This document shows positions 1 to 64,000 of a stretch of DNA of 64,000 nucleotides, piece after piece; position 1 is the first letter of the stretch; every line of letters begins with the position of its first letter. The notes beneath the pieces were generated by a model. That model ran no database searches, had not been told where the DNA came from, and saw nothing but the letters and a program-made list of their open reading frames with translations. The stretch spans positions 359,290,001 through 359,354,000 of the forward strand of contig NW_027362769.1 in the NCBI RefSeq assembly GCF_046119375.1, read 5' to 3'. The translations under genes were made by a program, and so were the position numbers. The DNA is from Phyllobates terribilis (Eukaryota).

Positions 1-405
1 TACCAGGATGGGAAGGAGGGGACCATGCATACCAGGATTGGGGATAAGGGGGCCATGTATATCAGAATTGGGGAGGAGGGGGCCATGCCTACTAGGATTG
101 GGGAAGAGGGGGCCATGCATACCAGGATTGGGAGGAGGGGGCCATGCATACCAGGATTGGGAGGAGGGGGCCATGCATACCAGGATGGGGGTGATGGGGC
201 CATGCATACCATGAATGGGGATAAGTGTGCCATGCATACCAGGATGGGGATAAGTGGGCCAAGCATACCAGGATTGGGAGGAGGGGGCCATGCATACCAG
301 GATTGGGGAGGAGGGGGCCATGTATACCAGGATGGGGATGGGGGGGCATGCATACCAGGAATGGGGATTAGTGGGCCATCCATACCAGGAATGGGGATGA
401 GGGCC
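1..405. repeat. G-rich minisatellite, about 29-30 bp unit (ggccatgcataccaggattgggaggaggg), runs off the window start
   Basis: About 13 diverged tandem copies are directly visible; the ORFs here are repeat translations. Confidence 0.9.
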
Positions 406-510
406 GTCTGCTGAATGCCCCTCATTACCAGCTCCCCTTTGACAACTCCTCCTACCAGGGGAGAAAGAAATCCGTAAATGGGCGTGTATTGGTGTGTGGC
501 CAAAATTTGC

Positions 511-848
511 CTGCTCTTTATACTTTAAATGCTGCTCTATATACTGTACACACTGCTCTATATACTGTAAACGCTGCTCTATATACTGTACACACTGCAC
601 TATACTGCTCTATATACTGTACATACTGCTCTATATACTGTCTGTAAACACTGAACTATATACTGTACACACTGCTCTATATACTGTACACACAGAACTA
701 TATACTGTACAGACTTCTCTATATACTGTACATACTGCTCTATATACTGTATACACTGCTCTATATACTGTACACACTGCTCTATATACTGTACAGACTG
801 TTCTATATACTGTACACACTGAACTATATACTGTACACGTTGCTCTAT
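511..848 (-). repeat. Short 21-bp satellite tract, inverted relative to the long arrays
   Basis: Tandem ctgctctatatactgtacaca is the reverse complement of the unit at 10170-52250. Confidence 0.95.
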
Positions 849-1062
849 TATCTGGGACATCTATAAGGCTGCTGATCTGGGCTGTACACATGTTGTGTTA
901 GGGATGAGTCGCATTGTGAAGCTGGCGCCTTATCAGAGCTCTTCACTCCATTAACTGCCGCAGCGTCACAGCTTCACACAGGGTCAGACACGATATTACA
1001 CAGGTGATTGCAATCAGCCCCCTATGTGGATACGTGTTCACCCCCCAATACTCTGCACATTC

Positions 1063-1185
1063 GGGGTGTACTTATATTACAGGTCAGGGAGGTGGCAGTC
1101 AGCGGAGGCCATCGCCTGTGTTACCCTTCTGGGCTCTCAGCAGCTCCAGGTCGTCCCCACATCGTACAATCCGCTTCCTGTACGA
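1063..1185 (-). other. 123-bp conserved element E123, copy 1 (inverted)
   Basis: Reverse complement matches 9944-10066 with 4 mismatches in 123 nt, and also 62885-63007. Confidence 0.9.
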
Positions 1186-1444
1186 TGGATATTGTAGTAA
1201 AGATCCCTGTGATGGTGACAAGAGCCGGGAATAGGAGGAACGAGCTCCCGCAGCAGTTTTATCTCCCCGGATACACAGTGATGCGCAGATCGGGAGGACG
1301 GCGGCGATGATCCCGGGACCTCCTCTCGGCTCTTTCCCGGCATCTCTGCTGGTGACGGCTACAAACGGTCAGTGGAGATGATGGAGAAGAGGAAGCGACG
1401 GAGAAAGCGCGCTCTGCTGTCCGGTGTTAGACGGTAAAGGGCTT

Positions 1445-1600
1445 TTATCCCGGGCAGGGAAGCACAAGGGGAGAGCGGAGCTTCACTCGGGCTCAGCAGG
1501 GAGGAGGCGGGGCCTGTGCTCAGTGTCAGCCAATAGATGCTCAGGACGGTGCAGATCAGCAGCCAATCAGTGCGCAGTAAGCCTGTACATATAACAGGCG
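1445..1600 (+). promoter_or_regulatory. H1 promoter
   Basis: H1-box-like AAGCACA 1460-1466, GC box GAGGCGGGGC 1504-1513, CCAAT at 1530 and 1563 (33 bp apart), CATATAA 1588-1594. Confidence 0.8.
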
Positions 1601-1665
1601 CCTCCAGCTCCGGCCTCAGTGTTTTCCTATCAGGAGATATTTGTGTTCTAGTTCCGCAGCACACG

Positions 1666-2322
1666 ATGGCCGAGACCGCACCAGCCGCCGCTCCCCCTCC
1701 CGCAGAACCGGCCGCCAAATCCAAGAAACAGCCGAAGAAATCCGCCGCCGGGGGCGCCAAGAAAAGCAAGAAACCCTCCGGTCCCAGCGTCGCCGATCTG
1801 ATCGTGAAAGCCGTGTCCGCCTCTAAGGAGCGCAGTGGGGTGTCTCTGGCCGCCCTGAAGAAGGCTCTGTCTGCCGGAGGATACGATGTAGAGAAGAACA
1901 ACAGCCGCCTGAAGCTGGCCGTCAAGGCTCTGGTCACCAAGGGCGCCCTCCTCCAGGTGCAGGGCAGCGGCGCCTCCGGGTCCTTCAAGCTAAACAAGAA
2001 GCAGCAGGAGACTAAGGACAAAGCGGCCAAGAAGAAGTCAGCAGCTGCGGCCAAGCCCAAGAAACCCGCTGCAGCCAAGAAAGCCGCCAAGTCTCCGAAG
2101 AAGCCCAAGAAGGCTCCCACCGCGGCCAAGAAGAGCCCGAAAAAGGCCAAGAAGCCCGCAGCAGCTGCCAAGAAGGCGGCCAAGAGCCCCAAGAAGCCAA
2201 AGGCCGCTCCGAAGCCCAAGAAGGTGACGAAGAGTCCGGCTAAGAAAGCTGCTAAACCCAAAGCTGCCAAGAGTCCTGCTAAGAAGGCAGCTAAAGCCAA
2301 GAAGCCCGCAGCTAAGAAATAA
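1666..2322 (+). CDS. H1: Somatic replication-dependent linker histone H1, 218 aa; true start MAETAP at 1666, not the ORF-track start at 1537
   Basis: Globular domain ([13 protein letters not shown]...[15 protein letters not shown]...GASGSFKL), K/A/P-rich tail with SPKK motifs, intronless, followed by a stem-loop. Confidence 0.98.
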
Positions 2323-2352
2323 TCCAAAGCTGCCATGTTATTACCCCACAAA

Positions 2353-2394
2353 GGCTCTTTTTAGAGCCACCACCTTGTCCCCTTCAGAGCTGTA
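2353..2394 (+). terminator. H1 3' stem-loop and histone downstream element (HDE)
   Basis: GGCTCT-TTTT-AGAGCC 2353-2368, then ACCA, then CAGAGCTGTA 2385-2394. Confidence 0.95.
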
Positions 2395-3850
2395 TGATCA
2401 GTGCCACCACCTTGTCCCCGGCAGAGCTGTATGATCAGTGCCACCACCTTGTCCCCGGCAGCGCTGTATGATCAGTGCCACCACCTTGTCCCCGGCAGAG
2501 CTGTATGATCAGAGCCTCCACCTTGTCCCCGGCAGAGCTGTATGATCAGAGCCACCACCTTGTCCCCTCCCTGCAGAGCTGTATGATAAGTGCCACCACC
2601 TTGTCCCCGGCAGAGCTGTATAATCAGTGCCACCACCTTGTCCCCGGCAGCGCTGTATGATCAGTGCCACCACCTTGTCCCCGGCAGCGCTGTATGATCA
2701 GTGCCACCACCTTGTCCCCGGCAGAGCTGTATGATCAGTGCCACCACCTTGTCCCCGGCAGAGCTGTATGATCAGTGCCACCACCTTGTCCCCGGCAGAG
2801 CTGTATGATCAGTGCCACCACCTTGTCCCCGGCAGAGCTGTATGATCAGTGCCACCACCTTGTCCCCGGCAGAGCTGTATGATTAGTTCCACCACCTTGT
2901 CCCCGCCAGAGCTGTATTTTCAGTGCCACCACCTTGTCCCCGCCAGAGCTGTATGATCAGTGCCACCACCTTGTCCCCGGCAGAGCTGTATGATTAGTGC
3001 CACCACCTTGTCCCCGCCAGAGCTGCATGATTAGTGCCACCACCTTGTCCCCGGCAGAGCTGTATTTTCAGTGCCACCACCTTGTCCCCGGCAGAGCTGT
3101 ATGATCAGAGCCACCACCTTGTCCCCTCCCTGCAGAGCTGTATAATCAGTGCCATCATCTTGTCCCCGGCAGAGCTGTATGATCAGAGCCACCACCTTGT
3201 CCCCTGCAGAGCTGTATAATCAGTGCCATCATCTTGTCCCCGGCAGAGCTGTATGATCAGTGCCACCACCTTGTCCCCTGCAGAGCTGTATAATCAGTGC
3301 CATCATCTTGTCCCCGGCAGAGCTGTATGATCAGAGCCACCACCTTGTCCCCTGCAGAGCTGTATGATCAGTGCCACCACCTTGTCCCCGGCAGAGCTGT
3401 ATAAGTGCCACCACCTTGTCCTCTGCAGAGCTGTATAATCAGTGCCACCACCTTGTCCCCGGCAGAGCTGTATAAGTGCCACCACCTTGTCCCCGGCAGA
3501 GCTGTATGATCAGTGCCACCACCTTGTCCCCGGCAGAGCTGTATGATCAGTGCCACCACCTTGTCCCCGGCAGAGCTGTATGATCTGTGCTACCACCTTG
3601 TCCCCGGCAGAGCTGTATGATCAGTGCCACCACCTTGTCCCCTGCAGAGCTTTATGATCAGTGCCACCACCTTGTCCCCGGCAGAGCTGTATGATCAGTG
3701 CCACCACCTTGTCCCCGGCAGAGCTGTATGATCAGTGCCACCACCTTGTCCCCGGCAGAGCTGTATGATCAGAGCCACCACCTTGTCCCCGGCAGAGCTG
3801 TATGATCAGTGCCATCATCTTGTCCCCGGCAGATCTGTATGATCAGTGCC
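2365..3850 (+). repeat. 37-bp tandem array, about 40 copies, built from the H1 cleavage site plus HDE
   Basis: Unit gtgccaccaccttgtccccggcagagctgtatgatca starts inside the 3' arm of the stem-loop. Confidence 0.95.
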
Positions 3851-4299
3851 CGTATATCCTGCCGCTTCTAGATTATAGTGTGTACAGGGAGCGGCTCCAG
3901 TGTTATAATGAATAAGCTTTTCCCCACATCTCCGCATAGAGCTGCGCTGTGTCCCGATCACACCAGTGCAGGTGACCGATCAGTGTAATCAATGGAGGGA
4001 AGGGGCCGATGTCCTACAGAAATCTAATTCTTACATCATCCTAATCAATCACCACTTGTAACCTGCGTCTTTATTAGTGAAAGGATTAGTGTGCGGTTAT
4101 TACTTCGATGTGAGAATTGGAGAACCAGTGATTTGACTGATGATAGAGTAGACCCTGTACAGCTCCGTGTACTGGTGACATAGAAGAACAGTGACGACGG
4201 CGGCTCTTGCTGTAGAAGCCGCATGTAGACATGGTGTGACCCTGTGCCAGTATCCGCAGCCAGAAAAGAGTGTGAACAGAGACCCTGCCCCTCTTTTTG

Positions 4300-4918
<619 letters not shown>

Positions 4919-4947
4919 ATCCGTCCTACACGTCTGACTATAACAAA

Positions 4948-4990
4948 GGCTCTTTTCAGAGCCACCAAATCCTCCATAATAACGAGCTGA
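4948..4990 (+). terminator. H3 3' stem-loop and HDE
   Basis: GGCTCT-TTTC-AGAGCC 4948-4963; GAGCTG 4984-4989. Confidence 0.95.
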
Positions 4991-5599
4991 TCCCTCACAT
5001 CTGCTTCATATTCTGCTGAGTATTCACTTGTGCTCAGTAACATCAGGGGCGCTCAGTTCTCTTCTCAGTCCGCTATTGGTATCTGGGGGGATTATAACCC
5101 TCCAATGCAGTTATAAGGGTGTGTAGAAATGATTGATGACTACACGAAGTACATTCTACTCATTCAACCACTTAATATTCGTATCCCCACTAGTTTTCGC
5201 ACCGATCCTGCCGCACATCCAATAATATCAGCTTTATATAATGTATTAGGAGTCTGGACTGTGTTGTGAAGGAATCTAGGAAACATGCGCAGATTTCTTG
5301 GTGTATATGATGCGATCATTATAGGACGTCCATTATCCAGCGCTATCTCCTGTGAACACTCGCTGACTCCTATCAGCCGCACGGGTCTGATCCTGGAAAC
5401 GCATCAGGATTAAGAGACTAATATCCTCTGCAGCTCTGTAGTAGGTTTATCTAGATAATATTAACCTACATTTTATAAAATCCCCGCCTCCTTCTTTCAA
5501 AGTTCTCTGTAAACTGCAGTATCTCGTTTCTTTATATTCCCGGCACTCGGAATATTGCTGGTGTGATGGAGTCACCATTGTTAGAATCAGTTCTGCACT

Positions 5600-5945
5600 T
5601 TGTGTTATAGAAAGCGGATACTGTTCCCTCGATCCTGGAAATGATAGAAATTCCTGTATGGAACCAAGAGACCATTGATCGCTCAACACAAGCAAATTTC
5701 CTGATATCCGACAGTCCTGAAACCACGTGATCCAGAAGGACAAAGAACAGAAAAAGCCATCAGCCCCTGAGCGGGGACTTCCTATTCGGTAACTATTAAC
5801 ATTAGCTCCTCCCCTTCCTCTGCTGATTGGCTGAACACAGGACGTTAGGGAGTTTGAATTTCCCGCTCCTTGTAGTTTCCGCAGCTTCTACATGTAATTG
5901 TGTTACTACTTCTGCTGTGAAGAGAAGTGTCCGGTCTATAGATAA
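5600..5945 (-). other. H3-H4 spacer element A, a diverged paralog of 61372-61690
   Basis: Reverse complement aligns by eye with 61372-61690 (e.g. tttatctat...ccggacacttct.ttcacagc.gaag and ggctgatgg.tttt.ctgttctttgtc). Confidence 0.8.
5799..5885 (-). promoter_or_regulatory. Leftward copy of the E2F/CHR/CCAAT module, with no gene downstream
   Basis: TTTGAA 5853-5858, TTTCCCGC 5859-5866, ATTGG 5826-5830; inverted repeat of 6797-6884. Confidence 0.7.
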
Positions 5946-6796
5946 ACTCCACTGAGCACATTCATGTAATCACCTTCCAGATCACAGTGTATTCTCCATT
6001 GGATATGGGACCACTGGAATGAGAATCAATCAGCTGCTCAGTGATTATGTTATTTATACGGTTCCTTTTTTATTTGCCCAATCTGAGCTGTTGTCTTTAT
6101 CTTCTACAGGAAGATAACAAATGTTCTCTAAGTGCAAATCCTCAAATGAAGAAACAAGTGATATCTGAGTTTTATGATCTCTGTCAATTACAATACAAGT
6201 GTTATTAGGAGAAAGTAAATATGGTCATTTCTGATGAGCGGAAAATCCCAGTGGTGGCAAAATATTAAGTATCTGAGCAGTGCTGCTGACCGCGGCTTCC
6301 TCCCTGCACTGTCCTTAGAAGAGGCAATAATCCTGGCTGCCACAATCCTCCTCTGATCGTGTCCAGGCATGGTCACATGCTGCTGCTCCTGGCAAATCAC
6401 CGCACCCCAAGAGCAATTCCATCAGAAGTGACAAGCCCGTTTTGGAAACGTCACAGAGCTCAGTCAGGATCCTATAGATTAGTCACCGGGAGCAGCCAGA
6501 ATGTCACATGTATTAATACATGTAGATTGTACAGAATGAAGCCATGGCAAGGGATGATGAGGGGAGTAGTAAGATGCGGAAATGACCATGGAGATGTGAA
6601 TAGCATGTTAGGAATATGCTGGTATGATGGAAGTGGGGGTTAATCACTGTCAGTGCCGCTATCTGTATATTCAGCAGTGATCTGATGCTTCTACTCAGCT
6701 TCATCTCACTTGCAGGAGGTTGGTGTCGTGTCTGCCCTTTTATTTATAGACTGTATCTGACACATTTCTCATCACAGGGAAAAATATATATTAGAC

Positions 6797-7318
<522 letters not shown>

Positions 7319-7350
7319 TTGTATTCTCTGCTCCATCCTGACAACCCAAA

Positions 7351-7366
7351 GGCTCTTTTCAGAGCC
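7351..7366 (+). terminator. H4 3' stem-loop
   Basis: GGCTCT-TTTC-AGAGCC followed by ACCA. Confidence 0.95.
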
Positions 7367-7632
7367 ACCACATCTTCTGAGAGGCTACAATCTCCTGTTG
7401 CTGTGCCGGGAGCTGATCTCTACTGTGCACTGGTGATCTCTGTATTCTGGCTGGTAGATCGCTCAGGTGTCCGGTTCTCATCAGTGTAAGTTTTGTGCTT
7501 CCCATATTGGGGAGAACGGCGGACAGTGATTCTATCACTAGTGAGATAACACCGATCCGCGGTTACTACAGAACATTGGATCCAGGTCCTGCAGTGAGAA
7601 GAATGTGACTCTACTACATATTTCCACATCAG

Positions 7633-9155
7633 ATTATTATAGCGCCATTTATTCCATGGCACTTTACATGTGAAGAAGGGGTATACATACAAGAGCAATT
7701 ACAATAATCTTGAACACAATGTGACGGCGACTGGTACAGGAGGAGCGAGGACCCTGCCTGCGATGGCTCAGTCTACAAGTGATGGGTGAGGGTAGAGCTG
7801 GTCGTACAGCATTATTTGTGGAGTGGTGGTTACTGCAGGTTGTAGGCTTGTCGGAAGAGGTGGGTCTTCAGGCTCTTTTTGAAGGTTTCCACGGTCGACG
7901 AGAGTCTGATGTGTTGGGGTAGAAAGTTCCAGAGTAGGGGAGACGCACGGGAGAAATCTTGTATGTGATTGTGGGAAGGGGCGATAAGAGGGGAGTAGAG
8001 AAGGAGATCTTGTGAGGATCGGAGGTTGCGTGCGGGTATGTTGCGGGAGAGTAGGCAAGATATATGTGGAGGAGACAGGTTGTGAATGGCTTTGTATGTC
8101 ATGGTTAGGGTTTTTAACTGGAGTCTCTGGGCAATGGGGAGCCAGTGAAGAGATTGACAGAGAGGAGAGGCTGGGGGAAAAGTGGATTAGTCGGGCAGCA
8201 GAGTTTAGGATGGATTGGAGGGGTGCGAGAGTGTTAGAATGGAGGCCACAGAGCAGGAGGTTGCAGTAGTCAAGGCGGGAGATGAGAGCGTGCACTAGTG
8301 TTTTTGCAGATTCATGGTTGAGGAATGTGCGGATCCGGGAGATATTTTTGAGTTGGAGTCGGCAGGAAGTGGAAAGGACTTGGATATGTGGTTTGAAGGA
8401 GAGTTCAGAGTCCAGGGTTACCCCAAGGCAGCGAGCTTGATGGACTGGGGAGAGTGGGCAGCTATTGACGTTGATAGGTCAGTTGGGGGGGGTTGAATGA
8501 GATGGCGGAAAGATGATGAATTCTGTTTTGTCCATGTTAAGTTTTAGAAATCTAGCAGAGAAGAAGGATGAAATAGCAGACAGACATTGTGGGATTTTGG
8601 TTAGTAAGGAGGTGATATCAGGTCCAAAGAGGCAGATCTGTGTGTCGTCAGCATAGAGGTGATAATGAAAGCCATGAGACTCTATGAGCTGTCCCAGGCC
8701 TAAGGTGTAGATGGAGATGAGCAGGGGTCCTAGAACTGAACCTTGGGGGACACCGACAGATAGGGGGTGAGATGAGGAGGTGGTCTGTGAGTGAGAGACA
8801 CTGAATGTCCTGTCTGTTAGATATGAGGAGATCCAGGATAGGGCCCAGTTTGTGATGCCAAGAGATGAGTTTTTTGTAAGAGGGAATAGTCCACTGTGTC
8901 GAAGGCAGATGACAGGTCTAAGAGGAGGAGGACAGAATAGTGTCGCTTATATTTGGCGGTTAGTAGGTCGTTGGTAACTTTGGTCAGTGCAGTTTCAGTA
9001 GAATGGTGCGGTGGGAAACCAGATTGTAGGTGGTCGAAGAGGGAGCAGGAGGAGAGGTGGGAGGACAGCTCAGAATGGACGTGTTGTTCCAGTAGTTTTG
9101 AGGCATAGGGGAGAAGTGATATGGGGCGATAGCTAGACAGAGAGGATGGGTGTGA
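7633..9155 (-). mobile_element. 5'-truncated, degenerate L2-type (CR1 superfamily) LINE
   Basis: Minus-strand RT motifs [12 protein letters not shown]...YADDTQ, C-terminal ISRLDYCN...LQSILNSAARL, and a 3' tail ggaataaatggcgctataataat ending near 7633; frameshifted. Confidence 0.9.
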
Positions 9156-9160
9156 TTGAG

Positions 9161-9498
9161 GCAGCGATTATTCCTCGTTTACATCACATACAGGAGTCTG
9201 TAGAGTTTCGGGATTAGGGGAGCAGATCTTTTTCTTCAGTACATTGCATCACAATCACTATTGTGGAGGACTATATACTGATCGGGGATTTATCCTACAA
9301 GAGACATTTCTAGAAAGATCAATTCTACTTTCCCATGCAGATCTCATTATGTCTCCCCGATCATCTCCTCAGCAGTTTTCCAGTAATCCATTTACAGATC
9401 AATTCTACAGCTAAAGGCAGGAGGTTTGTGACAGGACACGTACGATTGTGGATTGCAGATTGCTGAGAGTTCATTGCTCAGAACATTACACTCTGCTG
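9161..9498 (+). other. Block B copy 1, truncated by the L2; near-identical to 61603-61937
   Basis: Direct repeat from gcagcgattattcctcgtttacatc to ctctgctgtcagg. Confidence 0.9.
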
Positions 9499-9762
9499 TC
9501 AGGCATGCAGTATAGGTCAGGCATGCAGTATAGGTCAGGCATGCAGTATAGGTCAGGCATGCAGTATAGGTCAGGCATGCAGTATAGGTCAGGCATGCAG
9601 TATAGGTCGGGCATGCAGTATAGGTCAGGCATGCAGTATAGGTCAGGCATGCAGTATAGGTCAGGCATGCAGTATAGGTCGGGCATGCAGTATAGGTCAG
9701 GCATGCAGTATAGGTCAGGCATGCAGTATAGGTCAGGCATGCAGTATAGGTCAGGCATGCAG
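9499..9762 (+). repeat. 18-bp minisatellite tcaggcatgcagtatagg, about 14.7 copies
   Basis: Tandem copies directly visible, with a tcggg variant. Confidence 0.97.
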
Positions 9763-9860
9763 TTAGATCCTCAGTCATCACATCCTCCTCAGGAGATTCT
9801 TTCCTGCTCAGGTACTGATCGCTCTTCTGCTCTTTCTCTTGTCCTCTCCCTCTTTATCCA

Positions 9861-9937
9861 CTGACACTGAACATGGACCCCGTCTCCTCCCAACAGAGAG
9901 AAGCTCCGCACTCCAGTTGTGCTTCCCTGCCGGATAA
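9861..9937 (-). pseudogene. Decayed inverted H1 promoter relic with no H1 CDS
   Basis: Minus strand ttatccggcagggaagcacaactggagtgcggagctt...gggaggagacgggg...cagtgtcag aligns to 1445-1529; CCAAT boxes are lost. Confidence 0.8.
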
Positions 9938-9943
9938 TGTCTG

Positions 9944-10066
9944 TCGTACAGAAAGCGGATTGTACGATGTGGAGACGATCTGGAGCTGCTGAGACCCCAG
10001 AAGGGTAACACAGGCGATGGCCTCCGCTGACTGCCACCTCCCTGACCTGTAATATAAGTACACCCC
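9944..10066 (+). other. 123-bp conserved element E123, copy 2
   Basis: 119/123 identical to the reverse complement of 1063-1185; 121/123 identical to 62885-63007. Confidence 0.9.
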
Positions 10067-10169
10067 ACTATTGTGCAAAAGGTGAACTGCTGAGAGAAGA
10101 CACAAAATGCAGCGTCTACACACAGAGCACAGCTGTATATAGTGCACAGACTGCACAACAATTATATAC

Positions 10170-13100
10170 AGCAGTGTGTATAGTATATAGAGCTGCCTGT
10201 ACAGTATATAGAGCTGCCTGTACAGTATATAGAGCAGTGTGTGCAGTATATAGAGCAGAGTGTACAGTATATAGAGCAGTGTGTACAGTATATAGAGCAG
10301 TGTGTACAGTATATAGAGCAGCCTGTACAGTATATAGAGCAGTGTGTGCAGTATATAGAGCAGAGTGTACAGTATATAGAGCTGCCTGTACAGTATATAG
10401 AGCAGTGTGTGCAGTATATAGAGCAGAGTGTACAGTATATAGAGCAGTGTGTACAGTATATAGAGCAGTGTGTACAGTATATAGAGCAGCCTGTACAGTA
10501 TATAGAGCAGTGTGTACAGTATATAGAGCAGCCTGTACAGTATATAGAGCAGTGTGTACAGTATATAGAGCTGCCTGTACAGTATATAGAGCAGTGTGTG
10601 CAGTATATAGAGCAGAGTGTACAGTATATAGAGCTGCCTGTACAGTATATAGAGCCGCCTGTACAGTATATAGAGCAGCCTGTACAGTATATAGAGCAGC
10701 CTGTACATTATATAGAGCAGTGTGTACAGTATATAGAGCAGCCTGTACAGTATATAGAGCAGCCTGTACAGTATATAGAGCAGTGTGTGCAGTATATAGA
10801 GCAGCCTGTACAGTATATAGAGCAGCCTGTACATTATATAGAGCAGTGTGTGCAGTATATAGAGCAGAGTGTACAGTATATAGAGCTGCCTGTACAGTAT
10901 ATAGAGCAGTGTGTGCAGTATATAGAGCAGAGTGTACAGTATATAGAGCTGCCTGTACAGTATATAGAGCAGCCTATACAGTATATAGAGCAGCGTGTAC
11001 AGTATATAGATCAGTGTGTACAGTATATAGAGCTGCCTGTACAGTATGTAGAGCAGCCTATACAGTATATAGAGCAGTGTGTACAGTATATAGAGCAGTG
11101 TGTACAGTATATAGAGCAGTCTGTACAGTATAAAGAGCAGCGTGTGCAGTATATAGAGCAGCCTGTACAGTATATAGAGCTGTGTGTACAGTATATAGAG
11201 CAGCCTGTACAGTATATAGAGCAGTGTGTACAGTATATAGAGCAGCCTGTACAGTATATAGAGCAGCCTGTACAGTATATAGAGCAGTGTGTACAGTATA
11301 TAGAGCTGCCTGTACAGTATATAGAGCTGCCTGTACAGTATATAGAGCAGCGTGTGCAGTATATAGAGCAGTGTGTACAGTATATAGAGCAGCCTGTACA
11401 GTATATAGAGCAGTGTGTACAGTATATAGAGCTGCCTGTACAGTATATAGAGCTGCCTGTACAGTATATAGAGCAGCGTGTGCAGTATATATAGCAGCCT
11501 GTACAGTATATAGAGCAGCCTGTACAGTTTATAGAGCAGCCTGTACAGTATATAGAGCAGTGTGTACAGTATATAGAGCAGTGTGTACAGTATATAGAGC
11601 AGCCTGTACAGTATATAGAGCAGCCTGTACAGTATATAGAGCAGTGTGTACAGTATATAGAGCTGCCTGTACAGTATATAGAGCAGCCTGTACAGTATAT
11701 AGAGCAGCGTGTGCAGTATATAGAGCAGTGTGTACAGTATATAGAGCAGCCTGTACAGTATATAGAGCAGCGTGTGCAGTATATAGAGCAGTGTGTACAG
11801 TATATAGAGCAGTGTGTACAGTATATAGAGCAGCCTGTACAGTATATAGAGCAGTGTGTACAGTATATAGAGCTGCCTGTACAGTATATAGAGCAGCCTG
11901 TACAGTATATAGAGCAGCGTGTGCAGTATATAGAGCAGTGTGTACAGTATATAGAGCAGCCTGTACAGTATATAGAGCAGCGTGTGCAGTATATAGAGCA
12001 GTGTGTACAGTATATAGAGCAGTGTGTACAGTATATAGAGCTGCCTGTATAGTATATAGAGCAGCCTGTACAGTATATAGAGCAGCCTGTACAGTATATA
12101 GAGCAGCGTGTACAGTATATAGAGCAGCCTGTACAGTATATAGAGCAGTGTGTATAGTATATAGAGCAGCCTGTACAGTATATAGAGCAGTGTGTACAGT
12201 ATATAGAGCAGCGTGTGCAGTATATAGAGCAGTGTGTACAGTATATAGAGCAGCCTGTACAGTATATAGAGCAGTGTGTATAGTATATAGAGCAGCCTGT
12301 ACAGTATATAGAGCTGCGTGTATAGTATATAGAGTAGTGTGTATAGTATATAGAACAGTGTGTACAGTATATAGAGCTGTGTGTTCAGTATATAGAGCTG
12401 CCTGTACAGTATATAGAGCTGTGTGTATAGTATATAGAGTAGTGTGTACAGTATATAGAGCAGCCTGTACAATATATAGAGCAGTGTGTACAGTATATAG
12501 AGCAGTATATACAGTGTATAGAGCAGTATATACAGTATATAGAGCAGCCTGTACAGTATATAGAGCAGTGTGTACAGTATACAGAGCAGTGTGTACAGTA
12601 TATAGAGCAGCCTGTACAGTATATAGAGCAGTGTGTATAGTATATAGAGCAGCCTGTACAGTATATAGAGCTGCGTGTACAGTATATAGAGCTGCCTGTA
12701 CAGTATATAGAGCTGCGTGTACAGTATATAGAGCTGCCTGTACAGTATATAGAGCAGGGTGTACAGTATATAGAGCAGCCTGTACAGTATATAGAGCAGT
12801 GTGTATAGTATATAGAGCAGCCTGTACAGTATATAGAGCAGTGTGTATAGTATATAGAGCTGCCTGTACAGTATATAGACCAGGGTGTACAGTATATAGA
12901 GCAGTGTGTACAGTATGTAGAGCAATGTGTACAGTATATAGAGCAGCCTGTACAGTTTATAGAGCAGGGTGTACAGTATATAGAGCAGTGTGTATAGTAT
13001 ATAGAGCAGAGTGTACAGTATATAGAGCAGTGTGTACAGTATATAGAGCAGCCTGTACAGTATATAGAGCTGTGTGTATAGTATATAGAGTAGTGTGTAC

Positions 13101-15522
13101 AGTATATAGATCAGCCTGTACAATATATAGAGCAGCCTGTACAGTATATAGAGCAGTGTGTACAGTATATACAGCAGTGTGTACAGTATATAGAGCAGTG
13201 TGTACAGTATATAGAGCAGCCTGTACAGTATATAGAGCAGTCTGTATAGTATATAGAGCAGTGTGTATAGTATATAGAGCAGCCTGTACAGTATATAGAG
13301 CAGCCTGTACAGTATATAGAGCTGCGTGTATAGTATATAGAGTAGTGTGTATAGTATATAGAGCTGCCTGTACAGTATATAGAGCAGGGTGTACAGTATA
13401 TAGAGCAGTGTGTACAGTATGTAGAGCAATGTGTACAGTATATAGAGCAGCATGTACAGTTTATAGAGCAGGGTGTACAGTATATAGAGCAGTGTGTATA
13501 GTATATAGAGCAGAGTGTACAGTATATAGAGCTGCCTGTACAGTATATAGAGCTGTGTGTATAGTATATAGAGTAGTGTGTACAGTATATAGAGCAGCCT
13601 GTACAATATATAGAGCAGCCTGTACAGTATATAGAGCAGTGTGTACAGTATATACAGCAGTGTGTACAGTATATAGAGCAGTGTGTACAGTATATAGAGC
13701 AGTGTGTACAGTATATAGAGCAGCCTGTACAGTATATAGAGCAGTCTGTATAGTATATAGAGCAGCCTGTACAGTATATAGAGCAGTGTGTACAGTATAT
13801 AGAGTAGTGTGTATAGTATATAGAGCAGCCTATACAGTATATAGAGCAGTGTGTACAGTATATAGATTAGTGTGTATACTATATAGAGCAGCCTATACAG
13901 TATATAGAGCAGTGTGTACAGTATATAGAGCAGTGTGTACAGTATATAGAGCAGTGTGTATAGTATATAGAGCAGCCTATACAGTATATAGAGCAGTGTG
14001 TACAGTATATAGAGCAGTGTGTACAGTATATAGAGTAGCCTGTACAGTATAAAGAGCTGCCTGTACAGTATATAGAGCAGCCTATACAGTATATAGAGCA
14101 GTGTGTACAGTATATAGAGCAGTGTGTATAGTATATAGAGCAGCCTGTACAGTATATAGAGCAGTGTGTACAGTATATAGAGCAGTGTGTATAGTATATA
14201 GAGCAGCCTGTACAGTATATAGAGCTGCCTGTACAGTATATAGAGCAGTGTGTACAGTATATAGAGCAGTGTGTACAGTATATAGAGCAGCCTGTACAGT
14301 ATATAGAGCAGTGTGTACAGTATATAGAGCAGTGTGTATAGTATATAGAGCAGCCTGTACAGTATATAAAGCTGCGTGTATAGTATATAGAGTAGTGTGT
14401 ATGGTATATAGAGCAGCCTATACAGTATATAGAGCAGTATGTACAGTATATAGAGCAGTGTGTACAGTATATAGAGCTGTGTGTTCAGTATATAGAGCTG
14501 CCTGTACAGTATATAGAGCTGTGTGTATAGTTTATAGAGTAGTGTGTACAGTATATAGAGCAGCCTGTACAATATATAGAGCAGTGTGTACAGTATATAG
14601 AGCAGTGTGTACAGTATATAGAGCAGCCTGTACAGTATATAGAGCAGCCTGTACAGTATATAGAGCTGCCTGTACAGTATGTAGAGCAGCCTATACAGTA
14701 TATAGAGCAGTGTGTACAGTATATAGAGTAGTGTGTATAGTATATAGAGCAGCCTATACAGTATATAGAGCAGTGTGTTCAGTATATAGAGTAGTGTGTA
14801 TAGTATATAGAGCAGCCTATACAGTATATAGAGCAGTGTGTACAGTATATAGAGTAGTGTGTATAATATATAGAGCAGCCTATACAGTATATAGAGCAGT
14901 GTGTACAGTATATAGAGTAGTGTGTATAGTATATAGAGCAGCCTATACAGTATATAGAGCAGTGTGTACAGTATATAGAGTAGTGTGTATAGTATATAGA
15001 GCAACCTATACAGTATATAGAGCAGTGTGTACAGTATATAGAGCAGTGTGTACAGTATATAGAGCAGCGTGTACAGTATATAGAGCAGCCTGTACAGTAT
15101 GTAGAGCAGTGTGTACAGTATATAGAGCAGCCTGTACAGTATATAGAGCAGTGTGTATAGTATATAGAGCAGCCTGTACAGTATATAGAGCAGCGTGTAC
15201 AGTATATAGAGCAGTGTGTACAGTATATAGAGCAGTGTGTACAGTATATAGAGCTGCCTGTACAGTATATAGAGCAACGTGTGCAGTATATAGAGCAGTG
15301 TGTATAGTATATAGAGCTGCCTGTACAGTATGTAGACCAGTGTGTACAGTATATAGAGCAGCCTGTACAGTATATAGAGCAGGGTGTACAGTATATAGAG
15401 CAGAGTGTACAGTATATAGAGCAGCCTGTACAGTATATAGAGCTGCCTTTACAGTATATAGAGCTGTGTGTACAGTATATAGAGCTGCCTGTACAGTATA
15501 TAGAGCAGTGTGTACAGTATAT
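10170..15522 (+). repeat. 21-bp satellite, segment I (about 255 units)
   Basis: Unit tatatagagc(a/t)gNNtgtacag. Confidence 0.99.
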
Positions 15523-15580
15523 TACTAATTTAAACCCACCTAACCTCCCAAACCCCCCAAATCACCCAATCCAACCCCTG

Positions 15581-15868
15581 ATGACTATTGAAGTCACACA
15601 ACCTATAGCCACTCCCACCACTTTAAATAATAGATTTGACATTCTAGAAACTATTAATGAATCTCCATTCAACGAGGAAGACCAACCAGACATGGCCTCC
15701 AATAACACCCCCAAGAGACAAAGTCGCGATAGTAACCCCAGACACCCACAAGTACGCAAGAAAACCAGCTCCTCAAATTTTTTTCAGAGGGCACAAAAAA
15801 CAAACGTAAGAGGGGAGGTAGAGGAGGGCAACTCTCCAAAAAGAAAAAGGCAGATACAGAAGAGATAA
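15581..15868 (+). CDS. Putative upstream ORF of the Penelope-like element, overlapping the RT frame (-1)
   Basis: 95-aa hydrophilic ORF; contains A-AAT-TTT / T-TTT-TTT at 15775-15784; the -1 frame stays open into the RT. Confidence 0.4.
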   Translation: MTIEVTQPIATPTTLNNRFDILETINESPFNEEDQPDMASNNTPKRQSRDSNPRHPQVRKKTSSSNFFQRAQKTNVRGEVEEGNSPKRKRQIQKR

Positions 15869-16008
15869 ACCAAAAAGCCGACACTATCTTCAATCTCAGT
15901 AAACATACCCTAAAACCAAACGAAATCAACCTCCTAACTAAAGGTCTTAAATATGCCCCCTCCACAGGATTCAATAAATTTCAAGCTTTCATTGGAGTCA
16001 AACAGTTT

Positions 16009-17720
16009 ATGCGAAAACTAGCACTCAAAAAATACTACCTGAAACATCAGGACCGGGGGCACATAAATGAACCTAGAAACTCACTCACTTTGAAATATGC
16101 CCACACCAACTTAAAAACCAAATCCAAATTCCATCCATTAAACGAATACTCATCTGCACTCGAAAGTTTTCAAAACAATGTCATCTCAGATATCCGTAAA
16201 TTAAGCCACAAAAAATGTAACAAATTCCAATACAACTTTAACGCCTCTGAAAGGAAAGCAATATATATCTTACAGAAAAATCAGAACATAATTATCCGTC
16301 CAGCTGATAAAGGAGGTGGTATAGTTATACTGGATCTAGAACAATATCAATCAGAAACAAACAGACTACTAAGTGACACAAGAACATACAATACTATGAG
16401 GGAGGACCCCACAGATATGTACCTAAAAGAACTAAAAACACTAACTACCAAAGGACTAGATAAAGGCTTCCTTACGAAACAGGAGTTTGAATACATCACT
16501 ATCTCCCACCCACGTCTTGCAACATTTTATTATCTACCAAAAATACATAAGTCACTCTCCCATCCTCCAGGCAGACCTATCATCTCAGGTATCCAATGCC
16601 TAACATCAAATCTATCCAGATTTGTGGATAAACACTTACAAGACCTAGTACCCCTTTTGCCGACATATTTAAAAGACAGTCAACATGTACTTCAGCTTTT
16701 ACAAAAAATCAAATGGCATGACAATTTCATCCTAGGCACCCTGGACATCTCGTCCTTATACACCGTGATTCAGCATAATGCGGGCTGCGACGCAGCCACA
16801 CATTTTCTTTTGAAACAAAACAAACTACCTAAAGAACAAATAATGTTCATGAAGGAATGTATGAAGTTCATACTGACGCATAATTATTTTAAACACGATA
16901 AACTTTTCTACACACAACAATGGGGCACAGCAATGGGTACTAGATTTGCCCCAAGCTATGCCAATCTATACGTTGGCAAATGGGAGGAGTTAGCTATCCA
17001 CCCAGGCGGCACACTCAGACCTAACTTGGTATTTTGGCAAAGATTTATTGACGACGTACTTTTTATCTGGTCTGGTGACCAAGAATCCCTAGACTCCTTT
17101 ATCAGGGAGATCAATATCAATAACTTTTTCTTGGAATTTACCTCCAACATAAGCCAAAAACAGCTAAACTTCTTAGATCTCAACATATATATCCAAGATC
17201 AAAAAATCCATACAAAAACATATATGAAGCCAACGGACTCAAATAGCTTCATCTCTCTGGACAGCTGTCACCTCCCCAGCTGGCTGTTAAACATCCCACG
17301 CAGTCAATACATGAGATTATATAGAAATTGCTCCAACACTGGGGACTTCAACGAAGAAGCCATACAATTAACAAATAAATTTTTAGAAAAAGGTTACAAT
17401 CCACAATTTTTACAAAAAGTGAAAAATCAGATTCAAACTATACCCAGAGATAACCTCCTCAAGAACAGCACCACAAAAATTAATGCCACTGACCCTACAA
17501 CACAACCAGATATCCCTATCATAACTCAATACAACTCCAATACATATTTATTAAGAAAAATAATTTCAAAACACTGGCATATCCTTCACGATGACAAAAC
17601 AATAGGCGACCTTATTCCACCAAAACCAAGATTCATCTATAGGAAAGCAAAAAACCTAGGGAACCTCATCGCACCAACAGTTCGCAATCCTCAAATCATT
17701 AATCAACCCACACTTATTAA
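16009..17720 (+). CDS. Penelope-like reverse transcriptase, N-terminal part; frame is open from 15736
   Basis: Motifs ADKGGG, PKIHK, GRPIISG, LDISSLYT, GTAMGTRFAPSYANL, RFIDD; interrupted at TTAA 17717-17720. Confidence 0.92.
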
Positions 17721-19194
17721 CCCCTTAATAACATCTGACGTACTAATACGCGTCTGTGCCCTGGGACTTAAGAGCCAGACCCGTATTAGTACGTCATCGC
17801 GATCGCGCGCGCACACAGGCTGTGCGGGCGCGATCGCCGCCGGGTGTCAGCTGATTGTCACAGCTGACACCCGGTATTATGTGCAGGGAGCGGTCCTGCA
17901 CCGCTCCCAGCACATTAACCCCCGCGATGCTGCGATCGAAGTCGATTGAAGTCGATCGCGGCATTGCGGGGGCAAGGGGAGGTGATCGGCGATACTCACC
18001 ACCTCTTCCGGCTTCCAGCGCAGTCTGCAAAGGCTTACCGGGTGTTGCCATGACGACCCGATGTCGTCATGACAACATCCGGGTCACCAGAGAGCAGGAA
18101 GATTGCTTGGACATGCGCAGTGCATCTCCAAGCAATCTTCACACTGTGCATTTCTGACAGCCTTCATGGCATAGGGATGGTGCTCCATTCCTGTGCCATG
18201 CAGGCGATCAGAAAAAAAAAAGTGAAAGTCTCAGAGTGGGACAAAGTAATAAAGTGTATAAACTGTGTGAAAGTGGAAAAAAAAAAAAATGTGCAAAAAT
18301 ATTCTAAAAAAATAAAAAAAATAATACACCAAAAATAAAAATATAATGTACCCATCAATAAATATTATTATAAAAAAAACAAAAAAAAAAACAGTAAAAG
18401 TACACATATTTGGTATCACCGCGTCCGGAAAAACCTGACCTATAAAACTGTCCCACTAGTTAACCCCTTCAGTGAACACGGTAAAAAAAAAAAAAAACGA
18501 AGCAAAAAACAATGCTTTATCACCATACCGCCAAACAAAAAGTGGAATAACACGCGATCAAAAAGACGCATATAAATAAAAATGATACCGCTGAAAACGT
18601 CATCTCGTCCCGCAAAAAACAAGCCGCCATACAGCTCCATCAGCTGAAAAATCAAAAAGTTATAGCTCTCAGAATAAAGCGATACTAAAAAATATTTTTT
18701 TCTATAAAATAGCTTTTATTGTGTATAAGCGCCAAAACATAGAAAAATGATACAAATGTGGTACCGCTGTAAACGTACTGACCCGAAGAATAAAGCTACC
18801 TCATCAATTTTACCACACGCGGAACAGAATAAAAAAAAAAAAAAAAAAAACAATTCCTGAATTGTTGGTTTTTGTTTATTCTGCCTCCCAAAAATCGGAA
18901 TAGAAAGTGATCAAAAAATGTCACGTGCCTGAGAATGGCACCAATAACAACGTCAAGTCATCCCGGAAAAAACGAGCCGTCACATGACTGTCTGCCAAAA
19001 TCTGGAAAAATTATAGCTCTCAAAATATGGCGATGCAAAAACTAGATTTTACAAAAAATGCGTCTTTTAGTGTGTGACAGCTGTCAGTCATAAAAACCCC
19101 ATATGATTCTGGCATTGCTGTAATCACACCGACCCGAAGAATAAAGTCGTCTAATCACTTATACCGCACAAGGAACGGCGTCAAAAATAAACTC

Positions 19195-19320
19195 TTGGGT
19201 TAGGATTGGGCTAGGGTTAGGGCTGGGTTTGGGGCTAGGGTTGTGCTGGGGCTAGGGTTGTGCTGGGGCTAGGGTTGTGCTGGGGCTAGGGTTGTGCTAG
19301 GGTTAGGGCTGGGGTTGGGA
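19195..19320 (+). repeat. Telomere-like G-rich tract (GGGTTAGGG / GGGGCTAGGGTTGTGCT)
   Basis: Degenerate TTAGGG-like units inside the TTAA element. Confidence 0.75.
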
Positions 19321-19360
19321 TTTTTTTCAAAAGTAAGAAAAAAAGATGACGATATGGCGA

Positions 19361-19657
19361 CTAGTGTTGAGAGCAAGTGCTCGCTACTTGAGTTTGCATC
19401 GGGTGCTCTGGTATGCATTGAGTATCGTGGGTATTTGAGTGACATGCTCGAGTCTCTGCCCCATATGCTTCGCGGCCAAAAAACTTTACGGGGATTGCCT
19501 GCCATGCACGAGCGATCCCCGCATGTTTTTTTTTTGGGTGTCTAATAACCGTGAAACATGCGGAGCAGGGACTCGAGCATGTCACTCGAGCACACGCTGT
19601 ACATGGTGCATACCTGAGTACCCGATGCAAACTCAAGTAGCGAGCACTTGCGCTCAA
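19361..19657. mobile_element. Nested MITE with 42-bp terminal inverted repeats
   Basis: 19367-19408 versus the reverse complement of 19616-19657: 40/42 identical. Confidence 0.85.
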
Positions 19658-19759
19658 GAATAATGACAACTTATTCAATATGATGACCTAATGTAAACAA
19701 ATTCTGTGCCGTACCTCTGGGTTCAAAATGTTCACTATACACCTTAATAAAATCCTTGA

Positions 19760-20990
19760 GGGGTATAGTTTCCAAAATGGGGACACTTGTGGGGGAGCTC
19801 CACTGTTTAGGCACATCACGGGCTCTCCAAACGCGACATGGTGTCCGCTAACAAATTGAATGGAAAATCGGCTCAAATTGTTAGCGGACGCCATGTTGCG
19901 TTTGGAGAGCCCCTGTGTGCCCAAACATTGGAGCTCCCCCACAAGTGACCGCATTTTGGAAACTAGACCCCCCAAGGCACCTATCTAGATGCATAGTGAG
20001 CACTTGGAATCCCCAGGTGCTTCACAAATTGATTCGTAAAAATGAAAAAGTGAAAAAAAAAACACTTTTTCATTTTTATGAATCAATTTGTGAAGCACCT
20101 GGGGTTCCAAGTGCTCACTATGAATCTAGATAGGTGCCTTGGGGGGTCTAGTTTCCAAAATGGGGTCACTTGTGGGGGAGCTCCAATGTTTGGGCACGCA
20201 GGGACTCTCTAAATGCAACATGGTATCCGCTAACAAATTGAATGGAAAATCGGCTCAAATTGTTAGCGGACACCACATTGCGTTTGGAGAGCCCCTCTGT
20301 GCCCAAACTTTGGAGCTCCCCCACAAGTGACCCCATTTTGGAAACTAGACCCCCCAAGGCACCTATCTAGATGCATAGTGAGCACTTGTAACTCCAGGTG
20401 CTTCACAAATTGATTCACAAAAATGAAAAAGTGTTTTTTTTTTCACTTTTTCATTATTACAAATCAATTTGTGAAGCACCTGGGGGTTCCAAGTGCTCAC
20501 TATGCATCTAGAAAGGTGCCTTGGGGGGTCTAGTTTCCAAAATGGGGTCACTTGTGGGGGAGCTCCAAAGTTTGGGCACAGAGGGGCTCTCCAAACGCAA
20601 TGTGGTGTCCGCTAACAATTTGAGCCGATTTTCCATTCAATTTGTTAGCGGATACCATGTTGCATTTAGAGAGTCCCTGTGTGCCCAAACATTGGAGCTC
20701 CCCCACAAGTGACCCCATTTTGGAAACTAGACCCCCCAAGGCACCTATCTAGATGCATAGTGAGCAGTTGGAACCCCCAGGTGCTTCACAAATTGATTCG
20801 TAACAATGAAAAAGTGTTTTTTTTTTCACTTTTTCATTTTTACGAATCAATTTGTGAAGCACCTGGGGGTTGCAACTGCTCACTATGCATCTAGATAGGT
20901 GCCTTGGGGGGTCTAGTTTCCAAAATGGGGTCACTTGTGGGGGAGCTCCAATGTTTGGGCACACAGGGGCTCTCTAAACGCAACATGGTG
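19760..20990. repeat. Chain of alternating inverted repeats, period about 380 bp
   Basis: GGGGGGTCTAGTTTCCAAAATGGGGTCACTTGTGGGGGAGCTCC recurs on alternating strands; the same pseudo-peptide MGGLVSKMGSLVGE appears on + and -. Confidence 0.9.
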
Positions 20991-21827
20991 TCCGCTAATT
21001 ATTCAAGCAAATTTTACAATCAAAAAGTCAAATGGCGCTCCTTCCCTTCCGAGCCCTACAGTGCGCCCAAACAGTGTTTTTTCCCCAAATATTGGGTATC
21101 TGCGTGCCCAGGGGAAATTGCACAACAAATTTTGCGGTCCATTTTTTCTTGTTACTCCTGTGAAAATAAAAAAAATTGGGTCTAAAGTAATATTTTTGTG
21201 AAAAAAGTTAAATGTTCATTTTTTTCTTCCACATTCAAAAAATTCCTATGGAGCACCTGAAGGGTTAATAAAGTTCTTGAATGTGGTTTTGAGCACCTTG
21301 AGGGGTGCAGTTTTTAGAATGGTGTCACTTTTGGGTATTTTCTGTCATAAAGACCTCTCAAAGTGACTTCAAATGTGATGTGGTCCCTAAAAAAATGGTT
21401 TTGTAAATTTTGTTGGAAAAATGTGAAATCGCTGGTCAACTTTTAACCCTTATAGCTCCCTAACAAAAAAAAATTTTGGTTCCAAAATTGTGCTGATGTA
21501 AAGTAGACATGTGGGAAATGTTATTTATTAACTCTTTTGTGTGACATATCGCTCTGATTTCAGGGCTTAAAAATTCAAATTTTGAAAATTGCAAAATTTT
21601 CCAAATTTTCGCCAAATTTCCGTTTTTTTCACAAATAAACGCAAGTGTTATCGAAGAAATTTTTCCACAATCATGAAGTACAATATGTCACGAAAAAACA
21701 GTCTCAGAATCAGGGGGATCCGTTGAAGCGTTCCAGAGTAATTACCTCATAAAGTGACAGTGGTCAGAATTGTAAAAATTGGCCCGGTCATTAACGTGCA
21801 AACCACCCGCGGGGCTTAAGGTGTTAA

Positions 21828-22287
21828 AGAAACTGTTGGTTTTTATCCCTGTAATAAATGTGCAGCATGCAAGAAGCTGCACACTAAAAAACAAAAAATA
21901 ATCACGGAAGACCAAACCACCTACAAAATCTCAGACTTCATTACTTGCAACACCGATGGCGTCATCTACAGCCTCCGATGTCCATGCAACAAACTTTATA
22001 TAGGTAGAACCAAACGCCCCCTACAAGTGCTCATAAATGAACATCTGCGCAATATTTCCAAAAAATTTGACGGACACCCTCTATCTATACATTACTCCGA
22101 AAAACATGGAGGTTCCATTAAGGGCACTACCATCACAGGCCTACAGAAGGTCCACAAACAATGGCGCAAATGGGACTATCTAAAACAAATGTCCAGGGTT
22201 GAAAGCAAGTGGATATTCAACCTGGACACATTAAAACCAAAGGGACTCAATTCTGAGATTGAGTTATTTGCTTTCAATGATGACTAA
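21828..22287 (+). CDS. Penelope-like C-terminal part: Cys motif plus GIY-YIG endonuclease
   Basis: ETVGFYPCNKCAAC...GVIYSLRCPCNKLYIGRTKRPL...EH...ESKWIFNLDTLKPKGLN; no stop codons from 21829 to 22284. Confidence 0.92.
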
Positions 22288-22385
22288 TGCATCCATCCAA
22301 ACTAAAGCATATTACCAAGCAGACCCCGCCCCCACTAATTAATTATGCACAAGCGCGCATATATAAGTGACCTACTTACAGCAGT

Positions 22386-22441
22386 AGACCATCCCTGAGG
22401 AAGAGAACCGTAGTTCTTGAAACGCGTTGGTCTTTTTGGTC
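22386..22441 (+). ncRNA. Type I minimal hammerhead ribozyme of the Penelope-like element
   Basis: CTGAGGA 22395-22401, stem II GAGAAC-cgta-GTTCTT, GAAA 22419-22422, palindromic stem III AC-GC-GT, GUU triplet with predicted cleavage after 22428; stem I CC/GG plus GACCA/TGGTC. Confidence 0.85.
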
Positions 22442-22959
22442 CCTGTAAGCCACCGTACGGGTCACATGCGCGCTGTCACGCGCACTTACGTCACGCAGGT
22501 CTTACTGCGTTGATACACGGCGCAAACTCCAGGTCCTTCCCGCCCTCCACAGACCGCCGACGGAGGACAAGCAGCGCAAGGGAGAACAGCTGGTCACCGG
22601 CCGGGACCCTGTCTCACTCCCTGCGCGACCCATCTCTATGCCCCACTACTCTTCTACCCCCCGCTGCCAGTTGTGACTCTGAGAGCACAGTGGGATGCCA
22701 AGAGTCCCTGTTAGCAGAACCATCCCTGACAGACTACTAACAGTAAGTACTGAGCTCTGCTCCCACGGTGACATTCATCATCTAAGACTGCACTGCAGTG
22801 TGCACATGCTGCACACACACTAGACTGCCCATCTCCCCTGATTGCAACTACCACCACGAATAAGCTCAAGAGGTTTAAGCAGATCCTCAGTACCCTAACA
22901 TAGAGCACAGATACTGCTTCCCCACTGCTACTGATACTACCAGTGAGTCCAAGGAACAA

Positions 22960-23630
22960 GCACACTTTCAGTGCTCTAACCCAACAGGTAACATTCTAAT
23001 CATTTTACCTGCACTATACAGGTCTCCCCCCCCCCCCTCCCCCTATTTAATAGAATCCATAGATATACCTATATTAACATTTATCCTTCAAAGCTCTTTT
23101 GGATACGCATACAGCTGTCCATCACCCAGCCTCAGATAACTGGCTTTAAGACCGTAGTCACCAGCCCAGGCTACCTTGGAACCTATACAGCACCTCGTAC
23201 AGGTAATACGCATATCTTCTCACCTGTGCCACTCAGACCCGCTGTACTGTACCACAGGTATAACAAAACCCTTCTACTATCCGCCAACAGTAGCAAGCAG
23301 CTTCAAGCACTGCGATTAACAACAGCTGTCCATCACCCAGAACCGGACAACAATCAAGACCGCAGACACCATCTAGTGCAATCCTGCTACTTACACAGAA
23401 CCCCCCTCCTTTACAGGTAAAAAACTGCATCCCCTTATATGTGCCATTCAGACCCTATACCAAGCGTTATTGGCTTAACTAATATTACTCTATTTTCATT
23501 AGTAGCACTCTCTAATCCCGCTGCCTAAATATCTACAAACGATCATCAGCCCAAGCACAAGCCATCAACACCTGGAAATCTACCTAGACCGACAACAGGT
23601 AAATCACTTCTTACACCGGTGAGAGCAGCC
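22960..23630 (+). repeat. Diverged tandem repeat of about 213 bp in the PLE leader
   Basis: cagctgtccatcacccag recurs about 212 bp apart; CAGGTAA at 22985, 23200, 23414, 23596. Confidence 0.6.
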
Positions 23631-24010
23631 ACTCTAAGTATACGGGGAACAATCCGGTCACTAAAACCCCACCCCCCCTTTTTTTTCCCCTTCTCTTTCT
23701 CCTTTTTACACATAGGAAATATCCAGACTACTATCCTTCTAAAAACTGGCCTAGAAACCCACGAGACTACCACTACCAGGAACCTCCAAAAAGCCTCCAC
23801 CCCAAAAGACCCACCAGCTATCTCTATCTAATATTTTATCATTTTTTAACCTTCATTATGATTTAACGTCATTTTTATGCGAGATTTACTATTTAAAATA
23901 AAAACTCTTTTATCATCCTCTCTTATTGTCCACATTTTTGTCCCCAACAACCTTCCCCCTTCAAGTATACGGCCTAAACCTTACCAGCGCAGGATATTTT
24001 AACTATTTCT

Positions 24011-27000
24011 ACAGTATATAGAGCAGCCTGTACAGTATATAGAGCTGCCTGTACAGTATATAGAGCAGTGTGTACAGTATATAGAGCAGCCTGTACAGTA
24101 TATAGAGCAGTCTGTACAGTATATAGAGCAGTGTGTACAGTATATAGAGCAGTGTGTACAGTATATAGAGCAGCCTGTACAGTATATAGAGCAGTGTGTA
24201 CAGTATATAGAGCAGCCTGTACAGTATATAGAGCAGTCTGTACAGTATATAGAGCAGCCTGTACATTATATAGAGCAGTGTGTACAGTATATAGAGCTGC
24301 CTGTACAGTATATACAGCAGTGTGTACAGTATATAGAGCAGCATGTACAGTATATAGAGCAGTGTGTACAGTATATAGAGCAGCCTGTACAGTATATAGA
24401 GCAGTGTGTACAGTATATAGAGCAGCATGTACAGTATATAGAGAAGCCTGTACAGTATATAGAGCAGTGTGTACAGTATATAGAGTAGTGTGTACAGTAT
24501 ATAGAGCAGCCTGTACAGTATATAGAGCAGTGTGTACAGTATATAGAGCAGCATGTACAGTATATAGAGAAGCCTGTATAGTATATAGAGCAGTGTCTAT
24601 AGTATATAGAGCAGCCTGTACAGTATATAGAGCAGTGTGTACAGTATATAGAGCAGAGTGTACAGTATATAGAGCAGTGTGTACAGTATATAGAGCAGTG
24701 TGTATAGTATATAGAGCCGTGTGTACAGTATATAGAGCAGCCTGTACAGTATATAGAGCAGCGTGTGCAGTATATAGAGCAGCCTGTACAGTATATAGAG
24801 CAGTGTGTACAGTATATAGAGCAGCCTGTACAGTATATAGAGCAGCGTGTGCAGTATATAGAGCAGCCTGTACAGTATATAGAGCAGCATGTACAGTATA
24901 TAGAGCTGCCTGTACAGTATATAGAGCTGCCTGTACAGTATATAGAGCAGCGTGTACAGTATATAGAGCAGCCTATACAGTATATAGAGCAGTGTGTACA
25001 GTATATAGAGCAGCCTGTACAGTATATAGAGCAGCGTGTACAGTATATAGAGCAGCCTGTACAGTATATAGAGCAGTGTGTACAGTATATAGAGCAGCCT
25101 GTACAGTATATAGAGCAGTGTGTACAGTATATAGAGCTGCCTGTACAGTATATAGAGCAGTGTGTACAGTATATAGAGCAGTGTGTACAGTATATAGAGC
25201 TGCCTGTACAGTATATAGAGCAGCCTGTAAATTATATAGAGCAGCCTGTACAGTATATAGAGCAGTGTGTACAGTATATAGAGCAGCATGTACAGTATAT
25301 AGAGAAGCCTGTACAGTATATAGAGCAGTGTGTACAGTATATAGAGCAGTGTCTATAGTATATAGAGCAGCCTGTACAGTATATAGAGCAGTGTGTACAG
25401 TATATAGAGCAGTGTGTATAGTATATAGAGCTGCCTGTACAGTATATAGAGCAGCCTGTACAGTATATAGAGCAGCGTGTGCAGTATATAGAGCAGCCTG
25501 TACAGTATATAGAGCAGCATGTATAGTATATAGAGCAGCCTGTATAGTATATAGAGCTGCCTGTATAGTATATAGAGCAATGTGTACAGTATATAGAGCT
25601 GCCTGTACAGTATATAGAGCAGCGTGTACAGTATATAGAGCAGCCTATACAGTATATAGAGCAGTGTGTACAGTATATAGAGCAGCCTGTACAGTATATA
25701 GAGCAGCGTGTACAGTATATAGAGCAGCCTGTACAGTATATAGAGCAGTGTGTACAGTATATACAGCAGTCTGTATAGTATATAGAGCTGTCTGTACAGT
25801 ATATAGAGCAGCCTGTACAGTATATAGAGCAGTGTGTACAGTATATAGAGCAGCCTGTACAGTATATAGAGCTGCCTGTACAGTATATAGAGCAGTGTGT
25901 ACAGTATATAGAGCAGCCTGTACAGTATATAGAGCTGTGTGTACAGTATATAGAGCTGCCTGTACAGTATATAGAGCAGTGTGTACAGTATATAGAGCAG
26001 CCTGTACAGTATATAGAGCAGCCTGTACAGTATATAGAGCTGCCTGTACAGTATATAGAGCAGGGTGTACAGTATATAGAGCAGCGTGTACAGTATATAG
26101 AGCAGTGTGTACAGTATATAGAGCAGTCTGTACAGTATATAGAGCAGCCTGTACATTATATAGAGCAGTGTGTACAGTATATAGAGCAGTGTGTACAGTA
26201 TATAGAGCAGCCTGTACAGTATATAGAGCAGTGTGTATAGTATATAGAGCTGCCTGCACAGTATATAGAGCTGCCTGTACAGTATATAGAGCAGTGTGTA
26301 CAGTATATAGAGCTGCCTGTACAGTATATAGAGCAGTGTGTACAGTATATAGAGCAGCCTGTACAGTATATAGAGCAGTGTGTGCAGTATATAGAGCAGC
26401 CTGTACAGTATATAGAGCAGTGTGTATAGTATATAGAGCAGTGTGTACAGTATATAGAGCTGCCTGTACAGTATATAGAGCAGTGTGTACAGTATATAGA
26501 CCTGCCTGTACAGTATATAGAGCAGTGTGTACAGTATATAGAGCAGCCTGTACATTATATAGAGCAGTGTGTACAGTATATAGAGCAGTGTCTATAGTAT
26601 ATAGAGCAGCCTGTACAGTATATAGAGCAGTGTGTACAGTATATAGAGCAGTGTGTATAGTATATAGAGCTGCCTGTACAGTATATAGAGCAGCCTGTAC
26701 AGTATATAGAGCAGCGTGTGCAGTATATAGAGCAGCCTGTACAGTATATAGAGCAGCATGTACAGTATATAGAGCTGCCTGTACAGTATATAGAGCAGCA
26801 TGTACAGTATATAGAGCAGCCTATACAGTATATAGAGCAGTGTGTACAGTATATAGAGCAGCCTGTACAGTATATAGAGCAGCGTGTACAGTATATAGAG
26901 CAGCCTGTACAGTATATAGAGCAGTGTGTACAGTATATAGAGCAGCCTGTACAGTATATAGAGCAGTGTGTACAGTATATAGAGCTGCCTGTACAGTATA

Positions 27001-30000
27001 TAGAGCAGTGTGTACAGTATATAGAGCTGCCTGTACAGTATATAGAGCAGCCTGTACAGTATATAGAGCAGTGTGTACAGTATATAGAGCAGCCTGTACA
27101 GTATATAGAGCAGTGTGTACAGTATATAGAGCAGCATGTACAGTATATAGAGAAGCCTGTACAGTATATAGAGCAGTGTGTACAGTATATAGAGCAGTGT
27201 CTATAGTATATAGAGCAGCCTGTACAGTATATAGAGCAGTGTGTACAGTATATAGAGCAGTGTGTATAGTATATAGAGCTGCCTGTACAGTATATAGAGC
27301 AGCCTGTACAGTATATAGAGCAGCGTGTGCAGTATATAGAGCAGCCTGTACAGTATATAGAGCAGCATGTACAGTATATAGAGCAATGTGTACAGTATAT
27401 AGAGCTGCCTGTACAGTATATAGAGCAGCGTGTACAGTATATAGAGCAGCCTATACAGTATATAGAGCAGTGTGTACAGTATATAGAGCAGCCTGTACAG
27501 TATATAGAGCAGCGTGTACAGTATATAGAGCAGCCTGTACAGTATATAGAGCAGTGTGTACAGTATATACAGCAGTCTGTATAGTATATAGAGCTGTCTG
27601 TACAGTATATAGAGCAGCCTGTACAGTATATAGAGCAGAGTGTACAGTATATAGAGCAGCCTGTACAGTATATAGAGCTGCCTGTACAGTATATAGAGCA
27701 GTGTGTACAGTATATAGAGCAGCCTGTACAGTATATAGAGCTGTGTGTACAGTATATAGAGCAGTGTGTACAGTATATAGAGCAGCCTGTACAGTATATA
27801 GAGCTGCCAGTACAGTATATAGAGCAGGGTGTACAGTATATAGATCAGCGTGTACAGTATATAGAGCAGTGTGTACAGTATATAGAGCAGTCTGTACAGT
27901 ATATAGAGCAGCCTGTACATTATATAGAGCAGTGTGTACAGTATATAGAGCAGTGTGTACAGTATATAGAGCAGCCTGTACAGTATATAGAGCAGTGTGT
28001 ATAGTATATAAAGCAGCCTGTACAGTATATAGAGCTGCCTGTACAGTATATAGAGCAGTGTGTACAGTATATAGAGCTGCCTGTACAGTATATAGAGCAG
28101 TGTGTACAGTATATAGAGCAGCCTGTACAGTATATAGAGCAGTGTGTACAGTATATAGAGCAGTGTGTACAGTATATAGAGCAGCCTGTACAGTATATAG
28201 AGCAGTGTGTACAGTATATAGAGCAGTGTGTACAGTATATAGACCTGCCTGTACAGTATATAGAGCAGTGTGTACAGTATATAGAGCAGTGTGTACAGTA
28301 TATAGAGCAGTGTGTACAATATATAGAGCAGCCTGTACAGTATATAGAGCAGGGTGTACAGTATATAGAGCAGCCTGTACAGTATATAGAGCAGTGTGTA
28401 CAGTATATAGAGCTGTGTGTACAGTATATAGAGCAGTGTGTACAGTATATAGAGCTGCCTGTACAGTATATAGAGCAGGGTGTACAGTATATAGAGCAGC
28501 CTGTACAGTTTATAGAGCAGTGTGTATAGTATATAGAGCAGTGTGTATAGTATATAGAGCAGTCTGTACAGTATATAGAGCAGTGTGTACAGTATATAGA
28601 GCAGTATGTACAGTATATAGAGCAGTGTGTACAGTATATACAGCAGTGTGTACAGTATATAGAGCAGTATGTACAGTATATAGAGCTGCCTGTACAGTAT
28701 ATAGAGCAGTGTGTACAGTATAAAGACCTGCCTGTACAGTATATAGAGCAGGGTGTACAGTATATAGAGCAGTGTGTACAGTATATAGAGCAGCCTGTAC
28801 ATTATATAGAGCAGTGTGTACAGTATATAGAGCTGCCTGTACAGTATATAGAGCAGTGTGTACAGTTTATAGAGCAGCCTGTACAGTATATAGAGCAGCC
28901 TGTACAGCATATAGAGCAGTCTGTACAGTATATAGAGCAGTGTGTACAGTATATAGAGCAGCCTGTACAGTTTATAGAGCAGTGTGTATAGTATATAGAG
29001 CAGTCTGTACAGTATATAGAGCAGTGTGTACAGTATATAGAGCAGTATGTACAGTATATAGAGCAGTGTGTACAGTATATACAGCAGTGTGTACAGTATA
29101 TAGAGCAGTATGTACAGTATATAGAGCTGCCTGTACAGTATATAGAGCAGTGTGTACAGTATATAGACCTGCCTGTACAGTATATAGAGCAGGGTGTACA
29201 GTATATAGAGCAGTGTGTACAGTATATAGAGCAGCCTGTACAGTATATAGAGCAGTGTGTACAGTATATAGAGCAGTGTGTACAGTATATAGAGCTGCCT
29301 GTACAGTATATAGAGCAGTGTGTACAGTTTATAGAGCAGCGTGTACAGCATATAGAGCAGTCTGTACAGTATATAGAGCAGTGTGTACAGTATATAGACC
29401 TGCCTGTACAGTATATAGAGCAGGGTGTACAGTATATAGAGCAGTGTGTACAGTATATAGAGCAGCCTGTACAGTATATAGAGCAGTGTGTACAGTATAT
29501 AGAGCAGCCTGTACAGTATATAGAGCAGTGTGTACAGTATATAGAGCAGCCTGTACAGTATATAGAGCAGTGTGTACAGTATATAGAGCAGTGTGTACAG
29601 TATATACAGCAGTGTGTACAGTATATAGAGCAGTATGTACAGTATATAGAGCTGCCTGTACAGTATATAGAGCAGTGTGTACAGTATATAGACCTGCCTG
29701 TACAGTATATAGAGCAGGGTGTACAGTATATAGAGCAGTATGTACAGTATATAGAGCAGTGTGTACAGTATATAGAGCAGTATGTACAGTATATAGAGCA
29801 GTGTGTACAGTATATACAGCAGTGTGTACAGTATATAGAGCAGTATGTACAGTATATAGAGCTGCCTGTACAGTATATAGAGCAGTGTGTACAGTATATA
29901 GACCTGCCTGTACAGTATATAGAGCAGGGTGTACAGTATATAGAGCAGTGTGTACAGTATATAGAGCAGCCTGTACAGTATATAGAGCAGTGTGTACAGT

Positions 30001-33000
30001 ATATAGAGCTGCCTGTACAGTATATAGAGCAGTGTGTACAGTATATAGAGCAGTGTGTGCAGTATATAGAGCAGTGTGTACAGTATATAGAGCAGTGTGT
30101 ATAGTATATAGAGCTGCCTGTACAGTATATAGAGCAGTGTGTACAGTATATAGAGCAGCCTGTACAGTATATAGAGCAGTGTGTACAGTGTATAGAGCAG
30201 TGTATATAGTATATTGAGCTGCCTGTACAGTATATAGAGCAGTGTGTACAGTATATAGAGCAGTATATACAGTGTATAGAGCAGTGTGTACAGTATATAG
30301 AGCAGTGTGTACAGTATAAAGAACTGCCTGTACAGTATATAGAGCAGTGTGTACAGTATATAGAGAAGCCTGTACAGTATATAGAGCAGTGTGTACAGTA
30401 TATAGAGCAGTCTGTACTGTGTATAGAGCAGTGTGTACAGTATATAGAGCAGCGTGTACAGTATATAGAGCAGTGTGTACAGTATATAGAGCAGTGTGTA
30501 TAGTATATAGAGCTGCCTGTACAGTATATAGAGCAGTGTGTACAGTATATAGAGCAGTGTGTACAGTATATAGAGCTGCCTGTACAGTATATAGAGCAGT
30601 GTGTACAGTTTATAGAGCAGCGTGTACAGCATATAGAGCAGTCTGTACAGTATATAGAGCAGTGTGTACAGTATATAGACCTGCCTGTACAGTATATAGA
30701 GCAGGGTGTACAGTATATAGAGCAGTGTGTACAGTATATAGAGCAGCCTGTACAGTATATAGAGCAGTGTGTACAGTATATAGAGCAGTGTGTACAGTAT
30801 ATAGAGCAGCCTGTACAGTATATAGAGCAGTGTGTACAGTATATAGAGCAGCCTGTACAGTATATAGAGCAGTGTGTACAGTATATAGAGCAGTATGTAC
30901 AGTATATAGAGCAGTGTGTACAGTATATACAGCAGTGTGTACAGTATATAGAGCAGTATGTACAGTATATAGAGCTGCCTGTACAGTATATAGAGCAGTG
31001 TGTACAGTATATAGACCTGCCTGTACAGTATATAGAGCAGGGTGTACAGTATATAGAGCAGTGTGTACAGTATATAAAGCAGCCTGTACAGTATATAGAG
31101 CAGTGTGTACAGTATATAGAGCAGTGTGTGCAGTATATAGAGCAGTGTGTACAGTATATAGAGCAGTGTGTACAGTGTATAGAGCAGTGTATATAGTATA
31201 TTGAGCTGCCTGTACAGTATATAGAGCAGTGTGTACAGTATATAGAGCAGTATATACAGTGTATAGAGCAGTGTGTACAGTATATAGAGCAGTGTGTACA
31301 GTATAAAGAACTGCCTGTACAGTATATAGAGCAGTGTGTACAGTATATAGAGAAGCCTGTACAGTATATAGAGCAGTGTGTACAGTATATAGAGCAGTCT
31401 GTACTGTGTATAGAGCAGTGTGTACAGTATATAGAGCAGCGTGTACAGTATATAGAGCAGTGTGTACAGTATATAGAGCAGTGTGTATAGTATATAGAGC
31501 TGCCTGTACAGTATATAGAGCAGTGTGTACAGTATATAGAGCAGTGTGTATAGTATATAGAGCTGCCTGTACAGTATATACAGCAGCGTGTACAGTATAT
31601 ACAGCAGTGTGTACAGTATATAGAGCAGTGTGTACAGTATATAGAGCAGCCTGTACAGTATATAGAGCAGTATATACAGTGTATAGTGCAGTGTGTACAG
31701 TATATAGAGCTGCCTGTACAGTATATAGAGCAGTGTGTACAGTATATAGAGCAGGGTGTACAGTATATAGAGCAGCCTGTACAGTATATACAGCAGCGTG
31801 TACAGTATATACAGCAGTGTGTACAGTATATAGAGCTGCCTGTACAGTATATAGACCAGTGTGTACAGTATATAGAGCAGCCTGTAGAGTATATAGAGCA
31901 GTGTGTACAGTATATAGAGCAGCCTATACAGTATATAGAGCAGTGTGTACAGTATATAGAGCAGCCTGTAGAGTATATAGAACAGGGTGTACAGTATATA
32001 GAGCAGTGTGTACAGTATATAGAGCAGCCTATACAGTATATAGAGCAGTGTGTACAGTATATAGAGCAGTGTGTACAGTATATAGAGCAGCCTGTACAGT
32101 ATATAGAGCAGGGTGTACAGTATATAGAGCAGCCTGTACAGTATATAGAGCAGTGTGTACAGTATATAGAACAGTGTGTATAGTATATAGAGCTGCCTGT
32201 ACAGTATATAGAGCAGTGTGTACAGTATATAGAGCAGTGTATACAGTATATTGAGCTGCCTGTACAGTATATAGAGCAGTGTGTACAGTATATAGAGCAG
32301 TATATACAGTGTATAGAGCAGTGTGTACAGTATATAGAGCAGTGTGTACAGTATAAAGAGCTGCCTGTACAGTATATAGAGCCGTGTGTACAGTATATAG
32401 AGCAGTGTGTACAGTATGTAGAGCAGTATATACAGTATATAGAGCAGTGTGTACAGTATATAGAGCAGTGTGTACAGTATATAGAGCAGCCTGTACAGTA
32501 TATAGAGCTGCCTGTACAGTATATAGAGCATCCTGTACAATATATAGAGCAGTGTGTACAGTATATAGAGCAGTCTGTACAGTATATAGAGCAGGGTGTA
32601 CAGTATATAGAGCAGTGTGTATAGTATATAGAGCAGCCTGTACAGTATATAGAGCAGTGTGTACAGTATATAGAGCAGCATGTACAGTATATAGAGCAGT
32701 ATGTACAGTATATAGAGCAGAGTGTACAGTATATAGAGCAGCCTGTACAGTATATAGAGCTGCCTTTACAGTATATAGAGCAGTGTGTACAGTATATAGA
32801 GCAGCCTGTACAGTATATAGAGCTGTGTGTACAGTATATAGAGCTGCCTGTACAGTATATAGAGCAGTGTGTACAGTATATAGAGCAGCCTGTACAGTAT
32901 ATAGAGCAGTGTGTACAGTATATAGAGCAGCCTGTACATTATATAGAGCAGTGTGTACAGTATATAGATCAGTGTGTACAGTATATAGAGCAGCCTGTAC

Positions 33001-36000
33001 AGTATATAGAGCAGTGTGTATAGTATATAGAGCAGCCTGTACAGTATATAGAGCTGCCTGTACAGTATATAGAGCAGTGTGTACAGTATATAGAGCTGCC
33101 TGTACAGTATATAGAGCAGTGTGTACAGTATATAGAGCAGCCTGTACAGTATATAGAGCAGTGTGTACAGTATATAGAGCTGCCTGTACAGTATATAGAG
33201 CAGTGTGTACAGTAAATAGACCTGCCTGTACAGTATATAGAGCAGGGTGTACAGTATATAGAGCAGTGTGTATAGTATATAGAGCAGGGTGTACAGTATA
33301 TAGAGCAGTGTGTACAGTATATAGAGCTGCCTCTACAGTATATAGAGCAGGGTGTACAGTATATACAGCAGTGTGTACAGTATATAGAGCAGTGTGTACA
33401 GTATATAGAGCAGCCTGTACAGTATATAGAGCAATGTGTACAGTATATAGAGCTGCCTGTACATTATATAGAGCAGTGTGTACAGTATATAGAGCAGTGT
33501 GTATATTATATAGAGCAGCCTGTACAGTATATAGAGCAGGGTGTACAGTATATAGAGCAGTGTGTACAGTATATAGAGCAGCCTGTACAGTATATAGAGC
33601 AGTGTGTACAGTATATAGAGCAGTGTGTATAGTATATAGAGCTGCCTGTACATTATATAGAGCAGTGTGTACAGTATATAGACCTGCCTGTACAGTATAT
33701 AGAGCAGGGTGTACAGTATATAGAGCAGTGTGTACAGTATATAGAGCAATCTGTACTGTGTATAGAGCAGTGTGTACAGTATATAGAGCAGTGTGTACAG
33801 TATATAGAGCAGCCTGTACAGTATATAGAGCAGTGTGTACAGTATATAGAGCTGCCTGTACAGTATATAGAGCAGTGTGTACAGTTTATAGAGCAGCGTG
33901 TACAGTATATAGAGCAGTGTGTACAGTATATAGAGCAGTGTGTGCAGTATATAGAGCAGTGTGTATAGTATATAGAGCTGCCTGTATAGTATATAGAGCA
34001 GTGTGTACAGTATATAGAGCAGCCTGTACAGTATATAGAGCAGTGTGTACAGTGTCTAGAGCAGTGTGTATAGTATATTGAGCTGCCTGTACAGTATATA
34101 GAGCAGTGTGTACAGTATATAGAGCAGTATATACAGTGTATAGAGCAGTGTGTACAGTATATAGAGCAGTGTGTACAGTATAAAGAGCAGTGTGTATAGT
34201 ATATAGAGCAGTGTGTACAGTATATAGAGAAGCCTGTACAGTATATAGAGCAGTGTGTACAGTATATAGAGAAGCCTGTACAGTATATAGAGCAGTGTGT
34301 ACAGTATATAGAGCAGTCTGTACTGTGTATAGAGCAGTGTGTACAGTATATAGAGCAGCGTGTGCAGTATATAGAGCAGTGTGTACAGTATATAGAGCAG
34401 TGTGTATAGTATATAGAGCTGCCTGTACAGTATATAGAGCAGTGTGTACAGTATATAGAGCAGTATATACAGTGTATAGTGCAGTGTGTACAGTATATAG
34501 AGCTGCCTGTACAGTATATAGAGCAGTGTGTACAGTATATAGAGCAGGGTGTACAGTATATAGAGCAGCCTGTACAGTATATACAGCAACGTGTACAGTA
34601 TATACAGCAGTGTGTACAGTATATAGACCTGCCTGTACAGTATATAGAGCAGTGTGTACAGTATATAGAGCTGCCTGTACAGTATATAGAGCAGCCTGTA
34701 GAGTATATAGAGCAGGGTGTACAGTATATAGAGCAGTGTGTACAGTATATAGAGCAGCCTATACAGTATATAGAGCAGTGTGTACAGTATATAGAGCTGC
34801 CTGTACAGTATATAGAACAGGGTGTACAGTATATAGAGCAGCCTGTACAGTATATAGAGCAGTGTGTACAGTATATAGAACAGTGTGTATAGTATATAGA
34901 GCTGCCTGTACAGTATATAGAGCAGTGTGTACAGTATATAGAGCAGTGTGTACAGTATATTGAGCTGCCTGTACAGTATATAGAGCAGTGTGTACAGTAT
35001 ATAGAGCAGTATATACAGTGTATAGAGCAGTGTGTACAGTATATAGAGCAGTGTGTACAGTATAAAGAGCTGCCTGTACATTATATAGAGCAGTGTGTAT
35101 AGTATATAGCGCAGTCTGTACTGTGTATAGAGCAGTGTGTACAGTACATAGAGCAGCGTGTACAGTATATAGAGCCGTGTGTACAGTATATAGAGCAGCC
35201 TGTACAGTATATAGAGCAGTGTGTATAGTATATAGAGCTGCCTGTACAGTATATAGAGCAGTGTGTACAGTATATAGAGCAGTATATACAGTGTATAGTG
35301 CAGTGTGTACAGTATATAGAGCAGCCTGTACAGTATATAGAGCAGGGTGTACAGTATATAGAGCAGCCTGTACAGTATATACAGCAGTGTGTACAGTATA
35401 TAGAGCTGCCTGTACAGTATATAGAGCAGCCTGTACAGTATAAAGAGCAGGGTGTACAGTATATAGAGCAGTCTGTACAGTATATAGAGCAGGGTGTACA
35501 GTATATAGAGCAGTGTGTACAGTATATAGAGCAGCCTGTACAGTATATAGAGCAGTGTGTACAGTATATAGAACAGTGTGTATAGTATATAGAGCTGCCT
35601 GTACAGTATATAGAGCAGTGTGTACAGTATATAGAGCAGCCTTTACAGTTTATAGAGCAGTGTGTACAGTACATAGAGCTGCCTGTACAGTATATAAAGC
35701 AGTTTGTACAGTATATAGAGCAGTGTGTACAGTATATAGAGCAGCCTGTACAGTATATAGAGCAGTGTGTACAGTATATAGAGCAGTGTGTACAGTATAT
35801 AGAGCAGCCTGTACAGTATATAGAGCAGTGTGTACAGTATATAGAGCTGTGTGTACAGTATATAGAGCTGCCTGTACAGTTTATAGAGCAGTTTGTACAG
35901 TATATAGAGCTGCCTGTACAGTATATAGAGCAGTGTGTACAGTATATAGAGCAGCCTGTACAGTATATAGAGCAGTGTGTACAGTATATAGAGCAGCGTG

Positions 36001-37754
36001 TACAGTATATAGAGCAGTGTGTACAGTATATAGAGCAGTGTGTATAGTATATAGAGCTGCCTGTACAGTATATAGAGCAGTGTGTACAGTATATAGAGCA
36101 GTGTGTACAGTATATAGAGCAGTATATACAGTGTATAGTGCAGTGTGTACAGTATATAGAGAAGCCTGTACAGTATATAGAGCAGTGTGTACAGTATATA
36201 GAGCAGTCTGTACTGTGTATAGAGCAGTGTGTACAGTATATAGAGCAGCGTGTACAGTATATAGAGCAGTGTGTACAGTATATAGAGCAGTGTGTATAGT
36301 ATATAGAGCTGCCTGTACAGTATATAGAGCAGTGTGTACAGTATATAGAGCAGTGTGTACAGTATATAGAGCAGTATATACAGTGTATAGTGCAGTGTGT
36401 ACAGTATATAGAGCTGCCTGTACAGTATATAGAGCAGTGTGTACAGTATATAGAGCAGGGTGTACAGTTTATAGAGCAGCCTGTACAGTATATACAGCAA
36501 CGTGTACAGTATATACAGCAGTGTGTACAGTATATAGAGCTGCCTGTACAGTATATAGAGCAGTGTGTATAGTATATAGAGCTGCCTGTACAGTATATAG
36601 AGCAGCCTGTAGAGTATATAGAGCAGGGTGTACAGTATATAGAGCAGTGTGTACAGTATATAGAGCAGCCTATACAGTATATAGAGCAGTGTGTACAGTA
36701 TATAGAGCAGTGTGTACAGTATATAGAGCTGCCTGTACAGTATATAGAACAGGGTGTACAGTATATAGAGCAGCCTGTACAGTATATAGAGCAGTGTGTA
36801 GAGTATATAGAACAGTGTGTATAGTATATAGAGCTGCCTGTACAGTATATAGAGCAGTGTGTACAGTATATAGAGCAGTGTGTACAGTATATTGAGCTGC
36901 CTGTACAGTATATAGAGCAGTGTGTACAGTATATAGAGCAGTATATACAGTGTATAGAGCAGTGTGTACAGTATATAGAGCAGTGTGTACAGTATAAAGA
37001 GCTGCCTGTACAGTATATAGAGTAGTGTGTACAGTATATAGAGCTGCCTGTACAGTATATAGAACAGGGTGTACAGTATATAGAGCAGCCTGTACAGTAT
37101 ATAGAGCAGTGTGTACAGTATATAGAACAGTGTGTATAGTATATAGAGCTGCCTGTACAGTATATAGAGCAGTGTGTACAGTATATAGAGCAGTGTGTAC
37201 AGTATATTGAGCTGCCTATACAGTATATAGAGCAGTGTGTACAGTATATAGAGCAGTATATACAGTGTATAGAGCAGTGTGTACAGTATATAGAGCAGTG
37301 TGTACAGTATAAAGAGCTGCCTGTACAGTATATAGAGCAGTGTGTACAGTATATAGAGCAGCCTGTACAGTATATAGAGCAGTGTGTACAGTATATAGAG
37401 CAGTCTGTACTGTGTATAGAGCAGTGTGTACAGTATATAGAGCAGCGTGTACAGTATATAGAGCCGTGTGTACAGTATATAGAGCAGCCTGTACAGTATA
37501 TAGAGTAGTGTGTATAGTATATAGAGCTGCCTGTACAGTATATAGAGCAGTGTGTACAGTATATAGAGCAGTATATACAGTGTATAGTGCAGTGTGTACA
37601 GTATATAGAGCAGCCTGTACAGTATATAGAGCAGGGTGTACAGTATATAGAGCAGCCTGTACAGTATATACAGCAGTGTGTACAGTATATAGAGCTGCCT
37701 GTACAGTATATAGAGCAGTGTGTATAGTATATAGAGCTGCCTGTACAGTATATA
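24011..37754 (+). repeat. 21-bp satellite, segment II (about 650 units)
   Basis: Continuous tandem array with higher-order duplications. Confidence 0.99.
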
Positions 37755-38758
37755 TGTGACACCCCAGGGGTCTGGTTGCCACAGTGATAGAGATGTTATG
37801 TCTGAGAGCAGGTGGGAGGTCCTTTGGTCAGGGATCCTGTGCATGCCACACCTCCTGCCCAGTCTTGGGTGGGGAAGAACTTCCCCTATATAAACCCAGG
37901 GCTGAAGCAGGGTTAGGAGTCAAGGAGAGTAGAGACAAGAGACAGTCATAGGAAGAAACAGCTGGAGCTCAGTGGGAGCAATACTACTACGAGTCAGGGG
38001 CTGGCAGCTGCAGAGCTCGCCCTGACTGAGAAGCTTTCTTACCGGACCCGGCGTCCGAGGCTGTGGGGACTAACTCTTACCCAGCAGCAGAAGCCGACCG
38101 GCAGGGGATTTCAGGTCCTCAGGCCCAGAAACCCGAAGGCACGGTCACACGTGTGGGACCAGCACCGCCATCGTGGAGCGGAAGCCAATAGAAGGCCCCG
38201 AGTCACCGGCCATACGGGTGAGCACCACACGGTACACTCAGGGACGTGGGCTACTTATATCCGCTTCTAGCAAGGTAGCCAGAAGAGTACAGTCAGTTTG
38301 GGAGGCCTACAACTCCGCCTGGCCAGGGGAGATCCCATCTGCTCAAGGACTGACCAGGCCCCGTTCGCTAGCAAGTACTCCGGGAGGGTCTATCGTTGTT
38401 ACCAGTAAAGACCCTGAATTACACCGCACCGTCTCTGAGTGGTTCCTGCTACCCCCATCTTCCACGTCGGCTGCCCTGAGGCCATACCCCTCCCGTTGGG
38501 GGTTATACTATCACGCTGCACAATTCTACACCGGCCTCAGCGGTCTGCCCTGCAGCGGCAGCTCCATAGCTGCAAATCAACGGGTGGCGTAGTCGACACT
38601 CAAATAACATCTATCAAGACTGCCACACACTGAGTCTGACCCCCTGGGCACGGACCGGGTCCCCGCCACTCGGAGACTACAACCCTCATCTGATCCGGTT
38701 CCGGGTAAGCCCCCGTGCGCGAGACGCTACGCGACACAGCAGGCCCAGGGGCGCGTCA
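37755..38758 (+). repeat. 5' LTR, about 1 kb
   Basis: Starts TGTGACACCCC, ends ...GGGGCGCGTCA just before the PBS; TATATAAA near 37887. Confidence 0.8.
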
Positions 38759-38762
38759 ACTT

Positions 38763-38781
38763 TGGCGTAGTCGGCAGGATT
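38763..38781 (+). promoter_or_regulatory. Primer-binding site, tRNA-Ser
   Basis: TGGCGTAGTCGGCAGGATT is complementary to the 3' end of vertebrate tRNA-Ser (...AAUCCUGCCGACUACGCCA), recalled from established sequence. Confidence 0.85.
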
Positions 38782-38849
38782 TCGTGCCCGCAACCACCGG
38801 GTACTGCGTGCCTGAAAAGCAAAGACTGTTCAAACTTACCAGTGGTGAG

Positions 38850-38976
38850 GTTTCCCGCCATCCGGCGCCATCTTCTGCCTTCTTCCCGCCATCCGCGAAG
38901 TTTTCCCGCCATCCGGCGCCATCTTCGGCCTTCTTCCCGCCATCCGTGGAGTTTTCCCGCCATTGGACGCCATCTT
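38850..38976 (+). repeat. 51-bp tandem repeat (about 2.5 copies) in the Gypsy leader
   Basis: Unit gttttcccgccatccggcgccatcttcggccttcttcccgccatccgtgga. Confidence 0.85.
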
Positions 38977-39202
38977 GAGGACGCCGCGCGGGAAGAAGAG
39001 GGGCGTGGACTTCGAAAGCGCGCGAGAACTGAATCCCCGCCTCACGTCCGGACGTTGCGTAAGGTCCTGGAAGGAGCCCAGCAGACGCCGACGTCACTGG
39101 AGCGCGACGGAAGGTCCTCAACCCTGACGATCTACTGCGGAGCCGCGGCCTACGGAACAGGATCATCGCAAGGTAGGCCACGGTCCACTAGGGGGGAGGA
39201 AG

Positions 39203-40183
39203 ATGTCGGATACGGAGGAGAGCTTCACTGCCTCAACCCCCGCCAGCGCCACCGCTGCTGCAGTTATGCCCTTCACCATGCCCTATATCCCGGGAGCAGC
39301 TTGGCTACCCCAGTACTCAGGGGAGTCACATACCCTGCATGACTTTAGAGAAAAGCTGGATAGCCTCTTCCAGGTGTACCCCCTCACAGAAGAGCAAAAA
39401 GTGAGCATCCTGGTGGCCCAACTAACCGGGGCAGCTAAAAGGGAAGTAAAATCCTGGCCACCTGGGAGGAAGACTGTCGCAGGGATACTAACCCGGCTGA
39501 GGGATACCTTTGATACCCGCACCTCAGCCGAGATTAAGCTTAGATTCTACGGGTGCAAGCAGCGAGCGCATGAGAGTATAAGGGACTATGCACTAAACCT
39601 ACAAGAGGCCCTGAGGGCCATTAAGCAGACCGACCCTGATGGAGTGGGAAACGAGGACAGGCTGTTGACTGAACAATTTATAGAGGGACTGTATTGTAAT
39701 GCCCACCGAACCCAGTTGCGGGCGATGGCCTTACAGGATCCCCATCTGGGCTTTGCACAGTTCAAGGACAGAGCCATCCGGGTGCTCCGAGAACCGGCAC
39801 CGGGTGGCGTTATGACCCACAGGCGCCCAGCTATTACTTACCACCAGGAGGCGGCGCCCTTGTCGGCAGGGCCTGTGGGAGCTGATGCGCAGGCTTTGGA
39901 CAATGACCCGGCTCCAGACCTACACCATCAGGTCCAAGAGCTAGCTAAGAGCGTTGCTGCGCTAACCCGAACTGTGCAGTCTTTACAGGTTTCCACCCCA
40001 GGGAAGATCCAGCTGGCATCCGGACCGGAGGACATCCCGTGGCGTCGACCAAGGAGGACCCCACCGGCCAGAGGAAGACCCAGTGACCGATACAGCGAGG
40101 ACGGACGACCCATCTGCCGCCGCTGCAATCAACCCGGACATATGGCAAGGTACTGTTCTTTAAACGGGCACAACCTGGGGTAG
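39203..40183 (+). CDS. gag: Gypsy Gag with CCHC zinc knuckle, intact frame
   Basis: 326 aa; CRRCNQPGHMARYC. Confidence 0.9.
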   Translation: MSDTEESFTASTPASATAAAVMPFTMPYIPGAAWLPQYSGESHTLHDFREKLDSLFQVYPLTEEQKVSILVAQLTGAAKREVKSWPPGRKTVAGILTRLRDTFDTRTSAEIKLRFYGCKQRAHESIRDYALNLQEALRAIKQTDPDGVGNEDRLLTEQFIEGLYCNAHRTQLRAMALQDPHLGFAQFKDRAIRVLREPAPGGVMTHRRPAITYHQEAAPLSAGPVGADAQALDNDPAPDLHHQVQELAKSVAALTRTVQSLQVSTPGKIQLASGPEDIPWRRPRRTPPARGRPSDRYSEDGRPICRRCNQPGHMARYCSLNGHNLG

Positions 40184-43100
40184 AGGGCCAACCCCCAGGA
40201 AAAAGATCACCAGGCCCATCGAACTGGCGCGACAGATATGTGGGAGGACGTCCAGTCTTGCCGGTGGTACTGGATGGCATTCCCATGAGTGCCCTACTGG
40301 ACACCGGGTCGCAGGTCACCACCATCCCGTACGTGCTCTTTAAGCAGTACTGGAATGACTCGGATATTACCCGCTACCCTGACGACGACTTGAGTATCAT
40401 CGCCAGCAATGGCCAGCCCGTGCCACAGATCGGATTTAAAGAGGTGACCATCAAAATCGGTAGAGTCGAACTGGCAGCACAGGGACTGATCATTGTAGAT
40501 ATTGACAAACATGAGAGTCACCCAAAAATAACTCTAGGAACTAATGTAATTGAAAATTGTCTTGCAGAGGTGATTTTCCTTTTACAGCAGGTTGCCAAGA
40601 ACGCCAGCTCCGGCGAGCAGCGGGTGCTCCAGAAAGAGATCCGGGCACTGATGCGACGGCAACAGGTGGAACTCTCCGGCGGTGAGATTGGTAGCGTAAG
40701 AATGTGTGACCCTTTTCCTATTGCCATGCCCCCAAAAAGTGAAATGATGATTTGGTGCCGGGCAGCTATTGGTCTGAGAGGTAGGGATTATCAGGCAATG
40801 ATAGAACCAGTTTACTCAGACAGTAGGCCCACCATTTTGACAGCACGGGGGGTGGTTGATGTACGCCATGGGAGGGTGCCCGTTCGCATAATAAATATCG
40901 GGGAGAGGGAAGTGTACCTGCCCCGGTATGCCACGCTAGCCAAATTATATACCATTAACCAAAATTCTATACAATCTGTGGAACCCTTGCCTCCATCTCA
41001 CCCGGAGGAAGGTAACGGCTCTAAGAAAAACATGGAGGACTGGTGTCAGCAACTACATCTGGGTACTGACTCCACTCCCTCACACCAGAAACAAGGAGTC
41101 TATCGGGTGGTTCAGGAGTACGAGAGAGTGTTCAGTAAACACCCGTTAGACTTCGGGCGAGTCAAGGGGGTAGAACACCACATCCCCACGGGAGACCATC
41201 CTCCTATAAAAGAGAGGTATCGACCCGTACCCCCTGCCCACTACCAACACGCCAAGGGGATGCTTAGAGACATGAAGGAGGCTGGGGTGATCAGGGATAG
41301 CTGTAGCCCCTGGGCAGCTCCACTAGTCTTAGTCAGAAAAAAAGACAACACCATGAGGATGTGTGTAGATTACCGGAAAATCAACCGTATCACACACAAG
41401 GATGCGTACCCCTTACCAAGGATAGAGGAGTCATTGGCTGCTTTAAGATCTGCTAACTTCTTCTCTACCTTGGATCTCACTAGCGGGTACTGGCAGGTTC
41501 CTGTAGCAGAGGCGGACCGGGAGAAGACCGCATTCACCACCCCGATGGGACTTAGCGAGTTCACCTGCATGCCGTTCGGACTCTGCAACGCACCAGGAAC
41601 CTTCCAACGACTAATGGAGTGTTGTCTGGGCCACAGAAACTTCGAGACGGTCTTGTTGTACCTGGACGATGTCATCGTATATTCCAAGACGTATGAGGAC
41701 CAACTGAAACACCTGGCGGAAGTGTTCGAAGCTCTGGCGAGTTACGGCCTAAAGGTGAAACCCTCCTAGTGTCACCTCCTGAAACCAAAGGTGCAGTACC
41801 TGGGACACGTGGTGAGCGCTGACGGAGTGGCTCCCGACCCTGATAAGATCACCGCAATTAAGGAATGGCCAAGCCCCTCCAGCGTAAAAGAAGTGCGGCA
41901 GTTCCTCGGGTTCGTAGGCTACTACCGAAGGTTTATTCCCGGTTTCACCAAAAAGGCAGCACCTATGCAGGACCTCCTGATAGGCCAGTCCTGGAAGGCC
42001 AAGAACCAGAAGCCGCCCTTCAAATGGGAGGAGTTGGAAGAAGAGTCCTTCCGCCAGCTGAAGATGGCCCTCACGGGGGACGAAATCCTGGCGTACCCGG
42101 ATTATAGCCAGCCCTTTATCCTCTACACCGACGCCAGTAACATCGGGCTAGGAGCCGTACTGTCCCAGATCCAGCAGGGGAAGGAACGAGTAATCGCCTA
42201 CGCCAGCCGAAAACTGCGACCCACCGAAAGGAACCCCGAGAATTACAGCTCATTTAAGCTAGAGTTTAACCCGTTGACACACCTGGACACGGCAAGACTC
42301 GGTGCCCTGGAGCAGAGGTGGATGGCCCGTCTGTCCAACTACGAGTTCACAATCAAATACCGGGCCGGACGCTCCAATACCAACGCGGATGCCCTGTCCA
42401 GGATGCCCAACCTGCCGGACGAAGGAGAAGATCCGGAGGGACTGGAAGAAGTTGAACTCCCTGCGTTCCACCGTCATGGGACTATCCAGTATTCCCACTG
42501 GGTAAGGAGTAAGCAGGCTGCTACGTTGAACCCCTTACCTCACTACAACTGGGCGGAAACGCAAGACAGCGACCCTGCCGTCCGACTGGTGAAGGAGATG
42601 CTGACTCGCCCGGAGGCTTGCCTTGAACCAGACGCTCCGGAGGAAGCCAAACAACTATGGGCAGAGAAGAGTCGACTGTTCCTTTACAAGGGGAAGTTGT
42701 GCCGCAGAATGGTTAACTCCCGGACGCATGAACTACTCTGGCAAGTAGTGGTGCCACGAAGAGACGCAGCCATGGTGATGGAGGCATACCACGACGGAGC
42801 TGGACACTTCGGGTGGAAGAAGCTGGAGTTCCTGCTGCGCGAGCGATTCCACTGGGTAGGCATGAGGGGAACCATTGAGAAGTGGTGCAGAGACTGTGGC
42901 CCGTGCAACCTGAGAAGGAAGGACCGTGCCAGCCAGAAGACTCCCCTGCAGTCCATCGTCACCCGGCAACCGTTGGAACTGGTAGCCTTGGATCATGTAA
43001 AACTGACCCCAAGCAGAAGTGGCTACGTCTACGCGTTAACCATCGTGGATCATTACTCCCGGTTCTTGGTTGTCGTCCCCGTCAAGGACTTAACGGCTCA

Positions 43101-44217
43101 AACAGCAGCTAGAGCCTTCCAGCAGCACTTTTGCCGTCCACACGGGTACCCGGACCAAGTGCTGACGGACCAGGGACCTGCCTTTGAAGCGGAAGTCTTC
43201 CAGGAATTCTGCAATCTGTATGGCTGCCGGAAGATAAGGACGACACCCTACCATCCGCAAACTAATGGACTTTGTGAGAAAATGAACCAGGTGGTAATGG
43301 ATCTTTTAAAAACGTTGCCCCTGGAAGAACGCAGTCTGTGGCCTGAGAAGTTGCCCGATCTGGTGGACCTATACAACCACATCCCGGTAGGTTCCACCAA
43401 CTGTACCCCGGCTTACCTAATGAGGGCAAGACCTGGTAAGTTACCTGTTGACCTGGAAATGGGAGTCCTGACACCCGAGGACACTTCACCAGAAACAGAC
43501 TGGGACACGGAGAGGCAGCAGCAGTACCGGAGAGTACAGGAGAGCGTGGAGCGAAGTCTCTGTCAGGCTAGGGAAAGACAAGAGAAAACTTACAACCAGT
43601 ATGCTCCCGCTGTTCCCCTGGTACCCGGAGAGCAGGTCTTGAAGAGGAAGAGACGGCTCCACAAGTTGGACGACCAGTGGGAAAAGGACCCGTACACCGT
43701 ACTGCCCTCAAGCCACGAGAACCCGAAGGTTTGTACCATCAGTAAAGACGGAGGGGAAACCACAGCTATTGTATCCCGGGACTACCTGAAGAAGTGTCCC
43801 GAACAACTGAGGAACCCTGAAGAGGAACAAGAAGACCATCGACCCGTAGAGGAAAGGGAAGATATGGTTAGTACTGTGCTCGGGGACTTCCCTCGGTCTT
43901 GGACTCAAGTCAATGGTGCAGTTGTGGTACCCGTACTCACCTTCCTCCAACCAGCATCCCAAGCACCTACGGAGCAACAGGTAGAGCTGGAAGAACAGCC
44001 GGTCCAGGAGGCAGAAGACCCCACACCCGCAGACCAGGAGAATCAACTCTCTGCTTGCAGTGAGCCTGCCATATCCCTAGTGAGCCAAAGAGCCGGTAGA
44101 CAGCTGCCCAGTTTACCCTTGACAGCTCCTACACCCTGTAGTTCAGGGCTAGGCAGTCAGCTCCGTAGGTCCACTAGGGCCACTAGAGGCCAGTTACCCG
44201 CACTGTGGAGGATTTGA
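40159..44217 (+). pseudogene. pol: Gypsy pol (PR-RT-RH-IN) with a nonsense codon and an RNase H deletion
   Basis: LDTGS, YLDD, DAS, integrase H-H-C-C and DDE motifs; TAG at 41767-41769 where PSKC is expected; KLEF|NPL junction near 42267 lacks the usual TD[NH]-containing segment. Confidence 0.92.
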
Positions 44218-44554
44218 AGTGTATAAATTGTTTTATTTATGTTTACCTGTGTATTGTTGCTTGTGTATAATTTTGTGTTTCTAGTTATTTGTAGGAGTCC
44301 TTGGTGGATTTACCAGGAATCCTTGTACATAGTTGGAGCGCAACCCAGGACGGACTAAAGACTGTTAAGGACTCGGGGTAGGACAAACCCCTACCTGGTT
44401 AGGTCTCCCTGTTTTGGTGAAATGGACACCTTGCTTTTCTTCAAAGACTGCACCCGGTTACGGACATGCCGTAACCATCTTTATATGTTTTTCTTATTGT
44501 ATTATTATTGTTTTTATCTTGTTATGTTTTTCTAAAATATGTTTAGTCCCGGAG

Positions 44555-47500
44555 TACAGTATATAGAGCAGTGTGTATAGTATATAGAGCTGCCTGTACA
44601 GTATATAGAGCAGCCTGTACAGTATTTAGAGCAGGGTGTACAGTATATAGAGCAGCCTGTACAGTATATAGAGCAGTGTGTACAGTATATAGAGCAGTGT
44701 GTACAGTATATAGAGCAGCCTGTACAGTTTATAGAGCAGTGTGTACAGTATATAGAGCAGTGTGTACAGTATATAGAGCAGCCTGTACAGTTTATAGAGC
44801 AGTGTGTACAGTATATAGAGCAGTGTGTACAGTTTATAGAGCAGTGTGTACAGTATATAGAGCAGTGTGTACAGTATATAGAGCAGCCTGTACAGTTTAT
44901 AGAGCAGTGTGTACAGTATATAGAGCTGCCTGTACAGTATATAGAGCAGTGTGTACAGTATATAGAGCAGCCTGTACAGTATACAGAGCAGGGTGTACAG
45001 TATATAGAGCAGTGTGTACAGTATATAGAGCAGCCTGTACAGTATATAGAACAGTGTGTATAGTATATAGAGCTGCCTGTACAGTATATAGAGCAGTGTG
45101 TACAGTATATAGAGCAGCCTTTACAGTTTATAGAGCAGTGTGTACAGTATATAGAGCAGCCTGTACAGTATATAAAGCAGGGTGTACAGTATATAGAGCA
45201 GTTTGTACAGTATATAGAGCAGTGTGTACACTATATAGAGCAGCCTGTACAGTATATAGAGCAGTGTGTACAGTATATAGAGCAGTGTGTACAGTATATA
45301 GAGCAGCCTGTACAGTTTATAGAGCAGTGTGTACAGTATATAGAGCTGCCTGTACAGTATATAGAGCAGTGTGTACAGTATATAGAGCTGCCTGTACAGT
45401 ATATAGAGCAGTGTGTACAGTATATAGAGCAGCCTGTACAGTACATAGAGCAGCGTGTGTATAGTATATAGAGCAGCCTGTACAGTATATAGAGCAGTGT
45501 GTACAGTATATAGAGCAGCCTGTACAGTATATAGAGCAGTGTGTACAGTATATAGAGCAGCCTGTACAGTATATAGAGCAGGGTGTACAGTATATAGAGC
45601 AGGGTGTACAGTATATAGAGCAGCCTGTACAGTATATAGAGCAGCCTGTACAGTATATAGAGCAGTGTGTACAGTATATAGAGCAGCCTGTACAGTTTAT
45701 AGAGCAGTGTGTACAGTATATAGAGCCGTGTGTATAGTATATAGAGCAGCCTGTACAGTATATAGAGCAGCCTGTACAGTATATAGAGCAGTGTGTACAG
45801 TATATAGAGCAGCCTGTACAGTATATAGAGCAGTGTGTATAGTATATAGAGCAGCCTGTACAGTATATAGAAGAGTGTGTACAGTATATAGAGCAGTGTG
45901 TACAGTATATAGAGCAGCCTGTACAGTATATAGAGCAGTGTGTGCAGTATATAGAGCTGCCTGTACAGTATATAGAGCAGTGTGTACAGTATATAGAGCA
46001 GCCTGTACAGTATATAGAGCAGTGTGTGCAGTATATAGAGCTGCCTGTACAGTATATAGGGCAGTGTGTACAGTATATAGAGCAGCCTGTACAGTATATA
46101 GAGCAGCCTGTACAGTATATAGAGCAGTGCGTTTAGTATATAGAGCTGCCTCTACAGTATATAGAGCAGTGTGTACAGTATATAGAGCAGGGTGTACAGT
46201 ATATAGAGCAGTGTGTACAGTATATAGAGCAGCCTGTACAGTATACTGAACAGTGTACAGTATATAGAGCAGCCTGTACAGTATATAGAGCAGCGTGTAC
46301 AGTATATAGAGCAGTGTGTATAGTATATAGAGCAGCCTGTACAGTATATAGAGCAGCGTGTGCAGTATATAGAGCAGGGTGTACAGTATATAGAGCAGTG
46401 TGTATAGTATATAGAGCTGCTTGTACAGTATATAGAGCAGTGTGTACAGTATATAGAGCAGCCTGTACAGTATATAGAGCTGCCTGTACAGTATATAGAG
46501 CAGTGTGTACAGTATATAGAGCAGCGTGTACAGTATATAGAGCTGCCTGTACAGTATATAGAGCAGTGTGTACAGTATATAGAGCAGTGTGTATAGTATA
46601 TAGAGCTGCTTGTACAGTATATAGAGCAGTGTGTACAGTATATAGAGCAGCCTGTACAGTATATAGAGCTGCCTGTACAGTATATAGAGCAGTGTGTACA
46701 GTATATAGAGCAGCGTGTACAGTATATAGAGCTGCCTGTACAGTATATAGAGCAGTGTGTACAGTATATAGAGCAGTATATACAGTGTATAGAGCAGTGT
46801 GTACAGTATATAGAGCAGCCTGTACAGTATATAGAGCAGTGTGTACAGTATATAGAGCAGCCTGTACAGTATATAGAGCAGTGTGTAGAGTATATAGAGC
46901 AGCGTGTACAGTATATAGAGCAGTGTGTACAGTATATAGAGCAGCCTGTACAGTATATAGAGCAGTGTGTACAGTATATAGAGCAGCCTGTACAGTATAT
47001 AGAGCAGTGTGTAGAGTATATAGAGCAGCGTGTACAGTATATAGAGCAGTGTGTACAGTATATAGAGCAGCCTGTACAGTATATAGAGCAGTGTGTAGAG
47101 TATATAGAGCAGCGTGTACAGTATATAGAGCAGTGTGTACAGTATATAGAGCTGCCTGTACAGTATATAGAGCAGTGTGTACAGTATATAGAGCAGCCTG
47201 TACAGAATATAGAGCAGCCTGTACAGTATATAGATCAGTGTGTACAGTATATAGTTCAGTGTGTACAGTATATAGAGCAGCCTGTAGAGTATATAGAGCA
47301 GTGTGTACAGTATATAGAGCAGTATATACAGTGTATAGAGCAGTGTGTACAGTATATAGAGCAGTGTGTACAGTATATAGAGCAGTGTGTGCAGTATATA
47401 GAGCAGCATATACAGTGTACAGAGCAGTGTGTACAGTATATAGAGCAGTGTGTACAGTATAAAGAGCTGCCTGTACAGTATATAGATCAGTGTGTACAGT

Positions 47501-50500
47501 ATATAGAGCTGCCTGTACAGTATATAGAGCAGTGTGTACAGTATATAGAGCAGCCTGTACAGAATATAGAGCAGCCTGTACAGTATATAGATCAGTATGT
47601 ACAGTATATAGAGCTGCCTGTACAGTATATAGAGCAGTGTGTACAGTATATAGAGCTGCCTGTACAGTATATAGAGCAGCCTGTACAGAATATAGAGCAG
47701 CCTGTACAGTATATAGATCAGTGTGTACAGTATATAGTTCAGTTTCTACAGTATATAGAGCAGTGTGTACAGTATATAGAGCTGCCTGTACAGTATATAG
47801 AGCAGCCTGTACAGAATATAGAGCAGCCTGTACAGTATATAGATCAGTGTGTACAGTATATAGTTCAGTTTGTACAGTATATAGAGCAGCCTGTACAGTA
47901 TATAGATCAGTGTGTACAGTATATAGTTCAGTGTGTACAGTATATAGAGCAGCCTGTACAGTATATAGAGCAGGGTGTACAGTTTATAGAGCAGTCTGTA
48001 CAGTATATAGTTCAGTGTGTACAGTATATAGAGCAGAGTGTACAGTATATAGATCAGTGTGTACAGTATATAGTTCAGTTTGTACAGTATATAGAGCAGC
48101 CTGTACAGTATATAGTTCAGTGTGTACAGTATATAGAGCAGCCTGTACAGTATATAGAGCAGGGTGTACAGTATATAGAGCAGTCTGTACAGTATATAGT
48201 TCAGTGTGTACAGTATATAGAGCAGAGTGTACAGTATATAGAGCAGTGTGTACAGTATATAGAGCAGCCTGTACAGTATATAGAGCAGTGTGTACAATAT
48301 ATAGAGCAGTGTGTATAGTATACAGAGCAGCCTGTACAGTATATAGAGCAGTGTGTACAGTATATAGAGCAGTATATACAGTGTATAGAGCAGTGTGTAC
48401 AGTATATAGAGCAGCCTGTACAGTATATAGAGCTGCCTGTACAGTATATAGATCAGTGTGTACAGTATATAGAGCAGCCTGTACAGAATATAGAGCAGCC
48501 TGTACAGTATATAGATCAGTGTGTACAGTATATAGTTCAGTGTGTACAGTATATAGAGCAGTGTGTACAGTATATAGAGCAGTATATACAGTGTATAGAG
48601 CAGTGTGTAAAGTATATAGAGCAGTGTGTACAGTATATAGAGTAGTGTGTACTGTATATAGAGCAGCCTGTACAGTATATAGAGCAGTGTGTACAGTATA
48701 TAGATCAGTGTATACAGTGTATAGAGCAGTGTGTAAAGTATATAGATCAGTGTGTACAGTATATAGTTCAGTGTGTACAGTATATAGAGCAGTGTGTACA
48801 GTATATAGAGCAGTATATACAGTGTATAGAGCAGTGTGTAAAGTATATAGAGCAGTGTGTACAGTATATAGAGTAGTGTGTACTGTATATAGAGCAGCCT
48901 GTACAGTATATAGAGCAGTGTGTACAGTATATAGAGCAGTATATACAGTGTATAGAGCAGTGTGTAAAGTATATAGAGCAGTGTGTACAGTATATAGAGT
49001 AGTGTGTACTGTATATAGAGCTGCCTGTACAGTATATAGAGCAGTGTGTACAGTATATAGAGCAGCCTGTACAGTATATAGAGCAGTGTGTACAGTATAT
49101 AGAGCTGCCTGTACAGTATATAGAGCAGTGTGTACAGTATATAGAGCAGCCTGTACAGTACATAGAGCAGCGTGTACAGTATATAGAGCAGTGTGTATAG
49201 TATATAGAGCAGCCTGTACAGTATATAGAGCAGTGTGTACAGTATATAGAGCAGCCTGTACAGTATATAGAGCAGTGTGTACAGTATATAGAGCAGCCTG
49301 TACAGTATATAGAGCAGTGTGTACAGTATATAGAGCCGTGTGTATAGTATATAGAGCAGCCTGTACAGTATATAGAAGAGTGTGTACAGTATATAGAGCA
49401 GTGTGTACAGTATATAGAGTAGTGTGTACAGTATATAGAGCTGCCTGTACAGTATATAGAGCAGTGTGTACAGTATATAGAGCAGCCTGTATAGTATATA
49501 GAGCAGTGTGTACAGTATATAGAGCTGCCTGTACAGTATATAGAGCAGTGTGTACAGTATATAGAGCAGCCTGTACAGTACATAGAGCAGCGTGTACAGT
49601 ATATAGAGCAGTGTGTATAGTATATAGAGCAGCCTGTACAGTATATAGAGCAGTGTGTACAGTATATAGAGCAGCCTGTACAGTATATAGAGCAGTGTGT
49701 ACAGTATATAGAGCAGCCTGTACAGTATATAGAGCAGTGTGTACAGTATATAGAGCAGTGTGTACAGTATATAGAGCAGCCTGTACAGTATATAGAGCAG
49801 TGTTTGCAGTATATAGAGCTGCCTGTACAGTATATAGAGCAGTGTGTACAGTATATAGAGCAGCCTGTACAGTATATAGAGCAGTGTGTACAGTATATAG
49901 AGCAGCCTGTACAGTATATAGAGCAGCCTGTACAGTATATAGATCAGTGCGTTTAGTATATAGAGCTGCCTCTACAGTATATAGAGCAGTGTGTACAGTA
50001 TATAGAGCAGGGTGTACAGTATATAGAGCAGTGTGTACAGTATATAGAGCAGCCTGTACAGTATACAGAACAGTGTACAGTATATAGAGCAGCCTGTACA
50101 GTATATAGAGCAGTGTGTACAGTATATAGAGCAGCGTGTACAGTATATAGAGCAGTGTGTATAGTATATAGAGCAGCCTGTACAGTATATAGAGCAGCGT
50201 GTGCAGTATATAGAGCAGGGTGTACAGTATATAGAGCAGCGTGTACAGTATATAGAGCAGTGTGTACAGTATATAGAGCAGTGTGTATACTATATAGAGC
50301 TGCTTGTACAGTATATAGAGCAGTGTGTACAGTATATAGAGCAGCCTGTACAGTATATAGAGCTGCCTGTACAGTATATAGAGCAGTGTGTACAGTATAT
50401 AGAGCAGCGTGTACAGTATATAGAGCTGCCTGTACAGTATATAGAGCAGTGTGTACAGTATATAGAGCAGTATATACAGTGTATAGAGCAGTGTGTACAG

Positions 50501-52250
50501 TATATAGAGCAGCCTGTACAGTATATAGAGCAGTGTGTACAGTATATAGAGCAGCCTGTACAGTATATAGAGCAGTGTGTAGAGTATATAGAGCAGCGTG
50601 TACAGTATATAGAGCAGTGTGTACAGTATATAGAGCTGCCTGTACAGTATATAGAGCAGTGTGTACAGTATATAGAGCAGCCTGTACAAAATATAGAGCA
50701 GCCTGTACAGTATATAGATCAGTGTGTACAGTATATAGTTCAGTGTGTACAGTATATAGAGCAGCCTGTAGAGTATATAGAGCAGTGTGTACAGTATATA
50801 GAGCAGTATATACAGTGTATAGAGCAGTGTGTACAGTATATAGAGCAGTGTGTACAGTATATAGAGCAGTGTGTGCAGTATATAGAGCAGCATATACAGT
50901 GTACAGAGCAGTGTGTACAGTATATAGAGCAGTGTGTACAGTATATATAGCTGCCTGTACAGTATATAGAGCAGTGTGTGCAGTATATAGAGCAGCCTGT
51001 ACAGAATATAGAGCAGCCTGTACAGTATATAGATCAGTGTGTACAGTATATAGTTCAGTTTGTACAGTATATAGAGCTGCCTGTACAGTATATAGAGCAG
51101 TGTGTATAGTATATAGAGCTGCCTGTACAGTATATAGAGCAGTGTGTACAGTATATAGAGCAGCCTGTACAGAATATAGAGCAGCCTGTACAGTATATAG
51201 ATCAGTGTGTACAGTATATAGTTCAGTTTGTACAGTATATAGAGCAGCCTGTACAGTATATAGATCAGTGTGTACAGTATATAGTTCAGTGTGTACAGTA
51301 TATAGAGCAGCCTGTACAGTATATAGAGCAGGGTGTACAGTATATAGAGCAGTCTGTACAGTATATAGTTCAGTGTGTACAGTATATAGAGCAGAGTGTA
51401 CAGTATATAGATCAGTGTGTACAGTATATAGTTCAGTTTGTACAGTATATAGAGCAGCCTGTACAGTATATAGATCAGTGTGTACAGTATATAGTTCAGT
51501 GTGTACAGTATATAGAGCAGCCTGTACAGTATATAGAGCAGGGTGTACAGTATATAGAGCAGTCTGTACAGTATATAGTTCAGTGTGTACAGTATATAGA
51601 GCAGAGTGTACAGTATATAGAGCAGTGTGTACAGTATATAGAGCAGCCTGTACAGTATATAGAGCAGTGTGTACAATATATAGAGCAGTGTGTATAGTAT
51701 ACAGAGCAGCCTGTACAGTATATAGAGCAGTGTGTACAGTATATAGAGCAGTATATACAGTGTATAGTGCAGTGTGTACAGTATATAGAGCAGCCTGTAC
51801 AGTATATAGAGCTGCCTGTACAGTATATAGATCAGTGTGTACAGTATATAGAGCAGCCTGTACAGAATATAGAGCAGCCTGTACAGTATATAGATCAGTG
51901 TGTACAGTATATAGTTCAGTGTGTACAGTATATAGAGCAGTGTGTACAGTATATAGAGCAGTATATACAGTGTATAGAGCAATGTGTACAGTATATAGAG
52001 CAGTGTGTACAGTATATAGAGCAGTATATACAGTGTATAGAGCAGTGTGTAAAGTATATAGAGCAGTGTGTACAGTATATAGAGTAGTGTGTACAGTATA
52101 TAGATCAGTGTATTCAGTATATAGAGCAGCCTGTACAGTATATGAAGTTATCTGTACATTGTATACAGTATTGTGTTTAATATATACAGTAGTAAGTACA
52201 CTGGATGTAGCAGATTGTTCAGTTTATACAGCAGTCAGTACAGTATAGAG
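44555..52250 (+). repeat. 21-bp satellite, segment III (about 365 units), decaying at the right end
   Basis: Tandem array; degenerate units after about 52140. Confidence 0.98.
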
Positions 52251-53015
52251 AGAATGTGTACCTTATATACATGAGTTTTTACACTATATGCAGCAGTGTA
52301 TAACAGGGGAGATGTAATAAAGTCCCATTTGATATACAGTATATTGCAGTACTGTTTGTACTCTCCATAATTTCTTTAGGAGCATTAAGCCTCTCATGGA
52401 CATATCCTTACACTCATACATGAATACTGACTTTATTTCTTTTTCACGGATCTCACCGACACATTTGTTAATGTCACGGGTATATCTAATTTAGACACCG
52501 CCATGTCGCATTTCTCCTTTGTATCCCAGGAGTCTTTTGTTGTATTTATATACTCAACCTCCAATTAATTTCCTTCCCTTTACATATCTCTTCTTCACAG
52601 ACACATCACACTTTCAATATATATTTTTCATCAAGAATTAGTAAATTATTTACATTAATATGTATTTTTTATATTTCCACTAGTTGTCTTTTAATTCTCA
52701 TGCAAAACATTTTTTTCAGTCACAATGATTAAAAATTAATCTTACCTTTTATAGAGACACCATTTTTTTATTTGCATTGATTACTTATTTTTTTTTTTTA
52801 CATTTATTTCTACTGAATATTTTTTTCATTAGTGCATACAACATTTTTTAAACCTTTTTTTCCTTTTGGAAAATTCATTTTTTTGCTCAATGTTCTCTTT
52901 TTCACTTTTTTTTTCTTTTACCCCAGCATTATTTGTATTTGACAATGGAATGATCACGCACACCTCATATGGGCGGCTTTATCAATTGGTGCAATTTTTT
53001 GAATCGTCAAACTTT

Positions 53016-53849
53016 TTAACCCCTTAGTGACCAATAGATGTCTTTTTACTGACCTGCTATATAAGAGACTAGCGTTCCCCCACAGGTGACTATCCTGTAA
53101 CTGTCACCTGTACACGATAGCTGCCAACTTGCTGCATCAGCCACAATCAGTGTTAGCACCGACCTTGGACGTTTAACCCCTTAGATTCTGCTGTCAATAG
53201 TGACTACAGCATCTAAATAGTTAACAGATTGTGGGGGCGCCCTCTTTGACCTCATCGGCACCCTGAGATCTTGATTGCGTGGTCCTGATGTTTGCCATGG
53301 CAGGTAATGGCCAAATAACGGCCTTAGAGTGTTCCGGCTATAGTGGCCTGTTCAGAAGTTATCAAAATTTAGGTGGTAAAAATAAACTTTTTCATTCTTT
53401 TCATGCCACTTTCCATTATTTCCTGAAAAGAACCAGAAGGGTTAATGAACTACCTGAAAGCAGTTTTAAGTACCTTGAGGGGTGCAGTTTTTAAAATGGT
53501 ATGACTTTTGGGTGGTTTCCAACATATGGGACCCCCAAAGTCACTTCAAAACTGAATTGGTCCCTATAAAAATACATTTTGTAAATTTCCTGGAAAAAAT
53601 GAAAAATTACTGCTACATTTTTAAAACTTCTAAAATGTTAACAAAATAAAACAACGCTTTACAAATGGAGCTGATGTAAAGCAGACATGAGGGAAATGTT
53701 ATTTAATAATGTTTTTGTGTGGTATGACTATTGGGATTAAAGGGATAGTCATACAAAGTTTGAAAATTGCAATTTTTAAAATATTTTTGTCAAATTTCTG
53801 ATATTTCTGATATTTTTATAAATAAACTCAAAACATATTTAAATAGTGA
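53016..53849. mobile_element. Fragment of a TTAA/CCCCTT (piggyBac-type) non-autonomous element related to 17717-21827
   Basis: Starts TTAACCCCTTAGTGACC; 53420-53830 resembles 21250-21650 (gaagggttaat...accttgaggggtgcagttttta). Confidence 0.75.
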
Positions 53850-54296
53850 TATTATGATCTGCAAAAAGTACTAAGGAAAGTAAGGGGAAAGCTATCCCTA
53901 CAGTAAGACTAAGCTGAATCCCTACAATGTAGCGGGCTGCCTGTTCCTTGCGAACAGACCCGCCTTAGTCCTCGAATAGTCTGAACGAAGACCTATAGCA
54001 TAAGGGAGGGGTCCCTAAAAGAACTTAGGACTGGAACAAAAATGGGACTCCTCCTAAACAGAGAAGTTGTTGCAGAACACAAAAAGATAAACTGACAAAA
54101 GGTACTAGAGGTCCCAGAAGGACCAAGCGAACTGACAGAGAAAGGCACCGAAGCACCTGGCTAGCAAAACAGACAAACAACACTGAAGTCCAGCACAGCC
54201 AAAAGGGTGGAGCTGGAATATAAAGGCAGATGGTCACGTGTCCGCAAAACACAAGATGGAAAAAACAAACAAAAAAACAAACAGGAGGGTTCTAAC
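53850..54296 (-). repeat. 3' LTR of a minus-strand chromovirus, about 447 bp
   Basis: Minus strand starts TGTTAGAACC right after PPT AAAAGAGGGGGG (54300-54311) and ends ...GATCATAATA. Confidence 0.75.
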
Positions 54297-56829
54297 AGTA
54301 CCCCCTCTTTTATGAGGATCCTCCGGATCCTCCAAGCCCAGGCCTATCCGGAAACCTCCTGTGGAAAGCTCTAATAAGCATAGGAGCAGAGACATCATCC
54401 GCCCTTACCCAGGAGTTATCTTCGGGACCGAAACCCTTCCAGGAGACGAGATACTGTAATCTCACTCTATGCCATCTAGAATTCAAGATACGAGAAATTT
54501 CATTTTCGCCGTCTTCCACCACAGGAGGAACTGAGACAGTGGCATCCCTATCTGATACATCAGCTTTTTTCAACAAGGAAACATGAAACACAGGATTAAT
54601 CTTCCAGGAAGTAGGGACATCCAACCTAACAGCAGACCGGTTAATAACCTGAAGCACTTTAAATGGACCACAAACTTAGGACCCAGTTTTTTAAAGGGAA
54701 TCATCAACAGCAAGTTCCTTGAGGACAACCAAACCATGCCACCCATAGTAAACAAAACCTCCTTACGTTTCCTGTCAAAATACTTATTGGACTTCCTGTT
54801 AGCCTCTTGAAGGTTGCAACGTACATTAGTCCAAACTGTCTCCAAATCACCGGAAAAATTCTCCTCCCCCGGCACCGTCAACCCCAATTTGGAGAACGAA
54901 CCAAAAGGAGAACACCCAGCAGAGGAGGATGTATGATTGTTAAGAGCAAATTCTGCGAGAGGCAGAAGCTCAGACCACACCTCTTGATTGTCCGAGACAA
55001 AACAACGCAAAAACTGTTCTACATCTTGGTTCTTTCTTTCAGTCTGTCCATTAGACTCAGGATGATACCCAGACGAAAATGACAAATGGACTCCCAACCT
55101 GTCACAAAAAGCACGCCAAAAGCGAGCCACAAACTGAGGTCCTCTATCAGAAACAATATCCGTGGGAACACCATGAAGCTTGACAATCTCCTTAACAAAC
55201 GTTTTAGCGAGAGTCTTGGCGCAGGGCCACGTAATGAATGGAACCAAATGACACATCTTACTAAAACGGTCCAAGACCACCCAGATGAAACCCTCGTACC
55301 CAGGCAGATCAGAAATAAAATCCATTGTGAGATGCGTCCAAGGCGTACTAGGAACCTCCAGAGGGCAAAGCAACCCCGCAGCAGGAGTATGTGAAGCCTT
55401 TGACCTAGCACACACAGTACATTGACGCATCCACTTTATGACTTCCTTCTGCCATCCAGGCCACCAAAAACTGCGACTGATAAGTCTCTTAGTCTCAGAA
55501 ATTCCCGGATGACCTGCCAACCGAGACTCATGACACTCCACAAACAACTCTCTCCTAAAGGTTCTAGAAACGAACAATCTCCCATGGGGAGTGTTAGATG
55601 GAGCATCATCTTGAGCTTTCAGAATCCCATTCTCCAAAACGGAGTCCAATGCCGACACCACAACTCCTTTCTGTAAAATGGTCTCCTCCTCCTCGGCACC
55701 GACCGTAGGAGAGAAGCTGCAAGATAAATCATTGGCTTTAACATTCTTTGTACCAGGGATATAGGTAACAGAAAAATGAAACCGAGAAAAAAAAGTGCTC
55801 ACCTAGCATTCAAGCACTTGGCAGCATTCAGATAGATCAAATTCTTATGATCTGTGAAAACCTGAATAGGAAATCTAGCGCCTTCCAAAAAATGACGCCA
55901 ATGTTCAAACGCGAGTTTAATAGACAACAACTCCCAATTTCCAACATCATAATTCAATTCGGTTTTCAAATTTTTTTTCGAAAACAAGGCACAAGGATGT
56001 ACTCTATCCCTGTTCTCCTAAGACAAAACTGCTCCGACCCCGACCGATGAAGCATCGACCTCGACCAAAAAAGGCTTGGTCTCATCAGGCTGCATAAGGA
56101 TAGGGGTAGAACTGAACCTCTCTTTGAGATACTCAAACGCTTCAATGGCCTCAGTAGTCCACTGGGCCGTATTCGCTCCTTTCCTGGTGAGATCGGTTAA
56201 AGGCTTAACAATTACAGAAAAATTCTTAATGAATTTCCTGTAATAATTGGCAAAACCCAAAAATCTCTGTATAGATTTCAAACCAATAGGCTTAGGTCCT
56301 TCCTGAACAGCCTGAACCTTCACCGGGTCCTTCTCAAAGACCTCGCTGGAGACAATGTAGCCCAAAAAACTAATTTTTTTGCACAGCGAACTCACATTTC
56401 TCCAGCTTAACAAAGAGTGAATTATCACTCAATAACTGCAAAACTTCACGTACACTCTGCCAATGGGACTCCAGATCTGGTGAATAAATCAAAATGTCAT
56501 CCAAATACACAACCACATTCTTACCAATCAAAGGTCTCAGAATGTCATTAATAAGGTTCTGAAAAAATGCAGGTGCATTGGTAAGACCGAAAGGCATCAC
56601 CAGATTCTCAAAATGACCTACCGGAGTGTTAAAAGCAGTTTTCTATTCATCACCCTCCTTCACTCGTAACAAATTGTATGCCCCCCGGAGATCAATCTTA
56701 GAGAACCACTTGGCCCCCACTAACTGGTTACACAAGTCAGGAATTAACGGCAATGAGTAGGAATTGCGTACGGTAATCTTATTAATTTCACGAAAATCCA
56801 GACATGGACGTAAACCCCCGTCCTTTTTT
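53850..56829 (-). mobile_element. Degenerate, 5'-truncated chromodomain Gypsy element (chromovirus)
   Basis: RT ([14 protein letters not shown]), RNase H (DASSVGVGAVL, FTDHKNL), integrase (GHPG, CTVC, SDRGPQF, GQTER), chromodomain (QYLVSWKGFGPEDNSW); several frameshifts and stops. Confidence 0.92.
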
Positions 56830-56864
56830 TTAACCCCTTTCTGACCCAGGGCGTATTAGTACGT
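56830..56864 (+). mobile_element. 35-bp terminal remnant of a TTAA/CCCCTT element
   Basis: TTAACCCCTTTCTGACC...CGTATTAGTACGT; the last 13 nt equal 17781-17793; it sits at a TTAA in the chromovirus RT. Confidence 0.7.
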
Positions 56865-56944
56865 AGAGGAAGACCGTCACCGCTATGGACGTGGTGTACG
56901 CGCTCAAGCGCCAGGGCTGCACTCTCTACGGCTTCGGAGGTTAA
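56865..56944 (+). pseudogene. H4: 3' fragment of histone H4 (about codon 78 to stop) with an R-to-C change
   Basis: Matches 7239-7318 except cgc>tgc; 3' flank to 57101 is near-identical to 7319-7471. Confidence 0.95.
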
Positions 56945-56976
56945 TTGTATTCTCTGCTCCATCCTGACAACCCAAA

Positions 56977-56992
56977 GGCTCTTTTCAGAGCC
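56977..56992 (+). terminator. Stem-loop of the H4 fragment
   Basis: GGCTCT-TTTC-AGAGCC; 4-nt insertion before the HDE relative to the intact H4. Confidence 0.9.
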
Positions 56993-58041
56993 ACCACATC
57001 TTCTGAGTGAGAGGCTACAATCTCCTGTTGCTGTGCCGGGAGCTGATCTCTACTGTGCACTGGTGATCTCTGTATTCTGGCTGGTGGATCGCTCAGGTGT
57101 CCAGTTTGGGTGATGTGATGTGTCTTCTTATGGATCTATAACAAATATTACACACGGTGGATGCGGGGGAGTGGTGATACATATAGCTCTGTGCACACAG
57201 CTCATACCCTGCTGTGATGCGATTATTACAGAACAGAAATCCAAGTCTTGCCATGAGATGAATGTGTTGATTCTGCTACATGATATTTTTTCAGATCAGT
57301 GTAGGATGCAGCGAATATTCACTGCATGAGGCAGCTGGATAGATGGCCGCCCTGTGTACCCGGTATGTAGACTCCAATGTGATGACCGCTGATCTGTTTA
57401 GCCAATGAGTAGTAACCAGATATAGGGGTTTCCTCCTTCGTTTAACTCCTTAGTGGCCGTGTGTCTGCTGATCACACACATGATTTACTCAAGCGGCTCC
57501 TTCCCCCACTACAGACCCGCAGCGCTCACATCAGGCTCCTGGTAGAACATGAGACTTGTCTTAGTCTGTGGTGGGATCGGAACCGACACCACAGGGAATC
57601 CGCAAAGAATAATACGCGGGTGAGTGAGGAGCCTCCTGCACGTGTAGATGGAGCGGAGAAGCATCAGATCACTGCTGAATATACAGATAACGGCACTGAT
57701 TGGAATTAACCCCCTCTCCCCCTACATGAGGATTGTGTGGAGCGCAGAAAACCCAAGCAAAGTAATCGTCCAATTTATAGGTTTTGTGGAATAAAAAACA
57801 TAATGACTGGACTCCATGCTTAATCTTCCCCTACGGAAATATTTACCAGTCATCCCTTGTACACTGCTGAATATACTAGATCACTGCACCATCACCACAC
57901 CAGTAACATGTAGCAGGATCTACCTGTGCATTTAATGCTTCTACTCTATAGTAAACAATGTATCGTGTAGTTCTATCTGACGCTGCAGGCGATGGTTCTC
58001 TTATCCACCAGCGGTGCCGGCTCTGATGAGGAGGATGTGGT

Positions 58042-58057
58042 GGCTCTTAGAAGAGCC
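58042..58057 (-). terminator. H2A 3' stem-loop
   Basis: Minus strand GGCTCT-TCTA-AGAGCC, then ACCA, then CAGAGCC. Confidence 0.95.
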
Positions 58058-58091
58058 TTTGGTTGTTCGGACAGATGTGGAGGAGCGGCGC

Positions 58092-59154
<1,063 letters not shown>

Positions 59155-59188
59155 NNNNNTCCGTCTGCTGCTCCGCCATCACCCCAAA

Positions 59189-59204
59189 GGCTCTTCTAAG
59201 AGCC
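59189..59204 (+). terminator. H2B 3' stem-loop
   Basis: GGCTCT-TCTA-AGAGCC followed by ACCA. Confidence 0.95.
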
Positions 59205-59209
59205 ACCAC

Positions 59210-61112
59210 CCCGTCTACATCAGAGCTGTGGCTGCTCCTGTGTCCTCTCCCGTCTACATCAGAGCTGTGGCTGCTCCTGTGTCCTCTCCCGTCTACATCA
59301 GAGCTGTGGCTGCTCCTGTGTCCTCTCCCGTCTACATCAGAGCTGTGGCTGCTCCTGTGTCCTCTCCCGTCTACATCGGAGCTGTGGCTGCTCCTGTGTC
59401 CTCTGCCGTCTACATCGGAGCTGTGGCTGCTCCTGTGTCCTCTGCCGTCTACATCGGAGCTGTGGCTGCTCCTGTGTCCTCTGCCGTCTACATCGGAGCT
59501 GTGGCTGCTCCTGTGTCCTCTCCCGTCTACATCGGAGCTGTGGCTGCTCCTGTGTCCTCTCCCGTCTCCATCGGAGCTGTGGCTGCTCCTGTGTCCTCTC
59601 CCGTCTACATCGGAGCTGTGGCTGCTCCTGTGTCCTCTCCCGTCTCCAGAGCTGTGGCTGCTCCTGTGTCCTCTCCCGTCTACATCAGGGCTGTGGCTGC
59701 TCCTGTGTCCTCTCCCGTCTACATCAGAGCTGTGGCTGCTCCTGTGTCCTCTCCCGTCTACATCAGAGCTGTGGCTGCTCCTGTGTCCTCTCCCGTCTAC
59801 ATCAGAGCTGTGGCTGCTCCTGTGTCCTCTCCCGTCTACATCAGGGCTGTGGCTGCTCCTGTGTCCTCTCCCGTCTCCATCAGAGCTGTGGCTGCTCCTG
59901 TGTCCTCTCCCGTGTACATCAGAGCTGTGGCTGCTCCTGTGTCCTCTCCCGTGTACATCAGAGCTGTGGCTGCTCCTGTGTCCTCTCCCGTCTACATCAG
60001 AGCTGTGGCTGCTCCTGTGTCCTCTCCCGTCTACATCGGAGCTGTGGCTGCTCCTGTGTCCTCTGCCGTCTACATCGGAGCTGTGGCTGCTCCTGTGTCC
60101 TCTGCCGTCTACATCGGAGCTGTGGCTGCTCCTGTGTCCTCTGCCGTCTCCATCGGAGCTGTGGCTGCTCCTGTGTCCTCTCCCGTCTACATCAGAGCTG
60201 TGGCTGCTCCTGTGTCCTCTCCCGTCTACATCGGAGCTGTGGCTGCTCCTGTGTCCTCTCCCGTCTACATCGGAGCTGTGGCTGCTCCTGTGTCCTCTCC
60301 CGTCTACATCGGAGCGGTGGCTGCTCCTGTGTCCTCTCCCGTCTACATCGGAGCTGTGGCTGCTCCTGTGTCCTCTGCCGTCTACATCGGAGCGGTGGCT
60401 GCTCCTGTGTCCTCTCCCGTCTACATCGGAGCGGTGGCTGCTCCTGTGTCCTCTCCCGTCTACATCGGAGCTGTGGCTGCTCCTGTGTCCTCTCCCGTCT
60501 ACATCAGGGCTGTGGCTGCTCCTGTGTCCTCTCCCGTCTCCATCAGAGCTGTGGCTGCTCCTGTGTCCTCTCCCGTCTCCATCAGAGCTGTGGCTGCTCC
60601 TGTGTCCTCTCCCGTCTCCATCAGGGCTGTGGCTGCTCCTGTGTCCTCTCCCGTCTCCATCAGAGCTGTGGCTGCTCCTGTGTTCTCTCCCGTCTCCATC
60701 AGAGCTGTGGCTGCTCCTGTGTCCTCTCCCGTCTCCATCAGAGCTGTGGCTGCTCCTGTGTCCTCTCCCGTCTCCATCAGAGCTGTGGCTGCTCCTGTGT
60801 CCTCTCCCGTGTACATCAGAGCTGTGGCTGCTCCTGTGTCCTCTCCCGTGTACATCAGAGCTGTGGCTGCTCCTGTGTCCTCTCCCGTCTACATCAGAGC
60901 TGTGGCTGCTCCTGTGTCCTCTCCCGTCTACATCAGAGCTGTGGCTGCTCCTGTGTCCTCTCCCGTCTACATCAGAGCTGTGGCTGCTCCTGTGTCCTCT
61001 CCCGTCTACATCGGAGCTGTGGCTGCTCCTGTGTCCTCTCCCGTCTACATCAGAGCGGTGGCTGCTCCTGTGTCCTCTCCCGTCTCCATCAGAGCTGTGG
61101 CTGCTCCTGTGT
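59210..61112 (+). repeat. 39-bp tandem array, about 49 copies, each carrying the H2B HDE
   Basis: Unit cccgtctacatcagagctgtggctgctcctgtgtcctct starts 5 nt after the stem-loop. Confidence 0.97.
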
Positions 61113-61134
61113 TCTGTCTATTCACAGGGTAAAT

Positions 61135-61149
61135 GACAGGTGGCGCTAG
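61135..61149 (+). promoter_or_regulatory. CTCF-like motif
   Basis: GACAGGTGGCGCTAG matches the core of the CTCF consensus; the 5' positions deviate. Confidence 0.4.
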
Positions 61150-61371
61150 TAGAGCTGATTAACCCTTTCTAGACTGATGGTGAAACCTATGAATGAGTCC
61201 TTCACAGCTCTGATCCTTTCAGTAATCTTATGAGCGAGTTGTCCTGTGTTCAGTGGCTTTTTACTCCACCCCTTGCTCCCCAGATCTGATATTCCGGGGT
61301 CTCCTCCATCCTGTATAACATGATTCGTTTAGTTCATGTTTCTCCGAATAACATGAGACATTTGTGTAGAT

Positions 61372-61937
61372 TTTATCTATAATTCCGGACACTTCTTTTC
61401 ACAGCGGAAGAAATTACATCATTACATTTAGAAGTTGTGGAAACTACAATGAGCGGGAAATTCATAATCCGTAGAGGAAGAGGAGGAGCTAATGTTACCA
61501 ATGGGTGAATTCCCGCTCAGTGGCTGATGGATTTTCTGTTCTTTGTCATCATATAACACGTGGTCCTATGTCGGGCCGATATCGGGAACACCTGCATGTG
61601 TGCAGCGATTATTCCTCGTTTACATCATACAGGAGTCTGTAGAGTTTCGGGATTAGGGCAGCAGATCTTTCTCTTCCGTACATTGCATCACAATCACTAT
61701 TGTGGAGGACTATATACTGATCGGGGATTTATCCTACAAGAGACATTTCTAGAAAGATCAATTCTACTTTCCCATGCAGATCTCATTATGTCTCCCCGAT
61801 CATCTCCTCAGCAGTTTTCCAGTAATCCATTTACAGATCAATTCTACAGCTAAAGGCAGGAGGTTTGTGACAGGACACGTACGATCGTGGATTGCAGATT
61901 GCTGAGAGTTCATTGCTCAGAACATTACACTCTGCTG
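61372..61937 (+). other. Block B copy 2 (inverted paralog of the H3-H4 spacer), with a damaged third E2F module at 61439-61496
   Basis: GGAAACTACAATGAGCGGGAAATTCA...GAGGAGCTAATGTT; the CHR/CCAAT segment is deleted. Confidence 0.8.
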
Positions 61938-62702
61938 TCAGGAGCCTATAGGTCAGGCATGCAGTATAGGTCAGGCATGCAGTATAGGTCAGGCATGCAG
62001 TATAGGTCAGGCATGCAGTATAGGTCAGGCATGCAGTATAGGTCAGGCATGCAGTATAGGTCAGGCATGCAGTATAGGTCGGGCATGCAGTATAGGTCGG
62101 GCATGCAGTATAGGTCAGGCATGCAGTATAGGTCAGGCATGCAGTATAGGTCGGGCATGCAGTATAGGTCGGGCATGCAGTATAGGTCGGGCATGCAGTA
62201 TAGGTCGGGCATGCAGTATAGGTCGGGCATGCAGTATAGGTCGGGCATGCAGTATAGGTCGGGCATGCAGTATAGGTCGGGCATGCAGTATAGGTCGGGC
62301 ATGCAGTATAGGTCAGGCATGCAGTATAGGTCAGGCATGCAGTATAGGTCAGGCATGCAGTATAGGTCAGGCATGCAGTATAGGTCGGGCATGCAGTATA
62401 GGTCAGGCATGCAGTATAGGTCAGGCATGCAGTATAGGTCAGGCATGCAGTATAGGTCGGGCATGCAGTATAGGTCGGGCATGCAGTATAGGTCGGGCAT
62501 GCAGTATAGGTCAGGCATGCAGTATAGGTCGGGCATGCAGTATAGGTCGGGCATGCAGTATAGGTCAGGCATGCAGTATAGGTCGGGCATGCAGTATAGG
62601 TCGGGCATGCAGTATAGGTCAGGCATGCAGTATAGGTCAGGCATGCAGTATAGGTCAGGCATGCAGTATAGGTCAGGCATGCAGTATAGGTCAGGCATGC
62701 AG
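61938..62702 (+). repeat. 18-bp minisatellite, about 42 copies
   Basis: Same unit as 9499-9762, expanded. Confidence 0.97.
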
Positions 62703-62800
62703 TTAGATCCTCAGTCATCACATCCTCCTCAGGAGATTCTTTCCTGCTCAGGTACTGATCGCTCTTCTGCTCTTTCTCTTGTCCTCTCCCTCTTTATCCA

Positions 62801-62878
62801 CTGACACTGAACATGGGCCCCGTCTCCTCCCAACAGAGAGAAGCTCCGCACTCCAGTTGTGCTTCCCTGCCCGGATAA
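62801..62878 (-). pseudogene. Decayed inverted H1 promoter relic, copy 2
   Basis: Near-identical to 9861-9937. Confidence 0.8.
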
Positions 62879-62884
62879 TGTCTG

Positions 62885-63007
62885 TCATACAGAAAGCGGA
62901 TTGCACGATGTGGAGACGATCTGGAGCTGCTGAGACCCCAGAAGGGTAACACAGGCGATGGCCTCCGCTGACTGCCACCTCCCTGACCTGTAATATAAGT
63001 ACACCCC
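62885..63007 (+). other. 123-bp conserved element E123, copy 3
   Basis: 2 substitutions versus 9944-10066. Confidence 0.9.
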
Positions 63008-63114
63008 ACTATTGTGCAAAAGGTGAACTGCTGAGAGAAGACACAAAATGCAGCGTCTACACACAGAGCACAGCTGTATATAGTGCACAGACTGCACAAC
63101 AATTATATACAGCA

Positions 63115-64000
63115 GTGTGTATAGTATATAGAGCTGCCTGTACAGTATATAGAGCTGCCTGTACAGTATATAGAGCAGTGTGTATAGTATATAGAGCAGC
63201 CTGTACATTATATAGAGCAGCGTGTACAGTATATAGAGCAGTGTGTGCAGTATATAGAGCTGCCTGTACAGTATATAGAGCAGTGTGTACAGTATATAGA
63301 GCAGCGTGTATAGTATATAGAGCAGTCTGTACAGTATATAGAGCAGCCTGTACAGTATATAGAGCTGCCTGTACAGTATATAGAGCAGTGTGTATAGTAT
63401 ATAGAGCTGCCTGTACAGTATATAGAGCAGTGTGTACAGTATATAGAGCAGCGTGTATAGTATATAGAGCAGTCTGTACAGTATATAGAGCAGCCTGTAC
63501 AGTATATAGAGCTGCCTGTACAGTATATAGAGCAGTGTGTATAATATATAGAGCCGCCTGTACAGTATATAGAGCAGTGTGTACAGTATATAGAGCAGCC
63601 TGTACAGTTTGTAGAGCAGGGTGTACAGTATATAGAGCAGTGTGTACAGTATATAGAGCAGCCTGTACAGTATATAGAGCAGTGTGTGCAGTATATAGAG
63701 CAGCCTGTACAGTATATAGAGCAGTGTGTACAGTATATAGAGCAGCCTGTACAGTATATAGAGCAGCGTGTGCAGTATATAGAGCAGTGTGTACAGTATA
63801 TAGAGCAGCCTGTACATTATATAGAGCAGTGTGTACAGTATATAGAGCAGCGTGTACAGTATATAGTTCAGTGTGTACAGTATATAGTTCAGTGTGTACA
63901 GTATATAGAACAGTCTGTACAGTATATAGAGCAGTGTGTACAGTATATAGAGCAGCCTGTGCAGTATATAGAGCAGTGTGTACAGTATATAGAGCAGCCT
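63115..64000 (+). repeat. 21-bp satellite, start of the second array (runs off the window end)
   Basis: Same unit and same degenerate lead-in as at 10100-10170. Confidence 0.98.

What the first reader, a model, noticed from the sequence alone, without database searches (positions are those of the whole stretch)
2365..3850. H1 3' end is followed by about 40 tandem copies of the cleavage site plus U7-binding HDE
Seen: the 37-bp unit is exactly the 3' arm of the stem-loop (GCC-ACCA), the spacer and CAGAGCTGTA. Established: the HDE pairs with the 5' end of U7 snRNA (vertebrate ...GUGUUACAGCUCUUU...); AGAGCTGTA gives 9 contiguous base pairs. Inference: uncleaved or read-through H1 RNA would carry about 40 U7 docking sites. 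These could act as fail-safe cleavage sites, a U7 sponge, or an RNA scaffold for the histone locus body. I know of no description of HDE arrays, but cannot search the literature.
Basis: partly seen in the sequence, partly recalled or inferred. Interest (0 to 1): 0.85.

Follow-up and report, generated by a model that had tools for sequence, protein, structure and literature searches.

The report
Minisatellite copied from histone H1 tail
Behind a poison-frog histone H1 gene, the short signal that tells the cell where to cut the histone RNA has been copied 40 times head to tail; the copies are real and their origin seems undescribed, but they behave like drifting repeat DNA, not like a working device.

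Summary
Observation confirmed. A 37-bp unit repeated 40 times (2364-3850) starts inside the 3' arm of the H1 stem-loop. Each unit carries the ACCA cleavage context, the spacer and the U7-complementary element. 34 of 40 units keep AGAGCTGTA. Only the first unit has a hairpin.

New here:
- The single-copy H1 3' flank of Leptodactylus fuscus equals the array consensus over 34 nt apart from one C. So the unit is the conserved native processing block.
- L. fuscus, Xenopus tropicalis and Spea bombifrons have one signal and no array.
- Inside the array the U7 element varies as much as the rest (4/9 against 13/28 variable positions), and all four of its changes break pairing.
- A second, independent 39-bp x49 array sits behind H2B. 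Its U7 element is the most variable part, although its commonest change keeps a G.U pair.
- Four RNA libraries show H1 mRNA. Three of them hold short array contigs, none joined to the gene, and the library richest in H1 holds none.

Verdict: a lineage-specific minisatellite born from the H1 processing signal, most likely neutral. A fail-safe or U7-docking role is not excluded but has no support. Two arrays starting at two processing sites is unlikely by chance and remains unexplained.

The scan already noted the same arrays at other H1 and H2B copies of this genome. Two follow-ups there also judged them neutral.

The parts
1666..2322 (+). Histone H1 coding sequence (218 aa plus stop)
   Evidence: ORF. 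Pfam Linker_histone 6.6e-22. RNA-library contigs cover 1618-2334, with adapter plus GGG at 1618-1629 marking the transcript start.
2353..2368 (+). H1 3' stem-loop (6-bp stem, UUUU loop), the only hairpin of the region
   Evidence: Sequence. Rfam RF00032 at 2348-2393, 32.4 bits, E 5e-7, just under the gathering score of 34. The only stable element in the RNA fold.
2369..2372 (+). ACCA, the expected cleavage context of the native site
   Evidence: Sequence. Its position relative to stem and HDE follows the vertebrate rule, which is established knowledge and was not tested here.
2386..2394 (+). Native HDE core AGAGCTGTA, 9 nt complementary to UACAGCUCU of the U7 5' region
   Evidence: U7 sequences from PMC7026596. 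The same block is present as a single copy behind Leptodactylus fuscus H1.
2364..3850 (+). 37-bp x 40 tandem array of [end of stem 3' arm + ACCACC + spacer + HDE + TGATCA]; 23 unit types
   Evidence: It ends with GCC before unique DNA, so the founding duplication had GCC at both junctions.
3108..3475 (+). Higher-order sub-repeats inside the array: alternating unit types (about 74 bp) at 3108-3333, and 34+37-bp pairs (71 bp) at 3371-3475
   Evidence: Unit-type string ...LMNMOMPQRQ.... This is typical of unequal exchange.
3851..4507 (+). Unique spacer between the array and the H3 gene; no AATAAA or ATTAAA
4508..4918 (+). Histone H3 gene, same strand, next downstream; its stem-loop at 4943-4988 has no array
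59189..59204 (+). H2B 3' stem-loop (the H2B body is partly N-masked at 58875-59159 and was left as is)
59209..61116 (+). Independent 39-bp x 49 array that starts 5 nt after the H2B stem-loop; each unit holds (C/G)AGAGCTGTGG
   Evidence: It shares only CAGAGCTGT with the H1 unit.

Best explanation
This is a lineage-specific minisatellite born from the native 3'-processing block of histone H1. A 37-bp segment bounded by GCC on both sides, running from the last three bases of the stem-loop to just past the U7-binding element, was duplicated in tandem. It was then expanded and reshuffled by replication slippage or unequal exchange, as in any satellite. The H1 mRNA is still made at the first, hairpin-bearing site. 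The 39 downstream units lie beyond the cut and are not needed. Because they are recent copies of a working signal, most still look competent for U7 pairing, but that likeness is inherited, not maintained. Shown: the origin, the structure, the lack of hairpins, the lack of extra conservation of the U7 element, the absence from three other anurans, and the conservation of the single native block. Inferred: neutrality, the slippage mechanism, and a local mutational bias (hairpin or polymerase pausing at a gene transcribed during S phase) as the reason why both H1 and H2B grew arrays at the same kind of place.
For: The unit is the native flank, and the array starts in the stem's 3' arm and ends at GCC. 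The L. fuscus single-copy H1 flank matches the array consensus over 34 nt with one C indel and then becomes unalignable, so the unit is the conserved functional block. Spea, Xenopus and Leptodactylus H1 loci have one stem-loop, one HDE and no array. Within the array there are 23 unit types among 40 units, with 2.3 differences per pair of units. HDE positions vary like the others (4/9 against 13/28, p=1; departures 6/315 against 36/980, p=0.14). All four HDE changes break U7 pairing, leaving six units at -7 to -11 kcal/mol. In the H2B array the HDE departs from consensus more than the rest of the unit (27/368 against 22/1426). Higher-order sub-repeats are present. There is no hairpin and no significant RNA structure in the copies. 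The H1-to-H3 spacing differs between two loci of the same assembly, 2186 against 1042 bp, as expected if copy number varies. 54% of the window is tandem repeat, so this genome expands repeats readily.
Against: Two independent arrays begin between stem-loop and HDE of two of five histone genes. Under uniform placement of the window's 13 arrays the chance is about 0.0004-0.002, so something local, either mutation bias or selection, is at work. 85% (H1) and 92% (H2B) of units keep strong U7 complementarity, and the commonest H2B change (A to G) keeps a G.U pair. Array words occur in three of four RNA libraries at roughly a tenth to a half of the H1 coding depth, so some copies may be transcribed. 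The arrays are young and homogenised, so the tests for selection have little power. Array words also occur under three other organism labels, so the array has persisted across species.
Confidence: 0.7

Rival explanations
1. Fail-safe processing and termination array. Polymerases that miss the first site transcribe further U7 sites. Each site could direct CPSF73 cleavage at its own ACCA and let a 5'-3' exonuclease end transcription before the H3 promoter 660 bp downstream.
For: 26 units keep both GCCACCACC and AGAGCTGTA at the native spacing, and 34 keep the U7 complement. All units are in sense orientation and both arrays start right at the processing site. H1 and H2B have the best U7 matches of the five genes, 9 and 8 nt against 5-6. 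There is no poly(A) signal behind the arrays that could serve as a backup. Array words occur in RNA libraries.
Against: No hairpin in units 2-40, so no SLBP help for a duplex of only 9 bp. It is established knowledge that weak HDEs depend on SLBP. The HDE is not better kept than the spacer, and all four HDE changes in the H1 array are disruptive. H3, H4 and H2A in the same cluster, and H1 in three other frogs, do without an array. No contig bridges the gene and the array, and the library with most H1 holds no array words.
Confidence: 0.15
2. U7 sponge or scaffold. Array RNA tethers many U7 snRNPs at the locus and helps to build or feed the histone locus body (the sphere organelles of amphibian oocytes).
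For: There are many U7-complementary sites per transcript. Amphibian histone loci bind sphere organelles, and U7 is concentrated there (Gall et al. 1981 pmid 7327042; Wu and Gall 1993 PMC46907, cited). Newt histone loci do read through into satellite DNA (Diaz and Gall 1985 pmid 2931253).
Against: No conservation signal. Earlier unchecked notes give copy numbers from about 10 to about 1200 units between loci, which does not suggest a tuned dose. U7 is scarce, 1e3-2e4 molecules per cell according to PMC11417402, and in human cells overexpressing HDE-bearing lincRNAs did not change U7 level or histone processing. No oocyte RNA data were available here.
Confidence: 0.06
3. Assembly artefact: the array or its length was produced by mis-assembly of repeats.
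For: Tandem repeats are error-prone in assemblies. DNA runs hold only about a third of the sampled array words.
Against: Independent DNA runs from three studies and RNA libraries hold array words, including variant units. The unit variants form an ordered, non-periodic pattern. Earlier notes report the same arrays at many loci.
Confidence: 0.02

Closest known systems
Canonical replication-dependent histone 3' signal (stem-loop, ACCA cleavage site, HDE paired with the U7 5' end)
   Same: Unit 1 is such a signal. Its sequence is shared nearly base for base with the single-copy H1 flank of Leptodactylus fuscus.
   Different: Units 2-40 are HDE-plus-cleavage-context only, without the SLBP hairpin. 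No natural array of these was found in the literature.
Newt (Notophthalmus) histone clusters embedded in satellite DNA, with giant read-through transcripts on lampbrush chromosomes (Diaz and Gall 1985, pmid 2931253; Gall et al. 1981, pmid 7327042)
   Same: An amphibian histone cluster interleaved with long tandem-repeat tracts: 54% of this window. Failure of 3' processing there sends polymerase into repeats.
   Different: To my knowledge the newt satellite is unrelated in sequence to the histone genes. Here the repeat itself is the processing signal. Read-through is not shown here.
PcP190 satellite DNA of hyloid frogs, derived from 5S rDNA (PMC4201667, PMC11675491)
   Same: A frog satellite born from part of a tandemly repeated multigene family, and transcribed at a low level.
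   Different: PcP190 derives from the transcribed gene body, has a 190-bp unit and is spread over seven families. This repeat derives from a 37-bp 3' flank signal. It was absent at the one H1 locus examined in Leptodactylus.
HDE-like motifs multiplied in human LTR12 elements, through which U7 snRNA represses transcription (PMC11417402)
   Same: U7-complementary motifs present in several copies inside repeated DNA, and a tested precedent for U7 acting outside histone 3' ends.
   Different: Those motifs are 15 nt, near-perfect, sit at transcript starts next to NF-Y sites, and act without cleavage. Here the match is 9 nt, 3' of the gene, and no function is shown.

Membership tests
Histone 3' processing signal (Rfam RF00032 stem-loop plus HDE) | 16-nt stem-loop recognised by SLBP | tested here: not met
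   Unit 1 only: 2348-2393, 32.4 bits (gathering score 34). No match in units 2-40 at E up to 10.
Histone 3' processing signal (Rfam RF00032 stem-loop plus HDE) | ACCA-type cleavage context at a fixed distance upstream of the HDE | tested here: met
   33/40 units keep GCCACCACC. 26/40 keep it together with AGAGCTGTA at the native spacing.
Histone 3' processing signal (Rfam RF00032 stem-loop plus HDE) | HDE complementary to the 5' end of U7 snRNA | tested here: met
   34/40 units have 9 contiguous pairs and -14.0 kcal/mol, against -7.3 +/- 2.3 for shuffles, using mouse and human U7 from PMC7026596. The species' own U7 was not available.
Histone 3' processing signal (Rfam RF00032 stem-loop plus HDE) | U7- and CPSF73-dependent cleavage in vivo or in vitro | not testable with these tools
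   RNA contigs stop at 2263-2334 and none spans the site.
Minisatellite / satellite DNA | Head-to-tail units with variant blocks and higher-order periodicity | tested here: met
   40.1 copies, 92% matches, 23 unit types, 74- and 71-bp sub-repeats.
Minisatellite / satellite DNA | Copy number differs between loci or individuals | tested here: inconclusive
Earlier unchecked notes give 10 to about 1200 units.
Minisatellite / satellite DNA | Lineage-restricted; absent at the orthologous place in outgroups | tested here: met
   No array behind H1 in Spea bombifrons, Xenopus tropicalis or Leptodactylus fuscus. Array words occur in four organism labels only.
Minisatellite / satellite DNA | No position-specific constraint inside the unit | tested here: met
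   HDE against other positions: 4/9 and 13/28 variable, p=1. In the H2B array the HDE is more variable. Power is low because units are homogenised.
U7-dependent HDE-like repressor motifs (LTR12 type, PMC11417402) | 15-nt motif with at most 2 mismatches to U7 nt 2-16 | tested here: not met
   The longest complement is 9 nt for H1 units and 8 nt plus two G.U pairs for H2B units.
Newt-type histone locus with satellite read-through | Transcripts running from histone genes into the flanking repeats | tested here: inconclusive
   Short array contigs (32-66 nt, depth 5-30) occur in 3 of 4 RNA libraries, none joined to H1. DNA carry-over is not excluded.

The most novel reading that the evidence does not exclude
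The H1 and H2B arrays are kept because nascent read-through RNA carrying dozens of U7 sites acts as a U7-dependent fail-safe terminator. It could also act as a local U7 landing pad that feeds the histone locus body in oocytes and early embryos. That would make it a natural multi-site HDE device without stem-loops.
Probability: 0.12. Interest if true: 0.8.

Novelty: new variant of a known kind. Interest (0 to 1): 0.36.

Why it matters
It shows a satellite being born from a short functional RNA-processing signal, twice in one gene cluster. A clean ancestral state is preserved in another frog family. That is a tidy case for how repeats arise next to highly transcribed genes. The arrays are also a natural set of constructs (one hairpin followed by 10 to more than 1000 hairpin-less U7 sites) on which the SLBP dependence of U7 cleavage, read-through control and locus-body nucleation could be tested. 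If the arrays are neutral, as the evidence suggests, the practical value is mostly a warning: motif-rich arrays need not be functional.

Tried and rejected
- Looking up H1 relatives in Ranitomeya imitator, Anomaloglossus baeobatrachus and a second Phyllobates locus gave gene tables but no DNA, because the files are too large. The in-group comparison therefore failed.
- The Eleutherodactylus coqui locus had a spliced gene model and no stem-loop, and was uninformative.
- Weak Rfam sR7 matches in the array (12 bits, E about 9) are chance.
- The RNA fold of stem-loop plus four units has z = -0.03, so the array RNA has no structure of its own.
- Literature searches for multiple or tandem HDEs found only the human LTR12 case.
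- The 817-aa ORF across the H2B array is an artefact of a 39-bp period, which is 13 codons.
- I considered that the gene had landed beside a pre-existing satellite. I rejected this because the unit equals the single-copy flank of L. fuscus.

Full report
**What is in the window.** The window is a histone cluster soaked in tandem repeats.
- H1 lies at 1666-2322 (+), H3 at 4508-4918 (+) and H4 at 7007-7318 (+).
- An H4 3' fragment with its stem-loop lies near 56972.
- H2A lies at 58092-58484 (-).
- H2B starts at 58774 (+) and is partly N-masked; I left the Ns as they are.
- Thirteen tandem arrays cover 54% of the 64 kb.
- The exact H1 protein is on record only in assembly GCA_046119375.1. A paralogous H1 of that same assembly is named Phyllobates terribilis by NCBI. 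The genome is therefore a poison frog, as earlier notes of the scan said.

- Tandem Repeats Finder reports 2366-3850, period 37, 40.1 copies, 92% matches.
- Splitting the array gives 40 units of 23 types.
- Unit 1 is the native 3' end: stem-loop at 2353-2368, ACCA at 2369-2372, 13 nt of spacer, AGAGCTGTA at 2386-2394.
- The array ends with GCC before unique DNA. The founding duplication therefore had GCC at both junctions, which is what a microhomology-mediated tandem duplication looks like (inference).
- 34 of 40 units keep the 9-nt complement of UACAGCUCU in the U7 5' region. I took that sequence from the mouse and human U7 printed in PMC7026596.
- The predicted duplex is -14.0 kcal/mol, against -7.3 +/- 2.3 for shuffled units.
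- Only one Rfam stem-loop match exists in 2250-4000, the native one. Units 2-40 are U7 sites without an SLBP hairpin.
- The array RNA has no structure of its own (z = -0.03).

**A second array.** Directly behind the H2B stem-loop (59189-59204) sits a 39-bp x49 array (59209-61116). It shares only CAGAGCTGT with the H1 unit, so it arose independently. With 13 arrays placed at random, two starting between the stem-loop and the HDE of five genes has a probability of about 0.0004-0.002. That figure is rough and post hoc. The coincidence is real and I cannot explain it from sequence alone.

**Where the unit comes from.**
- I fetched H1 loci of three other anurans whose genomes were small enough to be served.
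- Spea bombifrons, Xenopus tropicalis and Leptodactylus fuscus each have one stem-loop, one HDE and no tandem array behind H1.
- The L. fuscus flank reads the same as the consensus unit of the Phyllobates array. The match runs from the stem's 3' arm through ACCACC, the spacer and GGCAGAGCTGTATGATC, with a single C missing. After that the two species cannot be aligned.
- So the 37-bp unit is, almost exactly, the block that selection keeps as a single copy across two frog families.
- The array consensus preserves the ancestral GG before the HDE. The native unit in this window has drifted to TT.

**Is the U7 element protected inside the arrays?**
- In the H1 array, 4 of 9 HDE positions vary, against 13 of 28 other positions (p = 1).
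- Departures from consensus are 6/315 for the HDE against 36/980 for the rest (p = 0.14).
- All four kinds of HDE change break pairing, giving six units at -7 to -11 kcal/mol.
- In the H2B array the HDE departs from consensus more often than the rest of the unit (27/368 against 22/1426). The 3' half of that unit is almost invariant.
- In fairness, the commonest H2B change (A to G) keeps a G.U pair, and 41 of 49 units keep the full -18.8 kcal/mol.
- Units differ by 2.3 positions per pair. The native block, by contrast, has changed by one indel between families.
- The copies therefore evolve much faster than the working site.
- Alternating unit types (74-bp and 71-bp sub-repeats) show unequal exchange.
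- These tests have little power, because the arrays are young and homogenised.

**RNA.**
- Four small libraries of the same species hold H1 mRNA.
- Contigs begin at 1618-1629 right after adapter plus GGG, which marks the cap site, and stop at 2263-2334.
- Depth is zero at 2345-2389 in three libraries. The fourth shows depth 4.4 there, from a contig that begins at 2380, past the cleavage site. No contig joins the gene to the array.
- Short array contigs (32-66 nt, depth 5-30, against 27-150 for the coding part) occur in three libraries.
- They are absent from the fourth, which has the most H1.
- A consensus word recurs 12-30 times per array. By my own estimate, a read-through of a few per cent, or some DNA carry-over from the many arrays in the genome, would be enough to give such depths.
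Transcription of the array is possible but not shown.

**Distribution.** Array words occur in DNA runs of the species from three studies and under three further organism labels. The array is therefore shared by some relatives. The H1-to-H3 distance is 2186 bp here and 1042 bp at another locus of the assembly, consistent with varying copy number. Earlier notes of this scan list the same H1 and H2B arrays at many loci of this genome, from about 10 to about 1200 units. Two follow-ups on other DNA also concluded neutral satellite. I treat those as leads. My own tests agree.

**Comparison with what is known.**
- I found no paper describing tandem HDEs behind histone genes.
- Newt histone clusters are embedded in satellite DNA with giant read-through transcripts (Diaz and Gall 1985, pmid 2931253).
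- The frog satellite PcP190 derives from 5S rDNA (PMC4201667).
- Human LTR12 elements carry several 15-nt HDE-like motifs through which U7 represses transcription. In that study, overexpressing HDE-bearing RNAs did not sponge U7 (PMC11417402).
- The present case differs from all three: the repeat unit is itself a 3'-processing signal.

**Verdict.** The origin from the H1 processing block is now firmly anchored by the outgroup. A function is unsupported.
- Neutral minisatellite: 0.70.
- Fail-safe cleavage and termination: 0.15.
- Sponge or scaffold: 0.06.
- Assembly artefact: 0.02.
- The remainder is unassigned.

Noticed in passing
window 59209-61116: Second, independent array: 39 bp x 49, directly behind the H2B stem-loop. 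Its A-to-G variant of the HDE (about 20 units, in blocks) keeps a G.U pair with U7. The 3' half of the unit is nearly invariant. The 817-aa ORF across it is a 13-codon periodicity artefact.
   Followed up: yes
L003:4901-4953 (Leptodactylus fuscus) against window 2353-2400: The H1-specific 3' block (stem-loop, ACCACC, spacer, GGCAGAGCTGTATGATC) is conserved almost base for base between Leptodactylidae and Dendrobatidae. This includes the spacer and 7 nt beyond the 9-nt U7 complement. It hints that the hyloid U7 or another factor reads more than the core.
   Followed up: partly
window 10163-15522, 24010-37754, 44554-52299, 63104-63998: A 21-bp satellite (TATATAGAGCAGTGTGTACAG, with 42/63/84-bp higher orders) fills more than 27 kb of the window. 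A few units read AGAGCTGT, always on the + strand. Any relation to an HDE is unproven.
   Followed up: no
window 9392-10161 and 61831-63102: Two near-identical segments carry an 18-bp minisatellite (14.8 and 42.1 copies) next to the 21-bp satellite. This is a duplicated flank of the cluster with differing copy number.
   Followed up: no
window 56866-57017: An H4 3' fragment (the last ~26 codons plus a good stem-loop, 36.9 bits) abuts an LTR-retrotransposon remnant on the minus strand (integrase and RNase H, 54310-56428). The H4 gene was probably truncated by the insertion.
   Followed up: partly
window 39203-44217: Ty3/gypsy-like retrotransposon with gag-like, RT, RNase H and integrase ORFs (Pfam RVT_1, RT_RNaseH_2, rve) between two blocks of the 21-bp satellite. 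A further 646-aa ORF at 16009-17949 has no Pfam match.
   Followed up: partly
window 1618-2334: RNA-library contigs differ from this H1 copy at four coding positions in all four libraries (1927, 1960, 1992, 2118). One contig leaves the window sequence at 2334. The most expressed H1 is therefore probably another paralogue or allele.
   Followed up: no
window 2512-2589, 3108-3370, 3772-3808: Seven array units beside the native unit read GAGCC instead of GTGCC, restoring five bases of the stem's 3' arm. This could be a spread variant or conversion from unit 1.
   Followed up: no

What the first reader, a model, noticed from the sequence alone, without database searches (positions are those of the whole stretch)
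59210..61112. Independent second HDE array (39 bp x about 49) directly behind H2B
Seen: a different unit sequence and length from the H1 array, yet again the amplified segment contains the gene's own HDE (CAGAGCTGTGGC; 8 Watson-Crick pairs + 2 G-U + 1 further pair to U7). The commonest HDE variants (GGAGCTG, AGGGCTG) are A>G changes opposite U7 uridines and keep G-U pairing, though some GAGCGG variants break it. Two independent amplifications of the same functional motif in one cluster suggest either selection or a shared mutational mechanism at the U7 cleavage site.
Basis: partly seen in the sequence, partly recalled or inferred. Interest (0 to 1): 0.8.

Follow-up and report, generated by a model that had tools for sequence, protein, structure and literature searches.

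The report
Repeat array grown from H2B tail
Right behind a frog histone H2B gene, the 39 bases that carry the signal for cutting the H2B message have been copied 49 times head to tail; the copying is real and started on the spot, but the extra copies look like ordinary drifting repeat DNA rather than a working device.

Summary
A 39-bp x 48.9 array (59210-61112, 97% matches) begins one base after the ACCAC that follows the H2B stem-loop. Every unit carries CAGAGCTGTGGC, which is predicted to pair strongly with the U7 5' end.

The array arose in place. Its first unit sits in the native post-stem-loop context. Its last unit runs into a flank that aligns with a single-copy H2B paralogue flank seen in a public run.

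It is independent of the 37-bp H1 array at 2366-3850. The two units share only the 9-mer CAGAGCTGT.

Two of 14 arrays starting within 30 nt of six stem-loops is more than chance (P about 0.001, post hoc).

Nothing supports selection on the extra U7 sites:
- The HDE core is the most polymorphic part of the unit.
- Pair-preserving changes are 2 of 7 events across both arrays, against about 25% expected.
- Variant blocks repeat, and neighbouring units are more alike than shuffled ones, as unequal exchange would give.

The unit is very abundant in small runs of three organisms.

This scan has already found the same H1 and H2B arrays many times elsewhere in this genome, and those follow-ups reached the same neutral reading. 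I found no published description. Why the arrays seed at histone 3' ends is unresolved.

The parts
58685..58707 (+). H2B promoter hallmarks: octamer ATTTGCAT and TATAAATA; CCAAT boxes lie upstream at 58621 and 58648
   Evidence: Pattern search; sequence
58774..59154 (+). H2B coding region. The first 33 codons are readable and the rest is masked N (58875-59159). The length fits 126 codons plus a stop. Intactness cannot be checked.
   Evidence: ORF list; N run; arithmetic
59189..59204 (+). H2B 3' stem-loop GGCTCT-TCTA-AGAGCC
   Evidence: RF00032 match 59184-59229, 31.5 bits, E 6e-6; RNA fold
59205..59209 (+). ACCAC, the expected cleavage region. The cleavage position is inferred from the known histone 3' processing pathway and was not mapped here.
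   Evidence: Sequence
59221..59232 (+). Gene-proximal HDE CAGAGCTGTGGC, inside array unit 1. The motif starts 11 nt after ACCAC, the same spacing as in H2A and H1.
59210..61112 (+). 39-bp minisatellite: 49 units, 15 variants, with repeated variant blocks
61113..61140 (+). Distal junction. The last unit (TGTGTTCTGT) runs into a unique flank that aligns with the single-copy flank of an H2B paralogue.
2366..3850 (+). Comparison: 37-bp H1 array, 40 units. Each unit begins with GCCACCACC (the end of the stem plus the cleavage site).

Best explanation
This is a minisatellite that was born in place. The 39 bp directly after the H2B cleavage site were duplicated once: an 11-nt spacer, the U7-binding HDE, and 19 nt beyond it. 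The duplication was probably by slippage or template switching at short C-rich homology.

The array then grew to 49 units by unequal exchange and replication slippage of single units and multi-unit blocks. It belongs to a family that has spread with the histone cluster and is now very abundant.

Only the first unit, at the native distance from the stem-loop, serves the gene as its HDE. The other 48 have no stem-loop and drift neutrally. The HDE is in every unit because of where the duplication started, not because it was selected.

Shown here: anatomy, in-place origin, independence from the H1 array, block structure, and no excess conservation of the HDE.

Inferred: the duplication mechanism, that the extra copies are neutral, and that histone 3' ends are a favoured site for such events. 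The cause of that preference is not established.
For: - Anatomy.
- In-place origin at the near end: unit 1 is the native sequence after stem-loop-ACCAC.
- In-place origin at the far end: the last unit continues into a flank that aligns with a 407-nt contig of run X1. That contig carries stem-loop + ACCCAC + the first 27 nt of the unit once, then unique sequence.
- Growth by local exchange: the unit-type string shows repeated blocks ABCC, GHHA and AAAB. Mean neighbour distance is 0.96 against 1.70 after shuffling, and none of 20,000 shuffles was as low.
- No constraint on the HDE: the core holds 3 of 8 segregating sites and has the highest diversity (0.098 against 0.028). In the H1 array all four HDE-core variant sites break U7 pairing.
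- Independence from H1.
- High copy number: in three small runs (34-128 million letters) the summed word depth on the units is 370-41,000, while the H2B UTR and promoter are at 0. Organisms B and C hold 0.83 of the sampled words.
- The variant positions C1G, A8C and T18G recur in those runs, so they are family-wide subtypes.
Against: - The selection test has little power: 8 segregating sites at 97% identity.
- The position next to the stem-loop is non-random (P about 0.001) and I cannot explain it.
- The two genes with arrays (H2B -18.8, H1 -14.0 kcal/mol) are the two with the strongest predicted U7 pairing among five gene types. The chance of that is 0.1. It could point to a role for the motif or for U7.
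- Whether the array is transcribed is unresolved. A cyclic 69-nt unit contig is present at depth 35.6 in a probable RNA run. Trace DNA of so abundant a repeat could give the same signal.
- The library type of runs X5-X7 is unknown. Adapters and a PhiX-sized longest contig were seen, so depth cannot be turned into a copy number.
Confidence: 0.62

Rival explanations
1. The extra HDE copies work. On transcripts that escape cleavage at the stem-loop, the downstream units recruit U7 snRNP and give back-up cleavage and Pol II termination. Alternatively they concentrate or buffer U7 snRNP at the histone locus. Selection then keeps such arrays behind H1 and H2B.
For: - All unit variants keep predicted U7 duplexes of -14 to -18.8 kcal/mol, beyond the first percentile of random sequence.
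- Arrays sit behind the two genes with the strongest HDEs.
- There is no AATAAA or ATTAAA for 3.8 kb from the start of the array, so read-through would lack an obvious alternative end.
- Repeated HDE-like motifs in human LTR12 elements are reported to mediate U7-dependent repression (bioRxiv 10.1101/2023.08.25.554787).
- Read-through past an H2B stem-loop is seen for a paralogue in a probable RNA run whose promoter depth is zero.
Against: - The HDE core is the most variable part of the unit, while the invariant stretch is positions 19-34, most of it outside the core.
- The T18G and H1 A23C variants weaken pairing by 4-5 kcal/mol and still persist.
- High retained complementarity is expected anyway in a 97%-identical young array.
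- The downstream units lack a stem-loop.
- There are no CCAAT motifs, unlike the LTR12 case.
- Copy number varies widely between clusters according to other notes of this scan, as for neutral satellites.
Confidence: 0.12
2. Coincidence and ascertainment. The genome is rich in tandem repeats. Two arrays happened to arise beside stem-loops in an ancestral cluster unit and were then multiplied with the cluster. There is no hotspot and no function.
For: - There are 14 separate arrays in 64 kb, most of them away from histone 3' ends.
- The many H1 and H2B arrays noted elsewhere in the genome may go back to only two events.
- My enrichment interval was set post hoc.
Against: - P = 0.0012 for two hits in this window.
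- Other notes of the scan report H2B arrays with other periods, including 48 bp and a further satellite starting at the H2B HDE. If true, that means more than two events at the same spot. I did not verify this.
Confidence: 0.15
3. Reverse direction. A pre-existing 39-bp satellite landed behind H2B, and its CAGAGCTGT was taken over as the gene's HDE.
For: The unit is far more abundant than this one array.
Against: - Both array ends are in phase with a single-copy H2B flank.
- The spacing from ACCAC to the HDE equals that of H2A, and ATCAGAGC is shared with H2A.
- No copy of the unit lies elsewhere in the window.
Confidence: 0.04

Closest known systems
Classical minisatellites / gene-flank-derived satellite DNA (for example satellites derived from SINEs or retrotransposon parts: PMC10702118, PMC7004042)
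   Same: Head-to-tail units of tens of bases. Variant units lie in blocks. Growth is by unequal exchange. The array is seeded from a pre-existing functional sequence.
   Different: The seed is the histone pre-mRNA 3' processing signal (spacer plus HDE), and the array starts at the cleavage site. My literature searches found no description of this.
Newt histone clusters embedded in satellite DNA with read-through transcription on lampbrush chromosomes (Diaz et al. 1981; Gall et al. 1981; Epstein et al. 1986, PMC2114352; reviewed in PMC5615363)
   Same: In an amphibian, satellite DNA directly adjoins histone genes, and failed termination can carry transcription into it.
   Different: To my knowledge (own recollection), the newt satellites are 222-330 bp and are not known to derive from the HDE. 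Here read-through into the array is not shown.
HDE-like motifs in human HERV1/LTR12 repeats and lincRNAs that mediate U7-dependent repression (10.1101/2023.08.25.554787 / PMC11417402)
   Same: Multiple copies of a U7-complementary motif sit in repeated DNA outside the normal stem-loop context.
   Different: The LTR12 motifs are dispersed, not tandem. They lie next to CCAAT/NF-Y sites, of which the array has none. They also have experimental support. Nothing of that kind is shown here.
Canonical replication-dependent histone 3' processing signal (stem-loop + ACCCA + HDE)
   Same: Unit 1 together with the upstream stem-loop forms a complete signal with normal spacing.
   Different: Units 2-49 carry the HDE alone.

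Membership tests
Minisatellite / tandem-repeat array | Head-to-tail units of about 10-100 bp in an array of 0.5 kb or more | tested here: met
   39 bp x 48.9, 1.9 kb, 97% matches
Minisatellite / tandem-repeat array | Variant units clustered and repeated in blocks (turnover by unequal exchange) | tested here: met
   Blocks ABCC, GHHA and AAAB each occur twice. Neighbour distance is 0.96 against 1.70 after shuffling; none of 20,000 shuffles was as low.
Minisatellite / tandem-repeat array | Copy-number polymorphism between individuals or loci | not testable with these tools
   The single read-laying run returned contigs only. Other notes of the scan report 16-, 28- and 29-copy H2B arrays elsewhere; I did not verify them.
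Functional histone 3' processing signal | Conserved 16-nt stem-loop followed by ACCCA/ACCA | tested here: met
   Met for unit 1 only: RF00032 at 31.5 bits, below the gathering score of 34, with loop UCUA. Units 2-49 have no stem-loop.
Functional histone 3' processing signal | Purine-rich HDE complementary to the U7 5' end at a fixed distance from the cleavage site | tested here: met
   Met for unit 1: the motif starts 11 nt after ACCAC, and the duplex with mammalian U7 is -18.8 kcal/mol.
Functional histone 3' processing signal | Cleavage actually occurs there | tested here: inconclusive
   The contigs of run X1 stop or branch at the stem-loop and come from a paralogue. No reads with direction or ends were available.
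U7-regulated HDE-like repeats (LTR12 type) | Several near-perfect U7-complementary motifs | tested here: met
   All 49 units, with predicted duplexes of -14.1 to -18.8 kcal/mol
U7-regulated HDE-like repeats (LTR12 type) | Adjacent CCAAT/NF-Y sites | tested here: not met
   No CCAAT or ATTGG in the array
U7-regulated HDE-like repeats (LTR12 type) | Expression changes when U7 is depleted | not testable with these tools
   Needs an experiment
Newt-type histone-adjacent transcribed satellite | Read-through transcripts from histone promoters into the satellite | tested here: inconclusive
   A unit contig at depth 35.6 is present in a probable RNA run. DNA carry-over of an abundant repeat cannot be excluded.

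The most novel reading that the evidence does not exclude
Histone 3' ends with strong U7 pairing are a true mutational hotspot. Either U7-dependent cleavage and Pol II termination in S phase cause local fork stalling and template switching that seeds tandem duplications at the cleavage site, or the resulting multi-HDE arrays are kept because they act as back-up U7 cleavage and termination sites or as U7 snRNP sinks at the histone locus. In either case an RNA-processing signal would drive satellite birth or be reused in array form.
Probability: 0.15. Interest if true: 0.75.

Novelty: new variant of a known kind. Interest (0 to 1): 0.35.

Why it matters
This is a clean case of satellite birth. 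Both junctions of the founding duplication are still readable, and the seed is a known functional RNA-processing element.

If the preference for histone 3' ends holds up in a census, it would tie histone 3'-end formation in S phase to local genome instability, which is a testable link. If the extra HDEs bind U7, they would be a natural U7 decoy or a fail-safe terminator.

As it stands, the array itself is ordinary repeat DNA. The same thing has already been logged many times in this genome, so this locus adds detail rather than a new phenomenon.

Tried and rejected
- RNA evidence. The stem-loop junction contigs belong to a paralogue with an extra C (ACCCAC) and a single-copy flank. Array transcription cannot be separated from DNA carry-over. 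There is no information on ends or strand.
- Hairpin-driven expansion. Single-stranded DNA folds of three units of both arrays, on both strands, are no more stable than shuffles (z +0.2 to +1.6). I reject this as a property of the units. The stem-loop hairpin at the left border remains a possible stalling site but is untested.
- Array RNA structure hiding the HDE. The fold gives z = -1.8, which is not remarkable.
- The idea that the window's big 21-bp satellite (which contains AGAGCAG) is also HDE-derived. Its U7 duplex is -10.9 kcal/mol, within the null range, and it does not start at a stem-loop. Not supported here.
- A coding reading of the array. It is open in all three forward frames, but that follows from 8% A content, and the long ORF is out of frame with H2B.
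- Rfam found nothing but histone stem-loops in the region.
- The frog's own U7 sequence could not be obtained. The mouse/human 5' end was used instead.
- Literature searches for a described HDE-derived satellite or for dendrobatid satellites found none. The library lacks most subscription journals.

Full report
**What is there**

The window is a frog histone cluster; earlier notes of this scan call it a poison frog. Rfam finds six histone 3' stem-loops:

| Gene | Stem-loop match | Strand |
|---|---|---|
| H1 | 2348-2393 | + |
| H3 | 4943-4988 | + |
| H4 | 7346-7391 | + |
| 5'-truncated H4 remnant | 56972-57017 | + |
| H2A | 58017-58062 | - |
| H2B | 59184-59229 | + |

The H4 remnant was identified.

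H2B has the usual octamer, TATA and CCAAT promoter elements. Its N-terminal tail is readable. The rest of the coding region is masked N (58875-59159), with a length that fits 126 codons.

The stem-loop GGCTCT-TCTA-AGAGCC (59189-59204) is followed by ACCAC. At 59210 a perfect-phase tandem array begins: period 39, 48.9 copies, 97% matches. I parsed 49 units in 15 variants, with one 3-bp deletion.

**The U7 site**

Each unit holds CAGAGCTGTGGC. Human and mouse U7 5' ends are printed in PMC7026596. Against the mouse sequence, the consensus unit gives 11 contiguous pairs (8 Watson-Crick, 2 G-U, 1 C-G) plus three more after a bulge, at -18.8 kcal/mol.

| Gene | Predicted U7 duplex (kcal/mol) |
|---|---|
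| H2B | -18.8 |
| H1 | -14.0 |
| H2A | -11.3 |
| H3 | -10.5 |
| H4 | -9.8 |

The first percentile of random 29-mers from the window is -13.5. The frog's own U7 could not be obtained, so this rests on conservation of that region.

CAGAGC starts 11 nt after ACCAC in H2B and in H2A, and the H1 motif sits at the same distance from the stem. This fits a real HDE in unit 1.

**Origin in place**

Unit 1 is simply the native sequence after the cleavage site.

At the far end, the last unit (…CTGCTCCTGTGTTCTGT) runs on into unique sequence. A 407-nt contig in run X1 carries the stem-loop 3' half, then ACCCAC, then the first 27 nt of the unit once, then unique sequence. That unique sequence aligns, with small gaps, both to the unit tail and to this window's distal flank.

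So a paralogous H2B gene keeps the flank in single copy, and both borders of the array here are in phase with it. This argues for H2B flank becoming the array, not the reverse. No copy of the unit lies elsewhere in the window.

**Independence from the H1 array**

The H1 array (2366-3850, 37 bp x 40) has a different period and a different phase. Its unit starts with GCCACCACC, the end of the stem plus the cleavage site.

Over all rotations the two units share only CAGAGCTGT. With that 9-mer masked, the alignment score is 6, against a shuffled mean of 7.3.

**Is the position more than chance?**

The window has 14 separate tandem arrays. Two start within -8..+30 nt of the six oriented stem ends, where 0.051 are expected (P = 0.0012 from 300,000 random placements).

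I set that interval after seeing the data. The genome's many copies may all descend from two events.

That the units contain the HDE adds nothing further. Any unit longer than about 23 nt starting at the cleavage site must include it.

**Selection on the HDE**

In the H2B array, the segregating unit positions are 1, 6, 8, 13, 15, 18, 35 and 38. Three of these eight lie in the 8-nt core AGAGCTGT. The core has the highest diversity (0.098 against 0.028 outside). Positions 19-34 never vary.

In the H1 array, 4 of 17 segregating sites lie in the core (A23C, G24T, G27T, T28C), and all four break pairing.

Pair-preserving changes are A13G and A15G in H2B, against T18G. That makes 2 of 7 events over both arrays. 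With three preserving changes among the eight possible transitions, and transitions about two thirds of events, roughly 25% is expected. There is no excess.

Power is low because the arrays are young.

**Mode of growth**

Written as unit types, the array reads AAAABCCCBDBEFAAAFGHHABCCIABBJBKJBFGGLMGGGHHAAABNO. The blocks ABCC, GHHA and AAAB each occur twice.

Neighbouring units differ by 0.96 bases on average, against 1.70 after shuffling. None of 20,000 shuffles was as low. This is the signature of local duplication and unequal exchange.

Neither array has unusual single-strand hairpin potential.

**Abundance and other organisms**

In three small runs of unknown library type, the summed word depth on the three units I laid is 370-41,000. 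The runs are X5, X6 and X7 (organisms B, C and A; 34-128 million letters). In the same runs the H2B UTR and promoter are at 0.

The variant positions C1G, A8C and T18G recur there. So the unit is a high-copy family shared by at least three labelled organisms, and this array's variants are family-wide subtypes.

The longest contig in all three runs is 5,416 nt, which is PhiX-sized, and adapters appear at loose ends. I therefore do not convert depth into a copy number.

DNA runs of organism A hold 0.58-0.92 of the sampled words. Organisms D and E hold only 0.17.

**Transcription**

Run X1 behaves like RNA. The H2A contig stops about 50 nt upstream of the ATG, and the shared promoter has no depth. 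X1 contains contigs that cross an H2B stem-loop into downstream flank, but these belong to the paralogue.

A cyclic 69-nt consensus-unit contig is present at depth 35.6. Trace DNA of so abundant a repeat would look the same. Read-through into this array is therefore neither shown nor excluded.

There is no AATAAA or ATTAAA between 59210 and 63000.

**Comparison with what is known**

I found no paper describing a satellite or minisatellite derived from the histone downstream element. The library is incomplete.

The nearest precedents are:
- ordinary minisatellites and satellites seeded from functional or mobile sequences;
- the newt histone clusters that adjoin satellite DNA and are read through on lampbrush chromosomes (PMC2114352, PMC5615363);
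- dispersed HDE-like motifs in human LTR12 elements with reported U7-dependent repression.

The array meets the minisatellite criteria. Only unit 1 meets those of a processing signal. The array lacks the CCAAT context of the LTR12 case.

**Relation to earlier notes of this scan**

The same H1-type and H2B-type arrays were already reported at many places in this genome. Follow-ups judged them real, apparently undescribed, and neutral.

My tests on this locus agree with that reading. This report adds:
- the single-copy paralogue flank that fixes the direction of origin;
- the block structure of the array;
- the in-window enrichment figure;
- the observation that arrays sit behind the two genes with the strongest predicted U7 pairing (chance 0.1).

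**Verdict**

The most likely reading is a neutrally drifting minisatellite seeded at the H2B cleavage site. Why histone 3' ends seed such arrays remains open.

Noticed in passing
window 61204-61215 (- strand): The 12-mer ATCAGAGCTGTG, identical to the H2B HDE with its 5' context, lies inverted 92 nt past the end of the array. No stem-loop is nearby. About 0.008 such matches are expected in the window by chance. It could be a remnant of an inverted H2B flank.
   Followed up: partly
window 56865-57106: The second H4-type stem-loop (56972-57017) belongs to a 5'-truncated H4 remnant. It is 97% identical to 7239-7476 and has a 5-nt insertion in the HDE region. It lies next to a retrotransposon pol ORF on the minus strand (54.3-56.4 kb).
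   Followed up: partly
run X1 contig laid at window 59183-59236: A paralogous H2B 3' end has the canonical ACCCA spacer (one extra C). It carries the first 27 nt of the 39-bp unit once, then about 370 nt of unique flank. It is present in a probable RNA run at a depth like that of the H2A 5' UTR, which suggests read-through or unprocessed H2B transcripts from that copy.
   Followed up: partly
window 61602-61942 and 9161-9503: The 340 bp leading into the two 18-bp arrays (61947-62703 and 9498-9763) are 98% identical direct copies. Thus the segment behind the H2B array repeats the segment behind H4.
   Followed up: no
window 10163-15522, 24010-37754, 44554-52299, 63104-63998: A 21-bp satellite (TATATAGAGCAGTGTGTACAG, with 42/63/84-bp higher-order periods) fills more than 27 kb of the window. 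It splits the cluster together with a Ty3/gypsy-type element (39.2-44.2 kb) and a reverse-transcriptase ORF (16.0-17.9 kb).
   Followed up: no
window 59210-61112: The + strand of the array has only 8% A and 66% pyrimidines. As a result all three forward frames are open across 1.9 kb. This is an effect of composition, not a gene.
   Followed up: yes
runs X5, X6, X7: The longest contig is 5,416 nt in all three runs (PhiX size plus k-1), and Illumina adapters abut array sequence. These look like low-diversity or short-insert libraries with a PhiX spike-in, so repeat depths from them are not copy numbers.
   Followed up: no
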